Shown: positions 1 to 31,470 of the stretch, in pieces
Numbering within the stretch: the stretch's first letter is position 1
How the letters are laid out: every line of letters begins with the position of its first letter
From: a virus
Taxonomy: Duplodnaviria > Heunggongvirae > Uroviricota > Caudoviricetes
IMG/VR virus record: IMGVR_UViG_2541047775_000008
Direction: 5' to 3' (one strand)
Length of the DNA: 31,470 nt
The notes under the pieces: generated by a model
What the model was told of the DNA's origin: nothing
Databases searched by the model: none
The model's input: only the letters and a program-made list of their open reading frames with translations
Program-made: the position numbers and the translations under genes

Positions 1-981
1 TTATAACGTCACTCCGCCTTTTAGTGGATTCAGAGCGACGGCGTTCTGCAGGTAGTCAGGCGCAAGGTGCGCATAGGTCATTGTCTGCTGAATGCTCGCA
101 TGCCCCAGAATCTGTTGCAGTGCAATTATGTTGCCCCCATTCATCATGAAATGGCTTGCGAATGTATGCCGCAGAATGTGGGTTGCCTGATTGGGAGGTA
201 TATCAGGTTTCACTCTGCGTAAAATCCCGCAAAACTTCTCATAATCTACCTTGAACAATTTGGCGCTGGCCTCCTCTTTAACTTTTTTCTCCAGTTCCTC
301 AGAAATCGGCACTGTTCGCTTTTTACCGTTTTTGGTTTTCAGGAAGGTAACCCTGCAACTTGTAATCTGTGCTGGTTTTAGCGTGGCAACTTCCGTCCAT
401 CTTCCTCCAGTGCTCAGACATAAAAGCGCGACAAGTAAGTCATCACCAGTCAAAACATTTAGCAGTTTTTCGATTTCTGCTTTTTCCAGGAACGTCATTT
501 CAGGGTTAGCCTCCGTCAGTGGCGGCAGTCCGTGAATTGGGTGTTGCCCGGAAAATTCATCCAATTGAATTAATTTTGTGAACATGCCGGATAATCGGTA
601 CATGTCGCGGTTTATCGTTGCAGCACTGATGCCATCACGTAGTCGCATGGAGCGATAATCCATCAAAGCCCTTTTGTTCATCCGACTCACTGGTATATCA
701 CCTATGCCGCTGATGGTTTTGAGCAGATGATTAAACTCTTTTGTCCCATGCTCGTGGTTTTGCCCGTGGTATTTCCACCAGATGTCGAGCAATTCTGTCA
801 AAGTTCGGCGGTCTGCTCGCTGGCCTCCCCATTCTTTCTGACTGGCATTGACGATTGTGTATCGCTCAAATGCTACCGCTTCAGCTTTTCTTTCAAATTT
901 CCTGCGGATGCGTTTTCCATCGCGACCGCGAGGCCTGATATCCACTTCATAACGTCCATCATCGAGCTTTCTGATACTCAT
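1..981 (-). CDS. int: Tyrosine integrase (P2 Int-like), 326 aa
   Basis: N-terminus MSIRKLDDGRYEVDIRP resembles P2 Int. C-terminal catalytic region HILRHTFASHF...ILGH...MTYAHL carries the R-H-R-Y type motifs. ATG at 981 is preceded by a G-rich RBS; the longer ORF-track start at 1191 would overlap gene C. Confidence 0.9.
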   Translation of the reverse strand: MSIRKLDDGRYEVDIRPRGRDGKRIRRKFERKAEAVAFERYTIVNASQKEWGGQRADRRTLTELLDIWWKYHGQNHEHGTKEFNHLLKTISGIGDIPVSRMNKRALMDYRSMRLRDGISAATINRDMYRLSGMFTKLIQLDEFSGQHPIHGLPPLTEANPEMTFLEKAEIEKLLNVLTGDDLLVALLCLSTGGRWTEVATLKPAQITSCRVTFLKTKNGKKRTVPISEELEKKVKEEASAKLFKVDYEKFCGILRRVKPDIPPNQATHILRHTFASHFMMNGGNIIALQQILGHASIQQTMTYAHLAPDYLQNAVALNPLKGGVTL

Positions 982-1093
982 AAAGCCCCCCGATGAACAC
1001 GAGTTTTCTTGTTGTTTAGCCCTTTGTGGTTGTGTGATGAATATTTTTTTACCAGTAACATGCATTTTATGTGCATGTAATGTCGGTAAATAG

Positions 1094-1387
1094 TTAGCCA
1101 GTTTTGCGGCCTGAGTGTGACGATGTTGTTTCTTCTGGCCCAGAGTGTGCGACGACCGGGGAAATCTGCCCGGATTCTGGCGCAATCTCATCTGTCATAA
1201 TCCATAATGTATATTTTTTAAACAGCGGTGTGTTGACTACTTGCTTTACGATTTGTAGTCCTGGCTCTTTATGTCCACCTTCATAATTTTTCAACGAACT
1301 AAGTGCTAATCCACTAAGCTCGCAAAATTTTTTTTGTGTTAATCCCTCGGCCTTGCGAATAGCGCGAAGTTTCTCCGATATTTTCAT
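1094..1387 (-). CDS. C: Immunity repressor C (HTH), 97 aa
   Basis: HTH segment LTQKKFCELSGLALSSLKNYE; size and position (upstream of int, divergent from cox) as in P2 C (99 aa). Confidence 0.85.
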   Translation of the reverse strand: MKISEKLRAIRKAEGLTQKKFCELSGLALSSLKNYEGGHKEPGLQIVKQVVNTPLFKKYTLWIMTDEIAPESGQISPVVAHSGPEETTSSHSGRKTG

Positions 1388-1533
1388 TTGACATGGTTCC
1401 CCTATGGAGACTATATTCCCCTCAAAAGGTACTTGTTCGGAAACCTTTTGGGGCGTGAGTCCAGCCAGTCAGGAACGATCCTGAGCGGTTTTAAGAGGGC
1501 TGGACGGATAAGATTAGCACGAGAGGTGTGTTT
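1388..1533. promoter_or_regulatory. Divergent immunity switch region (Pc leftward, Pe rightward), operators presumed
   Basis: 146-bp intergenic gap between divergently oriented C and cox. Contains a 7-bp direct repeat TTCCCCT at 1397..1403 and 1416..1422. Promoter hexamers not confidently assigned. Confidence 0.4.
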
Positions 1534-1806
1534 ATGGACGCAAACAACTATGTGGTTAAGTATCCGATTGATGCGGTACACCCTGACAAGTTTGCAGAAT
1601 TGCTCGGAAAACCGCGTACTGCGGTCGTTGAAATGATCAAAGCTAACAAGTTGCCGGTAGTTGAATTTCGCGATCCAACTAAGCCGAATGCTCGTGCAGG
1701 AGACAAACTGGTTTTCATTCCTGAGTTCAATCGTGGTGTGCGTGAGGCATTCTACAACCGACCGATAGAACAGCGGGACGCGTGGCTGCTGTGGATGGGG
1801 CTTTAA
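1534..1806 (+). CDS. cox: Cox-like excisionase / early repressor, 90 aa
   Basis: Small protein immediately divergent from C, similar in size and character to P2 Cox (91 aa). ATG at 1534 with RBS GAGAGG 7 nt upstream; the ORF-track start at 1528 is a GTG. Confidence 0.8.
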   Translation: MDANNYVVKYPIDAVHPDKFAELLGKPRTAVVEMIKANKLPVVEFRDPTKPNARAGDKLVFIPEFNRGVREAFYNRPIEQRDAWLLWMGL

Positions 1807-1860
1807 ATCATTGCTAAATCAGGCTGTCAGCAACAGGGCGGACGGCATAAGGGGAACATC

Positions 1861-2049
1861 ATGGCGAACAAAAATAGTACGAACCAGTGCGGCACAGATA
1901 AGGCACTGACGCAGAGAGAAATTTTAGAACTGGCGGTAAAAATCGGGGATTTCATCAAAGAAGAGGCCGGACGCTTAGATAAACAGGTGTCCGGCAAAGA
2001 TATCAGCGTTATCGCTGGCGTACTGGACTTTATTCACCAGTGCGAGTAA
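1861..2049 (+). CDS. Hypothetical early protein, 62 aa (position of P2 orf78)
   Basis: ATG with RBS AAGGGG 6 nt upstream; position in early operon. Confidence 0.55.
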   Translation: MANKNSTNQCGTDKALTQREILELAVKIGDFIKEEAGRLDKQVSGKDISVIAGVLDFIHQCE

Positions 2050-2052
2050 TGC

Positions 2053-2229
2053 CTATTTTTTCGCGAGTTTTTCTTCGAGTTTTTTCTCAAGAACTGGATA
2101 GATAGCATCAAATAAGCGTGAAGCTCGGGTTTCTACAGGAACAGGCATTACTGATTGTTCAGTAAGTGCTCCGCCAATGACTGAACAGGTCTGCTCAAAA
2201 AGAAACTTGGTTTTTTCTAAATCATTCAT
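2053..2229 (-). CDS. Small reverse-oriented hypothetical protein, 58 aa
   Basis: ATG at 2229 (minus) preceded by AAGGA about 8 nt upstream. Convergent with the early operon. No homolog recalled. Confidence 0.45.
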   Translation of the reverse strand: MNDLEKTKFLFEQTCSVIGGALTEQSVMPVPVETRASRLFDAIYPVLEKKLEEKLAKK

Positions 2230-2346
2230 GTCGTTATTCCTTGTGTTACGAACTACTTGCTTACATTTGGAGTGAAAGCAATTGGATAGTACCACAAGAC
2301 CATGCGCCGGACATGGCTAAAAACCGGCTCTGTTTCAGGAGGAGTT

Positions 2347-2517
2347 ATGCAGGAACCTCGTTGTATTGCTCAGTTATTGCGTAACGAAAGCCCCAGGGCG
2401 ATTGACTTCACCATCACCCACGGGAAGGGACGCAAGGGAATCATTATCCGCACCAAAAAACAGAGTCCGTTAAAGAAGGCTCTGACCTTTCTGAAAAGCC
2501 GGAGGGTCTGGAAATGA
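2347..2517 (+). CDS. Hypothetical early protein, 56 aa
   Basis: Strong RBS AGGAGG 6 nt upstream of ATG 2347; stop overlaps B start (ATGA coupling). Confidence 0.5.
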   Translation: MQEPRCIAQLLRNESPRAIDFTITHGKGRKGIIIRTKKQSPLKKALTFLKSRRVWK

Positions 2518-3014
2518 CAGTGATGACGCTCAATCTCGTTGAAAAACAGCCAGCAGCTATGCGCCGGATAATTGGCAAGCATCTTGCCGTCCCTCGCTGG
2601 CAGGATACATGTGATTATTATAATCAGATGATGGAGCGCGAACGGCTAACGGTTTGCTTTCATGCACAGTTAAAACAGCGTCACGCAACGATGCGTTTTG
2701 AAGAAATGAACGACGTCGAACGTGAACGACTGGTATGTGCAATTGATGAATTGCGTGGCGCATTCTCAAAACGCCGTCAGGTTGGCGCAAGTGAGCATGC
2801 ATATATTAGTTTTTTAACAGTCAGTCAGCGTCGTACTTTATTTATGCACGCCGGATTGACAGAAAAAGAATTTAATCAGCCATACTGGCGAATTAATGAA
2901 GAGTCATGTTACTGGCGTGATGCTTTATTCCGTGCATTACGTGAATTATTCAGCCTGTTTGAGTATGCACCGACAATTCTGACGTCGGTAAAACCAGAGC
3001 AATATCTGCATTAA
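2514..3014 (+). CDS. B: B-like replication protein (P2 B is 166 aa and needed for lagging-strand synthesis), 166 aa
   Basis: Length identical to P2 B and position between cox and A; translationally coupled to upstream ORF. Confidence 0.7.
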   Translation: MTVMTLNLVEKQPAAMRRIIGKHLAVPRWQDTCDYYNQMMERERLTVCFHAQLKQRHATMRFEEMNDVERERLVCAIDELRGAFSKRRQVGASEHAYISFLTVSQRRTLFMHAGLTEKEFNQPYWRINEESCYWRDALFRALRELFSLFEYAPTILTSVKPEQYLH

Positions 3015-3077
3015 GTAATTAACCAGAGTTTTTAACGCACTTAATTGTGCGGGGCTTCTTTTTGCCTGGAGAAAGTC

Positions 3078-3302
3078 ATGCATACAGTTTCTGAAAATCA
3101 GTGCGGTATATACGCATTACTGCTGCAACAGGCCAGAACCGAAGCACAGGCCGACGCTGCGACGCGCTTTTCTTCTCATCTTGATGCCATGATTCGCCAC
3201 ATCACAAAGGCGGAGTTATCCCGCGTGGAGATAGTCGAGCTGCTCAGTCAGGAGTCGGAAAAATTTCACAATATCGGATTGTCTCGCGGGGAGGTGCTTT
3301 GA
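3078..3302 (+). CDS. Hypothetical early protein, 74 aa (position of P2 orf80)
   Basis: RBS GGAGAAAG upstream of ATG 3078; synteny. Confidence 0.55.
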
Positions 3303-3604
3303 TGTCCTGTTCTCGTTCAGTTGTATTACTGAATAACGCCCTAAAAATCGCCGTTATGAAAAATGGCGATTTGTCTCTTATTCAACTTGGTCTTGATAAA
3401 GAAAAACGCGAAATAACTGAGTCTGTTATCGCGATTTATCAGAACGAATTAAACCTCCTGTCTGATGTGGTCAATTTACTTGTTAAACGCGCTGTGTTTC
3501 ACAAGCAAATCTCCTCCGTGGATGAACTGACGAAATTAACGACAGAAATCGCCAGCTATTGCGCTGATGAATTTAAAAACCTTAACGACAAAAGGAACTG
3601 GTAA
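3302..3604 (+). CDS. Hypothetical early protein, 100 aa (position of P2 orf81)
   Basis: ATG overlapping upstream stop (TGATG); synteny. Confidence 0.55.
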   Translation: MSCSRSVVLLNNALKIAVMKNGDLSLIQLGLDKEKREITESVIAIYQNELNLLSDVVNLLVKRAVFHKQISSVDELTKLTTEIASYCADEFKNLNDKRNW

Positions 3605-3828
3605 TGCCGGACAACGTAGATTTCATTCAGGAACAACAGGCTGAATTACTGGAGCGTCAGATTAACGCGGCAAGGGTAAAACATTGCGGTGCTTCTGCGC
3701 TGGTTTGCGAAGAGTGTGACGCGCCAATACCTGCTGCCCGTCGTGCGGTTTATCCGTCAGCCACGCGTTGTGTTTCCTGCCAGTCAGTCTTTGAAGCAAA
3801 AAACAAGCATTACCGGAGAATGGCATGA
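3604..3828 (+). CDS. TraR/DksA-type C4 zinc-finger protein, 74 aa (position of P2 orf82)
   Basis: CEEC...(17 residues)...CVSC four-cysteine motif near the C-terminus; stop/start overlap TAATG with upstream gene. Confidence 0.7.
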   Translation: MPDNVDFIQEQQAELLERQINAARVKHCGASALVCEECDAPIPAARRAVYPSATRCVSCQSVFEAKNKHYRRMA

Positions 3829-4100
3829 GTATTCGTATTGAAATTGGCGAACGTTATGTCGTTACCAGTGACAGCTTTCAGTTTATTCTCCACGAGAAAA
3901 AGAGAGCGGAAAGCGGTAAAAACGCCGGTCAGGAATGGCTGGCGGTGGTTGGTTATTATCCGAAATTAAGCCAGCTCGTTTCCGGCCTGATGCATCACGA
4001 TATTCTGACCGGAAGCGCAAAGTCTTTTGCTGATTTAAACGCGCAGGTTGAGCAACTCAGCAGGCGTTGTTCAGAGGCTTTTGGCTCATATGGCCGTTAA
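3825..4100 (+). CDS. Hypothetical early protein, 91 aa (position of P2 orf83)
   Basis: RBS GGAG upstream of ATG 3825; overlaps start of A. Confidence 0.55.
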   Translation: MSIRIEIGERYVVTSDSFQFILHEKKRAESGKNAGQEWLAVVGYYPKLSQLVSGLMHHDILTGSAKSFADLNAQVEQLSRRCSEAFGSYGR

Positions 4101-6375
4101 AGCCTCCGGGCGTTTTGTCCCTCCTTCAGCATTTGCTGCAGGCACCGGTAAGGCGTTTACCGGTGCTTATGCATGGAACGCGCCACGCGAGGCCGTCGGG
4201 CGCGAAAGACCCCTTACACGTGACGAGATGCGTCAGGTGCAAGGTGTTTTATCCACGATTAACCGCCTGCCTTACTTTTTGCGTTCGCTGTTTACTTCAC
4301 GCTATGACTACATCCGGCGCAATAAAAGCCCGGTGCACGGGTTTTATTTCCTCACATCCACTTTTCAGCGTCGTTTATGGCCGCGCATTGAGCGCGTGAA
4401 TCAGCGCCATGAAATGAACACCGACGCGTCGTTGCTGTTTCTGGCAGAGCGTGACCATTATGCGCGTCTGCCGGGGATGAATGATAAGGAGCTGAAAAAG
4501 TTTGCCGCCCGTATTTCATCGCAGCTTTTCATGATGTATGAGGAACTCTGCGATGCCTGGGTGGATGCGCATGGCGAAAAAGAATCGCTGTTTACGGATG
4601 AGGCGCAGGCTCACCTCTATGGTCATGTTGCTGGCGCTGCACGTGCTTTCAATATTTCCCCTCTCTACTGGAAAAAATACCGTAAAGGACAGATGACCAC
4701 GAGGCAGGCATATTCTGCCATTGCCCGTCTGTTTAACGATGAGTGGTGGATTAGTCAGCTTAAAGGCCAGCGTATGCGCTGGCATGAAGCGTTACTGATA
4801 GCTGTCGGGGAGGTCAATAAAGACCGTTCTCCTTATGCCAGTAAACACGCCATTCGTGATGTGCGTGCGCGCCGCCAGGCAAATCTGGAATTTCTTAAAT
4901 CGTGTGACCTTGAAAACAGGGAAACCGGCGAGCGCATCGACCTTATCAGTAAGGTGATGGGCAGTATTTCTAATCCTGAAATTCGCCGGATGGAGCTGAT
5001 GAACACCATTGCCGGTATTGAGCGTTACGCCGCCGCAGAGGGTGATGTGGGGATGTTTATCACGCTGACCGCGCCGTCAAAGTATCACCCGACACGTCAG
5101 GTCGGAAAAGGCGAAAGAAAAACCGTCCAGCTTAATCACGGCTGGAATGATGAGGCATTTAATCCAAAGGATGCGCAGCGTTATCTCTGCCGTATCTGGA
5201 GCCTGATGCGCACGGCATTCAAGGATAATGATTTACAGGTCTACGGTTTGCGTGTCGTCGAGCCACACCACGACGGAACGCCGCACTGGCATATGATGCT
5301 TTTTTGTAATCCACGCCAGCGTAACCAGATTATCGAAATCATGCGTCGCTATGCGCTCAAAGAGGATGGTGACGAAAGAGGAGCCGCGCGAAACCGTTTT
5401 CAGGCAAAACACCTTAACCGGGGCGGTGCTGCGGGATATATCGCGAAATACATCTCAAAAAACATCGATGGCTATGCACTGGATGGTCAGCTCGATAACG
5501 ATACCGGCAGGCCGCTGAAAGACACAGCGGCGGCTGTTACCGCATGGGCGTCAACGTGGCGCATACCACAATTTAAAACGGTTGGCCTGCCGACAATGGG
5601 GGCTTACCGTGAACTACGCAAATTGCCTCGCGGCGTCAGCATTGCTGATGAGTTTGACGAGCGCGTCGAGGCTGCACGCGCCGCCGCAGACAGTGGTGAT
5701 TTTGCGTTGTATATCCGCGCGCAGGGTGGGGCAAATGTCCCGCGCGATTGTCAGACTGTCAGGGTCGCCCGTAGCCCGTCGGATGACGTTAACGAGTACG
5801 AGGAAGAGGTCGAGAGAGTGGTCGGCATTTACGCACCGCATCTCGGCGCGCGTCATATTCATATCACCAGAACGACGGAGTGGCGCATTGTGCCGAAAGT
5901 TCCGGTCGTTGAGCCTTTGACTTTAAAAAGCGGCATCGCCGCGCCTCGGAGTCCTGTCAATAACTGTGGAAAGCTCACCGGTGGTGATACTTCGTTACCG
6001 GCTCCCACACCTTCTGAGCACGCCGCAGCAGTGCTAAATCTGGTTGATGACGGTGTTATCGAATGGAATGACCCGGAGGTCGTGAGGACGCTCAGGGGTG
6101 CATTAAAACACGGCCTGAAAACACCAAATCGTCAGCAAAGAAACGGAAGTCCGTTAAAACCACATGAAATAGCACCGTCGGCCAGACTGACCCGGTCGGA
6201 ACGATTGCAAATTACCCGTATCCGCGTTGACCTTGCTCAGAACGGTATCAGGCCGCAGCGATGGGAGCTTGAGGCGCTGGCGCGTGGCGCGACCGTAAAT
6301 TATGACGGGAAAAAATTCACGTATCCGGTCGCTGATGAGTGGCCGGGATTCTCAACAGTAATGGCGCGGACATAA
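4090..6375 (+). CDS. A: Replication initiation protein A (rolling-circle nickase), 761 aa
   Basis: Sequence from MAVKASGRFVPPSAFAAGTGK onward matches what I recall of P2 gpA; length 761 aa equals P2 A. ORF-track start at 4048 is an upstream in-frame extension. Confidence 0.92.
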   Translation: MAVKASGRFVPPSAFAAGTGKAFTGAYAWNAPREAVGRERPLTRDEMRQVQGVLSTINRLPYFLRSLFTSRYDYIRRNKSPVHGFYFLTSTFQRRLWPRIERVNQRHEMNTDASLLFLAERDHYARLPGMNDKELKKFAARISSQLFMMYEELCDAWVDAHGEKESLFTDEAQAHLYGHVAGAARAFNISPLYWKKYRKGQMTTRQAYSAIARLFNDEWWISQLKGQRMRWHEALLIAVGEVNKDRSPYASKHAIRDVRARRQANLEFLKSCDLENRETGERIDLISKVMGSISNPEIRRMELMNTIAGIERYAAAEGDVGMFITLTAPSKYHPTRQVGKGERKTVQLNHGWNDEAFNPKDAQRYLCRIWSLMRTAFKDNDLQVYGLRVVEPHHDGTPHWHMMLFCNPRQRNQIIEIMRRYALKEDGDERGAARNRFQAKHLNRGGAAGYIAKYISKNIDGYALDGQLDNDTGRPLKDTAAAVTAWASTWRIPQFKTVGLPTMGAYRELRKLPRGVSIADEFDERVEAARAAADSGDFALYIRAQGGANVPRDCQTVRVARSPSDDVNEYEEEVERVVGIYAPHLGARHIHITRTTEWRIVPKVPVVEPLTLKSGIAAPRSPVNNCGKLTGGDTSLPAPTPSEHAAAVLNLVDDGVIEWNDPEVVRTLRGALKHGLKTPNRQQRNGSPLKPHEIAPSARLTRSERLQITRIRVDLAQNGIRPQRWELEALARGATVNYDGKKFTYPVADEWPGFSTVMART

Positions 6376-6827
6376 TGACAAAGATTCACAAAGTAAAGCT
6401 GCACGCAAAATATTTCGACCTTGTGCTGGAAGGAAAGAAACGCGCAGAGTTTCGGAAAAATGACCGTAATTATGAGCGCGGAGACACGTTGATTTTGCAT
6501 GAATGGGGGCAGGGTGTGTATACGGGGCGAAAGGTTGAAGCCCGGATAACAGATGTTACTGACCTGTCAGACTGGCTGGAAGATTATGTCTTGCTAAGTA
6601 TTGAGCTGCTTAATACAGGCGCATATGAGATTGTGAACTGGAAAGAACTTAGTGAGCGTGGTCTGGTATTCAGAATTAATCATGAAATTATGCATCAGCT
6701 CGGCCTTGCTGTTATGTATGAACCAGAGACGGGGATGTCTGGCGGGGCAATGGTTGCCACGGATGGAGCATGGAACTATTCAGATGAACAGATTGAGCGT
6801 GCAAAGCAAAACGGGTGGCTTGGATAA
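6375..6827 (+). CDS. ASCH/DUF3850-like domain protein, 150 aa
   Basis: N-terminal region KIHKVKLHAKYFDLVLEGKKRAEFRKNDRNYERGDTLILHEW fits the ASCH-like DUF3850 pattern. ATG overlaps A stop (TAATG). C-terminal 70 aa unassigned. Confidence 0.6.
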   Translation: MTKIHKVKLHAKYFDLVLEGKKRAEFRKNDRNYERGDTLILHEWGQGVYTGRKVEARITDVTDLSDWLEDYVLLSIELLNTGAYEIVNWKELSERGLVFRINHEIMHQLGLAVMYEPETGMSGGAMVATDGAWNYSDEQIERAKQNGWLG

Positions 6828-7030
6828 TGCACAGAATACCAGGCGAGATACCGCAACATAACACTAAAAATATCAAGCTGATGGCTATTGTTCACCGTCT
6901 ACAGCAGATTATGGTCAACGAAAATCTGACGCCCGACGAGTTGGTCGGGTGTGCCGAAATAGTCCGGGATAATTACGTGCGGTTTAACGATATAGAACAG
7001 TCTAAAATTGCACTGCTACCACGTTGTTGA
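6827..7030 (+). CDS. Hypothetical small protein, 67 aa
   Basis: ATG overlapping upstream stop (TAATG), suggesting translational coupling. No recognisable domain. Confidence 0.4.
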   Translation: MHRIPGEIPQHNTKNIKLMAIVHRLQQIMVNENLTPDELVGCAEIVRDNYVRFNDIEQSKIALLPRC

Positions 7031-7041
7031 TAGAAAACCCC

Positions 7042-7072
7042 AGCAGTACTGAAACATGCTTCCAGTGCTGCT
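7042..7072 (+). other. Stem-loop (10-bp stem with one G-U pair, 11-nt loop) at the backbone/cargo boundary
   Basis: AGCAGTACTG (7042..7051) pairs with CAGTGCTGCT (7063..7072), 12 nt after the stop at 7028..7030. No following U-tract. Confidence 0.3.
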
Positions 7073-7299
7073 GGAGGGAACAACGAACAGCGAGAGGTGG
7101 TAGTTGGCCATCATTTGAGTATCAGCATATGATTGGATTTATAACGGTTGGAAAGATTAATGTTGGTGAACTAATAAATTACAAATATTCACAAGAAGAT
7201 CTTATGTTACTAACATGAGTTTATGTGTAATATAGCTGTACATACCAATATCCGCTGTACCTTTGTTTTTATTTGGTTTGTCAGGTGTCACAGGTATGG

Positions 7300-7328
7300 T
7301 TGGCGTATGAGAATGGTTTATTTAAATT
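7300..7328 (+). promoter_or_regulatory. Candidate sigma70 promoter for the cargo gene
   Basis: TTGGCG (7300..7305), 17-bp spacer, TAAATT (7323..7328), about 30 nt upstream of ATG 7357. Hexamer choice is tentative in AT-rich DNA. Confidence 0.25.
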
Positions 7329-7356
7329 AAATATTGATTAAGGTTGAAAGAATGTC

Positions 7357-8253
7357 ATGAATAAAAGTAAAGCAATCTCAAGAATAGAGAGAGTGTTGAG
7401 AAGATTAAAGGATGGGAGTTTCACTGATAGTGATATTGATGTTCTTTTTGTTACGGCCCGTGAGTTGCCGAGTGCGCCCAAGTGTATTTTTGAAATTGGG
7501 AGTTTTGTTGCCCATAATCATCGGAGAGATCAAGGCGAGATAAAGGATATCATGCTGAGGAATCATTTGTTATTAAGTTTAAAATTTGGACGCGATAAGC
7601 ATGCTGTTAAACCAGAGTTAAATGAATACCCGAAATACTTACCTACATTAATCAGACTGCAATTAAGAATGTTCAGTGATGAGTTTTTAAAGGAGAAGTT
7701 AAACTTAAAGGGGGGGCAGGTAATTACAGCGAGGAAGAAGCTTAATAACAAGAAATCGTATATTGTTAATGATGGTGTTTGTAAGTTAACACCAGAAATT
7801 GGTTCCAATGAAGGGCGAATGATTAATGAAGCTTTGTCGTTACTCAATTGTTCTGACGCAATTAAGTTCGACTCTTTGTTTAATGAGCTGAAAATATTGC
7901 TTCGGAAGGAGATTCCAGGGGTGGACTTGATGCCGCTTGATAATAACAGGAGAGCAATAGCAGGCATCTTACTGTGTTTGTTGAATAATATTGATTTTTC
8001 TCTGATGCCTGAAGTCAAAGCAAAAACAGTCCTTAGTCTTAATGATGCAGATAAATCTGCAAATGTTTATGGTCAATATTATATAACACATGAAAAAGAG
8101 CCATTCACCGACGTGGCTATCATGAGCCCAGTGTTTCAGTCGGGGTATGATGTTAGTGACCTTTTTGATGAGCATGTGACAAATGAAAATATCGTAAATG
8201 GGGATGTCGAATTTAGTTTTGATTTGGGGAAAATAGTTGTGTCGAAATCATAG
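7357..8253 (+). CDS. Unassigned 298-aa protein on an AT-rich cargo island at the tin/old position; candidate anti-phage defence or other moron
   Basis: Long uninterrupted ORF in visibly AT-rich DNA (stop codons are frequent there, so a 298-codon ORF is unlikely by chance). Compositional break from flanking phage DNA. Location between A-proximal genes and cos. No motif I recognise. Confidence 0.75.
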   Translation: MNKSKAISRIERVLRRLKDGSFTDSDIDVLFVTARELPSAPKCIFEIGSFVAHNHRRDQGEIKDIMLRNHLLLSLKFGRDKHAVKPELNEYPKYLPTLIRLQLRMFSDEFLKEKLNLKGGQVITARKKLNNKKSYIVNDGVCKLTPEIGSNEGRMINEALSLLNCSDAIKFDSLFNELKILLRKEIPGVDLMPLDNNRRAIAGILLCLLNNIDFSLMPEVKAKTVLSLNDADKSANVYGQYYITHEKEPFTDVAIMSPVFQSGYDVSDLFDEHVTNENIVNGDVEFSFDLGKIVVSKS

Positions 8254-8293
8254 TTTAGACCCAAACGAGCACGTTCCTAATTTCCCTTCAATA

Positions 8294-8340
8294 CATGCAT
8301 TTAGTGCATGATTTTGCATGCGGCAGCGATCGTTTTTTAT
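8294..8340 (+). terminator. Possible terminator region downstream of the cargo gene
   Basis: Hairpin CATGCA (8294..8299) / TGCATG (8305..8310), then T-rich tract including TTTTTT at 8333..8338. Confidence 0.3.
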
Positions 8341-8416
8341 TGTTTATAATCGCCTGTATTGACGATGTTTTGATGTGTTATTGCAACTGCATTAAAAGCG
8401 CTCCATGAAGCGGGCG

Positions 8417-8435
8417 GGCGAGGCGGGGAAAGCAC
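8417..8435. other. Candidate cos site (19-nt cohesive end sequence)
   Basis: GGCGAGGCGGGGAAAGCAC matches my recollection of the P2 cohesive end; it lies in the GC-rich non-coding gap between the cargo gene and Q, where P2 cos is located. Confidence 0.5.
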
Positions 8436-8576
8436 TGCGCGCTGGCGGTGGTGCTGATTTTATTTTTTCAGCGTCTGAGCGCGTCGTGAAGGTGTTTACT
8501 TGGCCTGCTGGGGCGTTGGTGTGTCTGCGGGGTGTTTTGTGCGGTGGTGAGCGTGTGAGGGCGTGATGACGTGCTG

Positions 8577-8599
8577 TAAAAAAGCCGCCCGCAGGCGGC
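8577..8599 (-). terminator. Rho-independent terminator downstream of Q
   Basis: On the minus strand: GCCGCC-TGCG-GGCGGC hairpin followed by TTTTTT, immediately after the Q stop. Confidence 0.5.
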
Positions 8600-8604
8600 G
8601 ATGT

Positions 8605-9639
8605 TCAGCCGTTGTCAGTGTCCAGTGAGTAGTTTTTAAAGCGGATGACCTCCTGACCGAGCCAGCCGTTTATCTCGCGGATCCTGTCCTGTAACGGGAT
8701 AAGCTCATTGCGGACAAAGACCTTTGCCACTTTCTCAATATCACCCAGCGACCCGACGTTCTCCGGCTTGCCCCCCATCAACTGAAAGGGGATGCGGTGT
8801 GCGTCCAGCAGGTCAGCGGCGCTGGCTTTTTTGATATTAAAAAAATCGTCCTTCGTCGCCACTTCACTGAGCGGGATAATTTTAATGCCGTCGGCTTTCC
8901 CCTGCGGGGCATAGAGAAACAGATTTTTAAAGTTATTGCGGCCTTTCGACTTAACCATGTTTTCGCGAAGCATTTCGATATCGTTGCGATCCTGCACGGC
9001 ATCGGTGACGTACATGATGTATCCGGCATGTGCGCCATTTTCGTAATACTTTCGGCGGAACAGCGTGGCCGACTCATTCAGCCAGGCAGAATTAAGGGCG
9101 CTGAGATATTCCGGCAGGCCGTACAACTCCTGATTAATATCCGGCTCCAGCAGGTGAAACACGGAGCCGGGCGCGAAGGCTGTCGGTTCGTTGAAGGACG
9201 GCACCCACCAGTAAACATCCTCTTCCACCCCACGGCGGGTATATTTTGCCGGTGAGGTTTCCAGTCTGATGACCTTACCGGTGGTGCTGTAACGCTTTTC
9301 CAGAAACGCATTACCGAACACCAGAAAATCCAGCACAAAGCGGCTGAAATCCTGTTGCGAAAGCCACGGATGCGGGATAAATGTCGAGGCCAGAATATTG
9401 CGTTTAACGTAAATCGGTGAGCTGTGATGCACGGCAGCACGCAGGCTTTTTGCCAGACCGGTAAAGCTGACCGGCGGCTCATACCATCTGCCGTTACTGA
9501 TGCACTCGACGTAATCCAGAATGTCACGGCGGTCGAGTACCGGCACCGGCTCACCAAAGGTGAATGCCTCCATTTTCGGGGCGCTGGCGGTCATTGTTTT
9601 CACCGCTGGCTGCGGTGTTTTCCCTTTTTTCTTGCTCAT
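8605..9639 (-). CDS. Q: Portal protein Q, 344 aa
   Basis: Length identical to P2 Q; position next to cos; 1-nt overlap with P. Confidence 0.9.
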   Translation of the reverse strand: MSKKKGKTPQPAVKTMTASAPKMEAFTFGEPVPVLDRRDILDYVECISNGRWYEPPVSFTGLAKSLRAAVHHSSPIYVKRNILASTFIPHPWLSQQDFSRFVLDFLVFGNAFLEKRYSTTGKVIRLETSPAKYTRRGVEEDVYWWVPSFNEPTAFAPGSVFHLLEPDINQELYGLPEYLSALNSAWLNESATLFRRKYYENGAHAGYIMYVTDAVQDRNDIEMLRENMVKSKGRNNFKNLFLYAPQGKADGIKIIPLSEVATKDDFFNIKKASAADLLDAHRIPFQLMGGKPENVGSLGDIEKVAKVFVRNELIPLQDRIREINGWLGQEVIRFKNYSLDTDNG

Positions 9640-11411
9640 CAGTAAAACTCCAGAATGGTGGATGTCAGCGGGGTGCTGATACCGGCGGTGAGTGGCTCAT
9701 TTAACAGGGCATGCATGGTCGCCCAGGCGAGGTCGGCGTGGCTGGCTTCCTCGCTGCGGCTGGCCTCATAGGTGGCGCTGCGTCCGCTGCTGGTCATGGT
9801 CTTGCGGATAGCCATAAACGAGCTGGTGATGTCGGTGGCGCTGACGTCATATTCCAGACAGCCACGGCGGATGACGTCTTTTGCCTTGAGCACCATTGCG
9901 GTTTTCATTTCCGGCGTGTAGCGGATGTCGCGCGCGGCGGGATAGAACGAGCGCACGAGCTGGAACACGCCGACACCGAGGCCGGTGGCATCAATACCGA
10001 TGTATTCGACGTTGTATTTTTCGGTGAGTTTGCGGATGGATTCCGCCTGGGTGGCAAAGTCCATGCCTTTCCACTGGTGACGCTCAAGTATTCTGAATTT
10101 GCCACCGGCCACCACCGGCGGTGCCAGTACCACGCATCCGGCGCTGTCGCCACGGTGTGACGGGTCGTAACCAATCCATACCGGACGTGAGCCGAACGGA
10201 TTGGCGGCAAACGGCGCATAGTCTTCCCATTCTTCCAGCGTGTCGACCATGCAGCGTTGCAGCTCCTCGAACGGGAACACCGACGCCTTGTCGTCAACAA
10301 ATTCACACATGAACAGGTTTTTAAAATCGTCGGCGCTGTTTTCGCGTTTGAGCTGTTCAATGTCGAACAGCGTGCAGCCGCCTTTCAGGGCGTCCTCAAT
10401 GGTGACAATCTGCCGCCACTGACCGTCCGCACAGAGAAGCCCTCCGGCAAGGGCGTTATGACTGACGTCGATTTCCACGCGTTCAGCGGCGCTGGCGCGT
10501 CCCCGGTTGAACAGTTCACCCGACCAGAACGGGTAGGCGTCGTGCGCCAGCGTGGACGGGGTGGAGAAATAGGTCGAGCGCAGGTGACTCTGTGAGGCCA
10601 TACCTGATGCCACCTTACGCAGTACCTGAAAATTCGGGATCCAGAAAATCTCATCGACGTACAGGTCGCCGTTATGACTCTGTGCGGTGTTGGAGTTGGT
10701 GCCGAGAAAAATCAGTTTTGCGCCGTTATTGCCCAGGACAATCGGGTCACCGGTCAGGTCAACGTCAACCAGACGGGCAAAGGCGATGATGTATTCACGG
10801 AATACATACGCCTGCGTTTTACTGGCCGACAGAAAAATCTGGTTATGACCGGTTTTCAGGGCGCGCAGCAGCGCCTCGCGGGAAAAATAAAACGTTGCGC
10901 CAATCTGACGGGATTTCAGGATATCGCGGATGCGGTGCTCAAGCCCGGCGCGATACCAGTGCAACTGATAGTCGAAAGACTGCTCAAAGAAAATCTGCTC
11001 CAGCTTTTCGATGGCCTCGTCACTGAAAAAATTCTTTTTCGGTTTGCGCCGCCCGCCTTTGTTGCGGTTAGCGACGTTCGGATTAAGGTCTGCCTCGTTG
11101 CCGGTCTGGCTGTAACGATTTACCCGTGCCAGTCGTTCAATCTGGCGTCCCAGCAGGTCAATTTCCTTGAAGTCACCGCCGGTTTTCTGCGGTTTGATGA
11201 TGAGCTGGGTCAGTCGCGCTTCCAGACTCATTTCGACACGGCTGATGGGGGCAACGCTGTCCCAGCCGTCGCGCTGTTTCCAGCTCTGCACCGTCGGGCG
11301 TTTCATCTGCAACATGGCGGCAATCTGCGGCACGGAAAACCCCTGCCAGTACAGCAGCGCCGCCTGACGACGCGGGTCGTGTAAAAGAGTGGTGTCTGTG
11401 GTGATGGTCAT
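9639..11411 (-). CDS. P: Terminase large (ATPase) subunit P, 590 aa
   Basis: Start MTITTDTTLLHD at 11411 with RBS GAGG; length equals P2 P. ORF-track start at 11441 is an extension. Confidence 0.9.
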   Translation of the reverse strand: MTITTDTTLLHDPRRQAALLYWQGFSVPQIAAMLQMKRPTVQSWKQRDGWDSVAPISRVEMSLEARLTQLIIKPQKTGGDFKEIDLLGRQIERLARVNRYSQTGNEADLNPNVANRNKGGRRKPKKNFFSDEAIEKLEQIFFEQSFDYQLHWYRAGLEHRIRDILKSRQIGATFYFSREALLRALKTGHNQIFLSASKTQAYVFREYIIAFARLVDVDLTGDPIVLGNNGAKLIFLGTNSNTAQSHNGDLYVDEIFWIPNFQVLRKVASGMASQSHLRSTYFSTPSTLAHDAYPFWSGELFNRGRASAAERVEIDVSHNALAGGLLCADGQWRQIVTIEDALKGGCTLFDIEQLKRENSADDFKNLFMCEFVDDKASVFPFEELQRCMVDTLEEWEDYAPFAANPFGSRPVWIGYDPSHRGDSAGCVVLAPPVVAGGKFRILERHQWKGMDFATQAESIRKLTEKYNVEYIGIDATGLGVGVFQLVRSFYPAARDIRYTPEMKTAMVLKAKDVIRRGCLEYDVSATDITSSFMAIRKTMTSSGRSATYEASRSEEASHADLAWATMHALLNEPLTAGISTPLTSTILEFY

Positions 11412-11479
11412 GAATACCTCGCCGTGATGAATACACGGCAAGGCTACTGAGTCGCGCCCCGCGATTCGCTAAGGTGCTG

Positions 11480-11498
11480 TTGTGTCAGTGATAAGCCA
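11480..11498 (+). promoter_or_regulatory. Candidate late-promoter upstream element for the O operon
   Basis: TTGTGTCA-N7-GCCA; a near-identical element occurs upstream of FI (23638..23656) and a related one upstream of V (17780..17798). Confidence 0.35.
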
Positions 11499-11584
11499 TC
11501 CGGGACTGATGGCGGAGGATGCGCATCGTCGGGAAACTGGTGCCGACATGTGACTCCTCTAATCACTATTCAGGACTCCTGACA

Positions 11585-12439
11585 ATGGCAAAAAAAGTCT
11601 CAAAATTCTTTCGTATCGGCGTTGAGGGTGACACCTGTGACGGGCGTGTCATCAGTGCGCAGGATATTCAGGAAATGGCCGAAACCTTTGACCCGCGAGT
11701 CTATGGTTGCCGCATTAACCTGGAACATCTGCGCGGCATCCTGCCTGACGGTATTTTTAAGCGTTATGGCGATGTGGCCGAACTGAAGGCCGAAAAGATT
11801 GACGATGATTCGGCGCTGAAAGGCAAATGGGCGCTGTTTGCGAAAATCACCCCGACCGATGACCTTATCGCGATGAACAAGGCCGCGCAGAAGGTCTACA
11901 CCTCAATGGAAATTCAGCCGAACTTTGCCAACACCGGCAAATGTTATCTGGTGGGGCTGGCCGTCACCGATGACCCGGCAAGCCTCGGCACGGAATACCT
12001 GGAATTCTGCCGCACGGCAAAACACAACCCCCTGAACCGCTTCAAATTAAGCCCTGAAAACCTGATTTCAGTGGCAACGCCTGTTGAGCTGGAATTTGAA
12101 GACCTGCCTGAAACCGTGTTCACCGCCCTGACCGAAAAGGTGAAATCCATTTTTGGCCGCAAACAGGCCAGCGATGACGCCCGTCTGAATGACGTGCATG
12201 AAGCGGTGACCGCTGTTGCTGAACATGTGCAGGAAAAACTGAGCGCCACTGAGCAGCGCCTCGCTGAGATGGAAAACGCCTTTTCCGCACTTAAGCAGGA
12301 GGTGACTGACAGGGCGGATGAAACCAGCCAGGCATTCACCCGCCTGAAAAACAGTCTCGACCACACCGAAAGTCTGACCCAGCAGCGCCGCAGTAAAGCC
12401 ACCGGCGGTGGCGGTGACGCCCTGATGACGAACTGCTGA
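11585..12439 (+). CDS. O: Capsid scaffold protein O, 284 aa
   Basis: Start MAKKVSKFF at 11585; length equals P2 O; coiled-coil-like C-terminus. Confidence 0.85.
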   Translation: MAKKVSKFFRIGVEGDTCDGRVISAQDIQEMAETFDPRVYGCRINLEHLRGILPDGIFKRYGDVAELKAEKIDDDSALKGKWALFAKITPTDDLIAMNKAAQKVYTSMEIQPNFANTGKCYLVGLAVTDDPASLGTEYLEFCRTAKHNPLNRFKLSPENLISVATPVELEFEDLPETVFTALTEKVKSIFGRKQASDDARLNDVHEAVTAVAEHVQEKLSATEQRLAEMENAFSALKQEVTDRADETSQAFTRLKNSLDHTESLTQQRRSKATGGGGDALMTNC

Positions 12440-12497
12440 CCGGTGTCAGTCAGTCCGGGAAAACCTTCACGATTAACCCTTAATTTCAGGAAAAACT

Positions 12498-13571
12498 ATG
12501 CGCCAGGAAACCCGCTTTAAATTTAATGCCTACCTGTCCCGTGTTGCCGAACTGAACGGCATCGACGCCGGTGATGTGTCGAAAAAATTCACCGTTGAAC
12601 CGTCGGTCACCCAGACCCTGATGAACACCATGCAGGAGTCCTCTGACTTTCTGACCCGCATCAACATTGTGCCGGTCAGCGAAATGAAAGGGGAAAAAAT
12701 TGGTATTGGTGTCACCGGCTCCATCGCCAGCACCAGCGACACCGCCGGTGGAACCGAGCGTCAGCCGAAGGACTTCTCGAAGCTGGCGTCAAACAAGTAC
12801 GAATGCGACCAGATTAACTTCGATTTTTATATCCGCTACAAAACGCTTGACCTGTGGGCGCGTTATCAGGATTTCCAGCTCCGTATCCGTAACGCCATTA
12901 TCAAACGCCAGTCCCTTGATTTCATCATGGCCGGTTTTAACGGCGTGAAGCGTGCAGAAACCTCTGACCGCAGCAGCAATCCGATGCTGCAGGATGTGGC
13001 GGTCGGCTGGCTGCAGAAATACCGCAATGAAGCCCCGGCGCGCGTGATGAGCAAGGTCACTGACGAGGAAGGGCACACCACCTCTGAGGTCATCCGCGTG
13101 GGTAAGGGCGGTGATTATGCCAGCCTTGACGCACTGGTGATGGATGCGACCAACAACCTGATTGAGCCGTGGTATCAGGAAGACCCTGACCTTGTGGTGA
13201 TTGTGGGACGTCAGCTACTGGCGGACAAGTATTTCCCCATCGTTAACAAGGAGCAGGACAACAGCGAAATGCTGGCCGCTGACGTCATCATCAGCCAGAA
13301 ACGCATCGGTAACCTGCCAGCGGTACGCGTCCCGTACTTCCCGGCGGATGCGATGCTCATCACGAAGCTGGAAAACCTGTCCATCTACTACATGGATGAC
13401 AGCCATCGCCGCGTGATTGAGGAAAACCCGAAACTCGACCGCGTGGAGAACTACGAGTCAATGAACATTGATTACGTGGTGGAAGACTACGCCGCCGGTT
13501 GTCTGGTGGAAAAAATTAAGGTCGGTGATTTCTCCACACCGGCCAGGGCGACCGCAGAGCCGGGAGCGTAA
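12498..13571 (+). CDS. N: Major capsid protein N, 357 aa
   Basis: Length identical to P2 N; synteny. Confidence 0.9.
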   Translation: MRQETRFKFNAYLSRVAELNGIDAGDVSKKFTVEPSVTQTLMNTMQESSDFLTRINIVPVSEMKGEKIGIGVTGSIASTSDTAGGTERQPKDFSKLASNKYECDQINFDFYIRYKTLDLWARYQDFQLRIRNAIIKRQSLDFIMAGFNGVKRAETSDRSSNPMLQDVAVGWLQKYRNEAPARVMSKVTDEEGHTTSEVIRVGKGGDYASLDALVMDATNNLIEPWYQEDPDLVVIVGRQLLADKYFPIVNKEQDNSEMLAADVIISQKRIGNLPAVRVPYFPADAMLITKLENLSIYYMDDSHRRVIEENPKLDRVENYESMNIDYVVEDYAAGCLVEKIKVGDFSTPARATAEPGA

Positions 13572-13574
13572 CCG

Positions 13575-14312
13575 ATGACGAGTCCCGCACAGCGCCACAT
13601 GATGCGGGTCTCGGCAGCGATGACCGCGCAGCGGGAAGCCGCCCCGCTGCGACATGCAACTGTCTATGAGCAGATGCTGGTTAAGCTCGCCGCAGACCAG
13701 CGCACACTGAAAGCGATTTATTCAAAAGAGCTTAAGGCCGCGAAAAAGCGCGAACTGCTGCCGTTCTGGTTGCCGTGGGTGAACGGTGTGCTGGAGCAGG
13801 GCAAAGGTGCACAGGATGACATTCTGATGACGGTCATGCTGTGGCGTCTGGATACCGGCGATATTGCCGGTGCGCTGGAGATTGCCCGTTATGCCCTGAA
13901 GTACGGTCTGACCATGCCGGGTAAACACCGCCGCACCCCGCCGTACATGTTCACCGAGGAGGTGGCGCTCGCGGCCATGCGCGCCCACGCTGCCGGTGAG
14001 TCTGTGGATACCCGCCTGCTGACGGACACCCTTGAACTGACCGCCGCTGCTGACATGCCTGATGAAGTGCGCGCAAAGCTGCACAAAATCACCGGTCTGT
14101 TTCTGCGTGACGCTGGTGATGCCGCCGGTGCGCTGGCGCACCTGCAACGTGCGACACAGCTCGACTGTCAGGCAGGCGTCAAAAAAGAGATTGAACGACT
14201 GGAGCGGGAACTGAAACCGAAGCCGCAGCCAAAAGCGGCCACCCGCGCCCCGCGTAAGACCCGGAGCGCGACACCGGCAAAACGTGGACGCCCGAAAAAG
14301 AAAGCCAGTTAA
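13575..14312 (+). CDS. M: Terminase small (endonuclease) subunit M, 245 aa
   Basis: Synteny and size (P2 M 247 aa); basic C-terminal tail. Confidence 0.85.
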   Translation: MTSPAQRHMMRVSAAMTAQREAAPLRHATVYEQMLVKLAADQRTLKAIYSKELKAAKKRELLPFWLPWVNGVLEQGKGAQDDILMTVMLWRLDTGDIAGALEIARYALKYGLTMPGKHRRTPPYMFTEEVALAAMRAHAAGESVDTRLLTDTLELTAAADMPDEVRAKLHKITGLFLRDAGDAAGALAHLQRATQLDCQAGVKKEIERLERELKPKPQPKAATRAPRKTRSATPAKRGRPKKKAS

Positions 14313-14411
14313 CAACCGAATGCGCCCCGCGCCAGGGCGGCACGCCGGTCAGTGAGGGTGAGTCACCTGACACTGCACCGGCGTCCACCGCCCGACTTTT
14401 CAGAGGTAGTC

Positions 14412-14921
14412 ATGATGACGCTGATTATTCCGCGAAAGGAGGCTCCCGTGTCCGGTGAGGGTACGGTGGTCATCCCGCAACCGGCAGGCGACGAGCCGGT
14501 GATTAAAAACACGTTCTTTTTTCCCGATATCGACCCGAAGCGCGTCCGGGAACGTATGCGCCTTGAGCAGACCGTCGCCCCCGCCCGTCTGCGTGAGGCC
14601 ATCAAGTCAGGCATGGCGGAGACGAATGCGGAGCTGTACGAGTACCGCGAACAGAAAATTGCCGCCGGTTTTACGCGTCTGGCGGACGTCCCGGCGGACG
14701 ACATCGACGGTGAAAGCATCAAAGTTTTTTACTACGAGCGCGCCGTGTGTTCGATGGCGACCGCGTCGCTTTATGAGCGTTATCGCGGCGTGGATGCCAG
14801 TGCGAAAGGCGACAAAAAGGCCGACAGCATAGACAGCACCATTGATGAGCTGTGGCGGGATATGCGCTGGGCAGTGGCGCGCATCCAGGACAAGCCGCGC
14901 TGCATCGTGAGTCAAATCTGA
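14412..14921 (+). CDS. L: Head completion protein L, 169 aa
   Basis: ATG 14412 with RBS GAGG; length equals P2 L. Confidence 0.85.
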   Translation: MMTLIIPRKEAPVSGEGTVVIPQPAGDEPVIKNTFFFPDIDPKRVRERMRLEQTVAPARLREAIKSGMAETNAELYEYREQKIAAGFTRLADVPADDIDGESIKVFYYERAVCSMATASLYERYRGVDASAKGDKKADSIDSTIDELWRDMRWAVARIQDKPRCIVSQI

Positions 14922-15124
14922 TGAAGACCTTTGCGCTACAGGGCGACACGCTCGACGCCATTTGTGTCCGGTATTACGGGCGCACTGAGGGCGTGGTCGA
15001 GGCCGTGCTCGCCGCAAATCCGGGACTGGCTGAACTGGGTGCGGTGCTGCCACATGGCACCGCCGTCGAACTGCCCGACGTTCAGACCGCGCCCGTGGCT
15101 GAAACTGTCAATCTGTGGGAGTAA
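14921..15124 (+). CDS. X: Tail protein X (LysM-like), 67 aa
   Basis: Start overlaps L stop (TGATG); length equals P2 X. Confidence 0.8.
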   Translation: MKTFALQGDTLDAICVRYYGRTEGVVEAVLAANPGLAELGAVLPHGTAVELPDVQTAPVAETVNLWE

Positions 15125-15127
15125 CGC

Positions 15128-15409
15128 ATGACAGCAGAAGAAAAAAGCGTCCTGTCGCTTTTCATGATTGGGGTGCTGATTGTTGTCGGCAAGGTGCTTG
15201 CCGGTGGTGAACCCATCACCCCGCGTCTGTTTATCGGGCGCATGTTGCTCGGTGGTTTTGTCTCGATGGTTGCCGGTGTTGTTCTGGTGCAGTTTCCTGA
15301 CCTGTCACTGCCTGCGGTGTGCGGCATCGGCTCCATGCTGGGTATCGCCGGTTATCAGGTGATTGAGATTGCCATTCAGCGCCGCTTTAAGGGCAGGGGG
15401 AAACAGTAA
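15128..15409 (+). CDS. Y: Holin Y, 93 aa
   Basis: Hydrophobic membrane protein with basic C-terminus, directly upstream of endolysin; length equals P2 Y. Confidence 0.85.
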   Translation: MTAEEKSVLSLFMIGVLIVVGKVLAGGEPITPRLFIGRMLLGGFVSMVAGVVLVQFPDLSLPAVCGIGSMLGIAGYQVIEIAIQRRFKGRGKQ

Positions 15410-15906
15410 TGCCGGTAATTAACACGCATCAGAATATCGCCGCCTTTCTCGACATGCTGGCCGTGTCCGAAGGGACGGCGAATCATCCGCTGACGAAAAA
15501 CCGGGGCTATGACGTGATAGTCACCGGACTGGACGGGAAGCCGGAAATCTTCACCGACTACAGTGACCACCCGTTCGCGCATGGCCGACCGGCGAAGGTG
15601 TTTAACCGTCGCGGTGAAAAATCCACGGCCTCCGGTCGCTATCAGCAGCTTTACCTGTTCTGGCCGCATTACCGCAAACAGCTTGCCCTGCCGGATTTCA
15701 GTCCGCTGTCACAGGACAGACTTGCCATTCAGTTGATCCGTGAACGCGGTGCACTGGATGACATCCGGGCGGGGCGCATTGAGCGCGCCATTTCACGCTG
15801 TCGCAATATCTGGGCGTCCCTGCCGGGTGCCGGTTACGGTCAGCGTGAGCATTCACTGGAAAAACTGGTCACCGTCTGGCGTACCGCTGGCGGTGTACCG
15901 GCTTAA
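15409..15906 (+). CDS. K: Endolysin K (lambda R-like lysozyme / transglycosylase), 165 aa
   Basis: AFLDMLAVSEGT...GYDVIV...FTDYSDHP...GRYQ...ALPDFSP...IWASLPGAGYGQ closely resembles lambda R; length equals P2 K. Confidence 0.9.
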   Translation: MPVINTHQNIAAFLDMLAVSEGTANHPLTKNRGYDVIVTGLDGKPEIFTDYSDHPFAHGRPAKVFNRRGEKSTASGRYQQLYLFWPHYRKQLALPDFSPLSQDRLAIQLIRERGALDDIRAGRIERAISRCRNIWASLPGAGYGQREHSLEKLVTVWRTAGGVPA

Positions 15907-15920
15907 ACGGAGTAAACACC

Positions 15921-16346
15921 ATGAAGAAATTATCCCTTTCACTGATGCTGAATGTGTCGCTGGCGCTGATGCTGGCACTGTCCCTGATTTACCCGCAGAG
16001 CGTGGCCGTCAATTTTGTCGCTGCCTGGGCGATTCTGGCGACGGTTATTTGTGTGGTTGCCGGTGGTATCGGCGTGTATGCCACTGAGTATGTGCTGGAA
16101 CGCTACGGGCGGGAGCTGCCGCCGGAATCGCTGGCCGTGAAGATTGTCGCGTCGCTGTTTTTGCAGCCGGTGCCGTGGCGCAGACGGGCGGCGGCTCTGG
16201 TGGTGATGGTGGCGACGTTTATCTCGCTGGTCGCTGCCGGGTGGATTTTTACCGCGCTGATTTACCTCGTGGCGTCGGTGTTCTTCCGGTTGATACGCAC
16301 GGCCTGTCGTCAGCGTTTTGAGGGGCGGGAACCATGTCAAAGCTGA
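15921..16346 (+). CDS. lysA: Lysis accessory membrane protein LysA, 141 aa
   Basis: Multi-pass hydrophobic protein, same length as P2 LysA. Confidence 0.8.
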   Translation: MKKLSLSLMLNVSLALMLALSLIYPQSVAVNFVAAWAILATVICVVAGGIGVYATEYVLERYGRELPPESLAVKIVASLFLQPVPWRRRAAALVVMVATFISLVAAGWIFTALIYLVASVFFRLIRTACRQRFEGREPCQS

Positions 16347-16759
16347 TGATTGTGCTGGTTGTGTTGTTATCACTGGCGGTGGCCGGTCTGTTTCTGGCGA
16401 AGCATGAAAACGCCAGCCTGCGCACCTCGCTGGACAGGGCGAACAACGTCGCCAACGGGCAGCAGACGACCATCACCATGCTGAAAAATCAGCTTCATGT
16501 TGCCCTCACCAGAGCAGACAAAAACGAGCTGGCGCAGGTGGCACTGCGTCAGGAACTGGAGAACGCGGCGAAGCGTGAAGCACAGCGCGAGAAAACCATC
16601 ACGAGGTTACTGAATGAAAACGAAGATTTTCGCCGCTGGTACGGCGCTGGCCTGCCTGATGCTGTGCGCCGGTTGCACCAGCGCCCGGCCTGCACCGACG
16701 CCAGTGATTGTCGCCAACGCCTGCCCGAAAGTGAGTCTTTGCCCGATGCCGGGCAGTGA
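16334..16759 (+). CDS. lysB: LysB (Rz-like inner-membrane spanin), 141 aa
   Basis: N-terminal TM segment then coiled-coil region; same length as P2 LysB. Confidence 0.8.
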   Translation: MSKLMIVLVVLLSLAVAGLFLAKHENASLRTSLDRANNVANGQQTTITMLKNQLHVALTRADKNELAQVALRQELENAAKREAQREKTITRLLNENEDFRRWYGAGLPDAVRRLHQRPACTDASDCRQRLPESESLPDAGQ

Positions 16760-16904
16760 CCCGGAGACGAACGGCGATTTAAGTGCCGATATCCGGCAGC
16801 TTGAGAACGCGCTGGCACGCTGTGCCAGCCAGGTAAAAATGATTAAACACTGTCAGGACGAAAACGATGCTCAAACCCGACAGCCTGCGCAGGGCGCTGA
16901 CTGA
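16614..16904 (+). CDS. lysC: LysC (Rz1-like outer-membrane lipoprotein spanin), 96 aa, nested out of frame in the 3' part of lysB
   Basis: Signal peptide with lipobox LCAGC; embedded in lysB in another frame; same length as P2 LysC. Confidence 0.75.
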   Translation: MKTKIFAAGTALACLMLCAGCTSARPAPTPVIVANACPKVSLCPMPGSDPETNGDLSADIRQLENALARCASQVKMIKHCQDENDAQTRQPAQGAD

Positions 16905-17334
16905 TGCCGTCACGGTGCTGAAAACCAGTCCCGAGATGCTGCGGATATTCGTGGATAACGGGAGTATTGCCTCCACACTGGCGACGTCGTTGTCATTCGA
17001 AAAGCGTTACACGCTCAATGTCATTGTGACCGACTTTACCGGTGATTTTGACCTGCTCATCGTGCCGGTGCTGGCGTGGCTGCGGGAAAATCAGCCCGAC
17101 ATCATGACCACCGACGAAGGCCAGAAAAAGGGCTTCACGTTTTATGCAGACATCAACAATGACAGCAGCTTTGATATCAGCATCAGCCTGATGCTGACCG
17201 AGCGCACGCTGGTCAGTGAGGTGGACGGCGCACTGCATGTGAAGAATATCCCGGAACCCCCGCCGCCGGAGCCGGTCACCCGCCCGATGGAGCTTTATAT
17301 CAATGGCGAACTGGTGAGCAAGTGGGATGAATGA
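16867..17334 (+). CDS. R: Tail completion protein R, 155 aa
   Basis: Length and synteny as P2 R. Confidence 0.85.
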   Translation: MLKPDSLRRALTDAVTVLKTSPEMLRIFVDNGSIASTLATSLSFEKRYTLNVIVTDFTGDFDLLIVPVLAWLRENQPDIMTTDEGQKKGFTFYADINNDSSFDISISLMLTERTLVSEVDGALHVKNIPEPPPPEPVTRPMELYINGELVSKWDE

Positions 17335-17779
17335 GTTTAAGCGTTTTGAAGACCGGCTGGCCGGACTGATTGAATCGCTGTCACCGTCAGGGCGTCGGCG
17401 ACTGAGTGCCGAACTGGCGAAACGTCTGCGGCAGAGTCAGCAGCGTCGGGTGATGGCACAGAAAGCCCCGGACGGCACACCCTATGCGCCACGCCAGCAG
17501 CAGAGCGCCAGAAAAAAGACCGGTCGTGTTAAGCGAAAAATGTTTGCGAAACTTATCACCAGTCGTTTTTTGCATATCCGCGCCAGCCCTGAACAGGCAT
17601 CAATGGAGTTTTACGGCGGAAAGTCACCGAAAATCGCCAGCGTGCATCAGTTCGGTCTGTCGGAAGAAAACCGGAAAGACGGTAAGAAAATTGATTATCC
17701 GGCGCGTCCTCTGCTCGGCTTTACCGGTGAGGATGTGCAGATGATTGAAGAGATTATCCTGGCTCACCTCGACCGTTAG
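17327..17779 (+). CDS. S: Tail completion protein S, 150 aa
   Basis: Length and synteny as P2 S. Confidence 0.85.
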   Translation: MNEFKRFEDRLAGLIESLSPSGRRRLSAELAKRLRQSQQRRVMAQKAPDGTPYAPRQQQSARKKTGRVKRKMFAKLITSRFLHIRASPEQASMEFYGGKSPKIASVHQFGLSEENRKDGKKIDYPARPLLGFTGEDVQMIEEIILAHLDR

Positions 17780-17845
17780 TTGTGCCATTCCCGACACCTC
17801 ATCGTCACATTGCCGCCGGTATGACCCGGCGGCATCCTTCCCGTT

Positions 17846-18481
17846 ATGAACACACTCGCAAATATTCAGGAACTCGCGCGCGCACTGCGCAACATGATCC
17901 GCACCGGCATTATCGTCGAAACCGACCTTAACGCCGGTCGCTGCCGTGTGCAGACCGGCGGCATGTGCACCGACTGGCTTCAGTGGCTGACCCATCGCGC
18001 CGGACGTTCGCGCACATGGTGGGCACCTTCCGTGGGGGAACAGGTGCTGATTCTGGCCGTGGGCGGTGAACTCGACACGGCGTTCGTTCTGCCGGGGATT
18101 TATTCCGGCGATAACCGCGCGCCGTCTGCGTCGGCGGATGCCCTGCATATCCGTTTCCCTGACGGGGCGGTGATTGAGTATGAACCCGAAACCAGTGCAC
18201 TCACGGTAAGCGGAATTAAAACGGCCAGCGTGACGGCTTCTGATTCTGTTACTGCCACGGTACCGGTGGTCACGGTGAAAGCGTCAACCCGTGTCACCCT
18301 GGACACACCGGAAGTGGTCTGCACTAACAAACTGACTACCGGCACGCTGGAAGTGCAGAAGGGTGGGACGATGCGCGGCAACATTGAACACACCGGCGGT
18401 GAACTCTCATCAAACGGTAAGGTACTGCATACCCACAAACACCCCGGCGACAGCGGCGGAACAACCGGGAGTCCTTTATGA
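17846..18481 (+). CDS. V: Baseplate spike / hub protein V, 211 aa
   Basis: Length and synteny as P2 V. Confidence 0.85.
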   Translation: MNTLANIQELARALRNMIRTGIIVETDLNAGRCRVQTGGMCTDWLQWLTHRAGRSRTWWAPSVGEQVLILAVGGELDTAFVLPGIYSGDNRAPSASADALHIRFPDGAVIEYEPETSALTVSGIKTASVTASDSVTATVPVVTVKASTRVTLDTPEVVCTNKLTTGTLEVQKGGTMRGNIEHTGGELSSNGKVLHTHKHPGDSGGTTGSPL

Positions 18482-18825
18482 CAGCGCGTTATCTCGGAAT
18501 GAATCGCAGTGATGGCCTGACTGTCACTGACCTTGAGCATATCAGCCAGAGTATCGGCGATATCCTGCGCACACCGGTCGGCTCACGGGTGATGCGTCGT
18601 GATTACGGCTCGTTGCTGGCATCAATGATTGACCAGCCGCAGACCCAGGCGCTTGAGTTGCAGATTAAGGTCGCCTGTTACATGGCGGTGCTGAAATGGG
18701 AACCCCGCGTCACCCTGTCATCCGTCACTACGGCGCGCAGTTTTGACGGGCGAATGACGGTCACGTTAACCGGCCAGCACAACGACACCGGCCAGCCACT
18801 TTCGTTAACCATCCCTGTGAGTTGA
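18478..18825 (+). CDS. W: Baseplate wedge protein W (gp25-like), 115 aa
   Basis: Length and synteny as P2 W. Confidence 0.85.
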   Translation: MTARYLGMNRSDGLTVTDLEHISQSIGDILRTPVGSRVMRRDYGSLLASMIDQPQTQALELQIKVACYMAVLKWEPRVTLSSVTTARSFDGRMTVTLTGQHNDTGQPLSLTIPVS

Positions 18826-18829
18826 AACC

Positions 18830-19738
18830 ATGCCGATTATCGACCTGAACCAGCTACCCGCACCGGATGTGGTCGAGGAGCTGGACTTTGAAACCATTCT
18901 CGCCGAACGCAAGGCGACACTGATTTCCCTTTACCCGGAAGACCAGCAGGAGGCGGTCGCCCGTACCCTGACGCTGGAATCCGAGCCTCTCGTCAAACTG
19001 CTGGAGGAAAATGCTTATCGTGAGCTTATCTGGCGTCAGCGTGTGAATGAGGCCGCACGGGCGGTGATGCTGGCCTGTGCCGCCGGTAATGACCTTGATG
19101 TGATTGGTGCCAATTACAACACCACGCGCCTGATTATCACCCCGGCAGATGATTCGACCCTCCCGCCGACACCGGCAGTGATGGAATCTGATACCGATTA
19201 TCGTCTGCGTATTCAGCAGGCGTTTGAAGGTTTAAGCGTCGCCGGGTCGGTGGGGGCCTATCAGTATCATGGTCGCAGTGCTGACGGGCGTGTCGCGGAT
19301 ATCTCTGTCACCAGTCCGTCTCCGGCCTGCGTCACCATCTCCGTGCTGTCACGTGAAAATAACGGCGTCGCATCCGAAGACCTGCTGGCCGTGGTGCGTA
19401 ACGCCCTTAATGGCGAGGACGTCAGGCCGGTGGCCGACCGCGTGACCGTGCAGTCTGCCGCCATCGTTGAATACCAGATAAACGCCACGCTGTATCTTTA
19501 CCCTGGTCCCGAAAGCGAACCCATTCGCGCTGCCGCCGTGAAAAAACTGGAAGCGTATATCACGGCACAGCACCGGCTGGGGCGCGACATCCGTCTGTCT
19601 GCCATTTATGCCGCTTTGCATGTGGAAGGCGTGCAGCGTGTCGAACTGGCTGCACCGCTGGCCGACATCGTGCTTAACAGCACGCAGGCGTCTTTCTGTA
19701 CCGAATACCGCGTCGTGACCGGAGGCTCGGATGAGTGA
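18830..19738 (+). CDS. J: Baseplate protein J, 302 aa
   Basis: Length and synteny as P2 J. Confidence 0.85.
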   Translation: MPIIDLNQLPAPDVVEELDFETILAERKATLISLYPEDQQEAVARTLTLESEPLVKLLEENAYRELIWRQRVNEAARAVMLACAAGNDLDVIGANYNTTRLIITPADDSTLPPTPAVMESDTDYRLRIQQAFEGLSVAGSVGAYQYHGRSADGRVADISVTSPSPACVTISVLSRENNGVASEDLLAVVRNALNGEDVRPVADRVTVQSAAIVEYQINATLYLYPGPESEPIRAAAVKKLEAYITAQHRLGRDIRLSAIYAALHVEGVQRVELAAPLADIVLNSTQASFCTEYRVVTGGSDE

Positions 19739-20342
19739 TTCGCGCCTGCTGCCGACCGGCTCATCACCACTTGAAGTCGCCGCCGCAAAAGCCTGTGCGG
19801 AAATTGAAAAAACGCCGGTCAGTATTCGTGAGCTGTGGAACCCGGATACCTGTCCGGCAAATCTGCTGCCGTGGCTGGCGTGGTCATTTTCGGTTGACCG
19901 CTGGGATGATAAGTGGCCGGAAGCGACAAAACGCGCTGTTATCCGCGATGCGTATTTCATTCACTGCCATAAGGGCACTATTGGTGCGATTCGCCGTGTG
20001 GTGGAGCCGCTCGGATATCTGATTGAGGTGAGGGAGTGGTGGCAGCTCAACGAGGAGCCGGGGACGTTCCGCATCGTTGTTGGCGTGCTTGAGCAGGGTA
20101 TTACCGAAGAAATGTATCAGGAGCTGGAGCGCCTCGTTGCTGATGCAAAACCGGCGAGCCGCCATCTGACGGGACTGGCTATCAGTTTAAGTACAACCGG
20201 CAACATTTTTGCCGGTGCGGGATGCTATCACGGTGACGCCCTGACGGTTTATCCCTACACCCCGGAGGCCATTATTGTCGGAGGGGATTATTTCCCGGCC
20301 TCGGCCATTCATTTAATTGATAACCTGAGAGTAAACGCATGA
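19731..20342 (+). CDS. I: Baseplate protein I, 203 aa
   Basis: N-terminus MSDSRLLPTGSSPLEVAAAKACAEIEK resembles P2 gpI; synteny. Confidence 0.85.
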   Translation: MSDSRLLPTGSSPLEVAAAKACAEIEKTPVSIRELWNPDTCPANLLPWLAWSFSVDRWDDKWPEATKRAVIRDAYFIHCHKGTIGAIRRVVEPLGYLIEVREWWQLNEEPGTFRIVVGVLEQGITEEMYQELERLVADAKPASRHLTGLAISLSTTGNIFAGAGCYHGDALTVYPYTPEAIIVGGDYFPASAIHLIDNLRVNA

Positions 20343-21535
20343 CAGTGAAATACTACGCCATTCTGACTAATCAGGGCGCAGCACGGCTGGCTAACGCGAC
20401 GATGCTCGGCAGTAAGCTGAATCTGACGCAAATGGCCGTTGGTGATGCGAATGGTGTCTTGCCGACACCAGACCCGGCACAGACAAAACTGATTAATCAG
20501 AAACGCATTGCACCGCTGAATCTTCTGAGTGTTGACCCGAACAACCAGAGCCAGATTATTGCGGAGCAAATCATCCCTGAGAACGAGGGCGGATTCTGGA
20601 TCCGTGAGATTGGGCTTTATGATGATGAAGGCGTACTCATTGCGGTGGCGAACTGCCCGGAAACGTACAAACCGCAGTTGCAGGAAGGCAGTGGTCGTAC
20701 CCAGACTATCCGCATGATTCTGGTTGTCACGAATACCGAAGCTATTACGCTGAAAATCGACCCGTCGGTGGTACTGGCGACCCGTAAATACGTGGATGAT
20801 GAAGTCCTGGAATTAAGGCTGTATGTGGATGACCAGATGAGAAAACACATTGCCGCACAGGACCCTCATACCCAGTATGCACAGAAACATAATCCGACAT
20901 TTACCGGAGAACCAAAAGCGCCGACGCCTGCCGCAGGAAATAACACCACGCGGATTGCGACCACTGAGTTTGTTCAGGCTGCTATTACCGCTCTGATTAA
21001 CGGCGCGCCTGCCACGCTGGATACACTGAAAGAAATTGCCGCAGCCATTAACAATGACCCGAAATTCAGCACCACCATTAACAATGCGCTGGCAGGTAAA
21101 CAACCGCTGGACAATACGCTGACTCATTTGAGTGGAAAGGATGTTGCCGGTCTTCTCGCATACCTTGGTTTGGGAGAGGCGGCAAAACGGGATGTGGGCA
21201 CAGGGGGGAATCAGATCCCGGATATGGGTAGTTTTGAATTCAGGAATGAACTGAATGAAGGATATGTACGGTTTCCTCAGAAATGGATGCTGCAATGGAA
21301 GAAAGTCTCTATTCCTGCAGCATCTGGTACTAAAGGGGCTACAGTATCAGCAAACTATTTAATCCCGTTCACATTAACGGTTATTGGGTCATGGGCCAAC
21401 GTTGAAAGCCGCACCATTAACGTGGCGGCGAGTCCGTTTGTCAGTGCATCTAATAACAATCTTTCTTCATTTCTTGCAACCAGTACATATACATCCAGCC
21501 AACTGGAAGTAATGGTGTATTCAATAGGGCGTTAA
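20339..21535 (+). CDS. H: Tail fibre protein H, 398 aa; constant N-terminal part joined to the currently expressed variable C-terminal cassette
   Basis: N-terminus resembles P2 gpH / Mu S (AVGDANGVLPTP...GGFWIREIGLYDDEGVLIAVAN). An inversion crossover site lies inside the gene at 21153..21178. Confidence 0.85.
   Translation: MTVKYYAILTNQGAARLANATMLGSKLNLTQMAVGDANGVLPTPDPAQTKLINQKRIAPLNLLSVDPNNQSQIIAEQIIPENEGGFWIREIGLYDDEGVLIAVANCPETYKPQLQEGSGRTQTIRMILVVTNTEAITLKIDPSVVLATRKYVDDEVLELRLYVDDQMRKHIAAQDPHTQYAQKHNPTFTGEPKAPTPAAGNNTTRIATTEFVQAAITALINGAPATLDTLKEIAAAINNDPKFSTTINNALAGKQPLDNTLTHLSGKDVAGLLAYLGLGEAAKRDVGTGGNQIPDMGSFEFRNELNEGYVRFPQKWMLQWKKVSIPAASGTKGATVSANYLIPFTLTVIGSWANVESRTINVAASPFVSASNNNLSSFLATSTYTSSQLEVMVYSIGR
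21153..21178. repeat. Left crossover site of the tail-fibre inversion (cix/gix-like, 26 bp)
   Basis: TTCTCGCATACCTTGGTTTGGGAGAG; its right half TTGGTTTGGGAGA is identical to the reverse complement of the site at 22996..23021. Confidence 0.6.
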
Positions 21536-21537
21536 TT

Positions 21538-21975
21538 ATGGAATTTTTATGGTCTCCCGCAAACCTGTCATTTTTTCCCGAGTCCCTAATACAGGAATAT
21601 ATCGATGCTGGCTGGGATTTATCAGATGCCGTTGCAATCAGCGATACCGTAAGAGCGGAATACGGTGGTGTATGGCCGCAGGGGAAAATTCTCTCCAGCG
21701 TGAATGGAATGCCAGCCTGGGCTGATATTCCACCGCCAACTCATGAGGAACAAATTGCCGCAGCCGAACTGGAAAAGCAGCAATTGATTGATCGGGTCAA
21801 CGAATACATAAACAGTAAGCAATGGCCTGGTAAAGCGGCGATTGGTCGTCTGAAAGGTGAGGAACTGGCACAATATAATTTGTGGCTGGATTATCTGGAT
21901 GCACTGGAAATGGTCGATATTTCCAGTGCTCCAGATATTGAATGGCCTACGCCTCCGGTAGTTCAGGCCAGATGA
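21538..21975 (+). CDS. G: Tail fibre assembly chaperone G, 145 aa (expressed orientation)
   Basis: Directly downstream of H; C-terminal motif DYLDALEMVDISSAPDIEWP is shared with the inverted paralog. Confidence 0.8.
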   Translation: MEFLWSPANLSFFPESLIQEYIDAGWDLSDAVAISDTVRAEYGGVWPQGKILSSVNGMPAWADIPPPTHEEQIAAAELEKQQLIDRVNEYINSKQWPGKAAIGRLKGEELAQYNLWLDYLDALEMVDISSAPDIEWPTPPVVQAR

Positions 21976-22549
21976 CATCCGGCGCGGTGCTGGTATCTGT
22001 TGCCACCACCGCGTCAATGTAATCCAGCACGGCGTTAAGTCGGGTTGTTTCTGCCAGCGTCAACTTCCGTCCGGCCTGTAATTTCAGCTGAATCAGACTA
22101 ATGGAAGCCATTGCTGCATCAATCAGTGACTGGCGCTGTGCTTCTGCCGCGTCTACTGCGGCACTATGCTGTGCCTCAGTATCCGTCACCCATTTCTCAC
22201 CATCCCATTTATCATATGGCGTTAACGGGGCGATAGTGGTTGTATTTTCAGGGTAATCACCCGGAGCTGTGATTTCTTTCGATTCTCCTGTTTCGGTGCT
22301 ATAGATGATTTCACCGCGATGGTCTGGCACATATTCCCATGAGTTAAAATCTGCAGAACGGCAGATTGCATAACCAGCTTTATGTGTAACTGGTGCATCT
22401 AAACAAGAACATGCCGGGATACCGACGCCAACCGCAAGATATTCAGTTGATGTGGAAATATATTCCCGCGTTTCACCATCATAATTATAAACGGTTATGT
22501 CTCCCGCTTTTATGGCAATGAGTTCGTTATTTAATACGGCTTTATTCAT
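21947..22549 (-). CDS. Alternative tail fibre assembly chaperone G', 200 aa (silent orientation)
   Basis: Convergent with G; C-terminus LDYIDAVVATDTSTAPDVIWP is homologous to the G C-terminus; 3' ends overlap by 29 bp. Confidence 0.75.
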   Translation of the reverse strand: MNKAVLNNELIAIKAGDITVYNYDGETREYISTSTEYLAVGVGIPACSCLDAPVTHKAGYAICRSADFNSWEYVPDHRGEIIYSTETGESKEITAPGDYPENTTTIAPLTPYDKWDGEKWVTDTEAQHSAAVDAAEAQRQSLIDAAMASISLIQLKLQAGRKLTLAETTRLNAVLDYIDAVVATDTSTAPDVIWPELPEA

Positions 22550-23021
22550 CAGGCAGCCCTCACGATATAATTAAAGGCAATGTTACGAGGTCGGTTTTCG
22601 TTTGCAGTTGGAACAACTCTGGAAGCATCGAATGTTACTCGCTTTGCATAACCACCGTTAATTGAATCAGATGAAGCAGCTCCGATGACGCTGGTTGTAA
22701 AAGCGCCAGAATCAGAAGGATAGGTATTAAACCTGACATCCACTAATGCACCAATTATATTTCGAATGGCATCGCCCTGTGATGAAAGCAAGCTACGGCT
22801 AGTATCTATTCCTCTTCCGTCATCCCAGCCACGAATAAACTCACCGCGTAAATCAGGCAATTTATTTGTCGGGTAAACTTTTGCCAGTTCCGGATACTCT
22901 TCGGCAGAAAAAGGCGCACCGTTGCATTTCAGCCAGCCTGTTGGCGGAGTGGCTGAAGGCCACGGAACAGGCACCCCAACAGGTAATGCAGAACCTTCTC
23001 CCAAACCAACGTTTATGAAAA
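22549..23021 (-). CDS. Alternative tail-fibre variable C-terminal cassette H' (promoterless, silent until inversion)
   Basis: Minus-strand ORF whose 5' end coincides with the right crossover site; would read ...LGLGEGSALPVG... after fusion to the H constant part. Typical tail-fibre C-terminal character. Confidence 0.7.
22996..23021. repeat. Right crossover site of the tail-fibre inversion (cix/gix-like, 26 bp)
   Basis: TTCTCCCAAACCAACGTTTATGAAAA; inverted relative to the site at 21153..21178. Confidence 0.6.
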
Positions 23022-23076
23022 TGCAGAGATAACGGGCAAGTGGCATCATCTCCGGTTTTTATTCAGGGGGATGCTC

Positions 23077-23670
23077 ATGCTTATTGGCTATGTACGCGTG
23101 TCAACAAATGACCAGAACACGGAATTGCAGCGTAACGCGCTGGAGTGCGCAGGATGTGAGCTGATTTTTGAGGATAAAATCAGCGGCACGAAGTCCGACA
23201 GGCCGGGGCTGAAAAAACTGCTCAGGACATTATCGGAGGGGGATACACTGGTAGTCTGGAAGCTGGACCGGCTGGGGCGTAGTATGCGGCATCTGGTCAT
23301 TCTGGTTGAGGAGCTGCGCGAACGCGGCATTAATTTTCGCAGCCTGACGGATGCCATTGATACCAGCACGCCGATGGGGCGTTTTTTCTTTCATGTGATG
23401 GGTGCCCTGGCTGAAATGGAGCGAGAACTCATTGTCGAGCGGACACGCGCCGGACTGGAAGCGGCCAGAGCTAAAGGTCGTATTGGTGGCAGGCGTCCGA
23501 AACTCACCGCGAGTGAGTGGGAGCAGGCCGGGCGGTTGCTGGCTGCAGGGGAATCACGTCAACGCGTGGCACTGATTTTTGATATTGGCCTGTCCACGCT
23601 CTATAAAAAATTCCCCGCCTCAGTGACAAAAAATAAATTGTGTCATCCCTTAGCCAACCGGGACAAATAG
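23077..23670 (+). CDS. Serine DNA invertase (Gin/Cin/Pin/Hin family), 197 aa
   Basis: N-terminus MLIGYVRVSTNDQNTELQRNAL with the catalytic serine motif; resolvase-like core; C-terminal HTH; RBS GGGGG upstream. Confidence 0.9.
   Translation: MLIGYVRVSTNDQNTELQRNALECAGCELIFEDKISGTKSDRPGLKKLLRTLSEGDTLVVWKLDRLGRSMRHLVILVEELRERGINFRSLTDAIDTSTPMGRFFFHVMGALAEMERELIVERTRAGLEAARAKGRIGGRRPKLTASEWEQAGRLLAAGESRQRVALIFDIGLSTLYKKFPASVTKNKLCHPLANRDK
23638..23656 (+). promoter_or_regulatory. Candidate late-promoter upstream element for the FI operon, located inside the 3' end of the invertase gene
   Basis: TTGTGTCA-N7-GCCA, the same motif as at 11480..11498, about 75-90 bp upstream of the FI ATG. Confidence 0.3.
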
Positions 23671-23729
23671 CCTGACATCTCCGGCACAACTGAAAATATC
23701 ACTCACCCATTAACCACGGAGTTAAACGG

Positions 23730-24920
23730 ATGAGTGACTATCATCACGGCGTGCAGGTGCTGGAGATTAACGACGGCACCCGCGTCATTTCCACCGTATC
23801 CACTGCCATTGTCGGCATGGTCTGCACGGCCAGCGATGCGGATGCGGAAACCTTCCCCCTCAATAAACCGGTGCTGATTACCAATGTGCAGAGCGCAATT
23901 GCAAAGGCCGGTAAAAAAGGCACGCTGGCGGCGTCGTTGCAGGCCATCGCCGACCAGTCAAAACCGGTCACCGTTGTCGTGCGTGTGGAAGACGGCACCG
24001 GCGACGACGAGGAAACGAAACTCGCGCAGACCGTTTCCAATATCATCGGCACCACCGACGAAAACGGTCAGTACACCGGACTGAAAGCCCTGCTGGCGGC
24101 GGAGTCGGTAACCGGTGTTAAACCGCGTATTCTCGGCGTGCCGGGACTGGACACCAAAGAGGTGGCTGTTGCACTGGCATCAGTCTGTCAGAAGCTGCGC
24201 GCTTTCGGGTATATCAGTGCATGGGGCTGTAAAACCATTTCCGAGGTGAAAGCCTACCGTCAGAATTTCAGCCAGCGTGAGCTGATGGTCATCTGGCCGG
24301 ATTTCCTCGCATGGGATACGGTTGCCAGTACCACCGCCACCGCGTATGCCACCGCCCGTGCGCTGGGTCTGCGTGCCAGAATCGACCAGGAGCAGGGCTG
24401 GCATAAAACGCTGTCCAACGTCGGGGTGAACGGTGTTACCGGCATCAGCGCATCTGTATTCTGGGATTTGCAGGAGTCCGGCACCGATGCTGACCTGCTG
24501 AATGAGTCAGGCGTCACAACGCTGATTCGCCGTGACGGTTTCCGCTTCTGGGGTAACCGTACCTGCTCTGATGACCCGCTGTTCCTCTTTGAAAACTACA
24601 CCCGCACCGCGCAGGTGCTGGCCGATACGATGGCTGAGGCGCACATGTGGGCGGTGGACAAGCCCATCACCGCAACGCTGATTCGCGACATCGTTGACGG
24701 CATCAATGCCAAATTCCGTGAGCTGAAAACAAACGGCTATATCGTGGATGCGACCTGCTGGTTCAGCGAAGAATCCAACGATGCGGAAACCCTCAAGGCC
24801 GGAAAACTGTATATCGACTACGACTATACCCCGGTGCCTCCTCTCGAAAACCTGACCCTGCGCCAGCGTATTACCGATAAATACCTGGCAAATCTGGTCA
24901 CCTCGGTTAACAGCAATTAA
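23730..24920 (+). CDS. FI: Tail sheath protein FI, 396 aa
   Basis: Length identical to P2 FI; RBS GGAG; synteny. Confidence 0.9.
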   Translation: MSDYHHGVQVLEINDGTRVISTVSTAIVGMVCTASDADAETFPLNKPVLITNVQSAIAKAGKKGTLAASLQAIADQSKPVTVVVRVEDGTGDDEETKLAQTVSNIIGTTDENGQYTGLKALLAAESVTGVKPRILGVPGLDTKEVAVALASVCQKLRAFGYISAWGCKTISEVKAYRQNFSQRELMVIWPDFLAWDTVASTTATAYATARALGLRARIDQEQGWHKTLSNVGVNGVTGISASVFWDLQESGTDADLLNESGVTTLIRRDGFRFWGNRTCSDDPLFLFENYTRTAQVLADTMAEAHMWAVDKPITATLIRDIVDGINAKFRELKTNGYIVDATCWFSEESNDAETLKAGKLYIDYDYTPVPPLENLTLRQRITDKYLANLVTSVNSN

Positions 24921-24932
24921 GGAGCCTGACCG

Positions 24933-25451
24933 ATGGCAATGCCGCGCAAACTCAAGTTAATGAACGTCTTTCTGAACGGCTACAGCTATCAGGGCGTTGC
25001 AAAGTCCGTCACGCTGCCAAAACTGACCCGTAAACTCGAAAACTATCGCGGTGCGGGGATGAACGGAAGCGCACCGGTAGACCTCGGCCTTGATGACGAT
25101 GCGCTGTCAATGGAGTGGTCGCTCGGGGGCTTCCCGGATTCGGTTATCTGGGAGCTTTACGCCGCAACCGGTGTGGATGCTGTGCCGATTCGTTTTGCAG
25201 GCTCTTACCAGCGTGACGATACCGGCGAAACGGTGGCCGTCGAAGTGGTCATGCGTGGACGTCAGAAAGAAATCGACACCGGCGAGGGTAAACAGGGAGA
25301 AGACACTGAGTCGAAAATCTCCGTGGTCTGCACCTATTTCCGGCTGACGATGGACGGTAAGGAGCTGGTCGAAATTGACACCATCAACATGATTGAGAAG
25401 GTGAACGGCGTCGACCGGCTGGAGCAACACCGCCGCAATATCGGCCTGTGA
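24933..25451 (+). CDS. FII: Tail tube protein FII, 172 aa
   Basis: Length identical to P2 FII; RBS AAGGAG. Confidence 0.9.
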   Translation: MAMPRKLKLMNVFLNGYSYQGVAKSVTLPKLTRKLENYRGAGMNGSAPVDLGLDDDALSMEWSLGGFPDSVIWELYAATGVDAVPIRFAGSYQRDDTGETVAVEVVMRGRQKEIDTGEGKQGEDTESKISVVCTYFRLTMDGKELVEIDTINMIEKVNGVDRLEQHRRNIGL

Positions 25452-25506
25452 TTTTCATCCGGTCAGCCAGGCTGACCGGTAACCCCGATTCAGAAGTGAG
25501 AAAACC

Positions 25507-25782
25507 ATGAACAAAGAAAATGTCATTACCCTGGACAATCCGGTCAAACGTGGTGAGCAGGTTATCGAACAGGTCACGCTGATGAAACCCAATGCCGGGA
25601 CGCTGCGCGGTGTCAGTCTGGCTGCGGTCGCGAACTCCGAAGTCGATGCACTGATTAAGGTGCTGCCGCGCATGACGGCACCGATGCTGACCGAGCAGGA
25701 AGTCGCCGCGCTGGAACTGCCTGACCTTGTGGCTCTGGCCGGTAAGGTGGTCGGTTTTTTGTCGCCGAACTCGGTGCAGTGA
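25507..25782 (+). CDS. E: Tail assembly chaperone E, 91 aa
   Basis: Length identical to P2 E; precedes the tape measure gene. Confidence 0.85.
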   Translation: MNKENVITLDNPVKRGEQVIEQVTLMKPNAGTLRGVSLAAVANSEVDALIKVLPRMTAPMLTEQEVAALELPDLVALAGKVVGFLSPNSVQ

Positions 25783-25934
25783 CGTTTCCGAAAAATCTCT
25801 CGGTCGATGACCTGATGGCGGATGTGGCTGTGATATTTCACTGGCCGCCATCAGAACTGTATCCCATGAGCCTGACCGAACTCATCACATGGCGCGAAAA
25901 GGCGCTCCGGCGAAGCGGAAACACGAATGAGTAA
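25507..25934 (+). CDS. E+E' tail assembly chaperone produced by -1 programmed frameshift
   Basis: Slippery heptamer TTTTTTG at 25755..25761. The -1 frame stays open to TAA at 25932..25934 and encodes ...FVAELGAVTFPKNLSVDDLMADVAVIFHWPPSELYPMSLTELITWREKALRRSGNTNE, overlapping the start of T. Confidence 0.8.
25755..25761 (+). promoter_or_regulatory. Programmed -1 ribosomal frameshift site (T6G)
   Basis: TTTTTTG in the E reading frame, 7 codons before the E stop. Confidence 0.8.
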
Positions 25935-28374
25935 CAATGTAAAATTACAGGTATTGCTCAGGGCTGTTGACCAGGCATCCCGCCCGTTTAAATCCATCCG
26001 CACAGCGAGCAAATCGCTGTCGGGGGATATCCGGGAAACACAAAAATCACTGCGCGAGCTGAACGGTCAGGCATCCCGTATTGAGGGATTTCGCAAGACC
26101 AGTGCACAGCTCGCCGTGACTGGTCAGGAACTGAAAAAAGCCAGACAGGAAGCCGCAGCTCTGGCTGTCCAGTTTAAAAATACTGAACGACCGACAAATG
26201 CACAGGCAAAGGCAATGGAAGCCGCGCGTAAAAATGCGTCTGAGTTACAGGCGAAATATAACAGCCTGAGATTGTCGGTACAGCGCCAGCGTCAGGAATT
26301 GAGTCAGGCGGGTATTAATACCCGTAATCTGGCGCATGATGAACGAGGGCTGAAAAACCGTATCAGTGAAACCACCACACAGCTTAACCGTCAGCGTGAT
26401 GCGCTGGCGCGTGTCAGTGCGCAACAGGCAAAACTTAACGCAGTAAAACAGCGTTATCAGGCCGGAAAGGAGCTGGCCGGAAATATGGCCTCAGTGGGCG
26501 CTGCCGGTGTGGGGATTGCTGCTGCGGGAACGATGGCCGGAGTTAAGTTGCTGATGCCCGGTTATGAGTTTGCGCAGAAAAACTCAGAATTACAGGCTGT
26601 GCTCGGTGTGGCAAAAGACTCCGCCGAAATGACCGCGCTACGCAAGCAGGCGCGCCAGCTCGGCGACAATACCGCCGCCTCGGCGGATGATGCGGCCGGT
26701 GCACAGATTATCATCGCGAAAGCGGGTGGGGATGTTGATGCCATTCAGGCGGCAACGCCGGTCACGCTGAATATGGCGCTGGCGAACCGCCGCACGATGG
26801 AAGAAAACGCCGCCCTGCTGATGGGGATGAAATCCGCCTTTCAGCTTTCAAACGATAAGGTCGCTCATATCGGGGATGTTCTCTCCATGACGATGAACAA
26901 AACCGCCGCCGATTTTGACGGCATGAGCGATGCGCTGACCTATGCCGCACCTGTGGCAAAAAATGCCGGTGTCAGCATTGAAGAAACCGCCGCAATGGTC
27001 GGGGCGCTGCATGATGCAAAAATCACAGGCTCAATGGCGGGGACGGGAAGCCGTGCCGTGTTAAGCCGCCTGCAGGCACCGACGGGAAAAGCATGGGATG
27101 CACTCAAAGAGCTTGGTGTGAAAACCTCAGACAGCAAGGGAAACACCCGGCCAATATTTACCATTCTGAAAGAAATGCAGGCCAGTTTTGAGAAAAACCG
27201 GCTCGGTACTGCCCAGCAGGCTGAATACATGAAAACTATTTTCGGGGAGGAGGCCAGCTCAGCCGCCGCCGTGCTGATGACTGCCGCCTCAACCGGAAAG
27301 CTGGACAAACTGACCGCTGCGTTTAAAGCCTCAGACGGGAAGACCGCCGAGCTGGTAAATATCATGCAGGACAACCTAGGCGGTGACTTTAAAGAGTTTC
27401 AGTCCGCTTATGAGGCGGTGGGGACTGACCTGTTTGACCAGCAGGAAGGCGCGCTGCGTAAGCTCACGCAGACGGCCACAAAGTATGTGTTAAAACTCGA
27501 CGGCTGGATCCAGAAAAACAAATCACTGGCATCAACCATCGGCCTCATTGTCGGTGGTGCACTGGCGCTGATTGGTGTCATCGGTGCCATTGGTCTTGTA
27601 GCCTGGCCGGTTATCACCGGCATCAATGCCATCATCGCGGCAGCAGGCGCAATGGGTGCAATCTTCACGACGGTTGGCAGTGCTGTTATGACGGCCATCG
27701 GGGCGATTAGCTGGCCGGTTGTGGCCGTGGTGGCCGCCATTGTCGCCGGGGCGTTACTTATCCGTAAATACTGGGAGCCTGTCAGCGCATTCTTTGGCGG
27801 TGTGGTAGAAGGGCTGAAAGCGGCATTTGCGCCTGTGGGGGAACTGTTCACGCCACTTAAGCCGGTGTTTGACTGGCTGGGCGAAAAGTTACAGGTCGCG
27901 TGGCAGTGGTTTAAAAACCTGATTGCCCCGGTCAAAGCCACCCAGGACACCCTGAACCGTTGCCGTGACACGGGCGTCCTGTTCGGGCAGGCACTGGCTG
28001 ACGCGCTGATGCTGCCGCTTAATGCGTTCAACAAACTGCGCAGCGGCATTGACTGGGTACTGGAAAAACTCGGTGTTATCAACAAAGAGTCAGACACACT
28101 TGACCAGACCGCCGCAAGGACTAATGCCGCCACGTATGGCACCGGTGGTTATATTCCGGCGACCAGCTCTTATGCAGGCTATCAGGCTTACCAGCCGGTC
28201 ACGGCACCGGCTGGCCGCTCGTATGTAGACCAGAGTAAAAACGAATATCACATCAGCCTGCCGGGTGGTAATGCACCGGGAACACAGCTCGACCGCCAGT
28301 TACAGGATGCGCTCGAAAAATACGAGCGGGATAAACGTGCGCGCGCCCGTGCCAGCATGATGCATGACGGTTAA
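25927..28374 (+). CDS. T: Tail tape measure protein T, 815 aa
   Basis: Length identical to P2 T; coiled-coil-rich N-terminus and Gly/Ala-rich hydrophobic segment. Confidence 0.9.
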   Translation: MSNNVKLQVLLRAVDQASRPFKSIRTASKSLSGDIRETQKSLRELNGQASRIEGFRKTSAQLAVTGQELKKARQEAAALAVQFKNTERPTNAQAKAMEAARKNASELQAKYNSLRLSVQRQRQELSQAGINTRNLAHDERGLKNRISETTTQLNRQRDALARVSAQQAKLNAVKQRYQAGKELAGNMASVGAAGVGIAAAGTMAGVKLLMPGYEFAQKNSELQAVLGVAKDSAEMTALRKQARQLGDNTAASADDAAGAQIIIAKAGGDVDAIQAATPVTLNMALANRRTMEENAALLMGMKSAFQLSNDKVAHIGDVLSMTMNKTAADFDGMSDALTYAAPVAKNAGVSIEETAAMVGALHDAKITGSMAGTGSRAVLSRLQAPTGKAWDALKELGVKTSDSKGNTRPIFTILKEMQASFEKNRLGTAQQAEYMKTIFGEEASSAAAVLMTAASTGKLDKLTAAFKASDGKTAELVNIMQDNLGGDFKEFQSAYEAVGTDLFDQQEGALRKLTQTATKYVLKLDGWIQKNKSLASTIGLIVGGALALIGVIGAIGLVAWPVITGINAIIAAAGAMGAIFTTVGSAVMTAIGAISWPVVAVVAAIVAGALLIRKYWEPVSAFFGGVVEGLKAAFAPVGELFTPLKPVFDWLGEKLQVAWQWFKNLIAPVKATQDTLNRCRDTGVLFGQALADALMLPLNAFNKLRSGIDWVLEKLGVINKESDTLDQTAARTNAATYGTGGYIPATSSYAGYQAYQPVTAPAGRSYVDQSKNEYHISLPGGNAPGTQLDRQLQDALEKYERDKRARARASMMHDG

Positions 28375-28388
28375 GGAGGTGACGAAAA

Positions 28389-28868
28389 ATGATGCTCGCG
28401 TTAGGGATGTTTGTTTTTATGCGCCAGACGCTGCCGCACCAGACCATGCAGCGTGAATCGGATTATCGCTGGCCGTCAAATTCCCGTATTGGTAAACGGG
28501 ATGCCTATCAGTTTCTCGGTGTGGGTGAGGAAAACATCACGCTGGCCGGTGTGCTTTATCCCGAACTGACCGGCGGCAAGCTGACGATGACCACGCTCAG
28601 GCTGATGGCAGAGGAGGGGCGGGCGTGGCCGTTGCTGGATGGCACCGGCATGATTTACGGCATGTATGTCATCAGCAGGGTGAGTGAAACAGGGAGTATT
28701 TTCTTTGCAGACGGCACACCCCGGAAAATTGATTTTACGCTGTCACTCACCCGCGTTGATGAATCACTGGCCGCGCTTTATGGCGATATCGGTAAACAGG
28801 CGGAATCGCTCATCGGTAAGGCCGGCAGTATGGCGACCAGATTCACAGGTATGACGGGGGCGGGATAA
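28389..28868 (+). CDS. U: Tail protein U, 159 aa
   Basis: Length identical to P2 U; RBS AGGAGG. Confidence 0.85.
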   Translation: MMLALGMFVFMRQTLPHQTMQRESDYRWPSNSRIGKRDAYQFLGVGEENITLAGVLYPELTGGKLTMTTLRLMAEEGRAWPLLDGTGMIYGMYVISRVSETGSIFFADGTPRKIDFTLSLTRVDESLAALYGDIGKQAESLIGKAGSMATRFTGMTGAG

Positions 28869-30031
28869 TGCTGGATGCGCTGACATTTGATGCAGGCAGT
28901 ACGCTGACGCCGGATTACATGCTGATGCTCGACAGCAGGGATATTACCGGCAATATCAGCGACCGTCTGATGAGCATGACCCTGACGGATAACCGGGGCT
29001 TTGAGGCTGACCAGCTTGATATTGAACTGAACGATGCCGACGGGCAGGTCGGGCTGCCGGTTCGTGGCGCTGTCCTGACGGTGTATATCGGCTGGAAAGG
29101 TTTTGCCCTGGTATGCAAAGGGAAATTTACCGTTGATGAGGTTGAACATCGGGGCGCACCGGATGTAGTCACCATCCGCGCCCGGAGTGCAGATTTTCGC
29201 GGGACGCTCAATTCCCGCCGGGAAGGCTCCTGGCATGACACCACGCTCGGTGCGATTGTTAAGGCGATAGCCACCCGTAACAGGCTGGAAGCCAGTGTCG
29301 CTCCGTCACTGGCCGGAATAAAAATTCCACACATCGACCAGTCGCAGGAGTCTGATGCGAAATTCCTGACCCGTCTTGCAGAACGCAACGGCGGTGAGGT
29401 GTCGGTAAAAATGGGAAAACTGTTGTTTCTCAAAGCGGGGCAGGGAGTGACGGCCAGCGGTAAAAAAATCCCGCAGGTCACCATAACCCGCAGCGACGGC
29501 GACCGCCATCATTTTGCGATTGCTGACCGTGGAGCCTATACCGGCGTAACGGCAAAGTGGCTTCACACCAAAGACCCGAAGCCGCAAAAGCAGAAGGTAA
29601 AACTGAAACGCAAAAAGAAAGAAAAACACCTGCGCGCACTGGAGCACCCGAAAGCGAAACCAGTCACGCAGAAGAAAGCGCCAAAAGCGCCGGAAGCGCG
29701 CGAAGGTGAATACATGGCCGGTGAGGCTGACAATGTTTTTGCCCTGACCACGGTATATGCCACGAAAGCGCAGGCCATGCGCGCCGCTCAGGCGAAGTGG
29801 GATAAACTGCAACGGGGCGTTGCGGAGTTCTCCATCAGCCTGGCTACCGGTCGGGCAGATATTTACACGGAAACACCGGTTAAGGTGTCAGGCTTTAAGC
29901 GCGTCATAGACGAGCAGGACTGGACAATCACTAAGGTGACACATTTTCTGAATAATAGCGGCTTCACGACGTCCCTGGAGCTTGAGGTCAGACTTTCTGA
30001 TGTGGAGTACGAAACAGAAGATGATGAGTGA
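28868..30031 (+). CDS. D: Tail protein D, 387 aa
   Basis: Length identical to P2 D; overlapping stop/start TAATG with U. Confidence 0.85.
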   Translation: MLDALTFDAGSTLTPDYMLMLDSRDITGNISDRLMSMTLTDNRGFEADQLDIELNDADGQVGLPVRGAVLTVYIGWKGFALVCKGKFTVDEVEHRGAPDVVTIRARSADFRGTLNSRREGSWHDTTLGAIVKAIATRNRLEASVAPSLAGIKIPHIDQSQESDAKFLTRLAERNGGEVSVKMGKLLFLKAGQGVTASGKKIPQVTITRSDGDRHHFAIADRGAYTGVTAKWLHTKDPKPQKQKVKLKRKKKEKHLRALEHPKAKPVTQKKAPKAPEAREGEYMAGEADNVFALTTVYATKAQAMRAAQAKWDKLQRGVAEFSISLATGRADIYTETPVKVSGFKRVIDEQDWTITKVTHFLNNSGFTTSLELEVRLSDVEYETEDDE

Positions 30032-30112
30032 TGTGGTTTATTTATCTGTTTGTTTTATAAGGATAAATTAACTAAAATAGCACCATCAACAAAACCGGAA
30101 GAGGTGCTCGCG

Positions 30113-30331
30113 ATGTTTCATTGTCCTTTATGCCAGCATGCCGCACATGCGCGTACAAGCCGCTATATCACTGACACGACAAAAGAGCGTTATCACCAGT
30201 GCCAGAACGTGAATTGCAGCGCCACGTTCATCACGTATGAGTCGGTACAGAGATACATCGTGAAGCCGGGAGAAGTCCACGCCGTAAGGCCGCACCCGTT
30301 GCCGTCAGGGCAGCAAATTATGTGGATGTGA
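30113..30331 (+). CDS. ogr: Late-gene transcriptional activator Ogr (zinc finger), 72 aa
   Basis: MFHCPLCQHAAHARTSRYITDTTKERYHQCQNVNCSATF... with a C-x2-C...C-x4-C zinc-binding arrangement; matches my recollection of P2 Ogr. ORF-track start at 30050 is an extension. Confidence 0.9.
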   Translation: MFHCPLCQHAAHARTSRYITDTTKERYHQCQNVNCSATFITYESVQRYIVKPGEVHAVRPHPLPSGQQIMWM

Positions 30332-30341
30332 TCACAAAAAT

Positions 30342-30367
30342 AGCCCCTCAGTTGAGGGGCTTTATTT
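30342..30367 (+). terminator. Rho-independent terminator after ogr
   Basis: AGCCCCTC-AGTT-GAGGGGCT hairpin followed by TTATTTA, 11 nt after the ogr stop. Confidence 0.55.
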
Positions 30368-30459
30368 ATGGTCGATGTGGACGCTATGTGGACAGTGGTT
30401 GACATAAATCCATTTATATCATCAGGTTAGGTGCTTTTTTGTGACACCATCCCTGTCTT

Positions 30460-30487
30460 CCCCCACATGATGTGGGGGTTTTTTTTA
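30460..30487 (+). terminator. Rho-independent terminator in the prophage/host junction region
   Basis: CCCCCACA-TGA-TGTGGGGG hairpin followed by a 9-nt T run. Confidence 0.55.
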
Positions 30488-30567
30488 TCCTCAATTTGCC
30501 TGCTGCTTAATGCATTGCAGATGATTTGCTTCCGTTATACTAGCGTCAGTTGATAGCGGGAGTATTT

Positions 30568-31470
30568 ATGAATCAATCTTATGGACGGCTGGTCAGTCGG
30601 GCGGCGATTGCTGCAACGGCGATGGCTTCACTGCTATTGCTGATTAAAATTTTTGCATGGTGGTATACCGGGTCGGTGAGTATTCTCGCCGCGCTGGTGG
30701 ATTCGCTGGTGGATATCGGCGCGTCGTTGACGAATTTACTGGTGGTGCGATATTCCCTGCAACCTGCCGACGATAATCACTCGTTTGGTCACGGTAAAGC
30801 TGAGTCCCTCGCGGCGCTGGCGCAAAGTATGTTTATCTCCGGTTCGGCACTATTCCTCTTTTTGACGGGTATTCAACATCTGATATCTCCAACACCGATG
30901 ACAGATCCAGGCGTCGGGGTTATCGTGACAATTGTGGCGCTAATTTGTACGATTATCCTTGTCTCGTTTCAGCGGTGGGTGGTGCGCCGGACGCAAAGCC
31001 AGGCGGTGCGGGCTGATATGCTACATTACCAGTCTGATGTTATGATGAACGGCGCAATTCTGCTGGCGCTGGGGTTGTCCTGGTACGGCTGGCATCGCGC
31101 CGATGCTCTGTTTGCATTGGGAATCGGCATCTATATTTTATATAGCGCGTTACGCATGGGATATGAGGCGGTACAGTCATTACTGGATCGCGCATTACCT
31201 GATGAGGAACGGCAAGAAATTATTGATATCGTGACTTCCTGGCCGGGTGTTAGCGGCGCTCACGATCTTCGCACGCGGCAGTCAGGGCCGACCCGCTTTA
31301 TTCAGATTCATTTGGAAATGGAAGACTCTCTGCCTTTGGTTCAGGCACATATGGTGGCGGATCAGGTAGAGCAGGCTATTTTACGGCGTTTTCCGGGATC
31401 GGATGTGATTATCCATCAGGACCCCTGTTCCGTCGTACCCAGGGAGGGTAAACGGTCTATGCTTTCATAA
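30568..31470 (+). CDS. fieF: Host cation diffusion facilitator family Fe/Zn efflux transporter FieF (YiiP), 300 aa
   Basis: Protein [49 protein letters not shown]... matches what I recall of E. coli FieF; six TM helices followed by a cytoplasmic domain. Confidence 0.92.

Follow-up and report, generated by a model that had tools for sequence, protein, structure and literature searches.

The early operon of the P2-like prophage analyzed here carries, at positions 1807..2346, what is best read as an accessory, moron-type cassette of two convergent genes: a forward gene (hereafter PARTNER) and a reverse gene (REV) that would be expressed in the lysogen and silenced by head-on transcription, with the two products possibly acting as an effector/antidote pair. 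We assign to this reading a probability of about 0.5. The cassette belongs to a recurring design in the early operons of P2-like phages that is wider than the REV open reading frame (ORF) alone and that apparently has not been described previously. The window, that is, the whole 31,470-nt stretch of DNA under analysis, is a complete P2-like prophage, in which the region of interest has the following layout:

ends near 1000, minus strand: integrase gene
1094..1387, minus strand: C repressor gene, encoding an HTH_3 protein
1388..1417, plus strand: candidate early promoter Pe (TTGACA-18-TATATT), abutting the C repressor gene
1534..1806, plus strand: cox, the first gene of the rightward early operon (Pfam Phage_Cox, E = 1e-22)
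1861..2049, plus strand: PARTNER, forward gene of 62 aa, 3' of cox in the rightward early operon
2053..2229, minus strand: REV, reverse gene of 58 aa (stop at 2053, ATG at 2229..2227)
2242..2238, minus strand: Shine-Dalgarno sequence (SD) of REV, AAGGA, 8 nt before the ATG
2230..2346: gap of 117 bp between REV and the orf78 homolog
2257..2281, minus strand: stem-loop UUGCUU...AAGCAA, directly after the -10 element
2294..2286, minus strand: predicted sigma-70 extended -10 element TGGTACTAT (TG at 2294..2293, hexamer at 2291..2286)
2300..2316: inverted repeat IR2, CCATG (2300-2304) and CATGG (2312-2316), centered at about -29 of the leftward promoter
2306..2328: inverted repeat IR1, GCCGG (2306-2310) and CCGGC (2324-2328), interleaved with IR2 in the order A-B-A'-B'
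2347..2517, plus strand: orf78 homolog (SD AGGAGG at 2337..2342, ATG at 2347)
2514..3014: B, followed by orf80-83 and A

The candidate Pe scored 11/12 matches in the promoter scan and occupies the position of the annotated Pe of P2. The original prediction for this locus described a minus-strand ORF of 58 aa whose ATG is preceded, about 8 nt upstream, by AAGGA, and a 117-bp gap followed by a plus-strand gene with AGGAGG; the former is present in both the sequence and the ORF list, and the latter is found as described. The same prediction placed the gene upstream of REV at the orf78 position, and this assignment has to be revised: the gene at 1861..2049 is unrelated to Orf78 and, like REV, shows no similarity to the P2 Orf78 family (phrog_273), to which the gene at 2347..2517 belongs, being identical to P2 Orf78 in 55 of 56 amino acids. 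The head-on gene is indeed, as had been stated, foreign to canonical P2, in which, by annotation, orf78 starts 10 bp after cox, without REV in between. Given this 10-bp spacing, the segment 1807..2346 is an insert of ~540 bp relative to P2, and it holds two genes, PARTNER and REV; the entire cox-to-B interval of the window accommodates only PARTNER, REV and orf78. The P2-type backbone resumes at window position 2345, from which point onward the nucleotide identity to P2-type phages is ~97%. The REV/PARTNER insert is absent from P2, L-413C and most P2-type phages, and other phages carry alternative cargo at the same backbone site.

As judged from comparative sequence analysis, REV is a genuine, conserved gene for a small protein. 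An ORF of 58 aa is, by itself, not beyond chance in 31 kb of DNA. What lifts REV above chance is its retention in E. coli (annotated or conserved in 47 of the 5426 complete genomes), the existence of distant homologs, down to ~35-40% identity in other Enterobacterales, and pairwise dN/dS values of 0.11-0.26, with synonymous sites near saturation. Altogether, the word-indexed and exhaustive profile searches yielded ~33 Enterobacterales clusters of homologs, 56-73 aa in length, from E. coli, Salmonella, Enterobacter, Serratia, Dickeya, Yersinia, Kosakonia and Trabulsiella, with the ORF conserved in related prophages; REV loci were also detected in Providencia and Kluyvera by scanning GTDB and IMG/VR. 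The frame can be read from an upstream GTG, as a longer ORF of 80 aa that reaches 2295; all homologs start at the ATG instead, and every homologous locus retains this start codon and, at the corresponding position, an A/G-rich SD. The family is characterized by the motif M-x-x-x-E-K-x-x-F-L-F-x-Q-T-C ... F-D-x-x-Y-x-x-L-E-x-K-L-x-E-K-L, in which an invariant block at the N-terminus (E5, F9-L10-F11, Q13-T14) is joined through a variable linker to a block at the C-terminus (F40-D41, Y44, L47, K50-L51, L55). AlphaFold2 predicts a hairpin of two helices, formed by residues 3-24 and 32-57 (pLDDT 86).

In identical or related prophages, REV has been called as a hypothetical protein by PGAP and, independently, by phage annotators. 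The protein is a full-length member of the PHROG family phrog_14615 (E = 8e-45), which is annotated as 'unknown function', and it has no match in Pfam, NCBIfam or PADLOC. Comparison of the REV model with PDB and BFVD using Foldseek, and of the REV profile with PDB sequences, returned chance helical matches only.

PARTNER and REV are convergent and lie tail to tail, with the stop codons 3 nt apart in the window, and this pairing is conserved. An HMM of the PARTNER family, built from the forward gene of 62 aa and related sequences, was run on the 25 loci found through REV; in 22 of these, it hit an ORF that abuts REV and is encoded on the other strand, which corresponds to 14 of 16 lineages after near-duplicates were collapsed. 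Across those loci, the distance between the two stop codons ranges from an 18-nt overlap to a 4-nt gap. In the remaining two lineages, the forward gene next to REV is an unrelated one, of 132 aa in L008 and of 103 aa in L020, and in L025, a PARTNER similar to that of the window accompanies a REV similar to that of L010, that is, the types recombine. A strict cognate-pair model is weakened by these two exceptions and by the recombination of types. Like REV, PARTNER evolves under purifying selection (dN/dS 0.17-0.33); its AlphaFold2 model consists of a disordered N-terminus and two helices (pLDDT 74). It is assigned, over the full length, to a different PHROG from REV, namely phrog_12968 (E = 1.4e-47), also annotated as 'unknown function'; in searches against Pfam, NCBIfam, PADLOC and PHROGs, PARTNER and the neighbors of REV in L003 and L008 matched only PHROGs of unknown function.

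The position of the pair varies: it is located either after cox and before orf78, as in the window and its relatives, or between the C/Pe switch and cox. In L026, for example, the C gene and the switch align to window positions 1075-1504 and cox aligns to 1556-1804, with the pair inserted between them. The presence of the pair at two positions relative to cox implies that REV and PARTNER move as a unit.

The gap upstream of REV contains a predicted leftward promoter, an extended -10 element with no good -35, from which transcription would be expected to start near 2279. In all lineages examined, the reverse ATG is preceded by the sequence yTTGTGnTAnnnT at a distance of 38-69 nt. Among 48 distinct variants of the element, the first T and the A of the hexamer are each kept in 46 and the last T in 47, with positions 3-5 varying freely; the TG upstream of the hexamer was dictated by the search pattern for these variants, and the REV lineages, which were sampled independently, retain it as well. 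Such conservation of T1, A2 and T6 is the pattern that would be expected of a working extended -10, and we could think of no other explanation for it. The original prediction held that REV would need a promoter of its own, and the conserved leftward signature speaks in favor of this, whereas a generic -35/-10 promoter scan came up blank across the gap 2230..2346, missing the leftward promoter because of its poor -35. Going by the signature, we predict that REV has its own promoter. No rightward promoter was apparent by eye in the gap. Binding sites for Ogr (TGT-N12-ACA), LexA or CII were also considered in the gap, and the sequences do not fit them.

In the window, the stem-loop that directly follows the -10 element is weak (-7.6 kcal/mol, z -0.8). 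Across 59 distinct variants, the ~50 nt after the -10 are more stable than shuffled sequences in most cases (median z -2.27), and the sense and antisense folding energies of this stem-loop do not differ (p = 0.37).

On the minus strand between REV and C, we found no convincing terminator, the only candidate being a weak 5-bp hairpin at 2017..2004, inside PARTNER. Given this and the 3-nt distance between the stop codons, the RNA of REV would run antisense into PARTNER, and perhaps beyond; that a reverse transcript must be antisense to the early operon, as originally claimed, follows from the orientation of REV.

The element, that is, the promoter together with the repeats analyzed below, was detected by a pattern scan in 70 P2-like IMG/VR contigs, only about six of which carry a reverse gene of the window type. 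In the other contigs, it is followed by ~20 clusters of unrelated reverse ORFs that start 29-83 nt downstream of the pattern match. Most of these encode proteins of 58-78 aa, with one family of 151-158 aa, and one cargo is a pair of membrane proteins, of 39 aa and 156 aa. A forward gene abuts the reverse one in 42 loci; the median stop-to-stop gap is 0, and 36 of the 42 gaps fall within -7 to +9 nt. The forward proteins at the element form roughly 11 families, and most reverse clusters have a fixed forward partner (R2-F2 in 5/5, R5-F4 in 4/4, R6-F5 in 4/4); partners also mix, with R0 occurring together with F0, F1 and F9. Ten other reverse cargo proteins could be assigned to no family of known function in Pfam or PADLOC, the PADLOC matches being at chance level only, and eight other forward partners produced no significant match of known function in Pfam or PHROGs. 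A profile-profile comparison between the REV family and other ~60-aa reverse cargo gave a probability of 56% over 21 N-terminal columns only, and on these grounds we do not claim homology. The element is also present in 82 of the 5426 complete E. coli genomes and in the isolated phages SEN4, SEN5, vB_YenM_42.18, vB_YpM_115 and vB_YpM_117.

The reality of the gene, the conserved pairing, the conserved promoter signature and the swappable cargo are demonstrated here by sequence analysis; for promoter activity, expression in the lysogen, head-on silencing and interaction between REV and PARTNER, we infer the following scenario. PARTNER would ride on the early transcript from Pe, and REV would be transcribed from a separate sigma-70 promoter of the extended -10 type within the 117-bp gap, with a start near 2279. 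In the lysogen, the C repressor would silence Pe, leaving the leftward promoter unopposed, such that REV would be made; the REV transcript would enter the 3' end of PARTNER and double as an antisense RNA against leaky early RNA. Upon infection or induction, strong transcription from Pe would have to pass through REV and its promoter on the way to the essential genes B and A, and this head-on transcription would silence REV via collision and full-length antisense RNA. REV may then bind PARTNER, with REV made in the lysogen either neutralizing, or being titrated by, early PARTNER. Binding is proposed as the most likely mechanism at the level of the proteins because both are predicted helical hairpins of ~60 aa that travel together, and it would tie the effector/antidote pair to the state of lysis or lysogeny; a direct interaction between the two is, in our estimate, possible rather than probable.

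The interleaved repeats that overlap the promoter are not accounted for by the cassette model, and could mean that the element acts mainly in the rightward RNA. Both repeats covary. In IR2, compensatory changes lead from CCATG/CATGG to CCACG/CGTGG and to CCCTG/CAGGG across lineages, and the inner pair is T-A in 41 of the 48 variants and C-G in 7, with none of the mismatches that the search pattern permitted. IR1, which includes an A-rich spacer (CTAAAAA at 2317-2323), occurs in the variants GCCGGG/CCCGGC, CCGGGG/CCCCGG, GCCGGA/TCCGGC and CCGAT/ATCGG. In 15 independently sampled lineages, both sides of the repeats change in 6 of 11 pairs; pairing holds in 87% of the cells versus 77% in shuffles, and the observed covariation was reached by 0 of 500 shuffles. 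As intrinsic terminators, the repeats can be discarded: no U-tract follows them on either strand.

Because the order of the repeats, A-B-A'-B', is that of an H-type pseudoknot and both helices covary, the element might work mainly in the rightward early RNA, as such a pseudoknot located ~8 nt before the next RBS and stabilizing or insulating the downstream replication mRNA, which follows an untranslated, antisense-prone stretch; the reverse gene would then just take advantage of this spot. We consider this rather unlikely, although it is one of three serious alternatives to the cassette model. In the plus sense, loop 1 is 1 nt long in the window and in five lineages read by hand, and 2 nt in L020, and loop 3 is A-rich and 4-8 nt long, lengths that fit an H-type pseudoknot, unlike those in the minus sense, which do not. 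Moreover, the distance from the 3' end of the element to the SD of the next early gene is 8-9 nt in both arrangements, this gene being orf78 in the window and cox in L015 and L026. However, the plus-strand secondary-structure fold of the gap is no better than shuffles (z +1.16), with pseudoknots being outside the model of the tool, and window 1000..3200 has no Rfam match at E <= 1, pseudoknots being poorly handled by Rfam. Furthermore, the T-A-n-n-n-T pattern is explained by the promoter and not by this RNA, and the covariation of the repeats is an expectation also for a palindromic operator over the promoter core, which would covary just as symmetrically.

The element is kept whichever reverse gene follows, and its place is always close to where the early operon begins, before or after cox. 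It is therefore conceivable, albeit unlikely, that the promoter itself is the functional part, a lysis-lysogeny device that would set polymerase against Pe through interference and antisense RNA, with the ORFs being passengers. Read-through into C and int, in the style of lambda PRE/oop or 186 pE, might add to the effect; no convincing minus-strand terminator separates REV from C, and the arrangement with the pair before cox puts C only ~300-500 nt downstream of the reverse gene. A passenger role is hard to reconcile with the clear purifying selection on the REV protein, which is conserved to ~35% identity, and with the turnover of the cargo as whole forward plus reverse pairs, which is typical of payloads. 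Moreover, the element is found in 82 of the 5426 E. coli genomes, as against 1043 that match the wider query window 1000-2400; most E. coli P2-like prophages thus lack it, so that the element does not belong to the core of the switch.

Other temperate phages also have leftward promoters within the rightward early operon, as seen in lambda, with PRE and the oop RNA, and in phage 186, with pE. PRE and 186 pE are weak promoters that require CII, and oop is non-coding. As in these systems, the promoter in the window lies downstream in the lytic operon and faces the repressor and integrase genes, and its RNA would be antisense to the first lytic genes; unlike in PRE and pE, the extended -10 element is predicted to be self-sufficient and is optional among P2-like phages, and there is no cII-like gene, whereas, in contrast to oop, REV is a conserved protein. 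A CII-dependent establishment promoter finds no support: no CII gene is present from cox to B, nor is there a CII-like activator gene in the window, the switch is of the P2 C/Cox type, and the repeats are interleaved palindromes rather than CII-type sequences. The 186-type switch is outlined in PMC3448106.

The closest counterparts of the cassette are the lysogenic-conversion (moron) genes old, tin and Z/fun of P2 and the hotspots of accessory genes that P2-like phages have in the gpA-gpQ interval and in the tail-gene region (Rousset et al. 2022, PMC9122126; PMC13586616). The cassette resembles these in that it consists of optional genes lodged at one fixed place in the conserved backbone, the cargo being highly variable, and is present or absent at the same backbone position among close relatives. 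It further resembles the P2 morons in having a promoter independent of the phage operons, in the present case a putative one that is represented by the signature TGnTAnnnT in all lineages, and expression in the lysogen is the natural expectation. The differences from the morons are that the cassette lies inside the early operon, beside cox and head-on to Pe, that the genes are very small and come in tail-to-tail forward/reverse pairs, and that the site is marked by a specific conserved element, promoter plus repeats; unlike the hotspots, the REV/PARTNER cassette encodes no recognizable defense domains. In the papers searched, we found no description of the reverse genes, the tail-to-tail pairing or the conserved leftward promoter element, nor anything specific on a reverse gene or leftward promoter from cox to B in P2-like phages. 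The idea of a small moron with its own promoter thus comes out as broadly right, with the presence/absence polymorphism and the swappable cargo behind it; what has to be given up is the lone insert, as REV is one half of a convergent pair.

The diversity of the cargo at the promoter, the 39-aa and 156-aa membrane-protein pair included, and the three unrelated forward neighbors now known for REV raise the alternative that REV acts alone, as a lysogenic-conversion factor (superinfection exclusion, anti-phage defense or anti-satellite activity), next to a forward gene that is unrelated to it and shares the hotspot. According to a 2026 survey, the integrase-to-primase (int-to-gpA) interval of P2-like phages accounts for 8% of the recognizable defense systems (PMC13586616), which is compatible with such a role. 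We nevertheless find it improbable: PARTNER stands alongside REV in 14 of the 16 lineages and shifts with it relative to cox, most of the other reverse clusters also keep one forward partner (R0 being mixed), and PADLOC produced no matches. Indeed, no model of known anti-phage defense in PADLOC-DB v2 matched REV, PARTNER or the L003 and L008 neighbors, and the toxin, anti-defense or exclusion function originally entertained for REV finds no direct support, given that there is no Pfam, NCBIfam, PADLOC or structural match.

Convergent transcripts that overlap at their 3' ends are typical of certain type I toxin-antitoxin loci, such as bsrG/SR4 and txpA/RatA of Bacillus subtilis prophages, and the term 'excludon' denotes mutually exclusive genes coupled by antisense transcription. 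The REV/PARTNER pair is similar to these in being arranged tail to tail with no room for a terminator, so that the RNAs must overlap and transcription of one strand should depress the other. In contrast to the type I systems, both products are conserved, charged, soluble-looking proteins predicted to be helical, without a short hydrophobic toxin, and one member of the pair is embedded in a long essential operon. The pair includes neither a hydrophobic membrane toxin nor a non-coding antisense RNA, both genes being under selection at the protein level, and strong purifying selection on the REV protein likewise contradicts the purely non-coding antisense regulator that had been offered as an option in the original prediction. 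A type II system is not indicated either, the genes being convergent and without Pfam, NCBIfam or PADLOC matches. Finally, the notion that REV is an ORF that arose by chance, antisense to an untranslated spacer, for which one could cite its short length (58 aa), the lack of domain matches and the many antisense ORFs of similar size in the program-made ORF list, deserves practically no credence, as it is refuted by the conservation of the REV alignment and by dN/dS, that is, by cross-genus protein conservation with saturated synonymous sites and low dN, and is further contradicted by the conserved start codon and SD and by the independent calls from PGAP and phage annotators.

P2 is a textbook temperate phage, with an early operon that is viewed as a simple one-way unit and accessory genes that are thought to sit between gpA and gpQ and among the tail genes. 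According to the present analysis, a sizeable minority of P2-like phages, isolated viable ones included, carry a conserved, predicted backward promoter in the early operon. Directed toward Pe, C and int in phages without CII, such a leftward promoter would be a new regulatory input. The swappable tail-to-tail pairs supply a defined collection of very small proteins, easy to clone and probably active in the lysogen, and the cassette offers a natural setting in which to study how head-on transcription can serve as a switch. The same loci flag errors of annotation, as a reverse gene may be overlooked or assigned to the wrong strand. Going further, and in our view with little likelihood, these cassettes could represent an undescribed, widespread class in Peduoviridae, in which interchangeable pairs of a rightward early effector and a small leftward antidote, coupled to lysis and lysogeny, are placed behind a fixed element that combines a constitutive extended -10 promoter, directed against the early operon, with an H-type pseudoknot in the early transcript insulating the replication genes. 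If this were the case, head-on transcription would be the switch that arms the effector in the lytic cycle only, and the ~20 reverse and 11 forward families would constitute a reservoir of new host-takeover, anti-defense or exclusion functions.

The convergent cassette formed by the reverse gene and its forward partner, which lie tail to tail with abutting stop codons, is subject to recombination. In one of the compared loci (L025), a recombination junction is located inside the cassette: the forward gene is window-like up to its last 9 codons, which match another locus, L010, and the reverse gene is L010-like as well. Because the 3' end of the forward gene together with the reverse gene match L010, and the rest matches the window, the halves of the cassette have been reshuffled near the abutting stop codons. 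Inspection by eye points to an amphipathic helix, S/T-x-x-D-[IL]-x-x-[IVL]-x-x-x-[LM], that the forward proteins of the window and of L008, L046, L052, L071, and L087 may have in common at their C-termini; these proteins consist of 60-200 aa and are unrelated elsewhere in sequence, and the stretch encoding the putative common helix directly adjoins the 3' end of the reverse gene.

In E. coli 2013C-3492 (L003, 1665..2470) and about 14 more E. coli genomes, the same site is occupied by a wholly different convergent pair, a 198-aa forward gene and a 68-aa reverse gene, neither of which has a family match. The promoter/repeat element that heads this pair is near-identical to that of the window (93% identity to 2278..2346).

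In Yersinia phage vB_YenM_42.18 (OM046624.1), the conserved leftward promoter element is found at 2501..2545. The adjacent vBYenM4218_008 (2547..3212), a 221-aa 'hypothetical protein' annotated on the early-operon strand, looks like an annotation on the wrong strand; on the opposite strand, the promoter element is followed by a 39-aa ORF, present in further phages too, and then by a 156-aa ORF containing a hydrophobic stretch.

The classical gpA-gpQ accessory hotspot of the window prophage (6339..8600), from which the P2 old and tin genes are absent, includes:

6339..6827, ASCH/DUF3850/DUF7415 protein
7357..8253, 298-aa protein without a Pfam match

The prophage appears to be inserted between cpxP and a cation-efflux (FieF-type) gene (window 1..1000 and 30550..31470; 1..276 of locus L004). 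The cation-efflux gene closes the window on the right, and cpxP is the neighbour of int in E. coli 746, whose locus is identical. The mechanically called int ORF comprises 396 aa, about 70 codons more than the annotated integrase (326 aa).

Window 21947..23670 encompasses:

21947..22549, minus strand, tail-fibre-assembly gene
22549..23049, minus strand, tail-collar gene
23071..23670, Hin-type serine invertase

The invertase adjoins the oppositely oriented tail genes, an arrangement that suggests an invertible tail-fibre segment involved in host range switching.

Follow-up and report, generated by a model that had tools for sequence, protein, structure and literature searches.

A DUF3850-DUF7415 gene and its translationally coupled neighbour at the left flank of a P2-type A-Q hotspot: probable accessory genes of the early operon

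Introduction

Defence-system mining takes every gene found between A and Q of P2-like phages, and the two small genes considered here, ORF150 and ORF67, have been counted within candidate systems in this way (PMC9122126 supplement). The question raised by this locus is whether they belong to the swappable cargo of the hotspot or to the phage that carries it. The window, meaning the whole stretch of DNA analysed, comprises 31,470 nucleotides of a Caudoviricetes virus (IMG/VR record IMGVR_UViG_2541047775_000008), in which both genes lie directly downstream of the replication initiator gene A and are followed by a 298-aa cargo gene. An initial annotation of the sequence had offered two options, namely that the pair is a conserved feature of the hotspot border or that it works together with this cargo. 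The best reading of the evidence described below is that ORF150 and ORF67 are accessory genes of the phage backbone and not swappable cargo. The finding is largely ordinary, since the pair consists of conserved accessory genes without a link to the cargo, and it reveals no new kind of system, its practical use being for annotation; both genes are already known as uncharacterised families.

Organization of the locus

Gene A (4048..6375, + strand), recognized in the list of open reading frames, shares 97-99% identity with its counterparts in P2, Wphi and the IMG/VR loci, and its product is annotated in P2 and Wphi as 'nicking at origin of replication'. ORF150 (6375..6827, + strand) starts on the gene A stop codon within a TAATG at 6373-6377, and a further TAATG places the start codon of ORF67 (6827..7030, + strand) on the stop codon of ORF150, in agreement with the translational coupling initially proposed for the two. 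These overlaps from A through ORF150 to ORF67 (TAATG, ATGA) are conserved among relatives, and the same gene order is annotated in Wphi and, in part, in P2. Promoter-like matches in the region number 8 where 5.6 are expected, and are not above chance. Both open reading frames proved to be real genes under purifying selection, with pN/pS values of 0.30 for ORF150 and 0.27 for ORF67, the shifted frames of the latter giving 0.8-1.3. A 72-nt border element (7031..7103, + strand) lies directly 3' of the ORF67 stop codon, and the 298-aa cargo gene (7357..8253, + strand; phrog_29586) stands outside the ORF150-ORF67 unit. A 64-aa ORF at 7024-7218 overlaps the hairpin of the border element; it is without a family match and was treated as non-coding.

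The two domains of ORF150

ORF150 (phrog_1812) is a two-domain protein by its Pfam and PHROG matches. The N-terminal ASCH/DUF3850 domain that had been recognized by eye is borne out by matches to PF12961 (DUF3850; 65.2 bits, cut-off 22.9), which cover residues 4-76 (6384..6602, + strand) and the full model 1-77, and to PF04266 (ASCH superfamily; 44.0 bits, cut-off 21.2). The domain was found to have a PUA-like β-barrel fold, and the AlphaFold2 model of the whole protein has a mean pLDDT of 89.4. Its motifs read G20-K-K22-R-A-E25-F-R27 and N29-D-R31, from which K22, R23, E25, R27 and N29-D-R31 make up a conserved basic motif of the head. At about 77 aa, this barrel is shorter than that of the N4-acetylcytidine amidohydrolase YqfB of E. 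coli and other ASCH/PUA-like proteins, and YqfB, YTH, EVE/THYN1 and the McrB N-domain each share at most 15% identity with it. The fold and the basic motif are what can be seen in ORF150, and no enzymatic or modified-base-reader activity is claimed for it. The 83-aa DUF3850/ASCH protein of Enterococcus faecalis solved by structural genomics (PDB 3IUW; 'activating signal cointegrator') is, in contrast to ORF150, a single domain without DUF7415 and not from a P2-like phage, and has no established function. DUF3850 also recurs as a module of phage proteins in the ParB-CTPase-DUF3850 fusions of prophages, which are encoded beside parA (PMC12704722). ORF150 shares the module with these fusions but pairs it with DUF7415, and has neither a ParB-CTPase domain nor a parA neighbour; a putative partition system is reported from about a quarter of P2-like hotspots (PMC9122126).

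The extra C-terminal region, to which no function had been assigned at first, is a DUF7415 domain (6630..6824, + strand). It matches PF24187 with 54.0 bits (cut-off 27; E 1.9e-14) over a Pfam envelope of residues 86-128, and contains the conserved core GL[VI]FRIN.E[IV]LHP.GLA, which is kept in A3 and A5. In the AlphaFold2 model, the predicted fold unit extends to residue 150 as helix, helix, β-hairpin and helix, and has no match in the PDB. The family comprises 193 representative clusters among 1.84 billion proteins, and no literature on it was found. A stretch resembling the HExxH motif of zincin metalloproteases (H103-E-I-M-H107) was also considered, of which only N102, E104 and H107 are conserved; a metalloprotease reading was rejected because the first His is replaced by Tyr in the Salmonella homologues and by Lys in a fusion protein described below (L126).

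Gene neighbourhoods of DUF7415

Six arrangements were found in which proteins with DUF7415 and differing N-terminal heads adjoin an initiator gene, encoding either a Toprim primase or gpA. DUF3850-DUF7415 follows A in the window; in L153, the DUF7415 protein bears another head and overlaps the end of GPA; a P2-like prophage (L148/L149) has a DUF7415 protein, again with another head, downstream of a Toprim primase; an ORF67-like segment, a ClpX-type zinc finger and DUF7415 follow a Toprim protein (L147); a DUF5405(orf83-like)-DUF7415 protein, the fusion mentioned above, is encoded directly before A (L126); and a DUF7415 protein precedes a Dam methylase and then GPA (L150). In PSP3-type loci (L121, L131), a stand-alone DUF3850 gene is found directly upstream of A. 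In L153, the DUF7415 gene is coupled to a 63-aa ORF that is not ORF67-like. Further fusion partners of DUF7415 are enzymes acting on nucleotides or nucleic acids, namely dATP/dGTP pyrophosphohydrolase, thymidylate kinase and a 3'-5' exoribonuclease. Small genes for DUF3850 or DUF7415 alone are widespread among lytic T4-like, T5-like and T7-like phages, and in the T4-like phages DUF7415 is one of several small hypothetical early genes in a row, none of its neighbours being clearly linked to replication. The domain thereby gains a testable context, beside two unrelated types of initiator and fused to enzymes of nucleotide metabolism.

ORF67 and its relatives

ORF67 (phrog_11386), assigned by PHROG and phage matches, has homologues spread across Enterobacteriaceae, including Wphi gp92 (68% identity) and PSP3 gp37 (78%). 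Sixteen residues are invariant across genera, while the C-terminal tail is variable and Pro/Arg-rich in most relatives. AlphaFold2 predicts a two-helix hairpin (helices 10-32 and 36-62; pLDDT 80), for which Foldseek returned 0 matches in the PDB; profile-based comparison with PDB sequences yielded chance matches only (E ~1). A link to DUF7415 is given by the protein P0190, whose N-terminus fits the profile of ORF67 (hhalign probability 90.9%, E 1.2e-6); this single ORF67-DUF7415 fusion lies on one 3.5-kb metagenomic contig. ORF67 occurs at 15 loci or more without any DUF3850 or DUF7415 gene, and is therefore not an obligate partner.

Counterparts in P2, Wphi and PSP3

The initial annotation did not count the pair among the core genes of P2, which does not hold for ORF150. 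P2 Orf91 (NP_046796, 'DUF3850 domain-containing protein') occupies the same position, overlapping the gene A stop and closing the early operon, and shares 93% identity with residues 1-74 of ORF150, within the DUF3850 domain; its function is given as 'unknown' (PMC3091744). The homology ends at window position 6595 (codon 74), after which P2 has an unrelated tail of 34 residues, followed by tin and old, and lacks DUF7415, ORF67 and the border hairpin that are all present in the window. It follows from this end point and the absence of DUF7415 that the window form is intact and the P2 form truncated, so that P2 orf91 is a remnant of a two-domain gene. Wphi has the order A-orf91-orf92 as in the window, and its DNA matches across 6000-7070, although its orf91 reading frame ends at 92 aa, through a frameshift or premature stop within DUF7415, unlike ORF150. 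In PSP3, the ORF67 homologue gp37 follows tumA and tumB (DinI-like), with no ASCH protein before it. Judging from these sequence comparisons, ORF150 is the ortholog of P2 orf91, and the pair corresponds to orf91/orf92 of Wphi.

Distribution and relation to the cargo

A scan for ORF150 in genome contigs gave one locus, and the comparison was therefore based on IMG/VR loci and a collection of E. coli genomes. The pair is present in 345 complete E. coli genomes, that is, in about 16% of the 2160 that match the A or Q border, and all 56 IMG/VR loci with a full-length ORF150 also carry ORF67. Across these two sets it adjoins ~26 unrelated cargo clusters, among them C5 methylase, GmrSD_N, AAA, GHKL and AbiEii-like ATPases, and at one locus (L020) it is present with no cargo at all and only 542 nt before Q. 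The 298-aa gene, by comparison, is found in 25 complete E. coli genomes, always accompanied by the pair (25/25), and these copies are at least 99.4% identical, pointing to one recent acquisition. It is separated from ORF67 by 327 nt that include the conserved border element, and the GC content steps down at ~7100, from ~46% in the pair to ~35% (33-39%) in the cargo. Neither a match to a known model nor co-variation with cargo places the pair in a defence system: PADLOC gave no match for ORF67 and the 298-aa protein and, for ORF150, only PDC-M11B (E 0.025 over 20 residues), NCBIfam gave none for any of the three, and the 298-aa protein is likewise without a Pfam match.

The comparison across P2-like loci called for in the initial annotation shows, then, a pair that is kept across cargo types and does not co-vary with the 298-aa gene. 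The suggestion of a joint function with this gene is contradicted by the many other cargo sets, the difference in genome counts and the GC break, and that of a conserved border gene is upheld. It had been reasoned that the pair would be backbone if it stood invariably beside A with unrelated cargo; the recurrence beside unrelated cargo is found, the invariance is not. The pair is dispensable in evolution and missing from most P2-like prophages, remnants of 79 aa or 26 aa are kept at other loci, and DUF3850-only forms without ORF67 occur in P2 and two further loci (L061, L062). The pair is thus not tied to the 298-aa cargo; in other phages it is truncated by cargo replacement, and together with the 72-nt structured element it constitutes a conserved flank on the left of the A-Q hotspot.

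The border element

The element consists of a hairpin (7038-7077) and a conserved tail whose last bases are ..GGTAG (consensus ..GGCGTTAG), and homology between loci with different cargo stops exactly after ..GGCGTTAG. Column identity is 0.85-1.0 up to the last base of the element and ~0.4 from +1 onward, among 46 distinct downstream sequences. The predicted RNA fold of the element has an energy of -31.9 kcal/mol (z -4.2), 96% of the cells in the hairpin alignment are paired, and 9 pairs have double changes against 3.0 +/- 1.0 in shuffles (0/500) and 1-4 in slid controls. Only the + strand is rich in G-U pairs, in keeping with a role as RNA or single strand. The element co-occurs one-to-one with ORF67 (522 and 545 E. 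coli genomes). Rfam holds no family for it, the sole match being a sub-threshold one to mir-15 (23.8 bits, where the gathering score is 57.3).

Like an intrinsic terminator, the element closes an operon with a hairpin that is stable and covarying, but the stem is followed by GGGAACAACG and not by a T-run, and it is therefore not a canonical intrinsic terminator; a terminator scan did not report 7038-7077. With the attC sites of integrons it shares a precise junction to variable cassettes, but it has no adjoining integrase-type recombinase, and its GTTAG end misfits the GTTRRRY core of attC. The element belongs to neither class. Two minor observations concern its sequence: the 8-mer GCGAGGCG is common to the element and the cos region, which was judged to be within chance, and the hairpin contains a near-Chi octamer, GCTGGCGG, that the copy in the window does not retain.

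Proposed role and alternatives

The reading to which we give a probability of roughly 0.6 is that the P2-type early operon ends with ORF150 and ORF67, which encode accessory proteins of the early/replication module, with DUF7415 as an adaptor. Gene order and coupling suggest that both would be transcribed from the early promoter Pe, and produced together with the initiator gpA, during lytic growth only. DUF7415 could then be a docking domain that brings variable heads to the replication or nucleotide-metabolism machinery of the phage, a role that we infer from gene neighbourhoods and domain fusions; the head of ORF150 is predicted to be a small PUA-like nucleic-acid-binding module, for RNA, ssDNA or a modified base, and ORF67 may be a small partner or regulator able to act with DUF7415. 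In the early transcript, the sequence after ORF67 probably folds into the hairpin as a 3'-end or terminator-like structure, and the block of ORF67 and hairpin might double as the left homology arm in cargo exchange between P2-like phages.

A rather unlikely alternative is that the two small genes close the early operon as a counter-defence (anti-immunity) module. Its PUA-like head would bind or sequester an immune signal, a modified nucleotide or an RNA of the host, and a defence factor of the host would be the target of DUF7415 and ORF67. The genes are early, small, dispensable and patchy, as is typical of anti-defence genes, the wide occurrence of DUF3850 and DUF7415 as small stand-alone genes of lytic phages fits as well, and the ParB-CTPase-DUF3850 fusions have been proposed to act in anti-defence or phage-host interaction (10.1101/2025.10.10.680097). 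However, homology to described anti-defence proteins was looked for and none was found, and the replication-linked reading is favoured because the adjacency to two unrelated types of initiator (gpA, Toprim) and the fusions to nucleotide-metabolism enzymes are more simply explained by it. The two roles are not entirely incompatible. It is more improbable still that the pair is mainly a border device at the DNA or RNA level, with ORF67 and the hairpin as a recombination anchor or transcript end and the proteins secondary. The exact end of homology in 46 downstream contexts and the one-to-one co-occurrence of element and ORF67 argue for such a device, as do the higher synonymous diversity of ORF67 (pS 0.14 against 0.055 for ORF150) and its mosaic variants, which occur even inside a single cargo cluster, both of them features to be expected close to a crossover zone; in the window itself, the ORF67 tail and the hairpin are of a diverged type that accompanies the 298-aa cargo alone. 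Yet the pN/pS of ORF67, its shifted frames and its invariant residues reveal constraint at the level of the protein, ORF150 lies deep inside the conserved block under constraint of the same kind, and the DUF7415/DUF3850 genes upstream of A in other phages would be left unexplained.

Two further readings carry very little weight. Hotspot arrangements listed by Rousset et al. include 'DUF3850/ASCH + hypothetical...', orf91 was cloned with old-tin (PMC9122126 supplement), and the 298-aa gene is never seen without the pair, all of which would suit a single cargo defence system made of ORF150, ORF67 and the 298-aa gene; this is very improbable and already contradicted by the distribution of the pair with ~26 other cargo sets or none, besides the gap with its border element, the GC step, the lack of PADLOC models and the near-identity of the cargo copies. 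A toxin-antitoxin or addiction pair, called to mind by the small size and translational coupling of the genes and by their place in a mobile element, is hardly credible, as ORF150 in its DUF3850 forms exists without ORF67, and ORF67 without ORF150, as noted above, no toxin or antitoxin family was matched in Pfam, NCBIfam or PADLOC, and both genes rely on translation of gene A upstream and not on an autoregulated promoter.

Beyond the accessory role favoured here, a conserved structured element at the exact border may bear on cargo exchange, the mechanism of which was left open by a 2026 NAR survey (PMC13586616). ORF67 and the hairpin could form a dedicated cassette-exchange site that would set the point of entry for new defence cargo into P2-like phages, with the DUF7415/ORF67 proteins linking exchange to the initiator, although we consider this unlikely and put it forward as speculation. 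Exchange could proceed by structure-directed or site-specific recombination, possibly on the rolling-circle ssDNA of gpA, and such a site, if true, would explain very fast cargo swapping without pseudogenes. ORF150 and ORF67 belong to the backbone, and the true left border of the A-Q hotspot is set after the 72-nt element, at window position 7103.

Two coupled genes between A and the hotspot

The window is a P2-like (Peduovirus) prophage in which gene A (775 aa, + strand), encoding the replication initiator, ends at 6375, and portal Q and terminase P are encoded on the minus strand from 8605. The gene of a 150-aa protein, ORF150 (6375 to 6827, +), begins with an ATG that overlaps the TAA of A (TAATG), and that of a 67-aa protein, ORF67 (6827 to 7030, +), starts in turn on a TAATG at the end of ORF150, as the initial annotation had described. 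This second overlap is kept as GGATAATGC in 56 of 58 related loci, and the A/ORF150 overlap in such loci is ATGA or TAATG. The pN/pS ratio is 0.30 for ORF150 and 0.27 for codons 1-56 of ORF67, with values of 0.79 and 1.29 in the two shifted frames of ORF67. The overlaps and these ratios confirm two coupled, real genes, both of which evolve as proteins.

The ASCH/DUF3850-like fold proposed for the N-terminus of ORF150 was correct, with Pfam matches to DUF3850 (E 6.4e-18) and ASCH (E 3.8e-11) each covering residues 4-76, and the additional C-terminal region noted alongside it proves to hold DUF7415 (residues 86-128; E 1.9e-14). The PHROGs family phrog_1812, of unknown function, spans the full length of the protein. 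Its sole solved sequence relative is 3IUW, an 83-aa structural-genomics protein from E. faecalis (E 4.6e-13). The AlphaFold2 model (mean pLDDT 89.4) predicts an N-terminal β-barrel, in which the residues kept among relatives include K22, R23, E25, R27, N29-D30-R31 and G36-D37, and a C-terminal unit folding as helix, helix, β-hairpin and helix. The HEIMH sequence of DUF7415 was considered as a zincin motif and ruled out, its first His being Tyr or Lys in relatives.

ORF67 is a member of phrog_11386 with no Pfam family. Its model is a two-helix hairpin (pLDDT 80), and neither Foldseek nor a PDB sequence-profile search returned a match. ORF67 has homologues of 67-81 aa in E. coli, Salmonella, Enterobacter, Citrobacter, Klebsiella and Buttiauxella, which share 16 invariant residues in a core (residues 8-48) followed by a variable, often Pro/Arg-rich C-terminal tail. 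It is equivalent to Wphi gp92 and PSP3 gp37. In PSP3-type (Eganvirus) loci, ORF67 shares 73-84% identity with the window's copy although gpA shares only about 37%; here too it is the last gene before the variable region, and it follows tumA and tumB. ORF67 is slightly commoner than the pair (415 versus 345 complete E. coli genomes, at a coverage of 80% or more) and is also found behind other genes, such as DUF2158 plus a gene for a 226-aa protein.

Early-operon backbone or cargo

The initial annotation did not regard the pair as core P2 genes, a view overturned by DNA searches. The P2 match to the window stops at 6595, codon 74 of ORF150, and Wphi and about 20 further Peduovirus genomes match through both ORFs. 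P2 Orf91 comprises residues 1-74 of the DUF3850 domain and then a 34-residue tail of unrelated sequence, with tin and old coming next, and Wphi has orf91, with a premature stop, and orf92 annotated at the same place. By sequence comparison, then, ORF150 is the full-length form of P2 orf91, and the pair corresponds to Wphi orf91-92. In other loci, 79-aa forms or 26-aa stubs remain, and these truncations, with that of P2, indicate that cargo replacement has cut into the ORF150 gene repeatedly, from the right. The function of P2 Orf91 is given as 'unknown' (PMC3091744).

It had been suggested that the pair might work with the adjacent cargo, a 298-aa gene (7357-8253). Full-length ORF150 is accompanied by ORF67 in all 56 IMG/VR loci that carry it, and the DNA from ORF67 to Q in these loci falls into 26 of 29 clusters, the other three belonging to truncated ORF150 forms. 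The cargo proteins form 43 families, including C5 DNA methylase, GmrSD_N, AAA, GHKL and AbiEii-like ATPases, and in one locus (L020) the pair is present with only 542 nt before Q. Whereas the pair is found in 345 E. coli genomes, the 298-aa gene is found in 25, with an identity of at least 99.4% in every one. GC content falls from about 54% in A to about 46% in the pair and, stepping down at about 7100, to 33-39% in the cargo. Neither PADLOC nor NCBIfam matched ORF150, ORF67 or the 298-aa protein. These data thus lend no support to a partnership with the cargo. The pair recurs beside unrelated cargo, as backbone would, and is carried by about 16% of the E. coli genomes matching the A or Q border, so that it is not invariant. 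Rousset et al. took all genes lying between A and Q, hence the appearance of 'DUF3850/ASCH + ...' in their arrangement table; their old-tin construct also included orf91 (PMC9122126). We put the probability that the pair is early-operon backbone, not cargo, at about 0.85. The pair (P2 orf91, Wphi orf91-92, PSP3 gp37) is already known and uncharacterised, and is neither a new system nor a cargo partner.

Many chromosomal matches in the DNA searches show the same low record coordinate per query, namely 1911 (query start 6000), 2286 (6375), 2738 (6827) and 3021 (7110); reported chromosomal coordinates may be unreliable for some records, and no conclusion rests on them.

As to the cargo itself, the 298-aa protein matches only phrog_29586 and no Pfam family, and is a candidate for single-gene defence or exclusion. 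IS903B splits the match to the cargo region (query 7110-8370) in two of its 25 genomes (H330 and H331). Another cargo family, F0 (251-257 aa; e.g. L040 cargo, 212-985), has an N-terminal transmembrane segment and no Pfam match. In seven different cargo clusters its gene comes first after ORF67, with another second gene each time, and a homologue lies upstream of ORF67 in a PSP3-type locus (L121:6090-6821); F0 could represent a semi-conserved gene of the hotspot or the constant member of two-gene systems.

A structured border element

The option that a conserved gene borders the hotspot was well founded. Homology stops just past ORF67, at the end of an element of about 72 nt (7031-7103, +) directly following its stop codon. 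This element is kept in 130 of 133 ORF67 loci, in Peduovirus-type and PSP3-type phages alike, and in 522 E. coli genomes, about as many as ORF67, where it is unannotated. Homology between loci with different cargo stops exactly at its last base (..GGCGTTAG): when 46 distinct downstream sequences are anchored there, column identity is 0.85-1.0 up to this base and about 0.4 from the next onward. The first 40 nt contain a 15-bp hairpin (7038-7077; -31.9 kcal/mol, z -4.2), in which 96% of cells pair across 29 distinct variants and nine pairs carry compensatory double changes, versus 3.0 ± 1.0 in shuffles (0/500) and 1-4 in slid controls. G-U pairs are frequent on the + strand, which points to folding of the early transcript or of single-stranded + DNA rather than to a cruciform. 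The stem is not followed by a T-run, and an Rfam search returned no family.

In the window, the element and roughly the final 10 codons of ORF67 form a diverged variant (about 70% identity) found only with the 298-aa cargo, a pattern that fits cargo exchange by recombination inside ORF67 at the left-hand end and the cos/Q block at the right-hand end. A recent survey of P2/P4 hotspots describes the exchange mechanism as unknown and mentions no such element (PMC13586616), and this sharply bounded, covarying hairpin is among the most interesting leftovers of the analysis. A 64-aa ORF with a TTG start (7024-7218), which overlaps the hairpin as well as the AT-rich spacer, matched no family and very probably is not a gene. 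The hotspot may have a second semi-conserved border element at its right end (~8290-8376): a CATGC start and a GCCAGTGCTGGCGC-like motif recur there in many loci whose cargo differs, about 70-140 nt ahead of the conserved cos-proximal block (..TGCAACTGCATTAAAACCGCCCCATGAAGCGGGCGGGCGAGGCGGGG..).

DUF7415 and the replication initiator

The other such leftover is the association of DUF7415 with the replication initiator. The family is small (193 representative clusters at E <=0.001 among 1.84 billion proteins), and the domain stands alone (53-90 aa) or lies N-terminally in longer proteins or C-terminally. Pfam partners in 76 longer members are dATP/dGTP pyrophosphohydrolase (3), DUF3850 (2), 3'-5' exoribonuclease, thymidylate kinase, DUF551, PGDYG and a ClpX-type zinc finger. 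Its gene neighbourhood is consistent, beside the initiator gene in several arrangements. DUF7415 follows gpA in the window and, with a different head, in L153. In a P2-like prophage of Lelliottia (L148/L149:3293-6444), a 902-aa Toprim primase replaces gpA and the DUF7415 protein overlaps its end, followed by Dam methylase, ogr, Q and P. The domain also follows a Toprim protein in L147, lies two genes before GPA in L150, and is fused to an orf83-like DUF5405 directly before gpA in L126; stand-alone DUF3850 genes directly precede gpA in L121 and L131. The DUF5405-DUF7415 fusion corresponds to phrog_33705, a family hit by the orf83 homologue of the window as well as by the C-terminal half of ORF150. 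In a 188-aa protein encoded on a single metagenomic contig (P0190; L147:2597-3163), an ORF67-like segment (hhalign probability 90.9%, E 1.2e-6) is linked to DUF7415 through a weak ClpX-type zinc finger; the P0190 gene directly follows that of an 858-aa Toprim/Walker-A replication protein and precedes that of a Gp49-like protein.

From this neighbourhood and these fusions we infer that DUF7415 might be a docking domain of the replication or nucleotide-metabolism module and carry exchangeable heads, that the PUA-like head of ORF150 would bind nucleic acid, and that ORF67 could act with DUF7415. This predicted combination of adaptor and nucleic-acid binding is tentative, and on balance doubtful. 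A counter-defence role is a serious rival, given that genes of the ORF150/ORF67 type are small, dispensable early genes that lytic phages commonly carry.

Gene order before A varies among PSP3-type loci, with DUF3850 (98 aa) and the DUF5405-DUF7415 fusion (157 aa) preceding A in L126 (3282-4048), and the alternative order of DUF5405, DUF3850 and then A at L121:2664-3214 and L131:3502-4052.

Follow-up and report, generated by a model that had tools for sequence, protein, structure and literature searches.

The window analysed here is a stretch of 31,470 nucleotides from a P2-like E. coli prophage whose integration site lies between cpxP and fieF, and it is 100% identical to E. coli XH989 over positions 6000..9000. 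Along the window, gpA (4090..6375) is followed by an orf91-like gene, a single cargo gene, the cos sequence and the portal gene (8605..9639), and the coordinates of the features at the locus are collected in Table 1. The 298-aa open reading frame that a first-pass annotation had placed here on the + strand was recovered with the same two protein termini, and PGAP calls the same CDS in XH989 as the hypothetical protein WP_001043197.1. The AT-richness claimed for the surrounding DNA was confirmed by computation: a GC content of 0.36 was obtained for the island of 1,271 bp (~1.27 kb), versus 0.519 for the left flank (4090..7104) and 0.558 for the right flank (8376..11441), with a sharp break between them. 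Supportively, GC3 was 0.37 in the cargo open reading frame, versus 0.55 in gpA and 0.65 in the portal gene. The GC step coincides with the points at which homology to other P2-like phages breaks off (~7104/7105) and resumes (~8376), so that the cargo extent of 7031..8604 given by the first-pass annotation is too wide; in phage 9W the left-hand backbone homology extends to 7222. The island contains this one gene only, and different genes are found between the same breakpoints in other P2-like phages.

Table 1. Features of the cargo locus, in window coordinates.
Feature	Position	Strand	Basis
Backbone gene, orf91-like, DUF3850/ASCH + DUF7415 (context, not cargo)	6375..6827	+	
Small backbone ORF, phrog_11386 / WP_021517479 (context, not cargo)	6815..7030	+	
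Strong stem-loop after ORF 6815..7030, in conserved backbone	7038..7077	+	folding energy
AT-rich cargo island	7105..8375	.	homology breakpoints and coincident GC step
Single cargo gene, 298 aa; WP_001043197.1; phrog_29586; Rousset 2022 P2 system 75	7357..8253	+	
N-terminal helical domain, aa 1-94, most conserved	7357..7638	+	model secondary structure
Signature motif E46-x6-H53-x3-R57-x2-G60	7492..7536	+	conservation in superfamily
Basic winged-helix-like segment, aa 95-148, three helices and beta-hairpin	7639..7800	+	
Helical linker, aa 149-210	7801..7986	+	model and conservation
Acidic C-terminal beta-sheet domain, aa 211-298	7987..8250	+	beta strands 213-295
Weak terminator-like hairpin 3′ of gene	8294..8310	+	7-bp stem then ATTTT
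P2 cos cohesive-end sequence, right-hand backbone just past island	8417..8435	+	cosR match

Alignment with reference P2 (NC_001895) agreed with the placement of the island in the tin/old slot between gene A and cos. Homology to P2 stops at window position 6595 and restarts at 8388..8435 (P2 33546..33593), where the annotated P2 cosR sequence GGCGAGGCGGGGAAAGCAC is matched exactly, and in the reference phage tin and old fill this interval, which runs from the gene A/orf91 block to cos. Of 2,159 E. coli genomes in which a P2-like backbone is matched at the locus, 25 (~1.2%) carry the cargo. Horizontal acquisition, which had been proposed from the composition, is supported by both the composition and the homology breakpoints. 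These results demonstrated that the island is a horizontally acquired moron of a single gene, placed in the gpA-Q hotspot close to cos.

The signals reported around the gene were then evaluated. The stem-loop upstream of the gene is real, with a folding energy of -24.3 kcal/mol (z = -5.1), but it carries no U-tract and sits within a stretch common to other P2-like phages, and it therefore belongs to the conserved backbone and not to the island. The downstream hairpin/T-tract terminator did not hold up, since its region folds no better than chance against shuffles (z = +0.33). Nor did the gene's own promoter, as five promoter-like sites were found where 4.2 were expected. A search of the island for an Rfam RNA family, a repeat array, an antitoxin or a second gene found none of these.

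Next, the protein was compared with known families. Searches of Pfam, NCBIfam and PADLOC gave no match, no model of PADLOC-DB 2.0.0 matched at E ≤ 1, and Pfam and PADLOC searches of 133 superfamily members returned nothing consistent. By BLASTP, no similarity was detected to P2 Old (E ≥ 0.3) or P2 Tin (E ≥ 1.3). In line with the initial statement, the protein resembles neither Old nor any structural protein, and it carries no recognisable domain. The phrog_29586 HMM matched residues 1-298 of 298 (E = 7.9e-212, 702.5 bits) and also matched 130 of the 133 superfamily members. Profile searches of the PDB with the close family and with the superfamily gave sub-threshold matches only, among them BLM (E = 1) and the Rex winged helix-turn-helix (wHTH; E = 0.08), and a flavoprotein loop resembling the AH..R..G motif (E = 0.5) is probably a chance match. 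No known catalytic fold was recognised. Using tblastn (E ≤ 0.01), the gene was found in 0 of 50,697 deposited phage genomes, virulent phages and NC_001895 included. Collectively, neither a known family nor a solved structure was found to resemble the 298-aa protein.

Homologues are conserved over their full length from ~99% down to ~20% identity and fall into at least 434 clusters (50% identity) in Proteobacteria, being carried on prophages, plasmids and genomic islands of many genera. All enterobacterial relatives (35-100% identity) occupy the slot between gpA and the portal gene, even where these two backbone proteins are only ~35% identical, and the genes co-resident with them are variable or absent, as are the length and content of the upstream regions variable among the homologue loci. 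In other P2-type prophages, a distant branch, which a protein search with the broad alignment did not recover, is inserted on the opposite strand between the baseplate genes V/D and W/J. In one decayed prophage, where gpA and the portal gene persist as fragments, this gene alone stays intact. Further members have BrnT/BrnA and DUF4747 as neighbours on small plasmids, or share islands with Schlafen/AlbA_2, HNH, reverse transcriptase, methylase and integrase genes; the neighbourhoods of these distant members are defence-like in a loose sense only. An all-against-all BLASTP of the neighbours at nine distant loci revealed no shared neighbour, and this lack of a conserved neighbour indicates that the gene acts alone. 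A Rep identity, suggested for a 303-aa homologue on a 5.3-kb Psychrobacter plasmid, was rejected for the family, because an Acinetobacter plasmid carries Rep genes of its own and gpA serves this purpose in P2 elements.

The structure of the protein was predicted with confidence (pLDDT 91.6), and the gene is under purifying selection (omega ~0.1). The strongest constraint falls on the N-terminal helical domain, which has a mean pairwise identity of 64% within the close family and 34% across the superfamily, where the other segments reach ~20%, an omega of 0.04-0.09, and all the superfamily-invariant polar residues. Its signature motif has the superfamily consensus FRExADFVAHNDxRDxG; in 133 diverse members R35, H53 and G60 are invariant, and E/D at position 46 and R/K at position 57 occur in 100%. 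The invariant spacing is H-x3-R, and no conserved Rx4-6H (HEPN) pattern is present in the superfamily. From this conservation, R35 and the motif residues may form a putative catalytic or ligand pocket. In the middle segment, the model contains helices at 95-103, 108-115 and 119-129, followed by strands at 135-138 and 141-144, and the segment carries a net charge of +6 (superfamily mean +4.9) and an HTH-like sequence pattern, FLKEKLNLKGGQVITARKKL. Its topology, charge and sub-threshold matches point to a putative nucleic-acid-binding module. The C-terminal domain evolves fastest, having the lowest close-family identity of the four segments (42%), an omega of 0.17-0.30 and a net charge of -9 (mean -4.3), and is a putative specificity or sensor domain.

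The gene had been noticed before, as two published surveys already include it. Rousset et al. (2022) counted 53 occurrences of it under P2-hotspot system 75, and it is not among the cloned systems in their Table S2; Table S10 of DefensePredictor (2026), a list of unvalidated predictions, gives WP_001043197.1 as a 'predicted novel defense gene' with a log-odds of ~4.6. A literature search by accession and motif strings found no paper text, and WP_001043197.1 does not occur in the supplementary files of the Mordret et al. (2025) preprint. Among the approximately one thousand unvalidated defence candidates predicted in E. coli, the gene is a good but not an exceptional one, and the superfamily extent, the motif, the domain layout and the second insertion site are what is added here.

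The most likely role, which we hold with middling confidence from sequence and context, would be that of a stand-alone factor of anti-phage immunity or inter-element exclusion, which the prophage would express and which would protect the lysogen. Such a role fits the genomic context, the mobility, the stand-alone organisation, the retention in a decayed prophage and the machine-learning prediction. It is further favoured by the location of this foreign DNA in a hotspot, the gpA-Q hotspot, which has been experimentally shown to hold many defence systems (Rousset et al., 2022), with tin and old in the same slot of P2; by the constrained N-terminal domain set against a variable C-terminal one, with the invariant polar residues gathered in one motif; and by the absence from the deposited phage genomes. 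It is weakened by the non-defence cargo that P2 hotspots also carry, for example partition systems and toxins (Rousset et al., 2022), by the absence of a detected defence domain or recognised catalytic fold, and by the only loosely defence-like neighbourhoods of distant members.

The same non-defence cargo would leave room for a DNA-binding regulator or lysogenic-conversion factor, that is, a winged-helix protein altering host or prophage transcription or another trait and conferring a benefit other than immunity. The sole fold hints, to HTH and winged-helix regulators, and the basic middle segment are consistent with this explanation, and retention in a decayed prophage would suit any host-beneficial function. 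However, the best conservation lies in the N-terminal Arg/Glu/His/Arg domain, which is more active-site-like, and not in the HTH-like segment; a cognate target gene or conserved neighbour is absent; defence or addiction cargo typically shows such a spread, which takes in phages, plasmids and islands of many genera; and the DefensePredictor score is a defensive one. We consider a regulatory role unlikely.

A benefit to the phage itself, whether by countering host defences (anti-restriction or anti-immune) or by assisting P2-type phages in the lytic cycle, appears quite unlikely, and the distribution of the gene argues against it. Although the gene shares its strand with the early gene A operon, the family is closely tied to P2-type phages at two sites, and the acidic C-terminal domain could in principle mimic nucleic acid, the gene is missing from deposited phage genomes, virulent ones included, and is carried by only the small minority of backbone-matching E. 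coli genomes given above. Members also reside on small plasmids and non-phage islands, and the gene remains intact in a decayed prophage. Moreover, 298 aa in three or four segments is large for an anti-defence protein, and anti-defence genes were found in just 28 of 1,511 P2 elements in a 2026 P2/P4 survey.

A selfish addiction or toxin module that stabilises its element, for instance a toxin paired with a cis-encoded antitoxin or RNA that escaped recognition, is improbable: the adjacency of small-plasmid members to BrnT/BrnA, the retention in the decayed prophage and the AT-rich, horizontally mobile character of the gene would be compatible with it, but no partner ORF is conserved, the island contains neither a repeat array nor an Rfam RNA, and the upstream regions of homologues vary in length and content. 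Finally, the reading as AT-rich junk DNA with an ORF that is spurious or in decay, to which the missing domain match and the unsupported promoter might have pointed, is refuted by the full-length conservation across the clusters, the low omega and the confident fold prediction.

Were the protein an anti-phage or exclusion factor, its working can be proposed from the domain layout. The basic winged-helix-like middle segment would bind nucleic acid, and the acidic, fast-evolving C-terminal beta domain would set specificity, by recognition of a phage component or by auto-inhibition. The N-terminal helical domain with its R35/E46/H53/R57/G60 pocket would be the effector, acting enzymatically or by binding a ligand or phosphate. 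More tentatively, the protein could represent a new single-polypeptide immunity family, which would have a fold not found among solved structures and would couple a new effector pocket to a winged-helix domain that senses nucleic acid and to an acidic, hypervariable domain for specificity, in a swappable P2-type module inserted at two sites. If the defence role is true, the gene would add a family unrelated to the described systems, whose fold and active-site motif would both be new, and would illustrate how P2-type phages carry one cargo family at two insertion sites; without a defensive activity, it would join the other hotspot genes of unknown role. Being small, independent of partners and marked by clear invariant residues, it lends itself readily to experiment.

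Compared with known systems, phrog_29586, system 75 and the Table S10 entry are the same family or protein, 1-2 residues apart. P2 Old, the lysogenic-conversion exclusion gene of reference P2, shares the hotspot with the cargo, whereas Old is an OLD-family nuclease of 587 aa that combines an ATPase with a Toprim domain, and the cargo protein has 298 aa and neither domain. The AbiD/AbiF-type HEPN proteins and the Las1-type HEPN fold are listed as near, being single-protein abortive-infection factors with a helical effector and a sensor; unlike HEPN RNases, the cargo protein is without the conserved Rx4-6H. Two-gene toxin-antitoxin systems and multi-gene defence operons differ from the cargo loci, from which a conserved partner gene or RNA is absent. 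With the wHTH proteins (the Rex N-terminal domain, the MarR family and the XRE/HipB HTH), the middle segment shares its three helices, beta-hairpin, basic character and HTH-like sequence pattern. The single-gene gpA-Q systems of Rousset et al. (2022), for example a DUF4238 protein active against T7, and Tin (254 aa) occupy the same cos-adjacent slot; Tin has no sequence similarity to the cargo protein, and the cargo gene is oriented opposite to P2 tin/old. Like those systems, the cargo is a single AT-rich, prophage-borne gene that is swapped between similar P2-like genomes.

The 298-aa cargo ORF proposed in the first-pass annotation was confirmed as described, with the same CDS called by PGAP on the E. 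coli XH989 chromosome, which matches the window at 100% identity over 6000..9000 and carries the counterpart of the window as a P2-like prophage adjoining cpxP. The ORF at the far end of the window (30550..31470) is a cation-efflux gene, which we take, from the E. coli K-12 gene order, to be the host fieF. The suspected compositional break proved real when GC was computed: the AT-rich island (7105..8375) has a GC content of 0.36, vs 0.519 for gene A and its neighbours and 0.558 on the portal/terminase side, and GC3 was 0.37 in the cargo ORF vs 0.55 in gpA and 0.65 in the portal gene. Nucleotide homology with other P2-like phages ends at ~7104 (7222 in phage 9W) and restarts at ~8376, at the same positions as the GC step; the cargo island is narrower than the 7031..8604 first given. 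Alignment to reference P2 (NC_001895) indicated that homology stops inside orf91 at window 6595 and restarts at 8388..8435 (P2 33546..33593), and therefore that this interval replaces the tin-old block, as had been supposed for the slot; the P2 block is likewise AT-rich (GC 0.34). Since P2 orf91 homology stops at 6595, the C-terminal part of the orf91-like backbone gene (6375..6827), which carries DUF3850/ASCH (PUA-like, RNA-binding-type fold) and DUF7415, is already variable. The cargo protein showed no similarity to Tin or, in agreement with the earlier statement, to Old (BLASTP E values of at least 0.3), and searches of the island for Rfam families, tandem repeats and a second gene were negative. 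An IS903B (IS5-like) element lies in the hotspot interval of NZ_CP104595.1 (EC9952) and NZ_AP045796.1 (23CRST029), in the part matching window 6300..8700 and outside the cargo ORF, which is spared and intact.

The flanking signals were also evaluated. The upstream stem-loop exists and is very stable, but it sits in conserved backbone rather than in the island and has no U-tract; it is the last feature of the A-orf91 block, immediately ahead of where cargo starts in different P2-like phages, where it could be a recombination-boundary mark or a transcriptional insulator. The supposed downstream hairpin (8294..8310) is weak, the region folding at the level of shuffled sequence (z = +0.33), and the gene's own promoter did not hold up, 5 promoter-like hexamers against 4.2 expected being the chance level. 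Elsewhere, window 20339..23670 is an invertible tail-fibre (host-range) segment.

Coordinates of the cargo gene, its protein segments and associated features (window positions unless stated)
Feature	Position	Strand	Remark
Cargo ORF, 298 aa	7357..8253	+	Identical PGAP call in E. coli XH989 (hypothetical protein WP_001043197.1)
N-terminal domain, five helices	aa 1-94		AlphaFold2 model
Three helices and beta-hairpin, winged-helix topology	aa 95-148		AlphaFold2 model
Helical linker	aa 149-210		AlphaFold2 model
C-terminal beta-sheet domain	aa 211-298		AlphaFold2 model
Stem-loop	7038..7077		-24.3 kcal/mol, z = -5.1
Annotated P2 cosR sequence	8417..8435		Reference P2 comparison
Tail-fibre gene H	20339..21535	+	
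Caudo_TAP chaperone	21538..21975	+	
Second chaperone	21947..22549	-	
Alternative fibre C-terminus with tail-collar domain	22549..23049	-	
25-nt inverted repeat	21153..21177 and 22997..23021		
Gin-type DNA invertase gene	23071..23670		E = 7e-95 to PDB 3uj3
Distant homologue, insert between baseplate genes W/J and V/D	L017 7515..9547		Homologue locus in another genome

The AlphaFold2 model, built on a 36-sequence alignment, was confident (pLDDT 91.6, pTM 0.86). Conservation decreases from the N- to the C-terminus: mean pairwise identity of the successive segments was 64%, 59%, 49% and 42% in the close family, and in the superfamily it was 34% for the N-terminal domain and ~20% for the others. 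Charge is +6 for the basic winged-helix-like segment (superfamily mean +4.9) and -9 for the acidic C-terminal domain (superfamily mean -4.3). Pfam, NCBIfam and PADLOC returned zero matches for the cargo protein, whose whole length is covered by phrog_29586, a family of unknown function. In 5.8 billion proteins, an indexed search picked out 34-38 clusters (~297 aa, 42-99% identity), from Enterobacterales only and none of them named. When 1.84 billion cluster representatives were scanned exhaustively with a profile, 434 proteins scored E <= 1e-3 and 129 of these E <= 1e-10; almost all have 290-340 aa and align across most of their length. The 133 diverse superfamily members had no consistent Pfam or PADLOC match, and 130 of them matched phrog_29586. 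Across these sequences R35, H53 and G60 are invariant and E/D46, R/K57, A52 and F22 near-invariant, giving the signature F-R-E-x-[AG]-D-F-V-A-H-N-D-x-R-[DN]-x-G.

Of 5,426 complete E. coli genomes, 25 carry the gene, chromosomal in all, at >= 99% identity and in the constant order gpA-DUF3850-hypothetical-gene-portal; some P2-like backbone match at the locus was found in 2,159 genomes, ~1.2% of which carry the gene. About nine complete RefSeq E. coli chromosomes start exactly at the gene A start codon (window 4090), e.g., NZ_CP060933.1, NZ_CP124429.1 and NZ_OY754407.1 (match at record 2211..4611); their start was probably set at gene A in place of dnaA during assembly, an orientation artefact if so. 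All enterobacterial and IMG/VR relatives examined (35-100% identity) share the gpA strand and have gpA, in some cases with DinI after it, on one side and portal/terminase on the other. This applies to Klebsiella, Salmonella, Dickeya, Citrobacter-type hosts and further viral contigs, including cases in which gpA and portal themselves are down to ~35% identity. Co-resident genes (among them a CoiA-like nuclease, a 183-aa ORF, ORFs of 243 and 90 aa) are variable or missing. At locus L022 (6916..9855; GCA_964063365.1, OZ061329.1), flanked by the housekeeping genes panBCD, can, hpt and the gut operon, the prophage is reduced to gpA and portal fragments of 276 and 131 aa, and the 295-aa cargo homologue is intact despite this decay; likewise, at L023 the portal is truncated, the terminase gone and the homologue intact. 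A tblastn search (E <= 0.01) of 50,697 deposited phage genomes found no relative.

Members of a distant branch (~20-25% identity, ~327 aa) come from Colwellia, Vibrio, Cellvibrionaceae, Ketobacter, Pseudomonas, Marinobacter, Rhizobiales and Trinickia; copies in different genera can be up to 88% identical, indicating horizontal transfer. All-against-all comparison of the neighbours at distant-branch loci found no conserved partner. At five loci (L017, L026, L029-L031) the distant homologue lies on the opposite strand between W/J and V/D genes homologous to the window's own baseplate genes, of which V (17846..18481) and W (18478..18825) overlap without an insert; L028 has the same ORF layout, with the gpD match alone confirmed. 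The baseplate V/D-W/J interval of P2-type tail modules is thus a second cargo site for the superfamily. Other members adjoin a Schlafen/AlbA_2 protein, an HNH endonuclease or an integrase fragment, or lie on small Acinetobacter and Psychrobacter plasmids near BrnT/BrnA and DUF4747. Psychrobacter pA21BP1 (L002; 5.3 kb), a MobA/MobL plasmid without an annotated replication gene, carries a 303-aa member (2351..3262) as one of four genes, and on an A. pittii plasmid (L003) the member lies between an HTH gene and BrnT/BrnA with DUF4747.

We favour, with even confidence, a prophage-borne anti-phage or exclusion gene, because the gene is foreign, stand-alone and mobile, occupies validated temperate-phage defence hotspots, plasmids and islands, is absent from virulent phages, is under purifying selection and is retained on prophage decay. 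Judged from protein anatomy alone, the basic winged-helix-like module is predicted to bind nucleic acid, the acidic, fast-evolving C-terminal domain may give specificity or auto-inhibit, and the conserved N-terminal domain is the putative effector, whose Arg/Glu/His/Arg/Gly cluster has the look of a pocket for catalysis or phosphate binding. A DNA-binding regulator or conversion factor appears unlikely, a phage-benefit or counter-defence gene slightly more so, and an addiction module improbable. A spurious ORF is refuted: pairwise dN/dS of 0.07-0.29 (omega = 0.10 for the unsaturated pair, with dS = 0.56), with constraint strongest in the N-terminal domain (0.04-0.09) and looser in the C-terminal one (0.17-0.30), demonstrated a real gene under selection.

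Good descriptions of the P2 gpA-Q hotspot exist (Rousset et al., 2022, PMC9122126; Moura de Sousa et al., 2026, PMC13586616). The cargo protein, with 1-2 residues different, is P2-hotspot system 75 of Rousset Table S5B (no domain, 53 occurrences, no comment), and its accession is present in their locus table; Table S2, which gives the cloned systems, does not include it (PMC9122126). DefensePredictor likewise includes WP_001043197.1, in Table S10, under the label 'Putative novel defense gene / Predicted novel defense gene' and at log-odds of ~4.6; the table is a set of predictions rather than of validated systems, made up of 1,041 uncharacterised clusters drawn from 3,000 E. coli genomes (DeWeirdt, Mahoney and Laub, Science 2026, PMC13092281). 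A literature search for the accession and the motif found no paper text containing either; the gene has thus been listed and predicted by others, yet is uncharacterised. HEPN membership was rejected on the motif, no conserved Rx4-6H being present. More speculatively, and less probably than not, the protein would found a novel immunity family whose effector fold is also new. The expectation of an undescribed defence system thus stands in part: the protein had already been catalogued by others as one of many, but with its unmatched predicted fold it is a good, if unproven, candidate for a new single-gene defence family.

Follow-up and report, generated by a model that had tools for sequence, protein, structure and literature searches.

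Activation of the late promoters of phage P2 depends on Ogr, which binds to inverted repeats whose centre is near -55 and for which contact with the α-subunit of RNA polymerase is required (PMC3152322), and a consensus TGT-N12-ACA has been given for the four promoters PP, PO, PV and PF (PMC3931495). These promoters are annotated, following Christie & Calendar 1985, in the P2 reference record NC_001895, and the present comparison is based on the RefSeq annotations of P2 and of phage 186, together with secondary statements in PMC3931495, PMC3152322, PMC5694545 and PMC4633059.

The window, the whole stretch of 31,470 nucleotides analysed here, is a P2-like prophage, bounded by int on the left and by a host cation-efflux gene on the right. 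Its late operons P-Q, O to S, V to G and FI to D, delimited by the list of open reading frames and by homology to P2, each have an upstream element. The three elements of a preliminary description, which had taken them for Ogr-activated late promoter sites, are present at the positions it gave, as read directly from the window (Table 1), and the activator gene is present as well, encoding a protein identical to P2 Ogr and recognized by the Pfam family Ogr_Delta (PF04606; E = 1.1e-21). With a probability of roughly 0.92, as judged from sequence comparison, the three elements are the Ogr binding sites of the four late promoters of this prophage, so that the earlier interpretation is supported. 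Ogr sites at P2 late promoters are already known biology, which makes the assignment correct but ordinary.

Table 1. Late promoter elements and associated features of the prophage (positions in the window)
Feature	Position	Strand	Details
Putative shared Ogr activator site of divergent pO (rightward) and pP (leftward)	11480-11498		TTGTGTCAGTGATAAGCCA, read from the window; TGT-N12-CCA; identity with the P2 feature
pO core	11533-11545	+	-10-like GAAACT 11533-11538; predicted start 11545
pP core	11434-11446	-	-10-like TAGCCT (minus strand) 11441-11446; predicted start 11434
Candidate pV activator site	17780-17798	+	TTGTGCCATTCCCGACACC, read from the window; conserved half TTGTGCCA; weak promoter-proximal half (ACC at N12)
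GC-rich hairpin, 9-bp stem	17811-17834	+	between V site and -10-like hexamer
pV core	17833-17848	+	-10-like CATCCT 17833-17838; V ATG 17846 as predicted leaderless start
Gin-like serine DNA invertase gene	23077-23670	+	reading frame open from 23071; Met3 (23077) aligned to residue 1 of Gin
Putative pF Ogr activator site	23638-23656	+	TTGTGTCATCCCTTAGCCA, read from the window; TGT-N12-CCA; P2-annotated site corresponds to 23633-23661
pF core	23692-23706	+	-10-like GAAAAT 23692-23697; predicted start 23704-23706
ogr, zinc-finger late-gene activator	30113-30331	+	72 aa; 100% identical to P2 Ogr

Comparison with the mapped P2 promoters establishes homology for the O/P site and, in part, for the F site, both of which lie within P2 features annotated as activator binding sites, but not for the V site. 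The P2 feature at 3057-3087 ('activator binding site; pO, pP promoters') maps to window positions 11475-11505 with 31 of 31 bases identical, within a P-O intergenic region that matches P2 at 173 of 174 positions. A leftward element for the P-Q operon had been reported as missing; it is the O element itself, as the P2 record lists a single site for the two promoters pO and pP. The centre of this site, at 11489.5, is 55.5 bp from each of the two homologous starts, which were carried over from P2 positions 3127 (offset 8418) and 3016 (minus strand). At pF, where the corresponding P2 activator feature spans 17555-17583, identity to P2 amounts to 78 of 80 positions from 23650, that is the right half of the site and everything downstream, to the FI ATG; it extends from TTAGCCA over both the -10 hexamer and the start, with TTGTG kept in register. 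The centre of the FI site lies 56.5-58.5 bp upstream of the homologous pF start, carried over from P2 17626-17628 with an offset of 6078, and (A/T)TGT is found 90-92 nt before the FI ATG in 10 phages. Across relatives, all three elements keep both their motif and their position.

The -10-like hexamers GAAACT, TAGCCT, CATCCT and GAAAAT are weak and lack a -35 consensus, and a sigma-70 scan returned no -35/-10 pair in 11400-11600, 17650-17900 or 23560-23740. Each site, an imperfect dyad of the TGT-N12-ACA type, would have its centre some 55-58 bp before a start with a weak -10 and no -35. By analogy with established P2 work, Ogr bound there would recruit RNA polymerase via the α C-terminal domain and so turn on the late operons P-Q, O-S, V-G and FI-D in the late phase of infection. 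The first site would then serve the divergent promoters pO and pP, the second would drive a leaderless V transcript, and the third would drive the F operon while also being translated as the C-terminal tail of the invertase.

The exact pattern of the preliminary description matches only at the three sites when both strands are considered, with 0.07 matches expected; as it had been fitted post hoc to these same sites, a comparison of its enrichment is circular. Relaxed versions are no commoner than in shuffled sequence (TTGTG-N11-CCA, 2 matches versus 1.40 expected; TTGTGY-N10-MCM, 3 versus 2.59), which would be in line with a threefold motif that is nothing but a coincidence of post hoc pattern choice, yet every one of their matches is one of the three promoter sites. 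The 8-mer TTGTGYCA occurs once more, within a tail-fibre assembly gene (21866-21873, minus strand), and this copy is without the right half. Enrichment was dropped as an argument and replaced by position and by independent weight matrices; the weight of evidence is the location of the matches, not their number. A matrix of five sites, none from the window, was built from P4 Psid and PLL, 186 pV/p12 and pJ, and P2 pV, the three sites of 186 and P2 being annotated in the records and the two of P4 having been chosen for the perfect TGT-N12-ACA dyads that precede sid and ORF88. Among 62,904 positions it places FI first, O second and V 75th, and a 13-site matrix from other phages gives 1, 3 and 6 respectively, so that matching is strong for the O and FI copies and weaker for V. 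With all matches at the three positions predicted by the P2 annotation, and with matrices built without the window sites placing them at or near the top, coincidence is effectively refuted. Other high-scoring matches (16820-16838, 4439-4457, 30389-30407 and 23671-23689) have the wrong geometry or are intragenic and were taken as chance, and at 23671-23689 the TGT becomes TGC in P2.

The perfect dyad TGT-N12-ACA is absent from all three sites, which each have five of the six dyad bases, O and F reading TGT-N12-CCA and V reading TGT-N12-ACC. In the window it has just two matches (1529-1546 and 30387-30404; 8.05 expected by chance), both away from the late promoters, so that it is of little use for detecting such sites in this phage.

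The V copy is the one part of the verdict that we infer. Its description as a related element stands for the left TTGTG, which is conserved among V-type promoters, but not for the right half CACC, which finds no support; in the V-type promoters of relatives TTGTG alone is conserved and the promoter-proximal half is not. No homology links the V copy to the mapped P2 pV, as in P2 the orf30 insert has taken the place of the entire S-V spacer. TTGT nevertheless begins 66 nt ahead of the ATG of V in five spacer types that are not alignable with each other, those of the window and Wphi, P2, R18C, Kp4886-2 and 186, and 65 nt ahead in several 186-like phages of the SW9 type. The R18C insert, like the P2 orf30 insert, would bring a non-homologous pV with TTGT at the same -66. 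That the V copy is unusually near the start codon was correctly seen, and follows from a P2 V transcript that starts at the ATG: the P2 record puts the V transcription start at the first base of the coding sequence, and PMC4633059 lists P2 with the small number of leaderless genes known from E. coli, referring to Christie & Calendar 1985. No Shine-Dalgarno sequence is visible before V in the window, and the centre of the V site is 56.5 bp from the V ATG, a distance that counts as the start distance provided that transcription begins at the ATG, as it does in P2. The window shares a conserved -10-like sequence, GGCATCCTT, with R18C, Kp4886-2 and most 186-type phages; phage 186 has GGCATTCTT instead.

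The pV spacer of the window also contains a strong hairpin (-22.1 kcal/mol for the fold of 17777-17850), which was counted against the main reading. It is kept in R18C and Kp4886-2, while 186-type phages have a different hairpin, and the O operon probably has its 3' end or terminator here; no T-run follows the hairpin, and the scan called no canonical terminator between S and V despite its strength. In phages without orf30, this probable O-operon 3' hairpin would lie inside the pV spacer. A hairpin that is not called as a terminator and has no T-run makes plausible that transcripts from pO read through into V, in which case the O/P and FI sites would be real while the V copy would be a chance or vestigial match, and V-G expression in phages without orf30 would come mainly from read-through. 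The rank of only 75th in the strict matrix, the lack of conservation of the proximal half-site and the 186 record, which has no annotated promoter upstream of orf32, point in the same direction. Such an explanation is nonetheless unlikely, since TTGT, which occupies only about 0.3% of the window positions, recurs at -66 or -65 in five mutually non-alignable spacers, including that of P2 with its annotated pV and start, and since GGCATCCTT is conserved at the right distance and the missing Shine-Dalgarno sequence fits a leaderless V. The preferred reading of the V copy as the candidate pV site would allow pV of the common P2-like phages without orf30 to be annotated by the fixed -66 TTGTG.

The FI copy was said to sit at the end of the invertase gene, and it overlaps codons 190-196 (counted from 23071), part of a C-terminal tail that follows the last of the Pfam domains (Resolvase, residues 5-137; HTH_7, residues 140-183); residues 3-184 align to residues 1-182 of Mu Gin. 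The tail over the pF site looks dispensable. The related proposal that the inversion module had left the promoter intact gains support from a remnant invertase in a 186-like phage, which has the same arrangement and ends at the same TAG. The overlap occurs in 603 of 5,426 complete E. coli genomes (about 11%), and is a compact case of a promoter element which also serves as coding sequence. The stretch of the invertase open reading frame that runs through the pF site may be a backbone-specific tail, with a conserved TAG of the promoter as its end in two phage genera. A Gin/Hin-type crossover site (gix/hix), which would be one of a pair of inverted sites of about 26 bp flanking an invertible segment, was considered for the FI copy and rejected, as the copy has no inverted partner and is located at the opposite end of the invertase gene; crossover-like inverted repeats are found elsewhere, at 21153-21178 and 22996-23021.

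In BLAST comparisons, homology begins exactly at 23638 for Wphi, fiAA91-ss and Salmonella SW9 and PHB48, and at 23650 for P2, although P2 retains TTGTG in register. Homology thus breaks right at the FI element or within it (23638 and 23650), and likewise at the borders of the S-V spacer, as would be expected if the elements were conserved mainly as recombination junctions, that is as microhomologies for swaps of the invertase, Z/fun and orf30, and not as promoter elements. This is very improbable: the motif is also present between P and O, a region free of module junctions, its distance to transcription starts is fixed, and it matches annotated 186 B-protein and P2 activator sites. Clustering of junctions is in any case expected if cargo is tolerated only up to the edge of an essential promoter, and is then a consequence of promoter function. 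With the elements regarded as promoter sites, it is conceivable, if rather doubtful, that cargo exchange in P2-like phages repeatedly ends exactly at, or rebuilds, the TTGTG half-site of a late promoter, creating dual-use sequences, should these be real and functional. Such dual use, of promoter as coding sequence and of promoter as terminator, could tie transcription of the invertase or the O operon to the activity of late promoters.

Beyond correct annotation the significance of these sites is small. It was possible for a reader of the sequence alone to recover the Ogr sites of a P2-like prophage, and the piece added here is that pP and pO use a single site.

In comparison with P2, the window shares the activator, the four operons, the geometry and a P/O site which is identical across the whole 31-bp feature, while the spacer of the pF site reads TCATCCC in the window and CTGTCGA in P2, the region upstream of pF holds the invertase gene instead of the terminator plus Z/fun, and the pV region is wholly non-homologous, since S and V are separated in P2 by orf30, which brings a terminator and a promoter of its own. 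In phage 186 one B-protein site is common to the divergent pV and p12, like the O/P site of the window, and the B-protein sites TTGTGTGGGCGGTTGTCCA and TTGTGCCAGACATCATCCA have the form TTGTG...N...CCA with the same TGT-N12-CCA frame as the O and F sites. Spacing there is 57.5 bp at pJ, where the start is annotated, and 55.5 bp at p12 and 56.5 bp at pV if the features end at +1. A TTGTG is located 66 nt upstream of orf32, the V homologue, and p32 is reportedly a B-dependent late promoter of 186, as work of Portelli and co-workers from 1998 is said to have described. Phage 186 differs in its spacer sequences, in its activator B, and in the sequence and position of the O-orf32 hairpin.

P4, as a satellite phage, is a different kind of genetic element. 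Its Psid contains TGTGTCAGGGCTGGCACA, in which TGTGTCA...ACA shares the left 7-mer of the preliminary description, and Psid and PLL, which are activated by delta or Ogr, are perfect TGT-N12-ACA dyads, whereas the window sites have five of the six dyad bases. The Ogr fold, a C4 zinc finger, is unrelated to that of CRP, and site and spacing differ, but as a purely mechanistic analogue the class I arrangement of CRP at lac likewise combines an upstream activator with a promoter lacking a good -35 and acts via the α-subunit of RNA polymerase (PMC3152322).

The three 19-mer elements upstream of O, V and FI, which a preliminary description had put forward as candidate sites of the late activator Ogr, were read directly from the window at exactly the positions assigned to them, and this role is supported by the mapping of the O/P and F copies into activator sites annotated in P2 (NC_001895). 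With the integrase gene at its left edge and a host cation-efflux gene at its right edge, the window is a P2-like prophage integrated in a host genome; a 401-base P-O region shows 99.5-99.8% identity with many P2-like phages (Peduovirus).

Coordinates of the late-promoter elements and associated features in the window
Feature	Position	Strand	Remarks
Integrase gene	1-1191	minus	left edge of window
pP homologous start	11434	-	transferred from P2
pO/pP activator site	11475-11505		mapped from P2 3057-3087; O copy inside
O copy	11480-11498
pO homologous start	11545	+	transferred from P2
V copy	17780-17798
GC hairpin	17811-17834		9-bp stem, TGCCGCCGG-TATGAC-CCGGCGGCA; between V site and -10-like hexamer
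Gin-like serine invertase ORF	23071-23670		Pfam Resolvase 5-137, HTH_7 140-183
pF activator site	23633-23661		P2 17555-17583 with offset 6078
FI copy	23638-23656
pF homologous start	23704-23706		P2 17626-17628 with offset 6078
ogr	30113-30331		product 100% identical to P2 Ogr; Pfam Ogr_Delta match
Host cation-efflux (fieF-like) gene	30550-31470		right edge, after ogr and att region

The P-O intergenic region (11412-11585) is identical to P2 at 173 of 174 positions, with an offset of 8418. In the P2 record, 3057-3087 bears the label "activator binding site; pO, pP promoters", and transcription starts are given at 3016 (minus strand) for the P operon and at 3127 for the O operon; the TGT-N12-CCA centre of the O copy, 11489.5, lies 55.5 bp from both homologous starts. 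As the single pO/pP site of P2 maps onto the O copy, the leftward element for the P-Q operon, previously searched for without success, is the O copy itself, which serves both divergent promoters. Phage 186 likewise has a single B-protein site, GTTGTGTGGGCGGTTGTCCA, annotated "for activation of pV and p12".

At FI, the window matches P2 at 78 of 80 positions from 23650 (TTAGCCA...) to the FI ATG; leftward of 23650 the sequences are unrelated and differ at 36 of 50 positions. Despite this unrelated flank, P2 pF, with its activator site at 17555-17583 and its start at 17626-17628, keeps TTGTG in identical register (TTGTGCTGTCGATTAGCCA). BLAST homology to Wphi, fiAA91-ss, P24B2, SW9 and PHB48 starts precisely with the initial T of the element (23638) and amounts to 78% identity for the Salmonella phages SW9 and PHB48. 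When ten phages with differing upstream cargo are anchored on the FI ATG, (A/T)TGT stands 90-92 nt upstream and (A/C)CA at N12; a perfect TGT-N12-ACA is present at pF in SW9, PHB48 and Kp4886-2. The 186 pJ site has the same geometry to its annotated start as pF, 57.5 bp. Downstream of the element, GACAAATAGCC (23661-23671; approximately -43 to -33 of pF) provides the invertase stop codon and is near-invariant in Peduovirus and Eganvirus pF regions, Kp4886-2 excepted.

The FI copy forms codons 190-196 (L-C-H-P-L-A-N) of the invertase, of which residues 3-184 align to Mu Gin residues 1-182, and falls in the 15-residue tail past the last Gin-alignable residue. In the 186-like phage vB_EcoM-613R3 (L010 1-308), a 104-aa invertase remnant, apparently internally deleted, likewise continues across the pF site of its own phage, which is of 186 type (ATGTGTCAGACATCGCCCA), and ends at the same TAG, in conserved ACAAATAGCC; the tail is thus simply whatever the backbone promoter sequence encodes. 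Overlap with the post-Gin tail and this parallel support the earlier proposal that the inversion module left the late promoter undisturbed. The junction of invertase and pF, counted at >=80% of a 171-bp query, is found in 603 of 5,426 complete E. coli genomes. Gin-type crossover-like inverted repeats (25 nt, 80% complementary) at 21153-21178 and 22996-23021 bound a ~1.87-kb invertible tail-fibre segment, with the invertase gene just outside; since they are located there, the FI copy is not a recombination site. P2, Wphi, 186, SW9 and others carry a GGCGGGC...GCCCGCCTTTTCTTT terminator directly upstream of the pF site, whereas between the tail-fibre genes/invertase and pF of the window no strong rho-independent terminator was found (21976-23637), so that transcripts of the V operon or the invertase may read through into the F operon.

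By alignment, the V copy has no P2 counterpart: homology stops at the S stop codon and restarts at the V ATG, because in P2 the orf30 insert (P2 9368-10307, compared with window 17780-17845), with its own terminator and own pV, replaces the whole S-V spacer. What supports this copy is the position of its TTGT, a tetramer that occurs at only ~0.3% of window positions: the distance from its first base to the V ATG is 66 nt in the window/Wphi type, P2 (inside its annotated activator site 10239-10266), R18C, Kp4886-2 and 186, and 65 nt in SW9, PHB48, Midge, EtG, PSP3 and MHG7, the sequence between TTGT and ATG being otherwise non-alignable. R18C has a different insert, which yet ends in its own TTGTGTCA at -66. 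In the P2 record, V transcription starts at the first base of the coding sequence, and PMC4633059, referring to Christie & Calendar 1985, counts P2 as one of the few cases of leaderless genes in E. coli. No Shine-Dalgarno sequence was seen before V of the window; conserved GGCATCCTT places a -10-like CATCCT at -13 to -8. With the ATG taken as start, the V copy is 56.5 bp away, and we infer that it is the pV activator site; its unusual closeness to the start codon, already remarked upon, is explained by a putative start coinciding with the ATG, as annotated in P2. The CACC previously given as its right half is probably not meaningful, since the promoter-proximal half (ACC) is not conserved among V-type promoters.

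The hairpin embedded in putative pV, which is not followed by a T-run, is probably the 3' end of the O operon, as a terminator or 3' stabiliser. In R18C it is retained with two changes, one compensatory and one wobble, and Kp4886-2 likewise retains it; in 186-type phages its place is taken by another GC hairpin, of 10 bp and situated further upstream, and P2 has none at the matching position.

The initial pattern, TTGTG(T/C)CA-N7-(G/C)(C/A)C(A/C), matches at the three places only, against 0.07 expected, a circular comparison as the pattern had been fitted to these sites. Relaxed patterns show no excess over shuffled sequence (2 matches where 1.40 were expected, and 3 where 2.59 were), but every match is one of the three elements; it is thus the location of matches, not their number, that counts. 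A weight matrix of five sites from other phages (186 pV/p12, 186 pJ and P2 pV as annotated in their records, P4 Psid and PLL chosen as perfect dyads upstream of sid/ORF88) ranked the FI, O and V copies 1, 2 and 75 among 62,904 positions; with a 13-site matrix the ranks were 1, 3 and 6. The second-best score of the latter went to CTGTGCCAGCCAGGTAAAA at 16820-16838, 29-47 nt ahead of the start codon of R and overlapping the place where P2 has its annotated O-operon 'attenuator' (P2 8399-8417); this geometry does not fit a promoter of the Ogr type. Only two perfect TGT-N12-ACA dyads occur in the window, at 1529-1546 and 30387-30404, fewer than the 8.05 (sd 2.99) that shuffling predicts; the second is situated beyond ogr, within the att region, and neither is at a late promoter.

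No sigma-70 -35/-10 pair was detected in any of the three promoter regions, as expected for activator-dependent promoters. Late-gene expression of P2-related phages depends on Ogr (PMC5694545), which binds conserved inverted repeats centred around -55 and requires contact with the RNA polymerase alpha subunit (PMC3152322); TGT-N12-ACA is common to all four P2 late promoters (PMC3931495). Ogr of the prophage would bind the three predicted sites and activate the late promoters via the alpha subunit. Sequence comparison thus supports the elements as the known set of P2 Ogr-dependent late promoter sites, of which the O/P and F sites are nothing new but already known P2 biology, and to which the V site would be, at most, an ordinary addition.

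Follow-up and report, generated by a model that had tools for sequence, protein, structure and literature searches.

Between genes G and FI of the P2-like prophage contained in the window analysed here (the whole stretch of 31,470 nt), a recombinase gene follows two oppositely directed sets of tail-fibre genes. This arrangement raises the question whether the locus acts as a switch that exchanges the tip of the tail fibre, or whether it merely resembles one. From our analysis, it is very probably a functional invertible tail-fibre switch of the Pin/Gin/Cin type, carried by a P2-like (Peduovirus) prophage. Both the mechanism and the family are already established, as is the presence of such modules in the P2 Z/fun hotspot.

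With coverage of 75-79%, the window shares 96-97% identity with P2, Wphi and pro483, and it keeps the late gene order of P2 (V W J I H G, hotspot, FI FII E T U D). The initial annotation had assigned the module to the Z/fun slot, and this placement holds: the module sits between G and FI, homology to P2 is back at 23650, and the counterpart of this place in P2 is fun(Z), located between the V-operon terminator and FI. Gene H is part of an otherwise complete P2-like late operon. In the old/tin hotspot, a 298-aa ORF had no match in PADLOC or Pfam.

Table 1 Features of the invertible module and its surroundings, with positions in the window.
Feature	Position	Strand	Basis and details
Gene I	19731-20342		Pfam/ORF
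Tail-fibre gene H	20339-21535	+	ORF; LGLGE at aa 276-280; 398 aa in captured orientation
H constant part	20339-21164	+	N-terminal about 275 aa, common to both switch states; Pfam Phage_tail_fib PF12571 aa 1-150, E = 1.2e-62
Left crossover site	21153-21178	+	26 bp, TTCTCGCATACC-TT-GGTTTGGGAGAG; core dinucleotide TT = 21165-21166
Invertible segment	21165-23009	.	Crossover to crossover, 1845 bp; homologous segment of relatives exactly reverse-complemented
Tip cassette A	21165-21535	+	Variable C-terminus of H in captured orientation; ORF and in-silico flip
Assembly chaperone A	21538-21975	+	145 aa, cognate of cassette A; Pfam Caudo_TAP PF02413, E = 3e-31
Assembly chaperone B	21947-22549	-	200 aa, cognate of cassette B; Pfam Caudo_TAP, E = 2.1e-31
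Tip cassette B	22549-~23009	-	Alternative C-terminus without own N-terminal fibre domain; Pfam Collar PF07484, E = 5.9e-15
Right crossover site	22996-23021	-	26 bp; + strand = TTCTCCCAAACC-AA-CGTTTATGAAAA
Serine DNA invertase	23077-23670	+	Pin/Gin/Cin/Hin family, 197 aa, intact; Pfam Resolvase E = 3.1e-52 and HTH_7 E = 5.2e-13
Putative Fis-dependent recombinational enhancer	23095-23166	+	5' end of invertase gene; inferred by homology to cin nt 19-90
Right edge of insertion vs P2	23650-23729	+	97.5% identity to P2 17572-17651, upstream of FI (pF promoter region)
FI, tail sheath	23730-24920		ORF and Pfam

A repeat search of the window yielded an inverted repeat pair with arms of 25 nt (21153-21177 and 22997-23021) that are 80% complementary and spaced by 1819 nt. 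The left and right sites are imperfect 26-bp dyads in inverted orientation, each with 12-bp half-sites around a 2-bp core. Reverse-complemented, the right site reads TTTTCATAAACG-TT-GGTTTGGGAGAA; it has the exact 13-mer TTGGTTTGGGAGA in common with the left site, and the central TT is identical in both. The 13-mer alone is statistically weak, with 16 of 100 shuffles giving at least two matches when 2 mismatches were allowed. We also scanned the 31.5-kb window with a degenerate 22-nt consensus that is satisfied by Mu gix, P1 cix and e14 pix (TCNNAWACSTYGGTTTNNNNGA). Even with 2 mismatches allowed, it matched at the left and right sites only (0.04 matches expected by chance), both of which fit with zero mismatches; a third crossover site, as in one four-variant EPEC P2-like prophage, was not found in the window at this setting. 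The two inverted 26-bp sites with a 13-bp core that had been proposed are thus recovered by both approaches, the inverted repeat stands upon alignment to the known gix, cix and pix sites, and the outer-to-outer span of 1869 bp agrees with the "about 1.87 kb" given initially. The left site encodes ..LAYLGLGE.. of H and differs at 1 or 2 positions, including position 26 (G, not A), from the left sites of relatives shown to flip. The right site has exactly the sequence of its counterpart in the e14 P segment of E. coli K-12.

Between the sites lie two convergent cassettes, each composed of a fibre tip and a Caudo_TAP chaperone, with the 3' end of chaperone B overlapping chaperone A by 29 nt. ORFs and Pfam domains agree with the earlier reading of an H 3' end plus assembly gene on the plus strand facing an alternative cassette plus assembly gene on the minus strand, and both ORFs of the silent cassette are intact. 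RefSeq labels this silent cassette as a stand-alone 'phage tail protein'. Up to the left site, H shares 95-98% identity with its counterparts in pro483, CUVM3 and phage 'P2' from strain T22; tip cassette A diverges from its relatives past about 21227. Chaperone A shares 68% identity with e14 TfaP over 78 aa, chaperone B is 92.5% identical to e14 TfaE, and tip B is 58% identical to e14 StfE overall, with conserved N- and C-terminal stretches. When the segment was flipped in silico at the core, H stayed open and changed from 398 aa to 428 aa (H'), with LAYLGLGE fused to GSALPVG..., so that the C-terminus of H can be swapped in frame at the LGLGE junction as had been suggested. The flipped H' ends in the Collar-domain tip, directly followed by the 200-aa Caudo_TAP gene.

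Just downstream of the right site follows the serine invertase gene, located where it had been annotated and intact, with Resolvase and HTH_7 domains. The protein shows 87.8% identity to PinE (Cin, 81.3%; Gin, 80.7%) and aligns without gaps over residues 1-182 to the Gin structures 3UJ3 and 4M6F. It possesses the features of a small serine recombinase, namely a catalytic domain at the N-terminus that includes the nucleophilic serine (Ser9 in Gin; Ser9 present here, motif GYVRVSTNDQ) and a C-terminal helix-turn-helix. Searching the invertase and the fibre parts against NCBIfam gave no specific equivalog, only sub-threshold matches to other serine recombinases. The Gin, Cin, Pin and Hin systems possess a cis-acting, Fis-dependent recombinational enhancer near the start of the invertase gene. 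Its putative equivalent here, in the 5' end of the gene, aligns with cin nt 19-90, which the P1 record labels 'enhancer of Cin-mediated C-segment inversion', and agrees with it at 58 of 72 nt; coding constraint could account for this conservation. Two 15-mers of the form G-N13-C are located in the invertase gene at nt 22-36 and nt 71-85. The second 15-mer is kept by pin, gin and cin alike, the first by pin and gin, with its final C lost in cin. Inversion at this locus may be Fis-dependent. A simple scan detected no sigma-70-like promoter between the right site and the invertase start.

Natural inversions were found in very close relatives. The assembly of strain MS 198-1, whose invertase is identical to that of the window at 190 of 197 positions, represents this locus twice, in the chromosome and in an alternative contig. 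Over 20,853 bp the two versions differ only by a segment of 1867 bp between the sites, which is perfectly reverse-complemented. We rejected the possibility that this 'plasmid' is a real plasmid-borne copy: yegQ and yegP, two chromosomal genes, are present on the contig, which does not otherwise differ from the chromosome. Such switches create spurious extra contigs, which is relevant to the interpretation of assemblies. CUVM3 and CPww7 (invertase 194/197 identical to the window's) differ by the same inversion, with 1 mismatch in the flanks and 2 in the inverted segment of 1857 bp. The inversion breakpoints of these relatives map exactly into repeats homologous to the two sites. Across 5426 E. 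coli genomes, the two states of the left junction occur in 244 and 363 genomes, the latter having the H constant part fused to tip B. The window itself holds a single state and both states exist among relatives, in line with the initial view that it captures one of two orientations. For e14, sequencing and PCR have demonstrated inversion, and the same study reported phase variation within P2-like prophages of EPEC (PMC4272514).

This very copy might still be a fossil switch, with the right anatomy but frozen in the captured orientation, for instance if the invertase were unexpressed or if the G at position 26 of the left site impaired binding. Full-length copies of this cassette pair were found in only 2 of the 5426 complete E. 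coli genomes, LR-25 and H9Ecoli. Both share the orientation of the window, and a full-length flipped copy was not found in this set (best flipped match 81% coverage, 92.7% identity); two genomes are, however, a small sample that carries little information on orientation. The lack of a promoter-like site upstream of the invertase in the simple scan would fit a frozen locus, and locked relatives exist, as in phage 'P2' of strain T22 (KC618326) the invertase is frameshifted after about residue 128. In contrast, the invertase ORF in the window is intact with its catalytic serine and HTH domain, the silent-cassette ORFs are both undamaged, and the sites share their core dinucleotide and show no mismatch to the family consensus. 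Moreover, relatives with 96-98% identical invertases and the same right site have flipped. We consider a fossil unlikely and expect that this copy can invert as well.

The fibre tip currently expressed, tip A, is a rare allele. Among 50,697 phage records it had no close match, all being below 60% identity and at most 75% coverage. Because of this result and the occurrence of the full module in only 2 of 5426 complete E. coli genomes, one might propose that tip A (21228-21535) and the N-terminal half of its chaperone constitute an undescribed receptor-binding allele, which could recognise a receptor new for P2-like phages. A second proposal is that the flipped H-StfE-like fusion is a StfE2-type adsorption blocker in the lysogen. 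We regard these two proposals, taken jointly, as quite improbable.

It is very unlikely that the switch mainly serves the lysogen, whether by an H-StfE-type chimera that blocks the adsorption of other phages or by the invertase acting in trans on host segments. Cassette B and chaperone B are homologous to e14 StfE and TfaE, Pin-family sites elsewhere in E. coli are near-identical, and PinQ-driven inversion of the e14 P segment leads to StfE2, which blocks T2 adsorption (PMC12529663). However, the late operon that contains H here is P2-like and otherwise complete, the overall identity of cassette B to StfE is just 58%, and no feature in the sequence points to expression in the lysogen. P2 late operons are silent in lysogens, which also counts against this role.

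Least credible of all is that the repeat is a mere conserved coding motif (..GLGE..) of tail-fibre genes next to a recombinase that is unrelated Z/fun hotspot cargo: the 13-bp core is unremarkable by itself and lies within coding sequence on both strands, but the match extends to a 26-bp dyad that satisfies the gix/cix/pix consensus at both places and nowhere else in the window, the right site matches the e14 site exactly in its outer half, which falls beyond the part that encodes the fibre tip, and the breakpoints in the relatives fall exactly into these repeats.

For the functional switch that we favour, the following course of events can be proposed. Dimers of the invertase would bind the two 26-bp sites and, together with the presumably Fis-bound enhancer in the 5' end of their own gene, form an invertasome. 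Both sites would be cut at the central TT/AA, and the half-sites rotated by 180 degrees and religated, yielding the inverted segment. In the captured orientation, the late operon is predicted to express H with tip A and chaperone A. Once the segment is inverted, tip B, which resembles StfE, would be joined to this constant N-terminus (H of 428 aa) and expressed from the unchanged promoter along with the TfaE-like chaperone B. Because inversion swaps tip and chaperone, a lysogenic population would release two virion types differing in receptor specificity, and the host range would likely change. The prophage is thus probably able to make virions with two receptor specificities, which is useful for host-range prediction; beyond annotation, the importance of this finding is small.

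Among known systems, the P segment of e14 with PinE (stfP-tfaP / tfaE-stfE / pinE in E. coli K-12) shows the same gene order and orientations. Besides the identical right site, its left site matches that of the window at 22 of 26 positions, the gap between site and invertase is about the same (54-55 nt), and the segment is of similar size (1797 bp reported, PMC12529663, compared with 1845 bp here). The initial annotation had described a 'Gin/Cin-type', Mu/P1-like module. The class of invertible switch was correctly recognised, but the nearest relative is Pin of e14, judging from the invertase (87.8% identity to PinE vs ~81% to Cin and Gin), the right site and the 92.5% identity to TfaE. On invertase identity and site sequence, we therefore dropped Gin/Cin as the closest label and assign the module to the Pin/e14 type. 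There are differences as well. The e14 element is a defective lambdoid remnant, whereas the window holds an apparently complete P2-like myovirus prophage with a P2-type H constant part; with 26% identity, tip A is unrelated to e14 StfP, and tip B reaches just 58% identity to StfE. The C-terminus of the invertase is 13 aa longer than that of PinE and ends in P2-derived sequence.

The G segment of Mu with Gin and the C segment of P1 with Cin belong to the same mechanism class, with a serine invertase 81% identical to the one here. Like the window, both have 26-bp sites with a 2-bp core and two cassettes of tip plus chaperone (S/U and S'/U'); the enhancer that they carry near the start of the invertase gene has a putative counterpart here. 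At about 3 kb (Mu) and 4.2 kb (P1), their segments exceed the one in the window in size. The central dinucleotide in gix is TC instead of TT, and apart from a short stretch within the constant part, the fibre sequences are mostly unrelated to those of the window. The cixL site of P1 overlaps cin at its 3' end, hence the enhancer is far from the site. The layout found here, a site followed by a gap of ~55 nt and the invertase gene, is that of Mu and e14, unlike P1.

Within P2-like phages the invertase-bearing arrangement is not unusual, as it is annotated in pro483 and others, common in E. coli genomes and published. Invertases in the Z/fun slot occur in Escherichia phage pro483, phage S164, Salmonella phage MET_P1_103_31, Fels-2 (fin) and the P2-like prophages of EPEC E2348/69. 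DNA invertases were found to be frequent in this hotspot, with inverted neighbouring genes (bioRxiv 10.1101/2024.10.15.618418), and Fels-2 shows a tail-fibre inversion beside fin (PMC7953296). In pro483, the annotated genes (tail fiber, two assembly proteins, tail fiber, DNA invertase) are arranged as in the window, with 94% identity over 77% of the module. Both orientations are represented among the P2-like relatives carrying the module. Some of these have three sites and four variants (PMC4272514), whereas the window has two sites, and it differs from its P2-like relatives by the alleles in tip A, in the N-terminal half of chaperone A and in the middle of tip B.

The top inverted-repeat pair returned by a repeat search of the window (21153-21177/22997-23021) falls within two 26-mers, TTCTCGCATACC-TT-GGTTTGGGAGAG on the left and, reverse-complemented, TTTTCATAAACG-TT-GGTTTGGGAGAA on the right. 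The central TT and 13 exact bases are common to both, which confirms the pair of inverted crossover sites with a 13-bp common core proposed in the initial annotation. The 13-mer by itself is weak evidence, with at least two matches in 16 of 100 shuffles when two mismatches were allowed. From the crossover sites of the Mu, P1 and e14 sequences (e14 is a cryptic prophage of E. coli K-12) we drew a 22-nt degenerate consensus, TCNNAWACSTYGGTTTNNNNGA; the window's own sites needed no widening at any position. Across the 31.5 kb this consensus matches both sites with zero mismatches and nothing else even at two mismatches (0.04 expected); the window thus has no crossover site beyond these two, and both align with the known gix/cix/pix family.

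The genes in and around the module are listed in the table. In the captured orientation, the variable tip of H (tip A) and chaperone A are expressed from the plus strand, with tip B and chaperone B as the alternative cassette on the minus strand. The 3′ ends of the two chaperone genes overlap by 29 nt (21947-21975), the same as in e14 and pro483. A second inverted repeat (21885-21907/22006-22028; 23 nt, 74% complementary) is explained by the homology between the C-termini of these convergent chaperones (..LDYLDAL../..LDYIDAV..).

Genes of the tail fibre module and further features of the window.
Feature	Position	Strand	Domains
Tyrosine integrase	1-1191	-	
162-aa ORF	6339-6827	+	ASCH/DUF3850, DUF7415
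298-aa ORF	7357-8253	+	
P2 gene I homologue	19731-20342	+	Tail_P2_I
Tail fibre gene H, 398 aa	20339-21535	+	Phage_tail_fib at N-terminus
145-aa ORF (chaperone A)	21538-21975	+	Caudo_TAP (tail fibre assembly)
200-aa ORF (chaperone B), convergent	21947-22549	-	Caudo_TAP (tail fibre assembly)
166-aa ORF (tip B)	22549-23049	-	Collar
Invertase ORF, 197/199 aa	23077/23071-23670	+	Resolvase, HTH_7
Tail sheath gene FI	23730-24920	+	Sheath domains
FieF-like cation-efflux gene (host)	30550-31470	+	Cation_efflux, ZT_dimer
Domains of the module genes (gene I homologue to FI) are from Pfam.

When the segment 21165..23009 was reverse-complemented in silico, core to core, H stayed open. The flipped H comprises 428 aa, with the constant 275 residues, the junction ...LAYLGLGE/GSALPVG... 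and then the Collar-domain tip, and the 200-aa chaperone gene comes directly after it. The proposed swap of the fibre C-terminus at LGLGE with a concomitant chaperone switch is thus borne out in silico. The 166-aa minus-strand ORF, which the flip fuses to H, is thus a cassette that lacks an N-terminal fibre domain. The ATG at which it would seem to start, 23049, is not part of the invertible segment and falls in the region upstream of the invertase; likewise, the ATG of e14 stfE, which RefSeq labels a pseudogene, falls outside its segment. Equivalents of the silent tip carry the stand-alone RefSeq labels 'phage tail protein' or 'gp53-like domain-containing protein', and such labels hide the switch.

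Only one sequence represents the window's copy, and natural flipping was instead examined in relatives. In the assembly of E. coli MS 198-1 the locus is present twice, on the chromosome (NZ_CP146687.1) and on a 66.8-kb contig (NZ_CP146689.1), identical over 20,853 bp (NZ_CP146689.1 22956-43808) except for 1867 bp between the sites, which are a perfect reverse complement. The invertase of this strain is identical to that of the window at 190 of 197 residues. Most simply read, the two copies mean that the sequenced culture contained both orientations. The smaller contig, labelled 'plasmid unnamed2', bears a P2-like prophage and the chromosomal neighbours yegQ and yegP and equals the chromosome save for the flipped segment, which speaks against a real plasmid; it resembles an alternative path through the assembly, created by the switch. 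Similar matches occur on the 210-216-kb plasmids CP018956 and CP104682. The pig isolates CUVM3 and CPww7 also differ by inversion of the segment, with breakpoints inside the shared repeat, one mismatch in the flanks and two in the inverted 1857 bp.

Of 5426 complete E. coli genomes, 244 have the left junction as it stands in the window and 363 have the predicted flipped junction, the latter at identities reaching 98.6%. The full module with this exact cassette pair is present in only two of them, LR-25 (98.8%) and H9Ecoli (95.7%), both in the window's orientation. In LR-25 (NZ_AP027500.1, 640-1543), the closest genome match, H is annotated as two pseudogene fragments, either through decay or through assembly error. 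Region 21228-21703, covering tip A and the N-terminal half of chaperone A, diverges from all close relatives, and no phage record matches tip A at more than 60% identity; the best phage matches, below this value, are short tail fibre genes of the Shigella phages SfIV, SfV and SfII. The currently expressed tip A is a rare allele.

The invertase, with the N-terminus MLIGYVRVSTNDQ, is 87.8% identical to PinE of e14, 81.3% to Cin and 80.7% to Gin; it aligns gap-free with two solved Gin structures over residues 1-182, and Ser9 is present. It exceeds PinE by 13 aa, and this C-terminal extension ends in P2-derived sequence. The initial annotation suggested looking for a Fis-dependent enhancer in the 5′ region of the gene. 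Nucleotides 19-90 of cin are annotated as the inversion enhancer in the P1 record, and the homologous stretch of the window, 23095-23166, is identical at 58 of 72 positions. Two G-N13-C 15-mers lie within it. The one at gene nt 22-36 is shared with pin and gin, whereas cin lacks its final C; the one at nt 71-85 is conserved in pin, gin and cin. The stretch is compatible with a Fis-dependent enhancer; coding conservation would look alike and is inseparable from it.

The window is a P2-like prophage; over 75-79% of its length it shares 96-97% identity with P2, Wphi, pro483 and others. The left end carries an integrase and the right end a host cation-efflux gene, so that the window comprises an integrated prophage flanked by chromosome on one side. 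The module was correctly placed in the Z/fun slot. In P2 this slot, bounded by FI and by the V-operon terminator that follows G, is occupied by fun(Z) on the minus strand, and homology to P2 restarts at 23650, within the final 20 nt of the invertase ORF and upstream of the FI promoter region. This places the right-hand recombination joint of the insertion at 23650-23670. Within the P2 old/tin hotspot, which gene A and the portal gene delimit, lies a low-GC stretch (7200-8400; 35-38% vs ~55% elsewhere); its 298-aa ORF, matching neither Pfam nor PADLOC, is unannotated hotspot cargo. The 162-aa ORF lies directly 3′ of replication gene A.

The initial assignment as a Gin/Cin-type switch is confirmed as an observation and supported in its interpretation, with a refinement towards e14. 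The layout of e14 is the same (ymfQ, stfP, tfaP, then minus-strand tfaE and stfE, followed by pinE); e14 and the window have an identical right site, and their left sites agree at 22 of 26 positions. Protein identity is 92.5% between chaperone B and TfaE, 58% between tip B and StfE and 26% between tip A and StfP. The right site precedes the invertase start by 55 nt in the window and 54 nt in both e14 and Mu, whereas the P1 site cixL overlaps cin at its 3′ end. On these grounds the module is best called Pin-type within the Gin/Cin/Pin/Hin family.

PinQ inverts the P segment of e14, and the resulting chimeric StfE2 blocks adsorption of T2 (PMC12529663), which suggests a possible role at the lysogen level; the late-operon context of the window's H makes this unlikely here. 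The evidence supports a classical serine-invertase tail-fibre switch, from which we infer flipping of the window's own copy. Phage pro483 is annotated with the same architecture, 'DNA invertase' included. 'Escherichia phage P2' of O157:H43 strain T22 (KC618326.1) carries a related segment in the opposite orientation, between sites at about 2537 and 4398 with the same 26-mer, including the outer half. Its invertase (4495-4989) is frameshifted after about residue 128 and has lost the HTH domain, and this switch is probably locked. The kind of system is already known: coexisting orientations were demonstrated in e14, and phase variation was reported in EPEC P2-like prophages, one with three repeats and four variants (Goldberg et al., PMC4272514). 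The Z/fun hotspot often encodes a DNA invertase with adjacent genes inverted (Egorov and Atkinson, bioRxiv 10.1101/2024.10.15.618418), and Fels-2 with its fin invertase is a further example (PMC7953296). Against this background, the sole particulars of the module are its Pin/e14 type, the rare tip A allele and the P2-derived end of the invertase extension.
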